Source: a virus
Lineage: Duplodnaviria > Heunggongvirae > Uroviricota > Caudoviricetes
DNA length: 33,129 nucleotides
IMG/VR virus record: IMGVR_UViG_2579778745_000007
Location: 1 to 33,129 of that record
Direction: 5' to 3' (one strand)
The notes below the pieces were generated by a model. The model was not told the DNA's origin and made no database searches. It was given only the letters and a program-made list of their open reading frames with translations. The position numbers and the translations under genes were made by a program. Shown piece by piece: positions 1 through 33,129 of this stretch. Within the stretch, counting starts at the first letter, position 1, and every line of letters starts with the position of its first letter.

Positions 1-43
1 CAGGTCCGAAGAGGAGTTTACGTCCAGCTGCGCACAAAAATCA

Positions 44-60
44 AGAATTATTAGAGCAAT
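44..60 (-). promoter_or_regulatory. C1-type repressor operator-like site (reads ATTGCTCTAATAATTCT on minus strand)
   Basis: 14/17 match to the asymmetric P1 C1 operator consensus ATTGCTCTAATAAATTT, upstream of coi/c1. Confidence 0.45.
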
Positions 61-120
61 AAATTTTGAGAGAAAAATCCCACTCCACCAGCTAAAAACT
101 GGATTGTTTTTCATAGTTGT

Positions 121-147
121 TTGACAATTGCTCTAATAAATTATAGT
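121..147 (+). promoter_or_regulatory. Sigma70-like promoter (TTGACA ... TATAGT) with a C1 operator-like site in the spacer
   Basis: TTGACA at 121-126; ATTGCTCTAATAAATTA at 127-143 (16/17 to consensus); TATAGT at 142-147; points toward coi and c1. Confidence 0.5.
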
Positions 148-381
148 TTTGCCGCCGTTACGTAATACGACTTTGGATTCACTATTTAATGTGTCTTCAG
201 CGTTGTAGAGCGGCTCAGAAGGAAATGAGCAAACAGGGAAACCTTATACAACGGCATTACAGCTATGCATTGCTCATCTTACACACAGCGCAATGTTGTT
301 AGATTACCCCAGCATGGATCATGGGTGAAACAGTAGGTCAGAGCTTCAGGCTCTGTGTTGTCAATACAGTGAGGCATAATT

Positions 382-591
382 ATGGCTTTCATTCAACCAA
401 CCATCGACGACGTTAGACATTGCTCTAACGCTTTATCTGTAGACCCTGCCGAAACCGACGCTGCCCGCGCCATTGCTGAACACTACTCAAAGATATCCAA
501 TCAGGAGTACCGCATCACCCAAGACGACCTGGATGACCTCACTGACACAATCGAATATCTCATGGCAACTAACCAGTTAGACTCACAATAA
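382..591 (+). CDS. coi: C1 inactivator Coi-like small protein (69 aa)
   Basis: 69-aa ORF directly upstream of and co-oriented with the c1-like gene; GAGG RBS; size and position fit P1 coi; no sequence comparison possible. Confidence 0.5.
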   Translation: MAFIQPTIDDVRHCSNALSVDPAETDAARAIAEHYSKISNQEYRITQDDLDDLTDTIEYLMATNQLDSQ

Positions 592-607
592 ATGCACTAA
601 TAAATCT
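591..607 (+). promoter_or_regulatory. Degenerate C1 operator-like site between coi and c1
   Basis: AATGCACTAATAAATCT, 14/17 to consensus. Confidence 0.3.
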
Positions 608-701
608 ATTATTTTTGTTTGATCCCTCTATAATATAGGTCAGTAATGACCGGTTTTCTCAGCCGGGCGTTATTGACCATGTCAATTCTGGAGGAGGATC
701 A

Positions 702-1553
702 ATGATAAATTATGTCTACGGCGAACAACTGTACCAGGAGTTCGTCAGCTTCAGGGATCTCTTTCTAAAAAAAGCTGTTGCACGCGCCCAACACGTTGAT
801 ACAGCCAGCGACGGTCGTCCTGTACGCCCGGTTGTCGTTCTACCGTTCAAAGAAACTGACAGCATTCAGGCTGAAATTGATAAATGGACTTTAATGGCGC
901 GGGAACTGGAACAGTACCCAGACCTCAATATCCCAAAGACTATTTTATATCCAGTGCCTAACATCCTTCGCGGTGTGCGCAAGGTTACAACTTATCAGAC
1001 AGAAGCTGTGAACAGCGTCAACATGACCGCTGGCCGCATTATTCATCTGATTGATAAGGACATTCGCATCCAAAAAAGCGCGGGGATCAATGAGCACAGT
1101 GCGAAATACATAGAGAACCTGGAAGCAACAAAAGAGCTAATGAGGCAGTACCCGGAGGATGAAAAATTCCGTATGCGTGTACACGGCTTTAGCGAAACAA
1201 TGCTGCGCGTCCACTACATCTCCAGTAGCCCTAACTACAATGATGGTAAATCAGTTAGTTACCATGTACCGCTGTGTGGCGTGTTTATCTGCGATGAAAC
1301 TCTCCGTGATGGAATCATCATCAACGGTGAATTCGAGAAAGCAAAATTTAGCCTTTATGACTCTATAGAACCGATCATCTGCGACCGCTGGCCGCAGGCA
1401 AAAATATATCGCCTGGCAGATATTGAAAATGTAAAAAAACAAATTGCCATCACTCGCGAAGAGAAAAAGGTTAAGTCAGCCGCATCAGTTACGCGCAGCC
1501 GTAAAACCAAGAAGGGGCAGCCAGTAAACGACAACCCCGAAAGCGCGCAATAA
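702..1553 (+). CDS. c1: P1 C1-type immunity repressor (283 aa)
   Basis: 283-aa ORF with strong GGAGGAGG RBS, preceded by coi-sized ORF and operator-bearing promoter, convergent with pacB; operator motif recurs through the window. Confidence 0.6.
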   Translation: MINYVYGEQLYQEFVSFRDLFLKKAVARAQHVDTASDGRPVRPVVVLPFKETDSIQAEIDKWTLMARELEQYPDLNIPKTILYPVPNILRGVRKVTTYQTEAVNSVNMTAGRIIHLIDKDIRIQKSAGINEHSAKYIENLEATKELMRQYPEDEKFRMRVHGFSETMLRVHYISSSPNYNDGKSVSYHVPLCGVFICDETLRDGIIINGEFEKAKFSLYDSIEPIICDRWPQAKIYRLADIENVKKQIAITREEKKVKSAASVTRSRKTKKGQPVNDNPESAQ

Positions 1554-1556
1554 ATT

Positions 1557-1578
1557 ATGCCCGGCATCAACCGGGCAT
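1557..1578. terminator. Hairpin between convergent c1 and ant-like genes
   Basis: ATGCCCGG-CATCAA-CCGGGCAT, 8-bp perfect stem; weak T tract. Confidence 0.35.
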
Positions 1579-1585
1579 TCTTCCA

Positions 1586-2701
1586 TTATTCAGCCGCCAC
1601 CGGTTTTAACAAGCCAGCATCGAGCAGTTTACGCGTCAACCACTGCTGGCCTTTACCCGTTAATTGAGGCGTCAACCGTATCTGGTAGCCATCTTCATCA
1701 TCCAGCACCACTTCTTTCACCGTGAAATACCCCGCGTTGATGTACTGCTGGAACGGCACATTTTTACGTCCACCGGACGCTATCAGGATGCCGTTCTCCC
1801 GTAACCAGGCAAACAGCGCGTTTTGCTTAAGTCCAACAACCTTTGCAAAATTCCCAATCAGGATCCCTTTAGCTACTGATACCCGGTCGGCAAAATCGAC
1901 TTTAGGAGCGGCGGCCACCAGCTGCTGATTTAGCTGGTGGGCTTTCTGTTCCAGAAGCTGCTTTTGTTCAGCCAGTTCGGCAGCCAGGCGCAGAGCTTCT
2001 GGAAGCGTCTGGGGGATTGCAACCGGTTGCTGTTCTTTTTGTCGGAAGTAGCTGTCTTCCAGTTTTTCAAAGAATGCCCATGCCTGATCGGTTTCGATCA
2101 TTTTAGCGTGGCGGGCTGCGCCGCGTTCCGTCCAGAGGATGAGTGAGCGGGCTTTAGGAGAGATAGGATTTTGTGAGTTACTTAAAGTCACTCGCAAATT
2201 GTTCAAATCATCTCCAATAACTTTATAGAAATGCTTGCCTTCACAAAAACGTTCAGCATTACGGGAAAAGTTCTTCTTGATGTTATCCGCATCTGTCCCA
2301 TACCCCTTAGCAAGGATCTTAGTTGTCACTACACGCACTCCCAGCCATTCCAGAACGGGAATTTCATCAGACTGATTCTGAACAACCACCAGCTCCGATT
2401 CCTGAACTGAAGGTGCATGAGTTTTTTCTGATTTAACGTTAGTTGCTTTCATTCTGTGTGCCTCCTTGCGTGTTTCGGCTGCGACGGTTGCGTAATTCAG
2501 ATGCCCCTGTTCGAGCAGGTATTCGCGGATATCAGACAACAGAATGCGGTGAACAGCGTTCTTGTCCTTTCTCCGGTAAAGTTGTTTGGTGATCATGAAG
2601 TAGTTGGCAATAACGCCCGGTATATCCCTGGTACTGATACAGGATGTGTGCTGTTCAATTGCCTCAATCATTTCTTCACGGGTGACTAATGACGTTCTCA
2701 T
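1586..2701 (-). CDS. Phage antirepressor-like protein (ORF6N/KilA-N-like central region plus KilAC/ANT-type C-terminal domain)
   Basis: Central segment VTTKILAKGYGTDADNIKKNFSRNAERFCEGKHFYKV and C-terminal segment typical of antirepressor domains; start overlaps stop of upstream small ORF. Confidence 0.55.
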   Translation of the reverse strand: MRTSLVTREEMIEAIEQHTSCISTRDIPGVIANYFMITKQLYRRKDKNAVHRILLSDIREYLLEQGHLNYATVAAETRKEAHRMKATNVKSEKTHAPSVQESELVVVQNQSDEIPVLEWLGVRVVTTKILAKGYGTDADNIKKNFSRNAERFCEGKHFYKVIGDDLNNLRVTLSNSQNPISPKARSLILWTERGAARHAKMIETDQAWAFFEKLEDSYFRQKEQQPVAIPQTLPEALRLAAELAEQKQLLEQKAHQLNQQLVAAAPKVDFADRVSVAKGILIGNFAKVVGLKQNALFAWLRENGILIASGGRKNVPFQQYINAGYFTVKEVVLDDEDGYQIRLTPQLTGKGQQWLTRKLLDAGLLKPVAAE

Positions 2702-2919
2702 AGTCCCTCCTGAGCAGAAGCGTTAACAGGGAGGCACCAGTAACTGAGAGAGTTGCGCGAATCAGTGGAAAAGCGGGCAGAGAAAATGCAGGGAGCGTCA
2801 GGAAGCTGAGAACGGGCCTCATCTTCTGTCGGTGCAATAACGAAGTGATAGTGACGTTTCTGGCAGGAATAGAAGCGCCAGATGAATTCAGGATGAGTTG
2901 GGGTAGGGACAGTAGCCAT
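2698..2919 (-). CDS. Small protein (73 aa) coupled to the antirepressor gene; possible Icd-like cell-division inhibitor
   Basis: AAGGAGG RBS 6 nt upstream; ATGA overlap with downstream ant-like gene, the arrangement known for icd-ant in P1 immI; identity not verified. Confidence 0.35.
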   Translation of the reverse strand: MATVPTPTHPEFIWRFYSCQKRHYHFVIAPTEDEARSQLPDAPCIFSARFSTDSRNSLSYWCLPVNASAQEGL

Positions 2920-3104
2920 AATGGCAGCCTCCTTTGACTAAGTTAAGGAGCTACCGCGTGAGGTCTCAATCTCAATGGCGGTAGCACTGACTGGGTTGAG
3001 ACTACCGGCGTCAAAGGGAACCGGCCTGCCTTTCGGCAGCCCAGCCAGCACTACCATTGATTTCGGAGCTAAACGCTACGTATGGCTGTGCGATGGCATG
3101 ACAC

Positions 3105-3127
3105 AAAAAAAGACGCTTTCGGCGTCT
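3105..3127 (-). terminator. Rho-independent terminator downstream of pacB
   Basis: Minus-strand RNA AGACGC-CGAAA-GCGUCU followed by U6-7. Confidence 0.55.
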
Positions 3128-3260
3128 GTGTCGCCTTTGACATTATCCGGGGTCTCAATCCCGGCACCCGTTTTAATGAGGTGCCTGATAAGCATAAACC
3201 GAAAATGCCTCAAGGCGCAAGAGGTCAGGTTCAATGTAACATCGGTAGTTAAAAAACACA

Positions 3261-3277
3261 ATTTATTAGAGCAAATA
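3261..3277 (-). promoter_or_regulatory. C1 operator-like site just 3' of pacB
   Basis: Reads TTTGCTCTAATAAATTG on minus strand, 15/17 to consensus. Confidence 0.45.
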
Positions 3278-3278
3278 T

Positions 3279-4763
3279 TCATTCATTAAGCCATGCCAGA
3301 GCTTCATCAACCTGCGCTTCGTCTTCGACGCTAAGCACTTCATCCTGGGGAACATAATCCGCCAGCATAGCGAAACAATATGTATCCCAATGGTCTGGTG
3401 AGTGCAGGTTGAGTTTTTTCTTCATATCCTCCTTACTCATCACCTTCCATTGACCTGCGGAGTTAATCCCTACAGGGATTTTCGACGCTTCCTCAATAGT
3501 TTCATTACCCTTATCCAGTCTCATACGACCAGATTTTACGGCCTCTGCGGCTTGAACGTTGGCATAAGCACGTTTATCAAAGTACAGGCTCTTATCTTCA
3601 CGGCTATGCATCTTTTTACCCCAGCGTATGCGCTGTACGGTAATACCATAATACTCGTACATCAGATCCGCCGTTGCTTTACCCAGGCCATCGCCGTCTA
3701 TCGCTATGGTGATATTTGGGAATCGCTCAGGATTACATTCTGCGAAAATTTTGGCGGCAAGCTGCGTTTCTGTAACGTCTGTGTATTCCAGCATTCGATA
3801 GTTGATTACACGGCGTTTATTTCGCTGGCCGGACACCATCATGATATTGATAACGGACTTATCCCGTCCCGTACCACCAGCAACGTCCACACATGCAAGC
3901 CAGCCCCATCCTTTTGCAATCTTGACTTTCCGCCGCGTTGCACGTTCAACCTCATCACGTCCAAGAAGGAAGCCATCCTGTGATTTAGGGAATAGGCCGC
4001 GTACCTTAATCATGTACATAGGGTTATCACGCCCGCCGTACTCCGCCAGCTTCATTTTGATAAATGCTGGCGTTACCAACGGTGATTCCTCACTGTTAAG
4101 CGTGATCGCCGTATAAACGCCATCAGGGTTACCAGGACGCTTGGCCAGTTTATGGTGTGTATCGTAGAAATAGCCGCTTGGGCGTGTAGGCTGTGACAGT
4201 AATAAGATGCGGTTATCCTGTCCGGTAAGAGCACCGGTGATGATACCGAAAGCTCTATCACTGACACCGGAGGCTTCATCGATAATATACAGAAGATGAT
4301 CTGCGTGTTCACCGGCAAGAGCTTCTTCACTTCCCAGACGAAAGCCCTTCGGTACTACAGTCCATACACCTTTACCAGTAACCTCATAGAAAGCGGTTTC
4401 TGTCAGAACAAAATAATCAGCAAGCCATGGAAAACGGCTGGTGGCAGTAGCCCAGTTTATCTTGATGTACTTGAATATACCGGTCATTACCTGCTGAATT
4501 TTGTTCGCAACGATAATGGCGCGGGCACCGGGATACATGATTATGAACAACATGATCATGATAGAAGTCATGTCTGATTTCCCGGTACCGTGACCAGACG
4601 AAACAGATGTCTTGCTACCCTGTTCCTGCACAGACTCAATAATCAGATCCTGCTGCCAGGTAGGTGTTTTGCCGAACAAAACATCAGCGGCCGCAATCCA
4701 GTCATAACGATATAGCGCCACCAGCTCGCGCCAACGTGGATCCGTTACGCAACTTCTGGCCAT
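3279..4763 (-). CDS. pacB: Terminase large subunit (P1 PacB-like, 494 aa)
   Basis: Walker A GHGTGKS, Walker B-like [10 protein letters not shown]-terminal acidic nuclease-type residues; start overlaps pacA stop. Confidence 0.8.
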
Positions 4764-5956
4764 TAATCATCATCCCCGTATAGCTTGCGGGTAACTTCTT
4801 CGTCTTCCTCCTCGTCTTCGTCCAGGTCTTGTTCCAGCCATGGGTCGTTTGATACACCTTCAGTATCAACATCTCCATAACCGCCTGTATCAACGATATC
4901 GGCGATTTCTTCCCTACGCTGCTCAATCCACAATGCGGCATCGGCGCGGCGGTTGGCGGCCCGTTCTCGCGCAACTTTGTCCAGATCTTCAAGAGAAGGG
5001 CCACCGACGGCTGTTTGCCTTTCCTCATCATCGGTATTTGTCTTAGGAGCACGCAGATCGGCTTTGATTTGCTCCAGCATCAGGGGCGGCACTTTCCCGC
5101 CATGCGCCTCGATGAATTCAGCTGCTTCCAGCACTGACCAATTATTTTCACGCTTTCGTTCGTATGCCAGCTTAACAATGCCAGCTTGCCCCATAGATAA
5201 AGCGTGCTTTTCCGCCTCCCGGCTTTCTTTTCGATAGTTATTCCGGATGCTGTAAATGGTGTTGATCAGGCTGCTTATCTGCGCGGAACAGCTGTTTAGC
5301 ATGCTCGCGATACGGTATTCAGGCGGAGTACCTTCATCATCGTCTTTTTGCTGATCGCGCATTTCCTGCACCAGGCGAATACACGTATCCCTGGCGTTCT
5401 CCAGCATAAGGAGATGAGAAAGAGACTTTTCAAGAAGAGTGGTTTCCAGAACATCGGCCCCGGACCGACGCAACATAGCGCGCGCGGCCTTCCGCGCTTC
5501 AACGTTATCTATCAGGTAATCGCCAGCTTCGAATTCAAAGCGTTCACCATCATCATCCAGGGTGTCGCGTTCCAGGCGATCACGTAAGGTACGGTGGGCG
5601 CGGTTGATCACGTCATGATCATCCGAACGATCATTTATGCGCTTATTTTGGCGCTTCGCATTCTCGACTGCGGCACTGACAACGGCATTAACTCTCTGTT
5701 TTTCCGCTATTTCAGCCGCAATATGATCACCTGCATGTTGATCATTAGAGTGATCAATGATCATGCTTTTTAGTGGCTTCCTGACTGGCTTATTTGGCTT
5801 GCGGCTGTCCGCAGTCCTGGTGTCTTCTTTGAAGGCACGGAGATAACGACGTGCGGTATTAGGGTTAAGATTAAACTCGGCGGCATACTGTGCGATGGTG
5901 TAACCACCATCTCGCGCCAGGCGAGCAAAATTCTTCTTGTGATCGTCCCAGGTCAC
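4763..5956 (-). CDS. pacA: Terminase small/pac-recognition subunit (P1 PacA-like, 397 aa)
   Basis: 397-aa ORF with basic N-terminus and acidic C-terminus, coupled to terminase large subunit; contains clustered TGATCR hexamers in its 5' part; GTG start with AGGAAG RBS. Confidence 0.7.
5605..5763. other. pac packaging site: seven TGATCA/TGATCG hexamers in a 3 + 4 arrangement
   Basis: Hexamers at 5605-5610, 5616-5621, 5628-5633 and 5724-5729, 5739-5744, 5751-5756, 5758-5763, separated by about 90 bp; each contains a Dam GATC site. Confidence 0.7.
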
Positions 5957-6041
5957 TTATGCTTCCTTTCGTAAAAACTCTTTTTGACGCGAGGGTAACG
6001 AAAGTCACATGTCAAAAGGCCCGGAACGGGCAAGCAATCAA

Positions 6042-6494
6042 TCAGATACGTGCGGATGTGGCATTACCGTAATGACGGTGCTGACGGGCCACCTTATTGA
6101 AAAGTTGACGCGCCATTACCCAAGGCTGGTGCTCCCGGCGTTCCTTTTCGTCCTGCGTCATATAGAGTTCATTCTGGAGTTTTTCATCAAACCGGCGCGG
6201 AGCGCGGCTACGGCGAAAGAATTCAGGATTCAGAGAGTGGATCTGAAATCTACGTGGGCGTGTACTGTCATCAATCAAAACAGACGAATACTTAGACACA
6301 GCGATAGCCTTTAAGCGCAGATAAACATCGCGCTTATCGACATCCAGATGCGGGTATTCCTTTTCAAGAATTGCTGCGAGTTCTTTCGCTGATAGAAGAG
6401 ATTTAGTGCGGATCATGTAATCCGCAATCTCGTACGATGTTATTCGTGAGTGATTTATTTCCATGAAGTGGCGTCCCTGCCAGTTAAGTAACAT
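6042..6494 (-). CDS. Hypothetical protein, possible late promoter activator (Lpa-like) by size and position
   Basis: 150-aa ORF immediately upstream of pacA with an operator-like site upstream; alternative start at 6464; no recognisable motif. Confidence 0.35.
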   Translation of the reverse strand: MLLNWQGRHFMEINHSRITSYEIADYMIRTKSLLSAKELAAILEKEYPHLDVDKRDVYLRLKAIAVSKYSSVLIDDSTRPRRFQIHSLNPEFFRRSRAPRRFDEKLQNELYMTQDEKERREHQPWVMARQLFNKVARQHRHYGNATSARI

Positions 6495-6574
6495 CCTGTC
6501 ACCTACTGATTAGCCCATGTCAACTAATCAACGTGGAATATAACACCCTCGATTAAAGAAATAGCAATACATTA

Positions 6575-6591
6575 GAGCAATTTTATCTAAC
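6575..6591 (-). promoter_or_regulatory. C1 operator-like site upstream of the Lpa-like ORF
   Basis: Reads ATTGCTCTAATGTATTG on minus strand, 14/17 to consensus. Confidence 0.4.
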
Positions 6592-7626
6592 ACTCGACGA
6601 ATGACTTGTGATAACGCCCACTCCAAGCGCGTAATCAAAGAACAATCGTTGATGCATCGCCAACCTACCGTGCGTCTTCTCCCAATTATCGCGGTCACGC
6701 TCAATATCACGCTGGCATGACTGGCACAGAGGAATTGCGTAAATGTCATGCGCGCATAATCGACTATGACGAACGATATAAGGCGTAATGTGAGCGCCAG
6801 CTCCCGCAGCTCCACACCCACAGCATGGACGGGAAGCAACAAAGTCCATGTACTCAGGTAATTTTAGCGATTGCAGTTTTGGTATTTTGAAATGCGCCAT
6901 GCCAGGGTCGGAGTCAACATCCACAGGGCATACTTTTGCACGCATCGGCGCGGCGCGTTCTTCCATCATCTGAACATATGCTGTAGCGCGATCGTCATAC
7001 GGGCGAATATCCGCCTCTTTCAGAGGTCCGCTATCCTGCGGAGTAGCCTTCATCTTATTTATTGATATGCGGCAGACTTCTTCCGGCATCAGGTGCATCA
7101 TGTTGCGCATGAAAGCCCACCAGCACAGCTCCTGAATACTTAAATCATGGCTATTTGAAAGGCCCATTTCCTGACGGGCGACATCCAGTATCCAGTTAAC
7201 GCGATTATTGTGCAGCGTTTCTTTCAGCTCATTAAAACCACGCATCCGATAACGGTTATCGTGATGCCAGCACAACAACACCGCGCTATTGTCTCGTTCA
7301 GCGTGGACAATATGGTTGTCACACCAACTACGATCTGCGGCCTGGCATTGACCCTCTTTCCTACGCAACCACGCCACCAGCGCGTCAATTCCACCAATAC
7401 GGCGAAACAGTTCATCGCTGTTAAAAAACGGCTGCAACGCCTCATTTGTTGCCATGGTTTGCTCGGTAACAACGAGGCCGTCTTCCATGTGCTCGATTAA
7501 CTCACGCGGCACCGGCTCCATAATAAATTTACGGCCAGCCTCCACCAGCTTTCTGACCTCCTGATCCACTTTGAACGTGGCGAGGCCAAGCTCTTTCTGT
7601 ACAAAGGGAGTAATTACGGCTTTCAC
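6583..7626 (-). CDS. Hypothetical phage protein with cysteine-rich C-terminal region (DUF968-like)
   Basis: 347-aa ORF; C-terminal cysteine pairs (CCGCG ... CAHD ... CQSC); resemblance to DUF968 prophage proteins is from memory only. Confidence 0.35.
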
Positions 7627-7653
7627 ATCACACCTTTCATCACTGATTGGGCT

Positions 7654-7833
7654 TTATCTGCTGCCCGGCATTCTCTGTTTAAGCGCAACCATTTCCTGAC
7701 GGCATAACACAGCAATAGCGGTCCTGACTCCAATTTGCTTACCAACCAGGTATTGCTTTACCTTGCGGCGACTCACGCCATCAAGAAGCATCTTTAACGC
7801 TTCACGGGACAATTTGTTGTATTTGCGTGCCAT
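7654..7833 (-). CDS. Small basic protein downstream of doc
   Basis: ORF-track ORF 7654..7854 overlaps doc; internal Met start at 7833 avoids overlap; function unknown. Confidence 0.3.
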   Translation of the reverse strand: MARKYNKLSREALKMLLDGVSRRKVKQYLVGKQIGVRTAIAVLCRQEMVALKQRMPGSR

Positions 7834-7837
7834 TAAT

Positions 7838-8218
7838 CTACTCCGCAGAACCATACAATCTACGTAACGTGTCGGCGACAGAAGATACAGATATCTCGCC
7901 AGTCGCAGCGCCTACAGTAAGGTCTGCCAGTTCAGGTGAATCAAATACCTGCACCCCGTTACGGCGTAGAAATAGCAGCGCACTGTTTAGCGCGGTACGC
8001 TTATTGGCATCATTGAATATATGCCCTCTCGCTGTAGCCACCAGGTAGGTGGCGGAGACTTCGAAAAGGTCGGTGATATCTTCGTAGGCAACTCTGGCCT
8101 GAACTCTCCCGATAATGGCCTCTGCCCTACCCGGATCTGACATTCCCGGCAGGCCGCCGTAGCGGCTTATATTCGCATCATGAAGCGCAATAAGTTCTTC
8201 CGGTGATATATGCCTCAT
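7838..8218 (-). CDS. doc: Doc toxin (Fic-fold kinase, death on curing)
   Basis: 126 aa; Fic motif HIFNDANKR; closely matches my recollection of P1 Doc; stop/start coupled to phd. Confidence 0.95.
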
Positions 8219-8439
8219 TATCGGTTAACCAGTTCCTTGTTGGTGGAGTCCAGGGTGTCAAACAGGGATGCAAATTCAGCATCCAGCGCCGCTTTTTTGT
8301 AGGCTTCGAAAGTAGCCTTGCTGACAATTACTGCTGGCTCACGGCCTCTGCGGGTGATTTCAACCTCTTCCCCGGCTTCAACATTGTTGAGCACTTCAGA
8401 AAGGTTGCCGCGCGCGGTACGGAAGTTAATGGATTGCAT
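8218..8439 (-). CDS. phd: Phd antitoxin (prevent host death)
   Basis: 73 aa from ATG at 8439 ([39 protein letters not shown]...), matches recalled P1 Phd; ORF track adds two upstream codons from GTG at 8445. Confidence 0.95.
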
Positions 8440-8448
8440 AAACACCTC

Positions 8449-8469
8449 GTGTACTCGTTATGTGTACAC
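8449..8469. promoter_or_regulatory. phd/doc operator-promoter region with two 8-bp palindrome-like sites
   Basis: GTGTACTC (8449-8456) and perfect palindrome GTGTACAC (8462-8469); TATAAT on minus strand just upstream; GAGGTG RBS. Confidence 0.55.
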
Positions 8470-8615
8470 AATTATAAACTTCACAGGCATAAAGCACCAG
8501 CACTTTGCGGCTTAACAAACCTCTAGGCAGGTCATTCGTAGCCTAATGTCCGAACTGCTAAAGCATCCAAGTTGCTGTAGAATCACCGCCAATTACATAA
8601 GCCTGAAATAAGTGG

Positions 8616-10178
8616 ATGAAAATGACAAGTATTCAACAACGTGCAGAGCTTCATCGTCAAATCTGGCAAATTGCTAACGATGTCAGGGGTTCGGTCGATG
8701 GATGGGATTTTAAGCAATACGTTCTGGGCGCACTTTTCTACCGTTTTATCAGCGAAAATTTTTCCAGTTATATTGAAGCCGGTGATGACAGTATCTGTTA
8801 TGCGAAACTGGATGACAGCGTAATTACTGATGACATTAAAGACGATGCCATCAAAACTAAAGGCTACTTCATCTACCCCAGTCAGCTTTTCTGCAACGTA
8901 GCTGCGAAAGCAAATACTAATGACAGGCTGAATGCAGATTTAAACAGCATCTTCGTTGCTATCGAAAGTTCTGCTTACGGTTATCCTTCAGAAGCTGACA
9001 TCAAAGGTTTGTTTGCTGATTTCGATACCACCAGTAACCGCCTGGGTAACACCGTTAAAGATAAAAATGCCCGCCTGGCTGCGGTTCTGAAAGGGGTTGA
9101 AGGGTTAAAACTTGGTGACTTCAACGAACATCAGATTGACCTGTTCGGTGATGCCTATGAGTTCCTGATTTCTAACTATGCGGCAAATGCCGGTAAGTCA
9201 GGCGGTGAGTTCTTTACACCGCAGCACGTCTCCAAGCTGATTGCACAACTGGCTATGCACGGGCAGACCAACGTTAACAAAATCTACGACCCGGCAGCGG
9301 GTTCCGGCTCACTGTTGTTGCAGGCTAAAAAGCAGTTTGATAACCACATCATCGAAGAAGGCTTTTTCGGTCAGGAAATCAACCATACGACCTATAACCT
9401 GGCGCGTATGAACATGTTTTTGCACAATATCAACTACGACAAGTTTGATATCAAGCTGGGCAATACGCTGACTGAGCCGCACTTCAGAGATGAAAAACCG
9501 TTTGATGCCATCGTTTCTAACCCGCCGTATTCGGTGAAATGGATTGGCAGCGATGACCCGACGCTGATTAACGATGAACGTTTTGCCCCGGCTGGCGTCC
9601 TGGCCCCCAAATCCAAAGCTGACTTCGCCTTTGTACTACATGCGCTGAACTATCTTTCGGCCAAAGGTCGTGCTGCGATTGTCTGCTTCCCGGGTATTTT
9701 TTACCGTGGCGGCGCAGAGCAGAAAATCCGTCAGTATCTGGTCGATAATAACTATGTCGAAACCGTAATTTCACTGGCTCCGAACCTGTTCTTTGGCACC
9801 ACCATTGCCGTAAACATTCTGGTTCTGTCCAAACATAAAACGGATACCAACGTTCAGTTTATTGATGCCAGCGAACTGTTCAAAAAAGAGACCAACAACA
9901 ATATTCTGACCGATGCCCATATCGAACAGATTATGCAGGTATTTGCCAGCAAGGAAGATGTTGCTCATCTGGCAAAATCTGTCGCGTTTGAAGCCGTTGT
10001 CGCGAATGACTATAACCTGTCGGTGAGCAGCTATGTGGAAGCGAAAGATACTCGCGAAATTATCGATATCGCTGAGTTGAATGCAGAGCTGAAAACCACG
10101 GTCAGCAAAATCGACCAATTGCGCAAAGATATTGATGCGATTGTGGCTGAAATTGAAGGCTGCGAGGTACAGAAATGA
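8616..10178 (+). CDS. hsdM: Type I restriction-modification N6-adenine methyltransferase subunit HsdM (type IC-like, 520 aa)
   Basis: AdoMet motif [10 protein letters not shown] and catalytic NPPY ([10 protein letters not shown]); stop overlaps hsdS start. Confidence 0.95.
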
Positions 10179-11407
10179 GCGAGTTGAGTTATCTGGAAAA
10201 ATTGCTGGATGGAGTTAAGGTTGAGTGGAAAACACTAGAGAAAGTGCTTAAACGAACTAAAGGCACAAAAATAACCGCTGGGCAGATGAAAGCTCTTCAC
10301 AAAGATAATGCGCCGCTTAAAATTTTTGCAGGGGGAAAAACAGTAGCCTTTGTTGACTTTAAAGATATTCCAGAGAAAGATATTAATAGAGAGCCATCGA
10401 TCATTGTTAAATCCAGAGGTATTATCGAATTCGAGTATTACGATAAACCATTCTCTCACAAAAATGAGATGTGGTCATATCACTCAAATAATGATGCGAT
10501 AAGCATAAAGTATATTTATTACTTCCTAAAAATAAATGAAGGATATTTCCAGAAAATTGGGGGTAAAATGCAAATGCCACAAATTGCAACTCCTGATACA
10601 GATAAGTTTGAAGTTCCAATCCCCTGCCCGGATAATCCGGAAAAATCCCTAGCCATCCAGTCTGAAATCGTTCGGATTCTGGATAAGTTTACTGCACTTA
10701 CCGCTGAGCTTACCGCTGAGCTTAACATGCGTAAAAAACAGTACAACTACTATCGCGACCAGTTGTTGAGTTTTAAAGAGGGTGAGGTTGAGTGGAAGAC
10801 TTTGGGGGAAATTGGGAATTTTACATATGGATATGCAGCCAAAGCCATGGACTCAGGAGATGCCCGTTTCGTGAGAATTACTGACATAAATAAAGACGGG
10901 AAGCTATCGAAAGAAAACCCAATGTACGTTGAATTAAATGAGGAAAATGAGAAATATACCTTAGACAAAAATGATTTACTCATGGCAAGGACTGGTGCAA
11001 CCTTTGGTAAAACAATGATTTTTGAAGAAGATTATCCAGCAGTATACGCTGGTTTTTTAATAAAGTTGAACCTAAATGAAACGATTATTAATGCCAAATA
11101 TTACTGGCACTTTGCACAAAGTGATTTTTTTTGGGAACAGGCTAATAAATTAGTATCTGGTGGTGGGCAACCACAGTTTAATGCTAATGCACTGAAACAA
11201 GTCAGAGTACCTATTCCATACCCATCTCACCCTCAAAAATCTTTAGACGAACAGGGGCGTATTGTGGATATTCTAGATAAGTTTGATGCAATCGCAGCTT
11301 CCATCACCGAAGGTCTTCCGCGTGAAATCGAGTTGCGCCAGAAACAATACGAATATTATCGTGATTTACTGTTCAGTTTCCCGAAACCTGAAACTGTCAG
11401 TAATTAA
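10175..11407 (+). CDS. hsdS: Type I R-M specificity subunit HsdS (type IC architecture)
   Basis: Two AT-rich variable regions separated by a conserved central region with TAEL-TAEL repeat; conserved C-terminal ...[23 protein letters not shown]. Confidence 0.9.
10697..10720 (+). repeat. Two tandem copies of the 12-bp repeat CTTACCGCTGAG (encoding TAEL) in the hsdS central conserved region
   Basis: Direct read of sequence; a partial third unit CTTA follows. Confidence 0.9.
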
Positions 11408-11528
11408 TTGACCATTGCTACCGACCGGGCCACCTTAACACCCGGTCAGTATATAGACTATTTTTTACACGCCGGAAGTCGCCCTTAAAGCCCTTCCGGC
11501 CCTTGCCAGACGGCACAAAGGATGCGCT

Positions 11529-14500
11529 ATGACTCATCAGACACACACCATTGCTGAATCCAATAATTTTATCGTTCTTGATAAGTACATCAAAGCTGAG
11601 CCAACAGGCGACAGCTACCAGAGCGAATCGGACCTGGAACGCGAACTGATACAGGACCTACGGAATCAGGGCTATGAATTTATTTCGGTAAAATCACAGT
11701 CAGCGATGCTGGCCAACGTTCGGGAACAGCTTCAGAGCCTCAATGGTGTGGTGTTTAATGACAGCGAGTGGCGGCGTTTCACGGAGCAGTATCTGGACAA
11801 CCCGAGCGATGGCATTCTGGATAAGACCCGTAAAATCCATATCGACTATATTTGCGACTTTATTTTTGATGACGAGCGACTTGAGAACATCTATTTGATA
11901 GATAAAAAGAATCTCATGCGCAATAAGGTGCAGATTATCCAGCAGTTTGAACAGACGGGTTCTCATGCTAACCGTTATGACGTCACGATCCTGGTTAATG
12001 GCTTACCACTGGTACAAATCGAACTGAAAAAGCGCGGCGTGGCGATTCGTGAGGCTTTCAACCAGATACATCGTTACAGTAAAGAGAGTTTTAACAGCGA
12101 AAATTCCCTGTTTAAGTATCTGCAACTGTTTGTCATTTCTAACGGCACCGATACCCGTTATTTTGCCAACACAACAAAGCGCGATAAAAACAGTTTTGAC
12201 TTCACCATGAACTGGGCGAAATCAGACAATACACTGATTAAAGACCTCAAAGACTTTACCGCTACCTTTTTCCAGAAACATACTCTGCTTAATGTTCTGG
12301 TGAACTACAGCGTTTTTGACAGTAGTCAGACGCTACTGGTGATGCGACCGTACCAGATTGCCGCCACCGAACGAATCTTATGGAAAATCAACAGCTCCTA
12401 TAAAGCGAAAAACTGGTCTAACCCCGAAAGCGGTGGCTTTATCTGGCACACCACCGGTTCTGGTAAAACCCTCACCAGCTTTAAAGCCGCGCGGCTGGCA
12501 ACAGAACTGGACTTTATTGATAAAGTCTTCTTCGTGGTCGACAGGAAAGACCTCGATTACCAGACTATGAAGGAATATCAGCGTTTTTCGCCAGATAGTG
12601 TTAACGGCTCGGAAAATACCGCAGGTCTAAAACGAAATCTGGATAAGGACGATAACAAAATTATCGTCACCACTATTCAGAAACTTAATAACCTGATGAA
12701 AGCAGAAAGCGACCTGCCTGTATACAATCAGCAAGTGGTGTTTATATTTGATGAATGCCACCGCAGCCAGTTTGGAGAAGCGCAGAAAAACCTGAAGAAG
12801 AAATTCAAACGCTATTATCAGTTTGGTTTTACCGGCACTCCTATTTTCCCGGAAAACGCTTTAGGTTCAGAAACGACCGCCAGCGTATTTGGTCGTGAAT
12901 TGCATTCGTATGTAATTACCGATGCGATTCGAGATGAAAAAGTGCTTAAATTCAAGGTGGACTACAACGATGTGCGGCCACAGTTTAAGTCTTTAGAGAC
13001 AGAAACCGACGAGAAAAAACTGAGTGCGGCTGAAAATCAGCAGGCGTTTCTTCATCCCATGCGTATACAGGAAATTACGCAATATATTCTGAATAACTTC
13101 CGCCAGAAGACCCACCGTACTTTCCCAGGTTCCAAAGGCTTTAATGCCATGCTGGCAGTGAGTAGCGTGGATGCCGCGAAAGCCTATTACGCGACGTTTA
13201 AACGGTTACAAGAGGAAGCAGCTAATAAATCGGCTACCTATAAACCGCTGCGTGTTGCGACAATCTTCTCCTTTGCCGCCAATGAAGAACAAAATGCCAT
13301 TGGTGAAATTTCCGATGAAACTTTTGATACCAGCGCAATGGACAGCAGTGCTAAAGAGTTTCTTGACGCTGCAATTCGTGAGTATAACAGCTATTTTAAA
13401 ACTAACTTCAGCACCGACAGTAACGGTTTTCAGAACTACTATCGTGATTTAGCCCAACGGGTTAAAAATCAGGATATCGATCTGTTAATTGTCGTTGGGA
13501 TGTTTTTAACCGGCTTCGACGCTCCAACATTGAACACGCTATTCGTCGATAAAAACTTGCGTTTTCACGGCCTGATGCAGGCATTCTCCCGCACCAACCG
13601 CATTTATGACGCTACTAAAACCTTCGGTAACATCGTCACTTTTCGGGATCTGGAACGCTCAACTATTGATGCCATAACGCTGTTTGGTGACAAAAACACC
13701 AAAAATGTGGTGTTAGAAAAGAGTTATACAGAGTATATGGAAGGCTTTACTGATGCTGCTACTGGTGAAGCTAAACGCGGCTTCATGACAGTAGTTTCAG
13801 AACTGGAACAACGGTTCCCTGACCCTACCAGTATTGAAAGTGAAAAAGAGAAGAAAGACTTCGTTAAACTGTTTGGCGAATACCTGCGTGCCGAGAACAT
13901 CCTGCAAAACTATGATGAATTTGCCACGCTAAAAGCCCTGCAACAAATCGATCTTAGCGATCCTGTTGCGGTAGAAAAATTCAAAGCAGAACATTATGTG
14001 GATGATGAAAAGTTCGCTGAATTGCAAACAATTCGTCTCCCTGCTGATCGCAAGATTCAGGATTATCGTTCGGCCTATAACGATATTCGCGACTGGCAGC
14101 GCCGTGAGAAAGAAGCTGAGAAAAAAGAGAAATCAACCACTGACTGGGATGACGTAGTTTTTGAGGTCGATTTGCTGAAGTCTCAGGAAATAAACCTGGA
14201 TTATATCCTTGGACTGATTTTCGAACACAACAGACAAAATAAAGGCAAGGGCGAAATGATCGAAGAGGTCAAACGCTTAATTCGTTCAAGCCTAGGGAAC
14301 CGTGCTAAAGAGGGCCTGGTGGTCGATTTTATTCAGCAAACGAACCTGGATGATTTACCGGACAAAGCCAGCATCATTGACGCATTCTTTACGTTTGCTC
14401 AACGCGAACAGCAACGTGAAGCAGAAGCATTGATAAAAGAAGAAAATCTCAATGAAGATGCAGCAAAACGCTATATTCGCACGTCTTTAAAACGCGAATA

Positions 14501-14645
14501 TGCCACCGAAAATGGCACAGAATTAAACGAAACATTACCAAAACTTAGTCCGTTAAATCCGCAATATAAAACGAAAAAACAGGCAGTTTTCCAGAAAATC
14601 GTCTCGTTTATTGAGAAGTTTAAAGGCGTAGGCGGAAAAATATAG
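11529..14645 (+). CDS. hsdR: Type I restriction enzyme endonuclease/translocase subunit HsdR (1038 aa)
   Basis: Helicase motif I TGSGKT, motif II DECH, motif [10 protein letters not shown]; size typical of type IC HsdR. Confidence 0.95.
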
Positions 14646-14661
14646 CCCAATTCGTGTTTTT

Positions 14662-14689
14662 CTTGCGGGTTCTTAATTAAACCCGCAAG
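14662..14689. repeat. Perfect 10-bp inverted repeat (CTTGCGGGTT / AACCCGCAAG) with 8-nt loop, 17 bp after hsdR stop
   Basis: Direct read; T-run precedes rather than follows the stem on the plus strand, so not a canonical terminator. Confidence 0.5.
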
Positions 14690-14724
14690 AGACCGTGGGG
14701 TTCCAAATGGCTAATATACTCCCC

Positions 14725-14811
14725 TTACCTATGCGCGACAATGCTGCCAAAAGTGATAAAGAACAGCCAGAAATAGATCGCGGCCATAATGATTTTGAAT
14801 GCCGTGCTCAT
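14725..14811 (-). CDS. 28-aa hydrophobic peptide candidate (MSTAFKIIMAAIYFWLFFITFGSIVAHR)
   Basis: AGGAG RBS 8 nt upstream of ATG; single predicted transmembrane-like helix; below ORF-track length cutoff. Confidence 0.3.
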   Translation of the reverse strand: MSTAFKIIMAAIYFWLFFITFGSIVAHR

Positions 14812-14839
14812 ATTTTCAGCTCCTGTGATTGATTGGATA

Positions 14840-14870
14840 CATGCCGCGCCTTGCGGCATGTTTTTATTTT
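14840..14870 (+). terminator. Rho-independent terminator (8-bp stem CATGCCGC/GCGGCATG, loop GCCTT, then TTTTTATTTT)
   Basis: Canonical GC-rich hairpin plus T tract on plus strand; likely terminates hsdR transcript. Confidence 0.7.
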
Positions 14871-14909
14871 CACTTTCTCTGTTTTAAAAATCAATATTTA
14901 TTTGAGCAA

Positions 14910-15416
14910 TTATTGCTGATGAAGAAGCGCATTTTCATACTCCCTGACCATTAACGTAAGCACGCCGTGCCTCCTGAAAACACGCGCCACTTCAATCTTA
15001 TCTTCCAGCGCGAACGCGATTTTACTTAGACCAATTTTCTTAAGGAGATCAATCTTTGCTGGGCCGTCATTTCTGTCATCGGTGGCAGGACGCATAGATA
15101 GCAAAGGCTCAGCCCCGTTTGTTACGTACTTCCGCAGCCAGGCTCGTGTTTTATCCCTTGCGATCTCACAGCGCCCGGTTACAAACCAGACCGTGTAAAC
15201 GTTAAATAACTGGCGCACCATATCAATAACTGGAGTTATGGGAGTATCGGTGTCACAGGCGAGATTAAACTCGTTCCAGTCCTTTGTTAATGCACCTTTA
15301 CCTGGTGGCGGAAGCAAATGCAGTCTGTCTTCAGTTGCCTCTGATATTGTTCCATCAATATCGACTATGACGATATACGGACGTTCCTGGTGTGCGTGTT
15401 TATTGAAAATACTCAA
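14910..15416 (-). CDS. HAD-superfamily phosphatase-like protein (168 aa)
   Basis: N-terminal HAD motif I VIVDIDGT; downstream conserved T/K/D positions consistent with HAD fold. Confidence 0.5.
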   Translation of the reverse strand: MSIFNKHAHQERPYIVIVDIDGTISEATEDRLHLLPPPGKGALTKDWNEFNLACDTDTPITPVIDMVRQLFNVYTVWFVTGRCEIARDKTRAWLRKYVTNGAEPLLSMRPATDDRNDGPAKIDLLKKIGLSKIAFALEDKIEVARVFRRHGVLTLMVREYENALLHQQ

Positions 15417-15488
15417 ATGCCCTCCTCATTGGACGAAAAAAATGCTGGTGGGCGCACTCCACCAGCATTAAATGTGACACTGTAACTA

Positions 15489-16751
15489 TCAGCGGACGTA
15501 AATAGTGCCGCCGTTCTCTTTTTCCCATGCATCGCTAAGTGCATAGCAAACATCAAGAAGTCTTCTTGCCGCTGTTTCCTCTAAACCCAATTCGACAACC
15601 AACTGCTCATGACGGCGGGTAACCACATCAAACAGGGTATGCAGCCCTTTAGTTGCCAGATCATCAATGAATTCCGGTTCGAACGGCAGCTCTGCATCTG
15701 CCAACATAACCTCTTGCGCCCACTCAACTCGACGGACCAGTTCCGGGCGGCGGCTTTCCATCTCTTTACAGATCAATTCATGGAAGAACTCTACCCAACC
15801 TTCCGGCTGGAACTCGCGGAAAATTGCCAACGGCTGGAAGTTTGGCATCAACCATTCGTTGATTCGGATATCAATGGCATAGCCCATGTCGCAGCAGAAC
15901 TGATAAGCAAAGTCCAGCTTAGAAACGATATAAGGACGCTCGTTATTGAACTCTTTAGGCGATGAGATCCCATAAGCCAGGAGGCGCGGGAAGAAGGAGA
16001 TTTGCCCTAACGTCGGATGAAGTTTGCTTGCAGGGAAACGTCGCTCAGTAATGCCATACATTTCCTTCTTGAGCGTCGCAAATTTAGCATTTTCATTAAC
16101 CAGCTCGGTAACCTCTGCTTTTTTATTAGCAAATGCCACGCGCGCCTCGCTTGCATCTTTAATAGCCTTTTTGAGCTGTTGGTTAAGGTCAGCGACCTGC
16201 TTACGCAGTTCCTGTCGCTCACTTTTGGCTTTGTTATGGCGTTTCTCAAGGTTAAAAGGATCAAGTTTCATGATCTCTTTATATTGAGATTTTAGCGTTG
16301 AAATCTGTGAGTTCCGCAGTTCAACCATCGCGGTCATTTCATTGAGTTTTGTTTCCAGCTCAATGCTTATACGTTCGGCATTATCAGCACGCTGGTTGGC
16401 GTCATGCGTCGCATCGTCGATCGCGTCCTGTTGCTGGCGTTTCAAATGTTCAATTTGCAGCTGAAGCTCTTCAATTTCTTTATCCTTCAGACCGAGATCC
16501 AACTGCATATTTTCAGCTGCATCTACCAGGGAGTTATGGCTATCAGCTTCTGCGTTATAAACATCAATAAGCTGTGCGTGAAGCATCTCCGCTGACTGAA
16601 CCGCATTATCAAAAAAACGCGCTGTGAGGTCATCACAACTAACGCGGCGTTGCGCGGCCCGGATGTTCTGGATAATGGCCGGGATACCGGCATTCAGGAC
16701 GTCAGGGATAGATACATTTTCGATTGATTGGTTTTGTGCTGAAGTGATCAT
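15489..16751 (-). CDS. Hypothetical protein with long N-terminal coiled-coil region and globular C-terminal domain (420 aa)
   Basis: Heptad-rich, charged segment over roughly residues 70-220; no recognisable catalytic motif. Confidence 0.45.
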   Translation of the reverse strand: MITSAQNQSIENVSIPDVLNAGIPAIIQNIRAAQRRVSCDDLTARFFDNAVQSAEMLHAQLIDVYNAEADSHNSLVDAAENMQLDLGLKDKEIEELQLQIEHLKRQQQDAIDDATHDANQRADNAERISIELETKLNEMTAMVELRNSQISTLKSQYKEIMKLDPFNLEKRHNKAKSERQELRKQVADLNQQLKKAIKDASEARVAFANKKAEVTELVNENAKFATLKKEMYGITERRFPASKLHPTLGQISFFPRLLAYGISSPKEFNNERPYIVSKLDFAYQFCCDMGYAIDIRINEWLMPNFQPLAIFREFQPEGWVEFFHELICKEMESRRPELVRRVEWAQEVMLADAELPFEPEFIDDLATKGLHTLFDVVTRRHEQLVVELGLEETAARRLLDVCYALSDAWEKENGGTIYVR

Positions 16752-16752
16752 T

Positions 16753-16971
16753 TCAAAGTTCCGTATTAGCTTGTGCTTCGGTCATTTTTCCTAAGTATGA
16801 AGGAGGAAGGACTACGCAATTTGTATCCAGTCCCTCACCTATGGCAGCCTGTAAAATTCTGGCTAAGGTGAGTCTCTTGTTGCGATACCTGGTGATGACA
16901 TGCCTGATACCGCCGGTCGGCGTAACAAAGGCGATCAGCCAGTAGTGATATTTCCGTCGGAATGGCCACAT
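16753..16971 (-). CDS. Small hypothetical protein (72 aa from internal Met)
   Basis: ORF-track start at 17007 would overlap the operator at 16986-17002, so Met at 16971 preferred; stop adjacent to downstream ORF start. Confidence 0.3.
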   Translation of the reverse strand: MWPFRRKYHYWLIAFVTPTGGIRHVITRYRNKRLTLARILQAAIGEGLDTNCVVLPPSYLGKMTEAQANTEL

Positions 16972-16985
16972 AGTGCACCTTTTGG

Positions 16986-17002
16986 ATTGCTCTAATAAAA
17001 AA
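16986..17002 (+). promoter_or_regulatory. C1 operator-like site (ATTGCTCTAATAAAAAA)
   Basis: 14/17 to consensus; partner site in opposite orientation 33 bp away. Confidence 0.45.
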
Positions 17003-17034
17003 CGCAATGAGTGTACATCACGTTTTAAAAATAT

Positions 17035-17051
17035 GGAATTATTAGAGCAAT
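17035..17051 (-). promoter_or_regulatory. C1 operator-like site (reads ATTGCTCTAATAATTCC on minus strand)
   Basis: 14/17 to consensus; almost identical to the site at 44-60. Confidence 0.45.
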
Positions 17052-17052
17052 A

Positions 17053-17754
17053 TTATTCTGATTCTCGCTCAAAAAACGAGCTAATAAGGGGAAGCCAATC
17101 CTCTGACACTTCGCGAGGTCGCGGTTTGCCGTGGAAAAAGATTATTCGGCAGTCCTTTGGTAATGCCCCATTCCCCCTGGAGTAACGCGCGCTCGCATAT
17201 TTTGAACCAGGTTCCACAACATCGGCCTTGTAACTTACAAACCATCCTGGATACAGATCCTGAAATGCTGGTGTATCATCGCCCATAACCTTCCGTAAGA
17301 ACCCCTGATCACCCCAGCACTCAGTAGTGACACAACGAGAAATCCAACCTTCCGGATCTTGCCAGAATGAACTCCAGATATGCGCTTTAACACTATTTGG
17401 TATCCACAAGGCACCGCTGCCACGATATTGTGGATGGTAAAAATCCCTAAGCATGGTGAAGCTGGTTGGTGGATGCTCTAGGATTGGGCGTATATCACCG
17501 GCAATAACCGTGTCCAAATCCAGATAGAACAGATCATCGGTTATATCCGGTCGGAACAACTCGATTTTCGCCCACCAGCCACGGCACTTTTGCCACTGGT
17601 TGATCAATGGGACAACTTTGACGCCAGGTACATGTAAACGCTTCAGGTCTGTCAGGCAAATAATTTCATAGCCTTTTGGCAGTTGATTAACCAGCCACTG
17701 CACATCGGAAGCGTTATAGTCACCACCAGAGCGAAAAACTAAAGCAATCTTCAT
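17053..17754 (-). CDS. Hypothetical enzyme, possible GT-A-like nucleotide-sugar transferase (233 aa)
   Basis: Hydrophobic stretch followed by DLD (LFYLDLDTV), resembling a DxD motif; weak call. Confidence 0.3.
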
Positions 17755-18443
17755 GCTGCACCATCACCTTTCACTTTCATCAATGTCAGGTTTCCGCAAA
17801 ATACGGCACCAGTGTCGATATACTGCTGATTCCAGAATGTCTTCGGGCTTTTCACCGGAGTGTGACCAAAGATAAAACGATCTGCGCCCGAAATTTCGCC
17901 ACCAATATCATCCATCGAATCACTGATACGCTCGCGCGCCCAGACAACGTTGAAAAGCGGCACCTCCTTACCGAATTGGTATTCATTATCCGGATAGTCG
18001 GCATGGGCTATAACGATAGTTTCTTGCCCGGTGTTCAACTCAATGATATAGGGCAGACGCTTTACCAGCTCCACCAGCGCCCAGGCTAATATTTCCTGAT
18101 CAGTGTCCAGCATGAAGAACCATTGTCCGCCATTCATTAGCCAGTTATTCACGTTGCCATCTGGACTTAACGCATCAATCATCAGCCGCTCATGGTTCCC
18201 CATCACTGCCCTGAACCAGGGCATCTGCAATAGTTCCAGACATTCGACATTTTCAGTACCGCGATCGATAAGGTCGCCGACCGATATCAGTAAATCCTGC
18301 GCCGGGTCAAAATCCACACGATGGAGTTCGGACATCAGTCTGGTGTAGCAACCATGCAGATCACCAACAACCCAGACATTCCTGTATTTGGTACCGTCGA
18401 TACGGTGATAAATTGTGGGTGCCATCATGTATTCTTCAGCCAT
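17751..18443 (-). CDS. Ser/Thr protein phosphatase, PPP family (lambda NinI / PrpA-like)
   Basis: Metallophosphatase motifs GDLHG, GDLIDRG, GNHE. Confidence 0.85.
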
Positions 18444-19051
18444 TCTTTAAGAGTCATCTGCGGAATACCTCCCATTTTCCCGCATGAAACAACGTCAATC
18501 CGTTCACGCGCAGACTGGAATAACAAAGGCAGGTGACTTAGATTTTTTGGCGTGCCGCCGGAGTGAACGCGTGGTTCTTGTGTAGCGTCAACGCCCACCA
18601 GGGCGACATGTTTGAATCCGATATGGAAAGCCAGGTTCAGAGCGCCATATGCACTATTGCCGCTGGCAATTTCATTCTCATCTTCGCAAAGTCCGAAATG
18701 TGCGGACCAGCGCCACGCCCACCACTCGGGAGAATTCGTATTTTTTGGCTCCATGCCACGTTCAGCCACACGACGGAAGCACAGAACGCCGTCTCTGACT
18801 TCACGTTCTTTAACATCGGGTAGTGCCATGCAATAACAAACACCACGGCGACGGCGGCCACGACCAACGCGCCGCATATTGTCTGGCGATGGATCAAGTG
18901 TGAAAAAATAAGAAGCGCGGTTCAGCCAGTCGATGGCCCCATTGACCGCTATAATCGGCACTCCGCGCGGCGCAACAAAGTTTGCGGCGCTTGGGCCACT
19001 GCCGACGATAATAACGCGATCACTGCCTCTAAATTTATTCTTGGGAAACAT
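18425..19051 (-). CDS. Hypothetical Rossmann-like protein with GSGPS motif (paralog A, 208 aa)
   Basis: N-terminal IIVGSGPS and IIAVNGA motifs; resemblance to DUF115/MptE-like fold is from memory. Confidence 0.4.
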
Positions 19052-19611
19052 TGAATTGCACTGCTCCTACTTGCATTCAAAATATGTAAATCTGCGTGTT
19101 TTTTGCGGGTATCCAGGAACTGCTGTTGCCATTTTGAAATAGACACCTGCGTTGGATTCCGTAGGGCTTGAGGGTGCGCGCCATGCCAATGAAGGCCGTT
19201 TTGCAGAGAACAGTCATAGCCGACTAATACCACTACTTCAGCCCCTGATTCAGCAGCCAGACTGATAGCCTGCGCGCCGCTATTTACCCCTTCCGCCGGT
19301 CCACAATATCGCCTGTACTCCAACGAAAATGATTTCGCCGCCGCCAGGTTGGCTGTCACTTTGCGGAATCTCCCTCCCGGTATGGTGGATCCGTATTGCT
19401 TCCACCATGACAAATCACCGGCGTATAAGGCATAAATGTCATCGAACATCTGCCAGGAATTGTTAACCGCGATGATTGAACAGCCAGTTTTTTCTATAGC
19501 AGCACAGTCCTCACGAGTGAGTGACGGACCGCTACCGACACAAAAAACAGTCCTAGTCGCCCTGGGTGGTATGTTCATTCTCAGCTGCAAATTCAGCCTC
19601 CAGGCGAGCAT
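18949..19611 (-). CDS. Hypothetical Rossmann-like protein with GSGPS motif (paralog B, 220 aa)
   Basis: FCVGSGPS and IIAVNNS motifs parallel paralog A; 3' end overlaps paralog A start by 103 nt in another frame; alternative start at 19578. Confidence 0.4.
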   Translation of the reverse strand: MLAWRLNLQLRMNIPPRATRTVFCVGSGPSLTREDCAAIEKTGCSIIAVNNSWQMFDDIYALYAGDLSWWKQYGSTIPGGRFRKVTANLAAAKSFSLEYRRYCGPAEGVNSGAQAISLAAESGAEVVVLVGYDCSLQNGLHWHGAHPQALRNPTQVSISKWQQQFLDTRKKHADLHILNASRSSAIQCFPRINLEAVIALLSSAVAQAPQTLLRRAECRL

Positions 19612-19774
19612 TCATTTCAGCGATTACAGGGTCCACTACAGCATCTGTTTCCTGTTCATTACGCGGCATGATCGATGCCAGCGATTCATAATTAGCCTTG
19701 GATGACACGACTATTCTCCCGATGTTAATGTGCGCTATATCAAATGGCGCATATGTACTAATTAATTTATTATT

Positions 19775-20353
19775 TTAAGCAGCATACAACCACTTGTCGC
19801 CGTTCAATACATGCTCAATAGCCTCACCCTTTTTAAGGCTTATGTATTCCAGGATGGCGGTTATCGCTTGTTCTGCACCATACGCAAGAACGACGTAGTA
19901 ACCTTCCTCTCTAAGCCTGCGCATCCAGGCGATCTGCTCTTTCGTCGGGGCTTTACCATTTGGTTCTTTAAGCTCAATTCGCATGCCGTGATAAATACCG
20001 CATGCTTTATCGAGACTCATGTCCGGATAACCTTTTTTCTGCCCTTCAGCCTTCATTTTCCCGGCGGTTGCTTTTGAACGTTTCCCTCCGTTAGGCGTTG
20101 CATGCAACAGCTCATAGATGTCAGGGTGCTTGCGTTCGAAGTAATCAAAAATGAAAACCTGCTCGAAGTGCTCGCAATTTCCGTCGCGCAGGTCTGGGTT
20201 CTTTGCAAGTGCTGCAAGTGCCTTCGCATGTGGAGAAACTTCTTTTACCGGCGCAAGCGATAAGAATGGATCCTTTTTGGTTTTTGGCCCGGGCCGCCCC
20301 TTATTTCGACGCTCACTAAAAGCCTGAAACTCTTCCTCAGTAAAGCGCAACAT
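19775..20353 (-). CDS. VRR-NUC-like PD-(D/E)xK nuclease-domain protein (192 aa)
   Basis: C-terminal GYPDMSLD ... GMRIELKEP pattern typical of VRR-NUC. Confidence 0.5.
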   Translation of the reverse strand: MLRFTEEEFQAFSERRNKGRPGPKTKKDPFLSLAPVKEVSPHAKALAALAKNPDLRDGNCEHFEQVFIFDYFERKHPDIYELLHATPNGGKRSKATAGKMKAEGQKKGYPDMSLDKACGIYHGMRIELKEPNGKAPTKEQIAWMRRLREEGYYVVLAYGAEQAITAILEYISLKKGEAIEHVLNGDKWLYAA

Positions 20354-20355
20354 AA

Positions 20356-30812: not shown

Positions 30813-32821
30813 ATACCCAAAACGTCATGAGCTACACCTCGAGTGTCCCCCTTACAAGACACAGAACGTCTGGCAAAAAGATGTTCCACTCTGAAGCCAC
30901 TGTCATGATAAAGCTCTCTGATGTTTGGCGCGCCACTGTTAGTAATGAGAACCTTTGCACCTCGACGATGAGCATCCGTCAACAGAGACACCAGGCGTTT
31001 TTGCTCTTCAAACTTAAAGTCATGACCGGAATAGTTCGTGAATCCCTCTGTATTTGGAAGCGGTTCATACGGCGGATCGCAAAAGATGACATCTCCTTCT
31101 CCGGCAGCTTCAATCACCGCTGCAAAATCACCGCATACAAACTCAGACCGCCCTTCCGCACCGAGGAAGGCTTCCATCTCCTGTAATGGGAAATACGGAG
31201 TTTTATACTTCCCATAACCGACATTGAACTCACCGGCCTGGTTGTAACGCGTCAATCCGTTAAAACAATGTCGGTTCAGGAACAAAAACGCCGCTGCGCG
31301 ATGTAAATCATCATAGACTTGTTTGTTAAACGCATTCCGTACTGCCAGGTATCCTTCCTGTGTGTTGTAGTCCTGGAAGAAACGATGTGCCAGAGTGATA
31401 AGTGAATCCGCCTCGCGTTGCAGAGTCTTGTAAAAGTTAATCAGGTCAGCATTCACATCATTTAGCAGATTTTCCTGGTATCCGGCATTCATGAAGACAG
31501 CACCGCCACCAACGAAAGGTTCAATCAGGCGCTTCCCTTCTGGCAAATAGCGAAAGATTTGTTCCAGAACACCAAATTTTCCACCAGCCCATTTGAATAT
31601 GGACCGTTCGAATTCTGCCGCTGGTTTAACTTTTCGCTCTTTTGTTTCACTCCCTTCATTCTGCCGACATGCAGCCTTGGTAATCCGATCGCCAATCCAG
31701 CGCATTACTGGTATCGCCATACTATTGCCGATCGCTTTGTAACGCGGTCCGTCAGCTGCAAGCATCGCGGCCTCTTCTTCGTTTAAATCAGGATAGTTAT
31801 TGCGAAGGTATGCCAGTTCATCTGAAGAAACTTTTTTACGCTTTCCCGTAGGGATCAACGTATGCCAATCAGGAAAACCTTGCAGCCTTTCACATTCGAC
31901 AGGGGTAAGACGGCGCATTCTACCGTCGCCGAGCAATACAATTGGTGCTTCATGGTTACATGTCAAAGTTGGTGCCGAATTATCGGTTTTTATCTCAGCC
32001 CCTCCTTGCCCATGTGCCATGGCAATTATGTTTGTATCATCGCAAGTTCTGATAGCGATGTTTGAAGTATATCTGGTAGTTTCCTTCCCCTCGCCTCTGC
32101 TCGGCGCAATATTCCGGCGCACGCCTTCGAACTCAAAAAGTACCGTTGCGGGATCGAGGTCTGTTCGAGCACTTGCGACAACAAACACGCGTCGGCGTCG
32201 TTGTGCCACTCCGAAGTATTGGGCATCAACGATTCTCCAGGCCACTTTTCGCTGCGGTCCATAAATACAACCACACTGCGGCCACTTTGGAGCATGGCAA
32301 CCGGTTTTGCCATCCCACCGCCAGAACGCGTTACTTTTTCCTGATTCAGGTCGATCACCTGGTTCAAATGGCGCATCTTCTCCAGCCAATCCGGCAAGGA
32401 AACATCCGAAGGCGTTATCTGCCGATGACAGGACTCCTGGGACATTTTCCCAGACGATAACTGTCGGTTTGAGGAAGGACTCAGACCGTTTGTCGTCAAT
32501 TGCATTTGCAAGCTCCACATACTTCAAAGTTAGCGCGCCGCGTTCATCATCAAGCCCACCACGTAAGCCCGCGATACTGAATGCCTGACAAGGCGTACCC
32601 CCGACGAGCACATCAGGGGATTCGATTTCCCCAGCCAGGACTTTTTTGGCAAGTTTTGTCATGTCGCCAAGGTTGGCGACATGGGGCCAGCGGTGCGCAA
32701 GAACGGCAGATGGAAAAGGCTCGATTTCAGCAAACCACGCCGGACGCATACCCAACGGTTCCCAGGCAATACTCGCGGCTTCAATTCCACTGCAAACAGA
32801 TCCATAGCACAGCTCTTTCAC
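30803..32821 (-). CDS. dmt: Bifunctional DNA methyltransferase: N-terminal C5-cytosine MTase domain, C-terminal Dam-like N6-adenine MTase domain (672 aa)
   Basis: C5 motifs PCQ (GGTPCQAFS), ENV (VIVWENVPG), QRRRR, GNS; C-terminal [10 protein letters not shown] and DPPY. Confidence 0.8.
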
Positions 32822-33036
32822 TGCTTAGCCTCTCCACCAAGGGCATTTACCAGAGCATCAACCAGGCACGAAATTTCACTGGTCAACAGGAAGAAATCTG
32901 CGTCCAGTCGCTGCGCAACATCTTCACTATCAATATCAGAGTTCTGCTCAAGCAATTCATCCGCAAATTTGACGCTGGTAAGGCTGAAGTTATGGTCCAG
33001 TGTAAATTTAATGCGGTTCTGCCAGTCGAGTGCCAA
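32818..33036 (-). CDS. Small acidic hypothetical protein (72 aa) upstream of dmt
   Basis: Stop overlaps dmt start; may extend past the window edge. Confidence 0.3.
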
Positions 33037-33129
33037 CTTAGTAACGAGCTTGCCAGCTTCCAGGTGTGAACCGCCCCGGGAATCCTGGAGACTAAACTCC
33101 CTGAGAAAGAGGTAAACAGGATGACTAAA

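Follow-up and report, generated by a model that had tools for sequence, protein, structure and literature searches.

The stop codons of c1 and pacB stand 24 bp apart in P1, P7, and SJ46. A far longer segment separates them in the DNA stretch analysed here (the window, 33,129 nucleotides), which raises the question of what the inserted genes are, and whether they form a second immunity switch. Within the window, the end of c1 is at 1553 and that of pacB at 3279. About 1,725 bp take the place of the 24-bp spacer, because P1 homology restarts exactly at the pacB stop. The initial annotation had described a two-gene insert between pacB and c1, and this insert is present (1554-3278). Judged from its sequence, it is likely to be a complete and probably functional second immI-type anti-immunity operon of an RCS47-type P1-like phage-plasmid.

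Genes, operator, and distribution of the insert

On the minus strand, the elements follow in the order C1 operator and promoter, isrK-type RNA (with a1, b1, and a terminator), C4, a2/b2, icd, ant, and terminator. All the elements named in the initial annotation are present, although its positions were consistently about 2 nt too high. The control sites and genes are:

3259-3275, minus strand: predicted C1 operator TTTGCTCTAATAAATTG, matching the consensus ATTGCTCTAATAAATTT at 15 of 17 positions, 3 nt downstream of the pacB stop
3233-3261, minus strand: putative P2c4-like promoter by P1 homology, with -35 TTGTGT (3256-3261), a 17-nt spacer, and -10 TACATT (3233-3238)
3191-3220, minus strand: possible second promoter of weak consensus, with TTGCGC (3215-3220), an 18-nt spacer, and TATGCT (3191-3196)
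2698-2919, minus strand: icd homolog of 73 aa, a cell-division inhibitor gene that precedes ant as its leader ORF (80% identity with P1 Icd, E = 3e-41)
1586-2701, minus strand: Ant1-like antirepressor gene, 371 aa, 54% identical to P1 Ant1 (E = 1e-128)
1557-1578, no strand assigned: GC-rich hairpin, probably a bidirectional terminator (terminator scan; fold -18 kcal/mol, z = -5.0)

The icd homolog is the first ORF of the module, and matches NF033153 (phage_ICD_like) with 49.8 bits against a cut-off of 25. A coupled 73-aa ORF and 371-aa antirepressor-like gene had been predicted, and both are confirmed by an ATGA overlap (2698-2701), by the identities to Icd and Ant1, and by a KilAC domain. The Pfam domains of Ant are ORF6N (residues 117-201) and ANT/KilAC (residues 259-360). 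Within ant, codon 84 is an Ant2-like start in the same frame, with the Shine-Dalgarno sequence AAGGAGG and an ATG at 2450-2452. Its context, AAGGAGGCACA(C/T)AGAATG, is common to P1 ant2, which gives the nested ant1/ant2 arrangement. The hairpin at 1557-1578 sits between the convergent ant and c1. Among 30 related cassettes, icd is intact in all; ant has its full length (364-372 aa) in 24 and is truncated in six.

Eleven C1 operator-type sites were found in the window, against 0.19 expected. The operator-like site near pacB, earlier placed at 3261-3277, was confirmed at 3259-3275. In the alignment with P1 it falls on Oc4 (former Op51) and the P2c4 region, and it overlaps the putative promoter at 3233-3261. 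P1 P2c4 (former P51a) consists of TTGTAT, 17 nt, and TATCTT directly after Oc4, with the same position and spacing. As in immI, the predicted C1 operator would lie at the operon promoter, where the site abuts TTGTGT as Oc4 abuts P2c4. The Rfam isrK match starts 7 nt downstream of the -10 of the second candidate, and the whole candidate is within a segment shared with D6 (2900-3228). Both promoter candidates match the consensus weakly. A strict sigma-70 scan of the leader returned zero promoters; therefore, the promoter assignments are based on positional homology with P1.

The window is 99.6% identical to phage RCS47 over the insert region. The record LC257586.1 is 100% identical to window positions 1500-3330, and contains a second matching place. 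The pacB-c1 cassette is also found in RCS47, JL22, and 673R5, and at least 302 PLSDB plasmids carry at least 80% of its length; phi456 retains a stub. The insertion at pacB-c1 is already in the literature (Venturini 2019). The cassette is unmentioned in the JL22 paper (PMC9603915), and the UTAK-22 preprint contains nothing relevant to it. The module is of a known kind and has been sequenced in hundreds of P1-like plasmids, and little about it is new. The same two genes stand at this position in reference P1-like genomes, which lowers the novelty of the insert and leaves the identity of the module intact.

RCS47 has a canonical c4-icd-ant at the classical position (sim / kilA-repL), and JL22 and 673R5 also keep a canonical copy. 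The module studied here maps to pacB-c1 rather than between sim and kilA-repL, which makes it a second, paralogous module distinct from the immI locus. The suggestion of a second immunity or anti-immunity switch agrees with RCS47, whose canonical immI makes the pacB-c1 copy indeed a second module. For the genome of the window, co-residence is inferred from RCS47 and LC257586.1, as the canonical immI lies outside the window.

The cassette is clearly a mosaic. Its operator and promoter resemble those of P1 immI; D6 shares 94% identity with 2857-3185, Ro157c2YLVW 93% with 2577-2892, and P1 ant 86% with 1602-1936. Such a make-up, together with the six truncated ant genes and the phi456 stub, would also be expected of a non-functional recombination mosaic carried as a passive passenger. 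This is very improbable, since both ORFs are intact in the window, icd is intact in every relative, and the cassette is kept in so many plasmids.

Leader RNAs and control of the icd ribosome-binding site

Two structured RNAs and their pairing sites were located upstream of icd:

3106-3184, minus strand: isrK-type leader RNA with a1, b1, and an intrinsic terminator (Rfam RF01394, 60.2 bits; gathering score 50)
3152-3158, minus strand: a1 UUGAGAC, in a hairpin loop of the isrK-type RNA (fold; covariation with C4 loops)
3134-3141, minus strand: b1 GUCAAAGG, in the isrK-type RNA (covariation with C4 loops)
3111-3127, minus strand: intrinsic terminator of isrK, stem then T run (terminator scan)
2974-3061, minus strand: C4 antisense RNA (Rfam RF01695, 75.4 bits; gathering score 45; model positions 1-87 of 87)
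3010-3017, minus strand: b' CCUUUGAC, loop of the second C4 hairpin (fold)
2996-3002, minus strand: a' GUCUCAA, single-stranded joint of C4 (fold)
2928-2969, minus strand: C4 target region (complementarity to a'/b'; like the annotated P1 layout; allele covariation)
2963-2969, minus strand: a2 UUGAGAC, perfect complement of a'
2950-2957, minus strand: mid element GCGGUAGC, between a2 and b2
2931-2938, minus strand: b2 GUCAAAGG, perfect complement of b', overlapping the Shine-Dalgarno sequence AAGGAGG (2928-2934)

The isrK-type RNA has a covariance match above the gathering score and a Rho-independent terminator, and it lies upstream of a small ORF (icd) coupled to an antirepressor-like gene by the ATGA overlap. 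The terminator had been placed at 3105-3127, and was recovered as the stem and T run. Terminator-like sites in the region number 8, against 2.6 in shuffles. The structured leader proposed earlier is also found, but it is longer than the 150 nt given: it measures about 185 nt from the terminator to the icd ATG, and upstream of the terminator there are another 79 nt of isrK-like RNA.

The c4-a1b1 motif (RF03163) was absent from the window in the Rfam search, whereas the canonical RCS47 and P1 copies match it. In the pacB-c1 module, a1 and b1 are carried by the isrK-type RNA in its place. There is sequence-level support that the widespread isrK RNA may be a carrier of a1/b1 sites for the cognate C4. 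An intrinsic terminator stands between a1/b1 and C4, which is not so in P1, and the supply of C4 would thus depend on read-through.

The C4 segment has a minimum-free-energy fold of -46.5 kcal/mol (z = -5.26). Both the minimum-free-energy and the centroid folds show the C4 shape, a long closing stem around two hairpins, with b' and a' placed as expected. All pairs are Watson-Crick in a'/a2 (7/7) and b'/b2 (8/8), and the pairing of a'/a1 and b'/b1 is also perfect. The complementary a2 and b2 are downstream of C4, and b2 covers the icd ribosome-binding site. The resemblance to a P1 immI-type module (c4, icd, ant) noted in the initial annotation is borne out by the C4 match and the Icd and Ant1 identities.

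Three ORFs were also considered in this region. The 39-aa ORF at 2938-3057, named "Ash family protein" by PGAP, was judged to be a translated RNA gene, because it lies on the C4 RNA gene and its Pfam match is marginal (Phage_ASH, 28.3 bits against a cut-off of 26). The ORFs of 68 aa (3076-3282, minus strand) and 104 aa (2975-3289, plus strand) have no Pfam or NCBIfam match, and were treated as non-genes because they overlap the operator, isrK, and C4.

The ribosome-binding site might instead be controlled mainly in cis; its sequestration by a hairpin was the proposal of the initial annotation. Here, GGUAGCUCCUU would fold back on AAGGAGGCUGCC and hide the icd ribosome-binding site, with the repeat GCUACCGC/GCGGUAGC acting as a switch. 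The inverted repeat is real, at 2978-2985 (GCTACCGC) and 2950-2957 (GCGGTAGC) rather than at 2952-2987. GCTCCTT (2945-2951) also lies upstream of AAGGAGG as described, with 10 nt separating the two. The ribosome-binding-site hairpin is part of the minimum-free-energy fold. Furthermore, each of the 50 distinct leaders examined has an element between a2 and b2 that could pair, over 5-9 nt, with the 3' strand of the stem that closes C4; the pairing is at least 7 nt in all but one. Compensatory examples are GCUACCGC/GCGGUAGC, CUCACCACC/GGUGGUGAG, and GUCACCGCC/GGCGGUGAC. The arrangement resembles Gifsy-1, where IsrK activates orf45-anrP translation by a two-structure switch (PMC4825925).

Folding of the leader bore out only part of this proposal. 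The whole leader is strongly structured (301 nt, -119.7 kcal/mol, z = -5.0), but the ribosome-binding-site hairpin, taken alone, is unexceptional (z = -1.45). The mid element pairs with the Shine-Dalgarno sequence no better in cognate than in non-cognate combinations (6.74 and 6.55), and the alternative stem gains little (7.70 and 6.56). By contrast, the covariation of the a and b sites with C4 is very strong. The GCUCCUU/AAGGAGG hairpin is predicted by folding but does not show cognate-specific covariation, and mainly cis control is unlikely. Most likely, cis control supplements the C4 mechanism rather than replacing it. The comparisons support pairing of C4 b' with b2 as the best explanation for control of the ribosome-binding site.

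Specificity alleles, proposed mechanism, and possible antirepressor target

The 44 contigs with the pacB-c1 locus fall into five specificity types. In each type, the three a sites have changed together, and so have the three b sites. This concerted change across alleles argues for function; without selection on pairing it would be unexpected in a passive mosaic. Two a alleles and two b alleles are found at the locus in every one of their four combinations. The a and b sites may recombine independently, given these four combinations and a fifth type at pacB-c1, and hybrid P1/P7 alleles at the canonical locus.

A wider set contained 88 distinct isrK-C4 leaders on phage contigs, in 35 specificity classes, across which a1 and b1 covary with the C4 loops. 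Cognate a'-a1 pairing is 7/7 in 34 classes and a'-a2 pairing is 7/7 in all 35, while b'-b1 and b'-b2 pair over means of 8.8 and 10.1 nt. The non-cognate means are 3.3 (a'-a1), 4.7 (a'-a2), 4.9 (b'-b1), and 6.3 (b'-b2).

The a'/b' sequences are GUCUCAA/CCUUUGAC in the pacB-c1 module, CUGUCAA/UCACUAAC in P1, and CUGCUAA/UCACAAUC in P7. Placed against the targets of the pacB-c1 module, the canonical RCS47 sequences fail to pair at 3 of 7 positions (a') and at 4 of 8 (b'); the canonical alleles of JL22 and 673R5 were compared by longest contiguous pairing only. The canonical immI of RCS47, JL22, and 673R5 has a'/b' unrelated to those of the pacB-c1 module in the same genomes, so the two modules are predicted to be orthogonal C4 locks. 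The five alleles at the pacB-c1 locus would then define heteroimmunity types. An unconstrained search between the two modules found 6-7 nt of contiguous cross-pairing. CCUU, complementary to the Shine-Dalgarno sequence, is common to all C4 b' loops, so some cross-talk between the modules is possible.

Modelled on the P1 immI and Gifsy-1 IsrK precedents, the module might work as follows. Transcription would be limited by C1 in a lysogen. Read-through past the isrK terminator would yield a precursor, from which RNase P would cut out C4. C4 would pair with a2 and b2 and block ribosome entry at icd; through translational coupling and polarity, no Ant would be synthesized. The trigger would be more transcription, either because C1 is lost or because the infected cell has no matching C4. 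Surplus leader RNA bearing a1/b1 would titrate C4. Icd and Ant would then be made, and Ant would inactivate C1 and reinforce lytic growth.

Ant may act on C1, as suggested by its conserved N- and C-terminal parts. Counted from the alignment, identity with P1 Ant1 is about 67% over the N-terminal 85 residues and about 92% over the C-terminal KilAC part. The centre has been replaced: 110-140 residues are completely different and form the ORF6N domain. As this central third was swapped for ORF6N, C1 may not be the Ant target. The RNA switch might work as described while Ant is a paralog aimed not at its own C1 but, as a weapon or sensor, at other elements. It might target the repressors of other resident prophages, or be a DNA-binding regulator through ORF6N. 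Consistent with such a role, isrK-C4 leaders drive unrelated Rha, Roi, and Ant-type regulators in lambdoid phages and D6, and Gifsy-1 AnrP works by inducing antQ (PMC4825925). However, the high identity of both end parts, the retained nested Ant1/Ant2 architecture, and the position of the operon beside c1 under a predicted C1 operator make another target rather unlikely.

It is possible, though less than probable, that P1-like phage-plasmids carry a combinatorial immunity code, in which two orthogonal C4 locks each guard a C1-controlled Ant1/Ant2-type antirepressor. ESBL and mcr genes are commonly carried by P1-like phage-plasmids, and immunity systems decide whether two P1-like plasmids share a cell or one induces the other. 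If such a code is true, tolerance or induction between co-infecting P1-like plasmids, which often carry resistance genes, would depend on the allele pair. Generally, in hundreds of prophages, both lambdoid and plasmid, the terminated isrK-type leader would then be a decoy of the cognate C4. Since about 300 sequenced plasmids have this additional antirepressor operon, which has an allele series to itself, heteroimmunity in the group is probably subdivided more finely than into the classical P1 and P7 types. Where an annotation says just 'ant' or 'hypothetical protein', the RNA genes responsible for specificity are missed.

Comparison with known systems

The Gifsy-1 isrK locus of Salmonella comprises isrK, STnc1160, orf45, anrP, and isrJ (Hershko-Shalev et al. 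2016, PMC4825925), and its layout of isrK, small ORF, and antirepressor has been shown by experiment to control prophage induction (PMC4825925). Like the pacB-c1 module, it has an isrK RNA with a Rho-independent terminator and partial read-through (presumed for the module), a processed small RNA downstream (processing is predicted for the module), and a small leader ORF whose translation is coupled to that of an antirepressor-like gene. The lambdoid relatives phiP27, Stx2 F039, and sal3 have in common an isrK-C4 leader and a small ORF that begins with MATVP, as in the module. Gifsy-1 differs as an integrated lambdoid prophage without a C1 operator, in which AnrP acts through AntQ. In the published model, IsrK activates translation by remodelling the mRNA in trans, and is not treated as a decoy for a C4-type RNA, though the complementarity of both RNAs was noted (PMC4825925).

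The isrK-C4 leader of D6 is 91-94% identical to window positions 2857-3228. It matches allele type T1, with a sites as in the window and different b sites. D6-like plasmids (pYU39_89) have two c4/icd regions (PMC6799933). The D6 module lacks the P1 C1 operator segment, because homology ends at 3228, and it is placed elsewhere in the genome. The gene under its control encodes an unrelated Rha-type Ant (313 aa); the 371-aa Ant has no similarity to this protein, and the leader and the icd 5' end alone are shared with D6.

The immunity system of the satellite phage P4 (seqA, CI RNA, seqC) may be analogous, in that a processed antisense RNA pairs upstream and downstream in its own transcript, and IsrK is a structural homolog of SeqA according to the IsrK paper (PMC4825925). 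Compared through this literature statement only, P4 differs in that CI terminates transcription of replication genes and there is no icd or ant.

The closest system is P1/P7 immI, which has the same order of elements: Oc4/Op51, P2c4/P1c4, a1-b1, c4, a2-b2, icd, and ant1/ant2. The two share a C1 operator (predicted in the module) directly before the promoter, the C4 fold, a'/b' complementary to sites on both sides of C4, and b2 over the icd Shine-Dalgarno sequence. Icd, the icd/ant overlap, and the Ant2 start at codon 84 are alike as well. The differences lie in the location (sim / kilA-repL in P1/P7), in the terminator-less c4-a1b1 motif where the module has an isrK-type RNA with a terminator, in the unrelated a'/b', and in the ORF6N centre of Ant in the pacB-c1 module. 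The known principle is unchanged, and is extended to a new locus and new alleles.

Gene order and origin of the cassette

The cassette lies between pacB and c1 and is read on the minus strand. The relevant features are as follows.

382-591 (+), coi
702-1553 (+), c1
1586-2701 (-), 371-aa ORF, ant paralog
2698-2919 (-), 73-aa ORF, icd homolog
2928-2934, AAGGAGG, 10 nt from GCTCCTT (2945-2951), which comes first
2931-2938, b2, downstream perfect complement of b', overlapping the icd Shine-Dalgarno sequence
2950-2957 and 2978-2985, inverted repeat, GCGGTAGC and GCTACCGC, respectively
2963-2969, a2, downstream perfect complement of a'
2974-3061 (-), C4 antisense RNA
3106-3184 (-), isrK RNA
3111-3127, terminator stem, then a T run
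3134-3141, b1, complement of b', inside the isrK-like RNA
3152-3158, a1, complement of a', in a hairpin loop of the isrK-like RNA
3259-3275, C1 operator TTTGCTCTAATAAATTG, 15/17 to the C1 consensus
3279-4763 (-), pacB
4763-5956 (-), pacA

In P1, only 24 bp separate the stop codon of c1 from that of pacB, and the intervening DNA is also absent in P7, SJ46, phiW39, and 813R1. P1 identity of the window is lost just past the c1 stop and regained exactly at the pacB stop; therefore, about 1,725 bp (1554-3278) stand in place of the 24-bp spacer. This insertion was already described by Venturini et al. (PMC6906374). Window positions 1400-3400 share 99.6% identity with the P1-like phage-plasmid RCS47 (Escherichia phage), and 1500-3330 share 100% with the E. 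coli plasmid LC257586.1. The existing annotation gives 'ant' in RCS47, and Icd-like and KilAC proteins (PGAP) in plasmids. The initial annotation held that the same genes at this position in P1-like references would speak against an immI-type module; they do occur in RCS47 and in at least 302 PLSDB records with at least 80% of the cassette, but the module identity stands.

The cassette is, by its sequence matches, a mosaic: 3229-3278 is P1 Oc4/P2c4-like, and identity is 94% to D6 over 2857-3185 (2900-3228 at lower stringency, from the query's start onward), 93% to phage Ro157c2YLVW over 2577-2892, and 86% to P1 ant over 1602-1936. The 73-aa ORF is an NF033153 match and shares 80% identity with P1 Icd. 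The 371-aa ORF encodes a mosaic Ant1 paralog (54% identity to P1 Ant1 overall, E = 1e-128); by our count from the alignment, residues 1-85 are ~67% and the C-terminal KilAC part ~92% identical, with an ORF6N domain in place of the P1 Ant1 sequence in the centre. The P1 ant2 start context AAGGAGGCACA(C/T)AGAATG is kept at the same codon (84), and the icd-ant ATGA overlap is kept as in P1. Both icd and the ATGA overlap are intact in 30/30 related cassettes, and 24/30 have a full-length ant (364-372 aa).

Two other arrangements were observed. In IMGVR_UViG_2698536372_000019 (L023, 678-2807), the operator, leader, and icd occur twice downstream of pacB, 1,566 bp apart, with a 340-aa ant between the copies; either the module was duplicated in tandem or the assembly is at fault. 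In phi456 (OR339795; L008 4987-6102), just the last ~110 codons of the cassette ant are left beside c1, followed by IS1 insB, and the remaining module parts and pacB are missing from this position. High spontaneous induction is reported for phi456 (PMC10967188).

The elements listed in the initial annotation are all present, at coordinates about 2 nt lower. The window contains 11 C1-operator-like sites (0.19 expected). The other ten are at 44-60, 127-143, 591-607, 6565-6581, 14894-14910, 16986-17051, 20659-20675, and 30785-30812, the last being an overlapping divergent pair with one perfect 17-mer. Three tRNA genes are also found in the window (28472-28544, 29979-30051, and 30057-30129). Directly after the cassette operator is a putative promoter (TTGTGT, 17 nt, TACATT; the P1 equivalent is TTGTAT, 17 nt, TATCTT).

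RNA genes and covarying pairing sites

The C4 RNA is a full-length Rfam match (75.4 bits, gathering score 45), and the isrK RNA scores 60.2 bits (gathering score 50); the terminator noted initially is the 3' hairpin of the latter. In C4, b' (CCUUUGAC) occupies the loop of the second hairpin and a' (GUCUCAA) a single-stranded joint, and perfect complements of each are present twice, upstream and downstream of C4. In the whole-leader fold, a'/b' are paired in cis with a1/b1.

Leaders at this locus were collected with the operator-promoter 24-mer (41 IMG/VR loci, plus RCS47, JL22, and 673R5). They form five specificity types, in each of which a1, a', and a2 are altered together, and b1, b', and b2 likewise. 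Pairing within types is full in all five, with G-U pairs in T0 only.

Specificity types at the pacB-c1 locus (type; copies; a1/a'/a2; b1 and b2 / b')
T0; 24; UUGGCCU / AGGCCAA / UUGGUCU; GUCUAAGG / CCUUGGAC
T1; 11; UUGAGAC / GUCUCAA / UUGAGAC; GCAAAAGG / CCUUUUGC
T2 (window); 6; UUGAGAC / GUCUCAA / UUGAGAC; GUCAAAGG / CCUUUGAC
T3; 2; UUGGAAC / GUUCCAA / UUGGAAC; GCAAAAGG / CCUUUUGC
T4; 1; UUGGAAC / GUUCCAA / UUGGAAC; GUCAAAGG / CCUUUGAC

An isrK 15-mer was used for a further scan, from which 88 distinct isrK-C4 leaders could be parsed; they fall into 35 classes.

Cognate and non-cognate pairing among the 35 classes
a'-a1; cognate 7/7 in 34/35 classes; non-cognate mean 3.3 nt
a'-a2; cognate 7/7 in 35/35 classes; non-cognate mean 4.7 nt
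b'-b1; cognate mean 8.8 nt; non-cognate mean 4.9 nt
b'-b2; cognate mean 10.1 nt; non-cognate mean 6.3 nt

The same pattern is found in phiP27, Stx2 phage F039, Salmonella phage sal3, and D6. These coordinated changes and cognate pairings across types, classes, and phages are strong sequence evidence that the a/b pairings are under selection. The comparison further points to the isrK-type RNA as the functional equivalent of the c4-a1b1 segment in P1. The sole specificity class with a mismatched a1 (a' GTGGAAA, b' loop GTTCTGTAGTTG, 4 IMG/VR contigs) has an isrK a1 (TTCTCAC) matching its own a' at 4/7, and its a2, b1, and b2 do match; this leader looks like a recombinant with a mismatched decoy.

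Folding of the 301-nt leader gave a strongly structured RNA, well beyond shuffled sequence (z = -5.0). The GCUCCUU/AAGGAGG cis hairpin, suggested to hide the ribosome-binding site, is predicted in the fold, but it is unexceptional alone (z = -1.45) and has no cognate preference: the segment between a2 and b2 (mid element) pairs with the Shine-Dalgarno region at 6.74 for cognate and 6.55 for non-cognate. The GCUACCGC/GCGGUAGC repeat belongs to a family-wide feature. Each of the 50 distinct leaders examined has a mid element that can base-pair with the 3' strand of the stem closing C4; several variants are compensatory, and the cognate advantage is small (7.70 vs 6.56). The precursor may thereby adopt an alternative structure comparable to the Gifsy-1 structures A and B.

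Two ORF calls overlap these RNAs. The PGAP 'ash family protein' of cassette-bearing plasmids (e.g. NZ_AP024520.1) is a 39-aa ORF at 2938-3057 (-). Because it sits on the C4 gene and its a2/b2 targets, and its translation scores 28.3 bits with Pfam PF10554 Phage_ASH (cut-off 26), Phage_ASH calls beside icd/ant are probably translated C4 RNA genes. Another ORF, 3076-3282 (-), overlaps the pacB stop with its ATG (ATGA) and spans the operator, promoter, and isrK. It is annotated as gp120 in JL22, its L023 equivalent has 187 aa (2244-2807), and in T0 alleles the frame is open through icd. A search for a family match to this ORF found none, and it is most likely a spurious call over regulatory RNA.

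A second module beside canonical immI

At the classical position, RCS47 also carries c4 (C4 69.6 bits, c4-a1b1 54.6 bits), icd, and ant1/ant2. The canonical copy is retained in JL22 and 673R5 as well, and D6 has two modules; a second c4/icd region was reported in a D6-like plasmid (PMC6799933). The cassette is thus additional and not relocated, in line with the second immunity module suggested initially.

The canonical a'/b' are CUGUCAA/UCACUAAC in P1, CUGCUAA/UCACAAUC in P7 and RCS47, and hybrids in JL22, 673R5, and D6. These canonical alleles (L050, L164, L006, L161, L162, and L163 for P1, P7, RCS47, JL22, 673R5, and D6, respectively) are modular too: the P1 a' occurs with the P7 b' in JL22 and with another b' loop (UUUCGUAAGUG) in D6, and the P7 a' of 673R5 is accompanied by a different b' loop (UUUCAUUCGUG), each with matching a1/a2 and b1/b2 sites. 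Since the RCS47 canonical C4, compared site by site, leaves 3/7 and 4/8 positions unpaired on the cassette targets (the reverse is similar), the two C4 locks are predicted to be orthogonal, with the caveat that all b' loops have CCUU in common, which is able to base-pair with Shine-Dalgarno sequences. Between the modules, an unconstrained search gave 6-7 nt of contiguous pairing, near the non-cognate background. Beyond the window, RCS47 has a sok antitoxin RNA match at 57.6 kb (L006 7602-7775, 68.5 bits in Rfam), pointing to a hok/sok-type locus beside an IS element, downstream of repL.

Proposed mechanism and comparison with P1 immI

The searchable literature yielded no description of the cassette's RNA genes, C1 operator, or allele series, or of its predicted orthogonality to canonical immI. 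The anatomy and the selected complementarities can be read from the DNA itself. The steps of the mechanism are modelled on the P1 immI annotation and on IsrK of Gifsy-1 (PMC4825925). The operator-overlapped promoter would be restrained by C1. Read-through of the isrK terminator would give a precursor, which would be processed to C4; C4 might then occlude the icd ribosome-binding site and keep Ant off through coupling. A burst of transcription would produce surplus a1/b1-bearing RNA, which could titrate C4 and allow Icd and Ant to be made, and Ant would antagonise C1.

The P1 record is annotated in the order Oc4, P2c4, P1c4, a1, b1, c4, a2, b2, icd, and ant1/ant2, and the window agrees with it element for element, including operator-promoter spacing, the ant2 start, and the ATGA overlap. 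Together with the Rfam C4 match and the Icd and Ant1 identities, this bears out the initial reading of an immI-type module (c4, icd, ant). The main anatomical difference from P1 immI is the intrinsic terminator of the cassette between a1/b1 and C4, which would allow more decoy than C4 to be produced. The cassette represents a well-known principle, at a new locus and with new alleles.

Follow-up and report, generated by a model that had tools for sequence, protein, structure and literature searches.

The finding of a Type IC restriction-modification cassette beside the Phd/Doc addiction module of a phage-plasmid raises the question of whether the two are a new pairing, joined in regulation, or simply neighbors in an established arrangement. 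The window (the whole stretch of DNA analyzed, 33,129 nucleotides of IMG/VR record IMGVR_UViG_2579778745_000007) very probably represents a P1-like phage-plasmid with an intact EcoR124I-type cassette whose proximity to phd/doc is a matter of descent. Directly observed, and described below, are the genes of the cassette and their intactness, its identity and exact boundaries, and how widespread it is.

The P1-like backbone and the limits of the foreign block

Judged by synteny, the window comes from a P1-like phage-plasmid and covers the part from lox/c1 to dmt in reverse orientation. Synteny with P1 extends across the entire window, through lox/c1, pacAB, lpa, pdcAB, and doc/phd, followed by pap, pmgS, the tail genes, ban, and dmt, and the syntenic parts align to P1 with 93–99.6% identity. 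P1 core genes thus flank the cassette in order on both sides, as in a Punavirus backbone; the replication and partition genes are located outside the window. In DNA alignments, positions 6000–8515 and 14721–17300 are 99.2% and 97.8% identical to P1, respectively. By this measure, doc/phd and all DNA from 14721 onward are P1 backbone.

Base-level alignment to P1 places the foreign block at 8516–14720 (6205 bp). P1 homology stops at 8515, and the left junction (8515/8516) is one base beyond the retained humD stop codon; the right junction is at 14720/14721. In P1 coordinates, these junctions correspond to 87969 and 84482, between which the genes pmgT-pmgU-pmgV-upfM/N/O-hot-lxr-humD (3487 bp) were swapped out exactly, leaving an element that lacks humD, hot, lxr, and pmgT-V. 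The GC content of the cassette is 43.3%, compared with 48–49% for its flanks. A search of the two junctions for direct or inverted repeats of 6 bp or more gave none, and there are likewise no target-site duplications; the sequence reveals no insertion mechanism. The first-pass annotation had assigned the span 7838–14870 to the cassette and its neighbor. All five genes do lie there, but the foreign DNA occupies only the block defined here. Its statement that P1 has umuD-like and other genes here agrees with the P1 annotation, in which humD is among the genes of this locus, and its view of the cassette as cargo at a variable site is also sound: among the published variable regions of P1-like phage-plasmids, pmgT to humD is region 8 (PMC9603915), and P7 has a third, different block there.

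On the left flank, doc (7838..8218, minus strand) encodes the 126-aa toxin of the P1 addiction module, with a full-length Pfam Fic/Doc match and 125 of 126 residues identical to P1 Doc. The antitoxin gene phd (8218..8439, minus strand; full-length Pfam PhdYeFM match) encodes 73 aa from the P1 start; in the ORF listing, it spans 8218–8445, having been extended to an upstream in-frame GTG at 8445. The arrangement is that of a type II toxin-antitoxin system, in which the gene for the Phd_YefM antitoxin comes first and is followed immediately by that for the Fic/Doc toxin, both behind Pphd (8471..8499, minus strand; −10 TATAAT at 8471–8476, −35 at 8494–8499), a promoter transferred by alignment from the P1 RefSeq annotation. 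The Pphd sequence is invariant between P1 and hsd-bearing elements. A divergent region of 170 bp shared by phd and hsdM, as first reported, is obtained only from the GTG; from the true phd ATG, the region measures 176 bp. Its distal part is the 100-bp hsdM leader (8516..8615, plus strand), which alignment to P1 identifies as the left end of the foreign block.

On the right flank, a cassette-borne hairpin follows hsdR (14661..14690, no strand assigned; −25.6 kcal/mol by RNA folding), with a U-tract absent on both strands. The cassette ends 4 bp after the stop codon of a small ORF of the P1 backbone (14725..14811, minus strand), whose translation is a hydrophobic 28-aa peptide kept in P1, P7, phi456, and pSCLS1. 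An intrinsic terminator with a 10-bp stem (14839–14861) and a T-run was located at 14839..14870 on the plus strand by a terminator scan (fold z = −5.3). The strong terminator said to close the cassette is therefore real, but it is not part of the cassette: it lies 194 bp beyond the hsdR stop codon within P1-derived DNA and is kept in P1 and P7, both of which lack hsd. Next come the PpmgT promoters and the C1 operator Op88 (14866..14910, minus strand; P1 annotation transferred via alignment), and with pmgT gone, PpmgT is directed toward the hsdR 3′ end.

Gene content of the hsd cassette

As first described, the hsd genes form a complete Type IC set in the order hsdM-hsdS-hsdR and diverge from phd/doc; all five ORFs are uninterrupted and give full-length Pfam matches. 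The hsdM gene (8616..10178, plus strand; Pfam HsdM_N and N6_Mtase) encodes 520 aa, of which 517 are identical to EcoR124I HsdM (PDB 7bst_D), i.e., three substitutions, and carries NPPY at 302 and the AdoMet-binding motif GSG at 229. Its end is overlapped by 4 bp by the start of hsdS (10175..11407, plus strand; 410 aa), which contains two Pfam Methylase_S stretches. In alignment with PDB 7bst_A, the N-terminal, central, and C-terminal Type IC conserved regions of HsdS are identical, whereas both TRDs are unlike those of EcoR124I; TRD1 covers approximately residues 15–150 and TRD2 approximately residues 205–360. A 12-bp tandem repeat (10697..10724, plus strand; 2.3 copies by Tandem Repeats Finder) encodes, on translation, two copies of TAEL at HsdS residues 176–183. 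After a spacer of 121 bp (11408..11528, plus strand), which holds a candidate hsdR promoter (TTAACA-18-TATTTT, 11435–11464, plus strand) found by the promoter scan as a consensus match only, hsdR (11529..14645, plus strand) encodes 1038 aa with Pfam HSDR_N, SWI2_SNF2/ResIII, T1R_D3, and EcoR124_C matches. HsdR aligns end to end with EcoR124I HsdR (PDB 2w00; 2289.5 bits across 1–1038), and its nuclease motifs (D151/E165/K167 of PD-(D/E)xK, with QIHRY at 179) and motor motifs (GSGKT at 310, DECH at 408) are intact.

These features agree in pointing to Type IC. The genes are ordered hsdM-hsdS-hsdR with hsdR behind its own intergenic region, HsdM and HsdR are close to the prototypes by sequence, HsdS combines the conserved regions with TAEL repeats in its central helix, and the catalytic motifs of HsdM and HsdR are present. 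Sequence relatedness is one of the two grounds on which Type I families are defined, the other being cross-complementation. PADLOC likewise classified the three products as a Type I MTase, a specificity subunit, and a REase. In the hsdM leader, a consensus scan returned no consensus-grade promoter, and the best −10 candidate, chosen by eye, is TAGAAT at 8578–8583. The scan also missed the annotated Pphd; thus, statements on promoters rest on annotation transfer and inspection. The only uncommon part of the cassette is its hsdS allele, at least 80% of which is covered in only 8 PLSDB plasmids. The exact HsdS protein is nonetheless present on at least 24 public contigs, which suggests that it is maintained.

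From the near-identity to EcoR124I, we infer a mechanism in which enzymatic activity, target architecture, and defense benefit would follow the prototype. HsdS and two HsdM subunits would assemble into an M2S methyltransferase whose bipartite target is determined by the two TRDs, and a single adenine in either half of that target would receive an N6-methyl group. Since both TRDs differ from those of EcoR124I, the target is not GAA N6 RTCG, and it may be one that is still uncatalogued. The number of TAEL repeats has a role in Type IC HsdS (PMC3874165), and two repeats would give a nonspecific spacer of 6 bp, provided that the TRDs behave as in EcoR124I and EcoDXXI. At an unmodified target, one HsdR and then a second would join to form R2M2S, whose ATP-driven translocation would pull DNA in and lead to cutting at distant stall sites, thereby protecting the lysogen from unmodified incoming DNA.

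Relatives and prevalence

The same cassette occurs at the same site in the P1-like phages vB_EcoM-673R5 (ON470615) and phi456 (OR339795), with junctions identical to the base, as are those of the plasmid pSCLS1. The latter is the best full-length database match; its record is full of frameshifts and was used for the junction comparison only. The first-pass annotation named the presence of such a cassette at this position in reference P1-like genomes as evidence against its own reading; given these two phages, novelty is unsupported. In addition, phi456 forms plaques (PMC10967188), so a phage without pmgT-humD can still be infectious.

The arrangement has also been on record for some time. According to misc_features in the P1 RefSeq entry, the sequence at each junction is identical to that bordering the EcoDXXI and R124/3 hsd loci. 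P1-homologous flanks of Type IC hsd loci are the subject that Tyndall et al. (1997) name in their title, as given in four reference lists; going by that title, Type IC hsd genes have been linked in the literature to P1 flanks with phd/doc and Op88 since 1997. For pSvP1, a "type I restriction modification... substituting pmg genes" has been described (PMC6906374). Among 5426 complete E. coli genomes, 702 (12.9%) contain the phd|hsdM junction, which is spanned in 711 E. coli records, and 593 hold the block, as do 552 PLSDB plasmids. The phd|hsdM junction seemingly occurs in more records than P1's own phd|humD, to judge from sampled half-coverage matches, which proved to be phd|humD, rather than from an exhaustive count. 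The intact Type IC cassette of the EcoR124I family next to Phd/Doc is real but ordinary, as this arrangement has been known since 1997 and occurs in roughly one of every eight complete E. coli genomes.

Alternative readings and comparison with known systems

The divergent, closely spaced genes led to the proposal that phd/doc and the restriction-modification system are co-regulated through their shared intergenic region, with Phd2-Doc at the Pphd operator also modulating a divergent hsdM promoter. The Phd/Doc operator presumably lies around Pphd. This promoter is contained wholly within 70 bp of P1 DNA, no closer than approximately 80 bp to the best candidate for an hsdM −10 element; the left junction is 16 bp beyond its −35 element, and the hsdM leader is separate DNA, making the intergenic region a junction of two unrelated DNAs. 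Admittedly, the leader hardly ever occurs apart from the phd junction (720 records contain the leader and 711 span the junction), but this tight linkage is explained by the common descent of one P1-derived fragment that was IS-moved into other plasmids. Moreover, the DNA that precedes the hsdM ATG in chromosomal Type IC loci is unrelated, and control of EcoR124I is described in reviews as post-translational, acting via enzyme assembly rather than transcription (PMC12707154, PMC3874165). Co-regulation is thus without support and very improbable. A second form of control, slightly less improbable, would operate at the other end: on induction, the retained C1-repressed PpmgT would drive antisense RNA into hsdR, lowering restriction during lytic growth. 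PpmgT and its operator are conserved in hsd-bearing P1-like elements, and terminator scans and folds revealed no canonical minus-strand terminator between PpmgT and hsdR. If true, this would amount to a repressor-coupled restriction-alleviation circuit in P1-like hosts of the cassette. However, PpmgT serves the conserved 28-aa ORF, which explains the retention of this promoter equally well, the stable hairpin at 14661–14690 may stop read-through, and R124-type plasmids keep hsd while losing PpmgT, as their P1 remnant ends at approximately window position 14804 and is followed by IS1.

Two further readings concern the activity and the origin of the cassette. That it is a relic with neither restriction nor modification activity is unlikely, if somewhat less so than either form of control. 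Relatives are often affected by split gene calls, frameshifts, or IS insertions: the hsd gene calls of vB_EcoM-673R5 are split into fragments, the hsdS of phi456 appears interrupted, and IS insertions are found in the cassette of some plasmids. Carriage is therefore no guarantee of activity, and the scan showed no strong promoter upstream of hsdM. Against this, all three hsd ORFs in the window are full length, HsdM differs so little from EcoR124I, every HsdM and HsdR catalytic motif checked is intact, and the exact HsdS recurs on public contigs. The least credible reading, implied in the first-pass annotation, is that this lineage only recently acquired the cassette beside phd/doc as novel defense cargo. 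The lower GC content of the cassette and its absence from P1 would fit such an acquisition; junctions that show neither repeats nor target-site duplications do not. It is refuted by junctions that are the same to the base in two deposited phages and a plasmid, by the junction's presence across 711 E. coli records, and by the P1 reference annotation, which, like the wording of the 1997 title, already includes these junctions.

The preferred reading thus remains that of an intact EcoR124I-type cassette in a P1-like phage-plasmid. In this reading, the phd/doc genes are the P1 addiction module, unaltered and with an autoregulated promoter of their own, and phd/doc and hsd are neighbors by descent that form no regulatory unit. 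With hsd linkage to P1 flanks known since 1997, noted in the P1 annotation, and present in hundreds of plasmids, the locus has little value as a discovery. Its value lies in annotation, namely the exact cargo boundaries (8516–14720), the replaced genes, and the uncommon hsdS allele, while the prevalence shows one defense module spread over enterobacterial plasmids by a phage-plasmid backbone and IS capture.

Comparison with known systems places the locus among its relatives. The backbone on either side of the cassette is shared with P1 and P7, both of which also have Pphd, the small ORF, the hairpin of the terminator, and the C1 operator. Neither carries hsd genes at the cassette locus, where P1 has its pmgT-to-humD genes and P7 a different block downstream of the Op(hea) operator (upf86.8 onwards). 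Phages vB_EcoM-673R5 and phi456 and plasmids of the pSvP1/pSCLS1 type differ in having other hsdS TRD combinations, split or IS-interrupted gene calls, and approximately 96.5% identity. EcoDXXI (plasmid pDXX1) has doc-phd upstream and Op88/pap-side P1 DNA downstream, with junctions at the same P1 coordinates, and its HsdS is described as containing three TAEL repeats (PMC3874165), compared with two in the window. The prototype Type IC systems EcoR124I and EcoR124II (plasmids R124 and R124/3) have the same gene order, hsdM-hsdS-(spacer)-hsdR, and EcoR124I further matches the window in HsdM, full-length HsdR, the conserved regions of HsdS, and its two TAEL repeats, differing in both TRDs. According to the P1 annotation, R124-type loci also share the P1-derived DNA that follows hsdR; on these conjugative plasmids, it amounts to an 84-bp remnant, whereas the cassette of the window resides in a complete P1-like backbone.

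Boundaries and gene content of the hsd block

The P1 backbone spans the whole window in reverse orientation, from lox/c1 to dmt, with a foreign block at 8516-14720. Exact protein matching identifies the window with contig AYQR01000054.1 (assembly GCA_000503415.1). By BLAST, positions 6000-8515 and 14721-17300 are 99.2% and 97.8% identical to P1 (NC_005856), respectively, and 3487 bp of P1 have been swapped for 6205 bp, replacing pmgT, pmgU, pmgV, upfM/N/O, hot, lxr, and humD. In base-level alignments, P1 homology on the left ends after the retained humD stop codon plus one base, 16 bp beyond the -35 element of Pphd. The right junction lies 4 bp past the stop codon of a conserved 28-aa small ORF; in P1, pmgT begins 5 bp beyond this point. 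No flanking repeats of 6 bp or longer were found in a search of both junctions. GC content is 43.3% in the block and 38.3% in hsdS, against 48-49% in the flanks.

The ORF list and Pfam matches bear out the five genes of the first-pass annotation, all present and uninterrupted. On the minus strand are doc (7838-8218; Fic/Doc) and phd (8218-8439; PhdYeFM), the latter being extended by the ORF finder to a GTG at 8445. On the plus strand, hsdM (8616-10178; HsdM_N and N6_Mtase), hsdS (10175-11407; two Methylase_S halves), and hsdR (11529-14645; HSDR_N, SWI2/SNF2-ResIII, T1R_D3, and EcoR124_C) were identified by PADLOC as Type I methyltransferase, specificity subunit, and restriction enzyme, respectively.

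Elsewhere in the window, P1 has no counterpart to some 1.7 kb lying between c1 and pacB (1553-3280). This block holds a 371-aa ANT/ORF6N antirepressor-like ORF (1586-2701, minus strand), a 73-aa ORF (2698-2919, minus strand), and a small Phage_ASH-like ORF; phage phi456 (Ant2) and plasmid pSCLS1 have comparable annotated genes next to c1. The P1 match is also absent over 26521-26813, near the dbn/ban boundary, and over 31916-32099, inside the dmt-proximal region. Identity to P1 is uneven (99.2% across pdcB-doc-phd at 6000-8515 versus 93.3% over 3281-8515, which includes pacA and pacB), which points to a mosaic backbone.

Control regions at the two junctions

Pairing an addiction module with an R-M system for stabilization plus defense is a reasonable, textbook reading. 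The proposal that the two are co-regulated through the phd-hsdM intergenic region finds no support: Pphd (8471-8499, coordinates transferred from the P1 annotation), around which we take the Phd/Doc operator to be situated, falls wholly within 70 bp of P1-derived sequence, and the hsdM leader, a distinct DNA segment, meets it at the 8515/8516 junction. In reviews, EcoR124I control is presented as post-translational, through assembly (PMC12707154, PMC3874165).

The terminator said to close the cassette does exist, at 14839-14861 plus a T-run, but it belongs to the backbone, and both P1 and P7 conserve it. The cassette-borne hairpin at 14661-14690 has no U-tract on either strand. The PpmgT promoters and C1 operator Op88 (14866-14910, minus strand) are retained, antisense towards hsdR; by our reading, Op88 (ATTGCTCAAATAAATAT) differs from the C1 operator consensus at two positions. 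C1-controlled PpmgT/Op88 faces the 3' end of hsdR without a canonical terminator between, and prophage induction could conceivably let it drive antisense transcription into that gene; we consider this very improbable, as the promoter is equally explained by a small ORF that it serves, and PpmgT/Op88 has been lost from R124-type plasmids. That hydrophobic 28-aa ORF (MSTAFKIIMAAIYFWLFFITFGSIVAHR; 14725-14811, minus strand), with an AGGAG ribosome-binding site, lies just downstream of PpmgT/Op88 and is conserved in P1, P7, phi456, and pSCLS1, while the P1 RefSeq record carries no annotation for it.

Distribution and earlier records of the locus

The hsd cassette beside phd/doc has been recorded before. 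Three features of the P1 RefSeq entry point to it: 87969-88647 shows 98% identity to E. coli conjugative plasmid DNA on the upstream side of the EcoDXXI hsd locus, 84263-84482 is identical to DNA on the downstream side of that locus, and 84399-84482 is identical to plasmid R124/3 DNA following hsdR. The window junctions coincide with the inner ends of the features, P1 87969 and 84482. The study behind this annotation is Tyndall et al. 1997, whose title names these hsd flanks as its subject. The view of the cassette as cargo at a variable site holds: pmgT...humD is published as variable region 8 of P1-like phage-plasmids (PMC9603915), and P7 has yet a third block there, unrelated to the others. 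Its novelty is refuted by the first-pass annotation's own criterion, since two deposited P1-like phages, vB_EcoM-673R5 and phi456, carry it at the same junctions. Plasmid pSvP1 has also been described with a type I R-M system in place of pmg genes (PMC6906374). Phage-plasmids and plasmids commonly exchange functions, R-M systems among them (PMC10879196). Phi456 plaques on MC1061 (PMC10967188); therefore, loss of pmgT-humD is compatible with infectivity.

Positions 8400-14900 are at least 80% covered in 552 PLSDB plasmids. In a set of 5426 complete E. coli genomes, 80% or more of the block is present in 593. Among the same genomes, the phd|hsdM junction is spanned in 702 (711 records), the hsdR|P1 junction in 557 (563 records), and the hsdM leader occurs at all in 703 (720 records). 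Chromosomal Type IC loci have only coding sequence in common with the cassette, from the hsdM ATG onward. A non-P1 plasmid carries the unit as an IS-bounded P1 fragment, with a truncated pdcB followed by pdcA, doc, phd, hsdMSR, and some 84 bp of P1, in agreement with the R124/3 remnant annotated in P1. On the non-P1 plasmid pMRSN346638_67.9, a CBASS-like pair (SMODS nucleotidyltransferase and S-4TM effector; 12109-14040) adjoins the IS-bounded doc-phd-hsdMSR fragment, together making a small defense cluster.

The only uncommon feature of the cassette is its hsdS allele, at least 80% covered in just 8 PLSDB plasmids, with parts common to about 900; this distribution is familiar TRD shuffling. 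Identical copies of the HsdS protein occur on 24 or more public contigs, most of them with the same P1-like surroundings. On contig DBAKMI010000010.1 (GCA_044200555.1), the neighbors of an identical HsdS are metG and a ParA gene resembling mrp; an S24 peptidase similar to humD lies upstream, and genes similar to P1 tciA lie downstream. This context suggests a P1-like element that is chromosomally integrated or rearranged.

Relation to EcoR124I

The window HsdM is identical to the EcoR124 M subunit (PDB 7bst) at 517 of 520 residues, differing at N219, A460, and T479, and retains NPPY at 302. HsdR aligns with EcoR124I HsdR (PDB 2w00) over residues 1-1038 at 2289.5 bits, retaining the nuclease triad D151/E165/K167, QIHRY at 179, GSGKT at 310, and DECH at 408. 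The conserved regions of HsdS (N-terminal, central, and C-terminal) are those of EcoR124 HsdS, whereas both target-recognition domains differ. Its central helix carries TAELTAEL; the coding DNA (10697-10724) is a perfect repeat of 12 bp. Since the spacer in EcoR124I/II and EcoDXXI hybrids is 6 bp with two TAEL repeats and 7 bp with three (PMC3874165), the window HsdS would be expected, by analogy, to recognize a target with an N6 spacer.

Follow-up and report, generated by a model that had tools for sequence, protein, structure and literature searches.

Type IC restriction-modification systems carry in hsdS a 12-bp repeat encoding Thr-Ala-Glu-Leu (TAEL), located in the first helix of the pair linking the target-recognition domains (TRDs) (PMC3874165). 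EcoR124I has two TAEL units and recognizes GAAN6RTCG, whereas EcoR124II has three and recognizes GAAN7RTCG; EcoDXXI and EcoPrrI likewise have three, EcoR124/EcoDXXI hybrids with two or three repeats follow the same spacer rule, and the change of repeat number in EcoR124 has been put down to unequal crossing-over (PMC3874165). Experimental tests of the rule (PMC3874165) are confined to EcoR124I/II, EcoDXXI and the hybrids, which have other TRDs than the system described here. Natural variation is found in Neisseria gonorrhoeae, where a change in the number of LEAT repeats converts GACN6TGC into GACN7TGC (PMC6789123). Strictly, the repeat number sets how far apart the two methylated adenines lie, and the description "N6" holds only with half-sites of 3 and 4 bp, as in EcoR124I.

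The hsdS gene considered here, with two TAEL units, lies in a 33,129-nucleotide viral sequence, referred to below as the window. In our reading, its array is a ruler for the spacer length of a type IC system that a P1-like phage-plasmid carries, and is in the two-unit state; we put the probability of this reading at about 85%.

The hsdMSR operon and its phage-plasmid setting

The backbone of the window is that of a P1-like phage-plasmid, matching pB2-L and its relatives at 98% over 25 kb. The hsdMSR genes (8616-14645) lie between phd (8218-8439) and pmgT/pmgS-like genes (14910-16751). On their 5' side are found coi, c1, ant, pacB, pacA, lpa, pdcB, pdcA, doc and phd, and on their 3' side pmgS/Q, ppp, pmgP, tail and baseplate genes, ban and dmt. 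At the same place pB2-L, the plasmid most similar to the window, encodes a different HsdS, of 425 aa and with three TAEL units; within a backbone that is otherwise conserved, it is thus hsdS that varies. The features discussed below are collected in Table 1.

Table 1. Positions in the window of the addiction module, the hsd genes and the parts of hsdS
Feature	Position	Strand	Basis
doc, addiction module	7838..8218	-	ORF list; annotation of pB2-L (98% identical) and pEM20-18-50_2
phd, addiction module, immediately upstream of hsdM	8218..8439	-	ORF list; annotation of pB2-L and pEM20-18-50_2
hsdM, 520 aa, type IC N6-adenine methyltransferase subunit	8616..10178	+	Pfam N6_Mtase (6.7e-121), HsdM_N
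hsdS, 410 aa, specificity subunit	10175..11407	+	Pfam Methylase_S (two stretches); EcoR124 HsdS alignment
HsdS N-terminal conserved region (about aa 1-19)	10175..10231	+	17 of the first 19 residues as in EcoR124 HsdS; GC 0.404
TRD1, N-terminal target-recognition domain	10232..10615	+	poor alignment, unrelated to the EcoR124I GAA domain; GC 0.344
Central conserved region, first coiled-coil helix D1	10616..10813	+	residues 148-214 identical to EcoR124 HsdS; GC 0.460
TAEL array, CTTACCGCTGAG twice plus CTTA, encoding (L)TAEL-TAEL	10697..10724	+	sequence, translation, Tandem Repeats Finder
TRD2, C-terminal target-recognition domain	10814..11245	+	unrelated to the EcoR124I RTCG domain; GC 0.363
C-terminal conserved region, second coiled-coil helix D2	11246..11407	+	translation; EcoR124 HsdS alignment; GC 0.434
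hsdS-hsdR intergenic region, two inverted repeats and promoter-like site TTAACA-18-TATTTT at 11435-11464	11419..11500	+	
hsdR, 1038 aa, motor/endonuclease subunit	11529..14645	+	Pfam EcoR124_C, T1R_D3-like, SWI2_SNF2, HSDR_N

The operon is intact, with the gene order hsdM-hsdS-hsdR and all three genes on the + strand; the end of hsdM overlaps the start of hsdS by 4 bases, and a 121-bp gap precedes hsdR. HsdM matches EcoR124 HsdM (7bst_D) over its full length (residues 1-520, 1159 bits) and HsdR matches EcoR124 HsdR (2w00) over residues 1-1038 (2289 bits). The alignment of HsdS with EcoR124 HsdS (7bst_A) runs from end to end (E 1.3e-78): the central and C-terminal (residues 377-410) regions are identical to 7bst_A, the divergence is found in the TRDs between, and the C-terminal region as a whole is largely identical, with every residue the same from SITEGLPRE onward. 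Because its conserved regions, including the repeat and the sequences flanking it, match those of EcoR124 HsdS (7bst), we assign the gene to type IC. Membership of a family is formally a matter of cross-hybridisation and of complementation between subunits; going by sequence similarity, the window's hsdMSR is a type IC (EcoR124-family) restriction-modification system, as it combines the gene order, the HsdM and HsdR similarity, the HsdS conserved regions with two TRDs and the TAEL repeats.

Type IC systems are known to have a separate hsdR promoter, and the promoter-like site between hsdS and hsdR is consistent with such a promoter. Two inverted repeats, one of 11 nt with 91% complementarity (11419-11451) and one of 8 nt with 100% complementarity (11471-11500), occupy the same intergenic region, with overlap of the promoter-like site; they may be regulatory or terminator elements for a separately transcribed hsdR. 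A promoter and terminator scan of 8200-11700 gave nothing above shuffle expectation that bears on the TAEL array.

The exact HsdS protein of the window is present in NCBI as an E. coli "restriction endonuclease subunit S" (P0001 in our set) on 16 contigs, the longest of 95 kb, and a literature search found no paper tying its two TRDs to a motif. The allele with this TRD pair is uncharacterized but already in the databases, and its mechanism is textbook; both of its TRDs differ from those of all characterized relatives that were compared.

Similar operons occupy other settings. On the non-phage resistance plasmids pCTXM15_020026 and pCREC455-2 (loci L129 and L134, 1192-8540) a phd/doc-hsdMSR module is bounded by IS elements and accompanied by a pdcB remnant, and the cassette appears to have left P1-like elements together with its addiction module. 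On five E. coli chromosomes (L125, L127, L128, L133 and L136) a type IC system with the order DUF4942-hsdM-hsdS-hsdR is located in the hsd/mcrBC "immigration control" region, where it is allelic with the better-known type IA/IB systems; mcrB adjoins three of the five, and tRNA-Leu and ahr adjoin three.

The TAEL array and the spacing it would set

Positions 10697-10720 consist of two copies of CTTACCGCTGAG in perfect tandem, directly followed by CTTA at 10721-10724, which bears out the two copies and partial third described in the earlier, sequence-only reading of this DNA. Tandem Repeats Finder reports 10697-10724 with period 12, 2.3 copies, 100% matches and a score of 56, the highest in the 33-kb window, where all other scores are at most 39. 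The array is in frame with the 410-codon hsdS reading frame and, in the conventional register, reads TAEL twice. A tandem duplication that arose by chance or in assembly, and is devoid of function, has the small size of the repeat in its favor and nothing else; by simple arithmetic a perfect 12+12+4 match is expected about 33129 x 4^-16, or roughly 1e-5, times in a random 33-kb sequence, and the array stands in frame, at the homologous position, and its sequence is that of PDB 7bst and of hundreds of independent records. The repeat score, the EcoR124 alignment and the near-identical protein clusters described below rule such an origin out, and its probability is negligible. Primers published for removing a repeat from EcoR124II hsdS, ctgcacttaccgctgagctt and accgctgagcttaacatgcg, match the window exactly at 10692-10711 and across the right edge of the array through 10731, and the array and its flanks are thus the same as those of EcoR124 at the DNA level too.

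The two TRDs are more AT-rich than the conserved parts of hsdS (GC values in Table 1), again as the sequence-only reading had it, and both are unrelated to those of EcoR124I. A group of 415-aa HsdS proteins from E. coli and Klebsiella (P0016-P0025) has the window's TRD1 in both TRD positions; these are predicted to be symmetric HsdS subunits recognizing a palindromic bipartite site, and to judge from their arrangement the window's N-terminal TRD works in either position.

Each 12-bp unit encodes Thr-Ala-Glu-Leu, which makes up roughly one turn of the first helix in the antiparallel pair that keeps the TRDs of HsdS apart. With two units the domains would be set as in EcoR124I, to give a bipartite site with the adenine-to-adenine distance of EcoR124I and with half-sites determined by two TRDs unrelated to those of that enzyme. 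We infer EcoR124I-type adenine spacing for the window allele, with an N6 spacer on condition that the half-sites measure 3 and 4 bp. When a unit is gained or lost, whether by slipped mispairing or by unequal crossing-over, the spacer would shift by 1 bp and a new specificity would so arise with the TRDs untouched; across the family such events recur on evolutionary timescales. The earlier statement that two versus three copies in the EcoR124 family correspond to N6 versus N7 agrees with the published work (PMC3874165).

The two helices of the window HsdS are of different length. From ILDKF to RKKQY the central helix measures 13 residues, and from ILDKF to RQKQY the C-terminal helix measures 17, which is one unit longer. 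Judged by these distances, the two-copy central helix is one unit short of its partner, and three copies would equalize both.

Gain and loss of units in the family

Near-identical loci differ in the number of units. The intact hsdMSR operons of pCTXM15_020026 and pCREC455-2, which share the phd/doc-hsdMSR context of the window, have three and two units, respectively, and are separated by 4 mismatches and one 12-bp indel in 6075 bp. The loci of M-17, AB_24_S34 and NC101 have three, four and five units with 0 mismatches over 2.2-5.2 kb; M-17 is intact, and hsdS is split by ISEc45 in AB_24_S34 and NC101. The 1217KP and ETEC1717 loci, both truncated by IS3, have two and five units with 1 mismatch in 5.4 kb. 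When 289 HsdS sequences were clustered at an identity of at least 95% on everything but the array, 8 of the 186 TRD-pair clusters held more than one copy number (four intact two-versus-three pairs, two one-versus-two sets and two pairs in dead loci) and 178 held a single one.

The units themselves point in the same direction as these pairs. There are 29 distinct unit sequences, and their synonymous positions differ widely between lineages; even so, in 108 of 121 loci the second unit repeats the first exactly, compared with 17.9 +/- 3.5 after shuffling. A comparison of Thr codons provides a control matched for gene and codon usage: the units of 83 of 85 loci share one Thr codon, whereas agreement with the Thr codon 9 nt upstream is limited to 48 of the 85. 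Similarly, of 116 loci only 61 have, immediately 3' of the array, an Ala codon that agrees with the one in the last unit. This pattern indicates concerted evolution, in which adjacent units are kept DNA-identical across phyla; if the array is an actively turning-over ruler, continual gain and loss of units would produce just such near-perfect identity of neighbors. Among complete relatives that share the window's TRDs, the nearest, pEM20-18-50_2 (L001, 97% identity), has CTTACAGCAGAG in both units. In E. coli VE-F5 (L136, 4568-4603) the three-unit array ACAGCAGAG-ACAGCAGAG-ACCGCTGAG is a chimera of two allele types, with a left flank of the pEM20 type and a right flank of the window type, the arrangement expected from an unequal crossing-over between the two.

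The proposal in the sequence-only reading that copy number can change at this repeat is thus supported for the family, on the strength of the near-isogenic 12-bp differences and the chimera; of the allele in the window itself, no copy-number variant turned up. All 15 protein clusters at 97-100% identity to the window HsdS have two copies. Synthetic one-, three- and four-copy versions of the window HsdS were absent from about 15 billion proteins in an exact look-up, as were one- and three-copy versions of the relatives P0008, P0012 and P0014 and a three-copy version of P0021. The same TRD pair with differing unit number is seen in the family, and among same-TRD relatives at 89% identity there are alleles with one unit (P0032 and P0033) and with two, but no such difference is seen for the window allele at an identity of at least 97%.

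These observations are what would be expected if the TAEL units were a static part of a conserved coiled coil, with no biologically relevant change in number and with "switch" as a historical label. The two-copy state of every one of the 15 near-identical alleles, the exact protein with one, three or four copies being nowhere on record, the presence of only two units and the 178 single-number clusters all fit such a view. It does not readily accommodate units that are identical at synonymous sites across phyla while neighboring codons drift, which requires repeated gain and loss, nor loci that are nearly identical except for unit number, nor the existence of a chimeric array; furthermore, the array and flanks are at the DNA level those of EcoR124, in which switching was observed in the laboratory. 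We consider a static repeat improbable.

The distribution of copy numbers was followed in three collections. Of 5426 complete E. coli genomes, 1272 contain the central region of hsdS, and a sample of 60 E. coli records was taken at even steps down the ranking, with copy number implied by the alignment spans; megablast bridges a 12-bp gap, and the coverage of a three-copy query did not discriminate, hence the use of spans. Three units were found in 26 of the sampled records (approximately 43%) and two in 29; one, four and five units were found in one record each, and two records were uninterpretable. In all 12 sampled records whose DNA was read, the copy number was the one implied by the span. 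Beyond the sample there are arrays of eight units (strain 33-6) and five units (the NC101 lineage, in which seven assemblies give the same span). The IMG/VR relatives comprise 33 two-unit, 24 three-unit and two one-unit loci, and none with more than three units. From GTDB species representatives only loci with two or more units were taken; of these 121 arrays, 82 have two and 39 have three.

In the GTDB loci (L005-L124), two or three TAEL units followed by (T/N)(A/M)RKKQY are conserved in hsdS genes of Bacillota, Bacteroidota, Pseudomonadota, Spirochaetota and Chloroflexota and of a Methanomassiliicoccaceae archaeon, and adjacent units are almost always identical in DNA sequence. Neither the ruler nor its turnover would therefore be limited to the type IC family of enterobacteria; both would extend well past it.

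Arrays of eight, five, four and five units (L003, 3068-3163; L004, 3068-3127; L125, 4568-4615; L126, 4566-4625) are located in E. coli chromosomal type IC loci that have all been inactivated by IS1, ISEc45 or IS3. Every array found with more than three units (4, 5, 5 and 8) is in an IS-broken locus, and so is one single-unit array, compared with eight of nine sampled loci with two or three units that are intact. The association between unusual copy number and inactivation gives Fisher p = 0.003 by records and p = 0.007 by lineages, with few independent lineages. A stricter statement, confining unusual copy numbers to dead loci, does not hold cleanly for the single-unit alleles L213 and L214, which are on short contigs and have no visible disruption, and was kept only for arrays of more than three units; a third single-unit allele has a split hsdM. 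Selection appears to hold working systems at two or three units, and occasionally at one.

The copy-number data also bear on whether the array could be a high-frequency contingency locus that generates mixed populations of two specificities within a clone, as do the simple sequence repeats (SSRs) in hsdS and mod genes of Haemophilus and Neisseria. Copy number is polymorphic between loci with only 0-4 point differences, and arrays reach eight units, as such a locus might. However, the window has only two units, intact systems are confined to two or three and rarely one, the arrays of four to eight units occur only in IS-disrupted loci, and seven independent assemblies of the NC101 lineage share the span that implies five units, so that even this array is stable at strain level. 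Where SSR contingency loci have long tracts, the window has two units and its intact relatives have one to three. We regard phase variation of this kind as very improbable. Two 12-bp units are a weak slippage substrate, and because there are only two of them and because even a five-unit array is stable at strain level, we infer that the window array is a switch that operates rarely, on an evolutionary timescale, as distinct from a demonstrated high-frequency phase-variable tract.

A broader reading can be built on these data, and we offer it tentatively, as somewhat less probable than its opposite. The TAEL array would be an actively turning-over ruler in type IC-like systems of many bacterial phyla and at least one archaeon, held at two or three units by stabilizing selection and running away to four to eight once the system is inactivated. 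Changes between two and three units would then render otherwise identical elements mutually restricting, both among P1-like phage-plasmids and for the phd/doc-hsdMSR cassettes passed from them to resistance plasmids.

Significance and comparison with known systems

Taken by itself the finding in the window matters little: it is an intact EcoR124-family system on a P1-like phage-plasmid, for which EcoR124I-type spacing is predicted, and its use would be in the interpretation of methylomes and of transformation or phage barriers in strains with such plasmids. The wider value is for the evolution of restriction-modification systems, since the classical laboratory switching of EcoR124 becomes visible at population scale in public genomes, a view that rests on natural two-versus-three pairs, on the long arrays of inactivated loci and on units that evolve in concert. 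An array of more than three units would also be a simple marker of relaxed selection on a type IC system.

The phase-variable type I and III systems with SSRs (phasevarions) resemble the window locus in having a tandem repeat within a restriction-modification gene, the length of which alters methylation specificity (PMC7383803). In those systems long tracts vary at high frequency, mostly with an ON/OFF frameshift as the outcome, whereas the window has two in-frame 12-bp units that would alter spacing and leave expression alone. The type IC-like NgoAV of N. gonorrhoeae, with its LEAT/EATL repeats, follows the same ruler principle and varies in repeat number between strains (PMC6789123); it differs in organism and TRDs, and its specificity also depends on a homopolymer frameshift that truncates HsdS, a type of tract of which none was noted on a plain reading of the region studied here.

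EcoR124II (from R124/3), EcoDXXI and EcoPrrI belong to the same family and have the same repeat. With three units and N7 spacers they represent the state one unit longer than that of the window, and their TRDs differ from those found here. The closest described system is EcoR124I of plasmid R124, which shares with the window the gene order, full-length matches of HsdM and HsdR, closely matching conserved regions of HsdS, the same 12-bp unit, the same DNA flanks and a copy number of two. The two systems differ in location, the window operon being on a P1-like phage-plasmid beside phd/doc and EcoR124I on R124, and in both TRDs, which are unrelated, so that the half-sites recognized by the window system would be other than GAA and RTCG.

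Follow-up and report, generated by a model that had tools for sequence, protein, structure and literature searches.

The gap downstream of hsdR and its two pieces

The window, by which we mean the whole 33,129-nucleotide stretch of DNA analysed here, is by its sequence a P1-like phage-plasmid: a C4 RNA, an isrK-like RNA and the P1 tRNA set were all found within it, and its genes run in the order doc-phd-hsdMSR-gap-pap-pmgS-pmgQ-ppp. The gap is 264 bp long (14646-14909) and lies between hsdR on the plus strand (11529..14645, 1038 aa) and pap on the minus strand (14910..15416), its upstream neighbour in the P1 backbone, which homology and the P1 annotation identify as a HAD/PNKP-type phosphatase gene. 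The alignments indicate that the gap consists of two unrelated pieces that meet at 14720/14721. The left piece (14646-14720, 75 bp) is the tail of the hsd cassette, and holds a hairpin (hairpin 1) and the relic of an Ead/Ea22-like gene; the right piece (14721-14909, 189 bp) is P1 backbone, namely the pap-pmgT intergenic region, and holds the C1 operator Op88/OpmgT, predicted promoters, a second hairpin (hairpin 2), a leader with GGAG, and a 28-aa ORF. This right piece is 95.8% identical in DNA to P1 positions 84294-84482, and the operator, promoter hexamers, hairpin, leader and small ORF are common to the window and to the pap-pmgT region of P1 (AF234172). What comes after them is not: in P1 the small ORF, which is unannotated, leads into pmgT-pmgU-pmgV, whereas in the window a 15-codon Ea22-like relic and the convergent hsdR come next.

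In place of the pmgT-pmgU-pmgV-upfMNO-hot-lxr-humD genes of P1, the window carries an inserted type IC (EcoR124I-type) hsdM-hsdS-hsdR cassette on the plus strand (8516..14720, the start being approximate), recognised from the match of its HsdR and from its junctions with P1, which lie at ~8515/8516 on the left and at 14720/14721 on the right. HsdR aligns over its full length with the HsdR chain of EcoR124I, 2w00_A (1-1038 of 1038; 2289 bits), and carries Pfam EcoR124_C, which together with the gene order hsdM-hsdS-hsdR assigns the system to type IC and the EcoR124I family. At the right-hand recombination junction, alignments of P1 (CATGGGTAAGGGGGATGC), plasmid NZ_CP085065 (L195; GATGGGGAAGGGGAGTAT) and the window (CATAGGTAAGGGGAGTAT) reveal a patch of microhomology between P1 backbone and cassette tail, ATGGG[T/G]AAGGGG, at 14719..14730.

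Variability of the pmgT-humD stretch among P1-like phage-plasmids is documented (PMC9603915), and the GenBank annotation of P1 (AF234172) records that both flanks match those of the EcoDXXI hsd locus: the sequence that follows hsdR in R124/3 and EcoDXXI corresponds to the P1 stretch found here at 14721-14909, and the DNA upstream of the EcoDXXI hsd genes matches phd-doc. In IncF and R124-type plasmids, an IS1 cut at 14804 truncates the small ORF at codon 3 and deletes the promoter, the operator and hairpin 2; in the window, unlike in these plasmids, the whole P1 control region is intact.

Hairpin 1 (14662..14689) is a perfect 10-bp inverted repeat with an 8-nt loop that can form on both strands from the arms CTTGCGGGTT (14662-14671) and AACCCGCAAG (14680-14689). 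The initial annotation was right both about its position and in setting it apart from canonical terminators: no T-run or U-tract follows the stem on either strand (the tails read AGACCGTG on the plus strand and AAAAACAC on the minus strand), and the terminator scan does not list it. Its predicted RNA fold reaches -20.4 kcal/mol on the plus strand and -19.9 on the minus strand (z of about -4.5 to -5.6), and 200 shuffles gave no fold as stable. We considered hairpin 1 as a bidirectional terminator and rejected this, because the U and A tracts flank the stem the wrong way round.

The same hairpin is found, identical, in the IncF plasmid pEC881_1 (L003) and in NZ_CP085065, and in the latter the gene convergent to hsdR is intact, encoding 127 aa. 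This gene (5035-5415 of L195, minus strand) ends in GEGEYISYLESHDLLRV and a stop codon and matches Pfam PF13935 (E = 2e-18), a family of Ead/Ea22-like genes from the accessory regions of lambdoid as well as P1-like elements, and frequent cargo of the P1-like variable region. In the window, only the last 15 codons and the stop remain, w­ith no start codon (14677..14724, minus strand); they translate as GEYISHLEPHGLLRV, which matches the C-terminus of the full-length PF13935 protein encoded convergently to the same hsdR in NZ_CP085065. The relic stands in frame, immediately after the stop of the small ORF, and its TAA falls inside the loop of hairpin 1. Judged by this comparison, hairpin 1 once separated two convergent genes, hsdR and the Ead/Ea22-like gene that is now a relic. 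The suggestion that the hairpin marks the cassette boundary was roughly correct, in that it lies within the last 75 bp of the cassette, but it stands 31 bp from the junction itself.

A small gene for a predicted membrane protein at the head of an operon

The 28-aa hydrophobic ORF that had been reported on the minus strand, with its AGGAG ribosome-binding site, is present (14725..14811, MSTAFKIIMAAIYFWLFFITFGSIVAHR). It runs from an ATG at 14811 to a TAA at 14725-14727, and 8 nt ahead of its start codon stands the Shine-Dalgarno (SD) AGGAG (14820-14824, reverse complement). The Kyte-Doolittle hydropathy of the peptide, computed over 19 residues, peaks at 2.27, which is transmembrane-like, and together with conservation, synteny and dN/dS this argues for a single-pass membrane protein gene. 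Comparing the junction across related elements, with conservation of the ORF as the test, had been proposed, and the ORF comes through it: it is intact in about 190 P1-type loci, a class-wise count gives 137/137 of the pmgT class and 46/47 of the hsd class, and syntenic homologues of 48-53 aa are found in Cronobacter phage JK004 and in the metagenomic lineages L192, L193/194 and L197. All share an N-terminal transmembrane helix with the pattern M..FK...A.Y.W. A 44-aa version of the frame, starting from an upstream ATG inside hairpin 2, was discarded, the extension being impossible in JK004 and having no SD.

The evidence for coding comes mostly from the four distant lineages, because the P1-type population is very shallow: its small ORFs show 8 synonymous events for 18.3 sites and 8 nonsynonymous events for 65.7 sites, and the peptide of the window differs from that of P1 at 4 of 28 residues. 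Within the JK004 clade dN/dS is 0.22-0.39, and between P1 and the other lineages pS is 0.56-0.67 and pN 0.44-0.45. These comparisons show the small ORF to be a real gene that is conserved and subject to purifying selection. The idea that the peptide is a remnant does not hold; the true remnant at this locus is the run of 15 codons after its stop. Amino-acid variants are commoner in the hsd class (27/47 loci vs 4/137 in the pmgT class), which could reflect relaxed selection after the gene was orphaned; hsd-class loci are also richer in synonymous variants, and the ratios of distinct events are about 0.3 vs about 0.2.

Scans of the 28-aa and 53-aa peptides against Pfam, NCBIfam and PHROGs returned nothing below E = 0.05, and P1-like relatives were the sole matches of a profile search across 1.84 billion proteins. 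The 44-aa extended frame, used as a query, found close relatives only; a species-level scan of genomes with a degenerate pattern found 2 Escherichia contigs only; and scans of IMG/VR and plasmids with the Pap protein of JK004 found P1 proper only, a set that we reused as an unbiased sample of small ORFs. Our best guess for the peptide is an accessory role early in infection, as a membrane protein directed at the host envelope.

Could the real gene instead lie on the opposite strand? In some identical plasmids, PGAP annotates a plus-strand ORF of 41 aa (14707-14832), and RefSeq lists it as a 'hypothetical protein' (WP_259393606.1 / WP_258766984.1). We find this scarcely credible: its start falls within the cassette-specific 75 bp that are absent from P1, no antisense ORF extends across the homologous region of JK004, and conservation tracks the minus-strand frame.

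The setting of the minus-strand gene is itself conserved. The synteny ppp-pmgQ-pmgR-pmgS-pap-[operator]-operon holds, and even L197, which has no pap, retains the module. In P1, the ATG of pmgT lies 9 nt past the stop of the small ORF, and that stop overlaps the pmgT SD; in the other lineages, the small ORF overlaps the next gene as ATGA or TGATG. In this arrangement, the small ORF opens the C1-controlled pmgT ('variable region 8') operon of P1-like phages as its first cistron, and is presumably coupled in translation to the next gene in relatives. The pmgT operon has no known phenotype, and pmgT-pmgV were non-essential in a CRISPRi screen of P1 (PMC10695390); a literature search on 'Op88' returned unrelated papers only, and a P1vir RNA-seq paper carries no per-gene text on the region.

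Such tight packing also suits a regulatory upstream ORF, which would need to be translated so as to couple pmgT to it or to hold the leader open, whilst the peptide itself is functionless. A stop codon set 9 nt before the pmgT ATG and overlapping its SD, the ATGA/TGATG overlaps elsewhere, C-terminal tails that vary between lineages (0, 20 or 29 aa) and the rise in amino-acid variants once the ORF is orphaned would all be expected of it. However, the transmembrane helix is kept at the protein level despite strong divergence of the DNA, the 29-aa tail is well conserved in the JK004 clade, and 46/47 hsd-class loci show no frameshift or stop in the ORF, although they have no gene to which it could be coupled. 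We hold it unlikely that the peptide is dispensable in this way, and treat the ORF as a gene for a membrane protein in what follows.

Operator, leader and hairpin 2

Upstream of the small gene lies the C1 repressor operator Op88/OpmgT (ATTGCTCAAATAAATAT, 14894..14910, minus strand), which has 2 mismatches to the consensus and corresponds to a C1 protein_bind feature of P1. Sites that match the 17-bp consensus ATTGCTCTAATAAATTT to this degree number 11 in the window against 0.19 expected, a 58-fold enrichment, and the operator is conserved in JK004, L192, L193 and L197. Two predicted sigma-70 promoters on the minus strand were transferred from AF234172: P1pmgT, with its -35 TTGATT at 14889-14894 and its -10 GAAAAT at 14866-14871, and P2pmgT, with its -35 at 14904-14909 and its -10 at 14881-14886. 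In the window, the predicted hexamers (TTGATT-17-GAAAAT and TTGCTC-17-TAAAAC) agree with the consensus at 8/12 positions, below the 9-of-12 threshold of our scan; the -35 TTGATT is kept in all lineages. The operator overlaps these weak predicted promoters, and we propose that C1 controls the small-ORF unit.

A conserved mRNA leader (AUCCAAUCAAUCACAGGAGCUGAAAAU, 14812..14838, minus strand) precedes the ATG and includes the SD. Its core (AAYCAATCAYCGGAGCC / AATCAATCACAGGAGC) is nearly invariant where the ORFs differ at >40% of nonsynonymous sites. When a 225-nt minus-strand RNA is folded, the predicted minimum free energy structure leaves the SD single-stranded, in a loop that only a 2-bp helix closes, and the terminal hairpin is the sole stable element at the 5' end. 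Pairing of the leader with the P1 C4 RNA or the isrK-like RNA of the immI region was tried and rejected, C4 scoring as shuffles do (fraction 0.46) and isrK being marginal (0.06).

The terminal hairpin, hairpin 2 (14839..14861, minus strand), has 10 pairs, 6 of them GC, and a loop of 3, with a T-run at 14862-14871 on the plus strand. A strong plus-strand terminator had been placed at 14840-14870, and the scan recovers it as the stem at 14839-14861 with its U-tract. Read on the plus strand, the stem is followed by TTTTATTTTC and folds at -17.4 kcal/mol (z -4.2), which is the form of an intrinsic terminator facing hsdR, with a GC-rich stem and a direct U-tract. Hairpins of differing sequence occupy the same position in four lineages, with 6/11 pairs altered on both sides. 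Indeed, 94.3% of the cells in the hairpin alignment are paired, vs 17-45% in slid controls, and 0/500 shuffles reach that value, in a covariation set that comprises only 5 distinct non-P1 sequences; the wobble changes (5/5) are G.U on the sense strand of the ORF only. Because its position is conserved and all wobbles fit the sense strand alone, we read hairpin 2 as, most likely, the 5' stem-loop of the small-ORF/pmgT mRNA.

In the non-P1 lineages, the 9-nt loop of the hairpin shows fair conservation of its own (GCRCTWYCA), a hint that some factor binds there.

It is conceivable that hairpin 2 serves mainly as the plus-strand terminator of the hsd cassette, and that the P1 copy is the scar of an hsd cassette since lost. 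The stem with UUUUUAUUUU is canonical, in P1-type DNA hairpin 2 is a textbook plus-strand terminator, and the P1 annotation records that the stretch is homologous to what follows the hsd genes of EcoDXXI and R124/3. Yet the position of the hairpin and its compensatory changes are kept in P1-like lineages that have neither hsd genes nor a U-tract: in JK004, L192 and L197 no antisense-side T-run is seen by eye, and the terminator scans are also blank there, but with a loop limit of 3-8 nt that misses these 9-nt-loop hairpins. The wobble pattern fits the opposite strand, the T-run coincides with the -10 region of the predicted promoter, and the IncF/R124-type copies of the cassette have no hairpin 2 at all, because IS1 cuts at 14804. 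We find a primary role in hsd termination doubtful. On the plus strand, hairpin 2 with its T-run would probably also stop hsdR read-through.

Bare patterns at this locus are not above chance, with 2 terminator-like sites against 1.6 expected in 1.3 kb; the gap contains 10 ORFs of at least 20 aa. The features of the gap are credited as real because they are conserved and covary in relatives.

The toxin-antitoxin question and a proposed course of events

The initial annotation likened the gap to a type I toxin-antitoxin locus. Spelled out, this would make the 28-aa peptide a membrane toxin and a plus-strand RNA ending at the 14839-14870 terminator, either a dedicated small RNA or the 3' UTR of hsdR, its antisense antitoxin. 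The size and hydrophobicity of the peptide are as in type I toxins, the SD is strong, a good plus-strand terminator lies just past the start of the ORF, and hsdR read-through would be fully antisense to it. Two independent IS insertions also split the ORF from its promoter or SD (IS1 in the IncF plasmids and IS903B in pF1267), in settings where C1 control may be absent, and one antisense promoter-like match lies inside the JK004 ORF. This match, however, is not conserved in L192 or L197, and a consensus scan, which is insensitive, detected nothing like a plus-strand promoter between 14300 and 15600 or in P1, leaving the proposed antisense transcript unsupported. No Rfam antitoxin RNA was found at the gathering score or at E = 10, and over 14500-15050 Rfam gave noise only at E up to 10 (GcvB at E = 0.14, isrK at E = 8). 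Nor did the peptide match any Pfam or NCBIfam model, those for Hok, Ldr, TisB, Ibs, Sho and Zor among them, or show homology to the toxin families tested, ShoB, DinQ and Fst included. The ORF stands behind a phage repressor operator that would govern its predicted promoter; it heads an operon with presumably coupled downstream genes in relatives; its SD is not sequestered in the predicted mRNA fold; and the antisense U-tract is missing in three other lineages, where the hairpin is kept for the sense strand. A toxin-antitoxin pair at this position is highly improbable in our view, and the gap, which does not have the look of a toxin-antitoxin locus, is mostly ordinary.

There is a slim chance of something related in effect. 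The 28-aa helix, conserved as the unvarying first cistron where the main cargo hotspot of P1-like phages begins, could be an early effector that enters the inner membrane and, once repression is lifted, does harm or is strongly active; in hsd elements, C1 and the antisense hsdR transcript would then both hold it off. If so, the convergent hsdR transcript, antisense over the whole ORF to hairpin 2, would be an accidental, cassette-made analogue of a type I system. In the reverse direction, a PpmgT transcript could run into hsdR, because hairpin 1 has no U-tract, and such lytic-phase transcription antisense into hsdR could perhaps silence restriction during phage development.

We consider it probable that the gap is a recombination seam, where the tail of an hsd cassette has been joined to the C1-controlled promoter and first small-membrane-protein gene of a P1 early operon, a gene that is orphaned here. 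The course of events that we propose builds on the anatomy, homology, synteny, purifying selection, hairpin covariation and relic origin set out above, takes the C1 operator and promoters from the P1 annotation, and extends conditionally to the transcription start, mRNA stabilisation, translational coupling, membrane insertion and hsdR termination. In the plasmid-prophage state, C1 would silence the small-ORF unit. Once C1 is inactivated, minus-strand transcription would start at or within a few bases of hairpin 2, which as a 5' stem-loop would stabilise the mRNA, and the peptide would be made. In P1 and the other lineages, a ribosome ending at the stop of the peptide would then re-initiate on the next gene. 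Here, the rest of the operon would have been swapped for the convergent EcoR124I-type hsdMSR cassette through recombination in the 12-nt microhomology exactly at the peptide stop codon; because recombination fell at this stop codon and replaced the remainder of the operon, the small gene would have been left whole and orphaned. The role of hairpin 2 as a plus-strand terminator would be a by-product of the AT-rich promoter that adjoins its stem.

The importance of all this is modest, as no new mechanism is revealed and the toxin-antitoxin idea is unsupported. P1 is among the most studied of phages, though, and its reference annotation does not include the small gene; in databases it appears at best as a 44-aa 'hypothetical/membrane protein' whose start is misplaced, and elsewhere the wrong strand is called, and our analysis settles both its start and its strand. 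The gene is also the constant left-hand border of the pmgT-humD hotspot, the site at which P1-like phage-plasmids exchange defence and resistance genes as cargo. The copies of this restriction system that are widespread on IncF plasmids would appear to derive from the same P1 fragment, comprising phd-doc, the EcoR124-type hsd genes and the truncated small ORF.

How does the locus compare with known systems? With the type I pairs tisB/istR, hok/sok, ibs/sib and zor/orz it shares a hydrophobic single helix of <30 aa and a good SD, and in this element an antisense transcript could overlap the ORF completely; unlike them, it has no dedicated antisense RNA gene and no family homology, its promoter is repressor-controlled, its setting is that of an operon with presumed coupling, and its SD is open in the predicted fold. 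Stabilising 5'-terminal stem-loops are known in bacterial mRNAs, for example in the 5' UTR of ompA. Like stem-loops of the ompA type, hairpin 2 is a stable, GC-rich hairpin within a few nt of the predicted start, with an open SD downstream, and it may stabilise its mRNA as they do; as in those stem-loops, the structure is conserved and the sequence is not.

A seam between the hsd cassette and the P1 backbone

By its sequence, the element is a P1-like phage-plasmid. Its Rfam matches are a C4 antisense RNA (2974-3061, minus strand, 75 bits) and, side by side with it, an isrK-family RNA (3106-3184, minus strand, 60 bits), both of the P1 immI region, and its three tRNAs match the P1 set. The gene order around the finding is doc (7838-8218, minus strand) and phd, followed by hsdM (8616-10178), hsdS (10175-11407) and hsdR (11529-14645), which adjoins the 264-bp gap at 14646-14909; beyond the gap lie pap (14910-15416, minus strand), pmgS, pmgQ and ppp. 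Since HsdR aligns with the whole of the EcoR124I HsdR chain 2w00_A (residues 1-1038 of 1038, 2289 bits) and contains an EcoR124_C domain, the cassette is a type IC restriction-modification system. The otherwise 99.8% identical plasmid NZ_CP100919 (L001) has hsdR annotated as frameshifted (L001 6031-9146) and an internal stop in its KilAC antirepressor gene (L001 1-640).

BLAST searches with the gap returned hundreds of records in three classes. The whole 264 bp is matched by about 220 E. coli plasmids and phages phi456 and 673R5 (class A), all P1-like elements with doc-phd-hsdMSR; 14721-14909 only by P1, P7, SJ46, JL22, RCS47 and many plasmids (class B); and 14646-14804 only by IncF-type plasmids such as pEC881_1 (class C). 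The 189 bp common to the window and P1 are the P1 pap-pmgT intergenic region, and the P1 annotation (AF234172) records two similarities to hsd flanks: of this stretch to the DNA downstream of EcoDXXI and R124/3 hsd, and of phd-doc to the DNA upstream of EcoDXXI hsd. By alignment, the cassette borders lie at about 8515/8516 (left) and 14720/14721 (right), and the cassette therefore replaces pmgT-humD, 'variable region 8' in a survey of P1-like phage-plasmids (PMC9603915). Comparison with P1 and with plasmid NZ_CP085065 (L195) places the crossover in a microhomology patch reading CATGGGTAAGGGGGATGC in P1, GATGGGGAAGGGGAGTAT in L195 and CATAGGTAAGGGGAGTAT in the window. In class C, IS1 cuts the gap's small minus-strand ORF at codon 3, and in pF1267 an IS903B lies between its SD and ATG. 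After IS1, pEC881_1 carries a candidate two-gene defence pair, annotated as SMODS nucleotidyltransferase and S-4TM pore-forming effector (L003 8048-9979), then an AAA ATPase and vapBC; the P1-derived phd-doc-hsd fragment thus sits in a defence/addiction island.

The perfect 10-bp inverted repeat at 14662-14689 (hairpin 1; arms 14662-14671 and 14680-14689, 8-nt loop) has a folding energy near -20 kcal/mol whichever strand is taken (z below -4) and, as the initial annotation had it, is not a canonical terminator, a T-run being absent on both sides. L195 has the same hsdR and hairpin 1, and beyond them a convergent gene of 127 aa that is still intact, with a Pfam Ead_Ea22 match (E = 2e-18) and the C-terminal end GEGEYISYLESHDLLRV before its stop. 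The window's minus strand from 14724 to 14677 encodes GEYISHLEPHGLLRV and a stop, in frame and directly after the stop of the small ORF; the TAA of this relic sits within the hairpin 1 loop, and LRV is encoded by one arm. Given the intact arrangement in L195 and the position of the relic's TAA, hairpin 1 is a structure that formerly lay between two convergent genes, and the left 75 bp are evidently the leftover after recombination took away the rest of an Ea22-like gene. The suggestion that the hairpin could mark the cassette boundary was therefore approximately right.

A conserved small gene and its operon

The hydrophobic 28-aa frame proposed on the minus strand (14811-14725) is present, with the product MSTAFKIIMAAIYFWLFFITFGSIVAHR and AGGAG 8 nt upstream of its ATG. 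Ten ORFs of 20 aa or more fit into the gap, and a scan of 1.3 kb gives 2 terminator-like sites against 1.6 expected; as bare patterns the gap's features are not above chance, and the case therefore depends on comparison with relatives. We gathered about 190 P1-type loci by two routes, a scan for a degenerate pattern and, independently, an IMG/VR scan anchored on Pap (some contigs being in both), and found the frame intact in 137/137 loci with pmgT next and in 46 of the 47 with the hsd tail next. Conservation in relatives had been named beforehand as one of the tests on which the ORF could fall, and the frame is kept in nearly all these loci and in distant lineages alike.

The P1-type consensus peptide is MNTAFKIIMAAIYFWLFSITFGGIVAHG, from which the window copy differs at four residues. 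Homologues occupy the same place in Cronobacter phage JK004 (Pap 73% identical; 53 aa, MHLIFKLAITAFYAWMLTVVITSFKPDANMKASRYLGNLSASYDCDQQGDDSL), in two metagenomic lineages (53 aa, variants of the JK004 form) and in L197, a distant P1-like lineage without pap (48 aa, MNTAFKLAMAAFYFWIFCIAFNGLVKAAPTLQVIYQNDAPASNQEGSF). Common to all are the start codon, GGAG at equal spacing and an N-terminal hydrophobic helix (M..FK...A.Y.W), with best 19-residue hydropathy windows of 2.0-2.3. Pairwise dN/dS in the JK004 clade is 0.22-0.39, and distinct events among P1-type copies (8 synonymous over 18.3 sites, 8 nonsynonymous over 65.7) give a ratio of about 0.28. The small ORF is under purifying selection; it is a real, conserved P1-backbone gene. 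Its family is a narrow one: among 1.84 billion representative proteins, a profile search recovered eight clusters only, all P1-like, and Pfam, NCBIfam and PHROGs scans gave no match.

Databases list the ORF under 'hypothetical' or 'membrane protein', in most cases with 44 aa counted from an upstream start that lies inside the second hairpin and is not conserved in JK004. PGAP/RefSeq sometimes has in its place a 41-aa plus-strand 'hypothetical protein' antisense to it (window 14707-14832, L001 9208-9333, L004 6062-6187; WP_259393606.1 and WP_258766984.1, from identical plasmids), which we rejected as a gene: it starts within the cassette-specific 75 bp and is not conserved elsewhere. Both calls probably misannotate the 28-aa gene. 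Amino-acid changes occur in 27/47 copies adjoining the hsd tail (G22D, G23S, G23D, T20I, A10T, and the window's own N2S/S18F/G23S/G28R) versus 4/137 before pmgT, some loci being counted in both scans; the excess could mean that selection relaxed once the gene was orphaned, or just that this lineage is older and more diverse.

Transferred from AF234172, the C1 operator OpmgT (formerly Op88) falls at 14894-14910, and two predicted promoters, P1pmgT and P2pmgT, at 14866-14909 on the minus strand. Allowing up to 3 mismatches, the window holds 11 C1 operator-like sites against 0.19 expected (44-60, 127-143, 591-607, 3259-3275, 6565-6581, 14894-14910, 16986-17002, 17035-17051, 20659-20675, 30785-30801 and 30796-30812). 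The last two form an overlapping inverted pair (30785-30812), and the pair flanking 16986-17051 has the Op86a/b position upstream of pmgR.

In P1 the small ORF stops 9 nt before the pmgT ATG, overlapping the purine-rich SD of pmgT, and in the JK004 clade and L197 it shares an ATGA or TGATG with the gene that follows. The small ORF is thus the first cistron of an early accessory operon and, from this spacing, presumably coupled in translation to the next. What the operon carries varies (pmgT, wHTH-like genes, methyltransferases, Ead/Ea22 genes), as does the small protein's C-terminal tail (0, 20 or 29 residues by lineage). A few P1-type contigs (L081, L123, L179; protein P0007) show fusion to unrelated DNA from codon 20, reading MNTAFKIIMAAIYFWLFSINKKTLIVSIV..., and in contig L064 the cargo switches immediately after the TAG stop. 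The variable tails and codon-20 fusions suggest a repeated recombination breakpoint in cargo exchange at or inside the ORF's 3' end. In L197 (1572-3147), the module of operator, promoter, hairpin, leader and small ORF comes directly after pmgS, and so travels with the small ORF, not with pap. A CRISPRi screen of P1 found pmgT-pmgV non-essential (PMC10695390).

Hairpin 2 and the leader

The plus-strand terminator stem proposed in the initial annotation is present at 14839-14861 (hairpin 2); followed by TTTTATTTTC, it is the sole plus-strand terminator-like site in the 1.3 kb scanned. Its setting is the same in all five lineages: C1 operator (ATTG[C/T]TCTAATAAATAT), TTGATT (TTG-TTT in JK004), ~17 nt, a weak -10, a GC-rich hairpin beginning within 5-8 nt of it, leader and ATG. 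The hairpin sequences are unrelated between lineages (arms ACATGCCGC/GCGGCATGT in P1, GGCCGC/GCGGCC in JK004, TTGGCAGTCAC/GTGACTGCCAA in the distant lineage L192, AAGGCCAC/GTGGCCTT in L197). With the four non-P1 lineages aligned in register, 6/11 pairs change on both sides; paired cells reach 94% versus 17-45% with the partner slid, and 0/500 shuffles attain the observed value, in a set of five distinct sequences only. Every wobble-type variant (C9>T in 21 loci, C16>T and C2>T in the P1 type, two events in L193/L194) gives G.U on the ORF sense strand, where the plus strand would have a C.A mismatch. The plus-strand U-tract is absent in JK004, L192 and L197, whose tails were read by eye as the terminator scan cannot call their 9-nt loops, and the T-run of P1-type DNA falls on the -10 region of the predicted promoter. 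What is conserved in hairpin 2 is thus an RNA structure of the strand that encodes the ORF; covariation, sense-strand wobbles and the missing U-tracts argue that it is primarily the 5' stem-loop of the small-ORF/pmgT mRNA. Stabilising this mRNA is its most likely role, by analogy with ompA-type 5'-terminal stem-loops, which stabilise mRNA; in the window element a secondary effect is probably that it halts read-through from hsdR.

Between hairpin 2 and the ATG lies a near-invariant leader of ~20 nt, AAYCAATCAYCGGAGCC / AATCAATCACAGGAGC (window 14812-14838, minus strand; L110 5560-5586; L192 about 1765-1791; L197 2974-3000). It is kept across lineages with strongly diverged ORF and hairpin sequences, a degree of conservation beyond what an SD by itself would require, and may serve to bind a regulator or small RNA; pairing tests with the C4 and isrK-family RNAs gave no convincing signal. 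The 9-nt hairpin loop of the three non-P1 lineages is better conserved than the stem (GCRCTWYCA-like: ACGCTATCA, GCACTACCA, GCGCTTCCA; L110 5543-5551, the L192 and L193 loops, L197 2958-2966), which hints at a loop-specific interaction there; P1-type loops differ (AAGGC, variants AAGAC and AAGGGGC).

Proposed working and the toxin-antitoxin question

We posit that in the plasmid-prophage state C1 on Op88 would keep the unit silent, and that hsdR transcripts would run through the relic, then across the small ORF in antisense, to end at hairpin 2 and its U-run. Upon induction or infection, minus-strand transcription would start at about 14858-14875, yielding an RNA that begins with the stem-loop, and the 28-aa peptide would be made and inserted into the inner membrane. 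In P1 the same ribosomes would move on to pmgT; in the window element no gene follows the small ORF, and the transcript would pass the U-tract-less hairpin 1, antisense into hsdR.

The small ORF and plus-strand RNA had been likened to a type I toxin-antitoxin locus, a reading that is not supported: a short, hydrophobic peptide is the only defining feature found. The IS insertions separating ORF from promoter are compatible with toxicity when unrepressed, but they amount to two events, the IncF one being a single ancestral event that then spread. No plus-strand promoter-like site was found in the window region or P1 (JK004 has one antisense match, not conserved), no antitoxin RNA family in Rfam even at E = 10, and no toxin-family homology of the peptide in Pfam or NCBIfam. 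Type I toxin promoters are constitutive or stress-induced, whereas that of the small ORF appears, from its C1 operator-like site, to be under the control of the C1 repressor. The ORF sits, moreover, in an operon with apparent coupling, and its SD is predicted to be unsequestered (unpaired in the MFE fold of a 225-nt minus-strand RNA, in a loop that just a 2-bp helix closes).

The operator, the variable region and the mosaic of EcoR124/EcoDXXI-type hsd genes between P1 flanks were already on record. To this the analysis adds a conserved gene for a small membrane protein that the P1 reference annotation lacks, with its start and strand corrected, and the 5' hairpin and leader of that gene, conserved in structure. 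It also traces hairpin 1 to an Ea22-like relic and places the junction in a microhomology. The product would be a small early phage membrane protein of a repressor-controlled operon.
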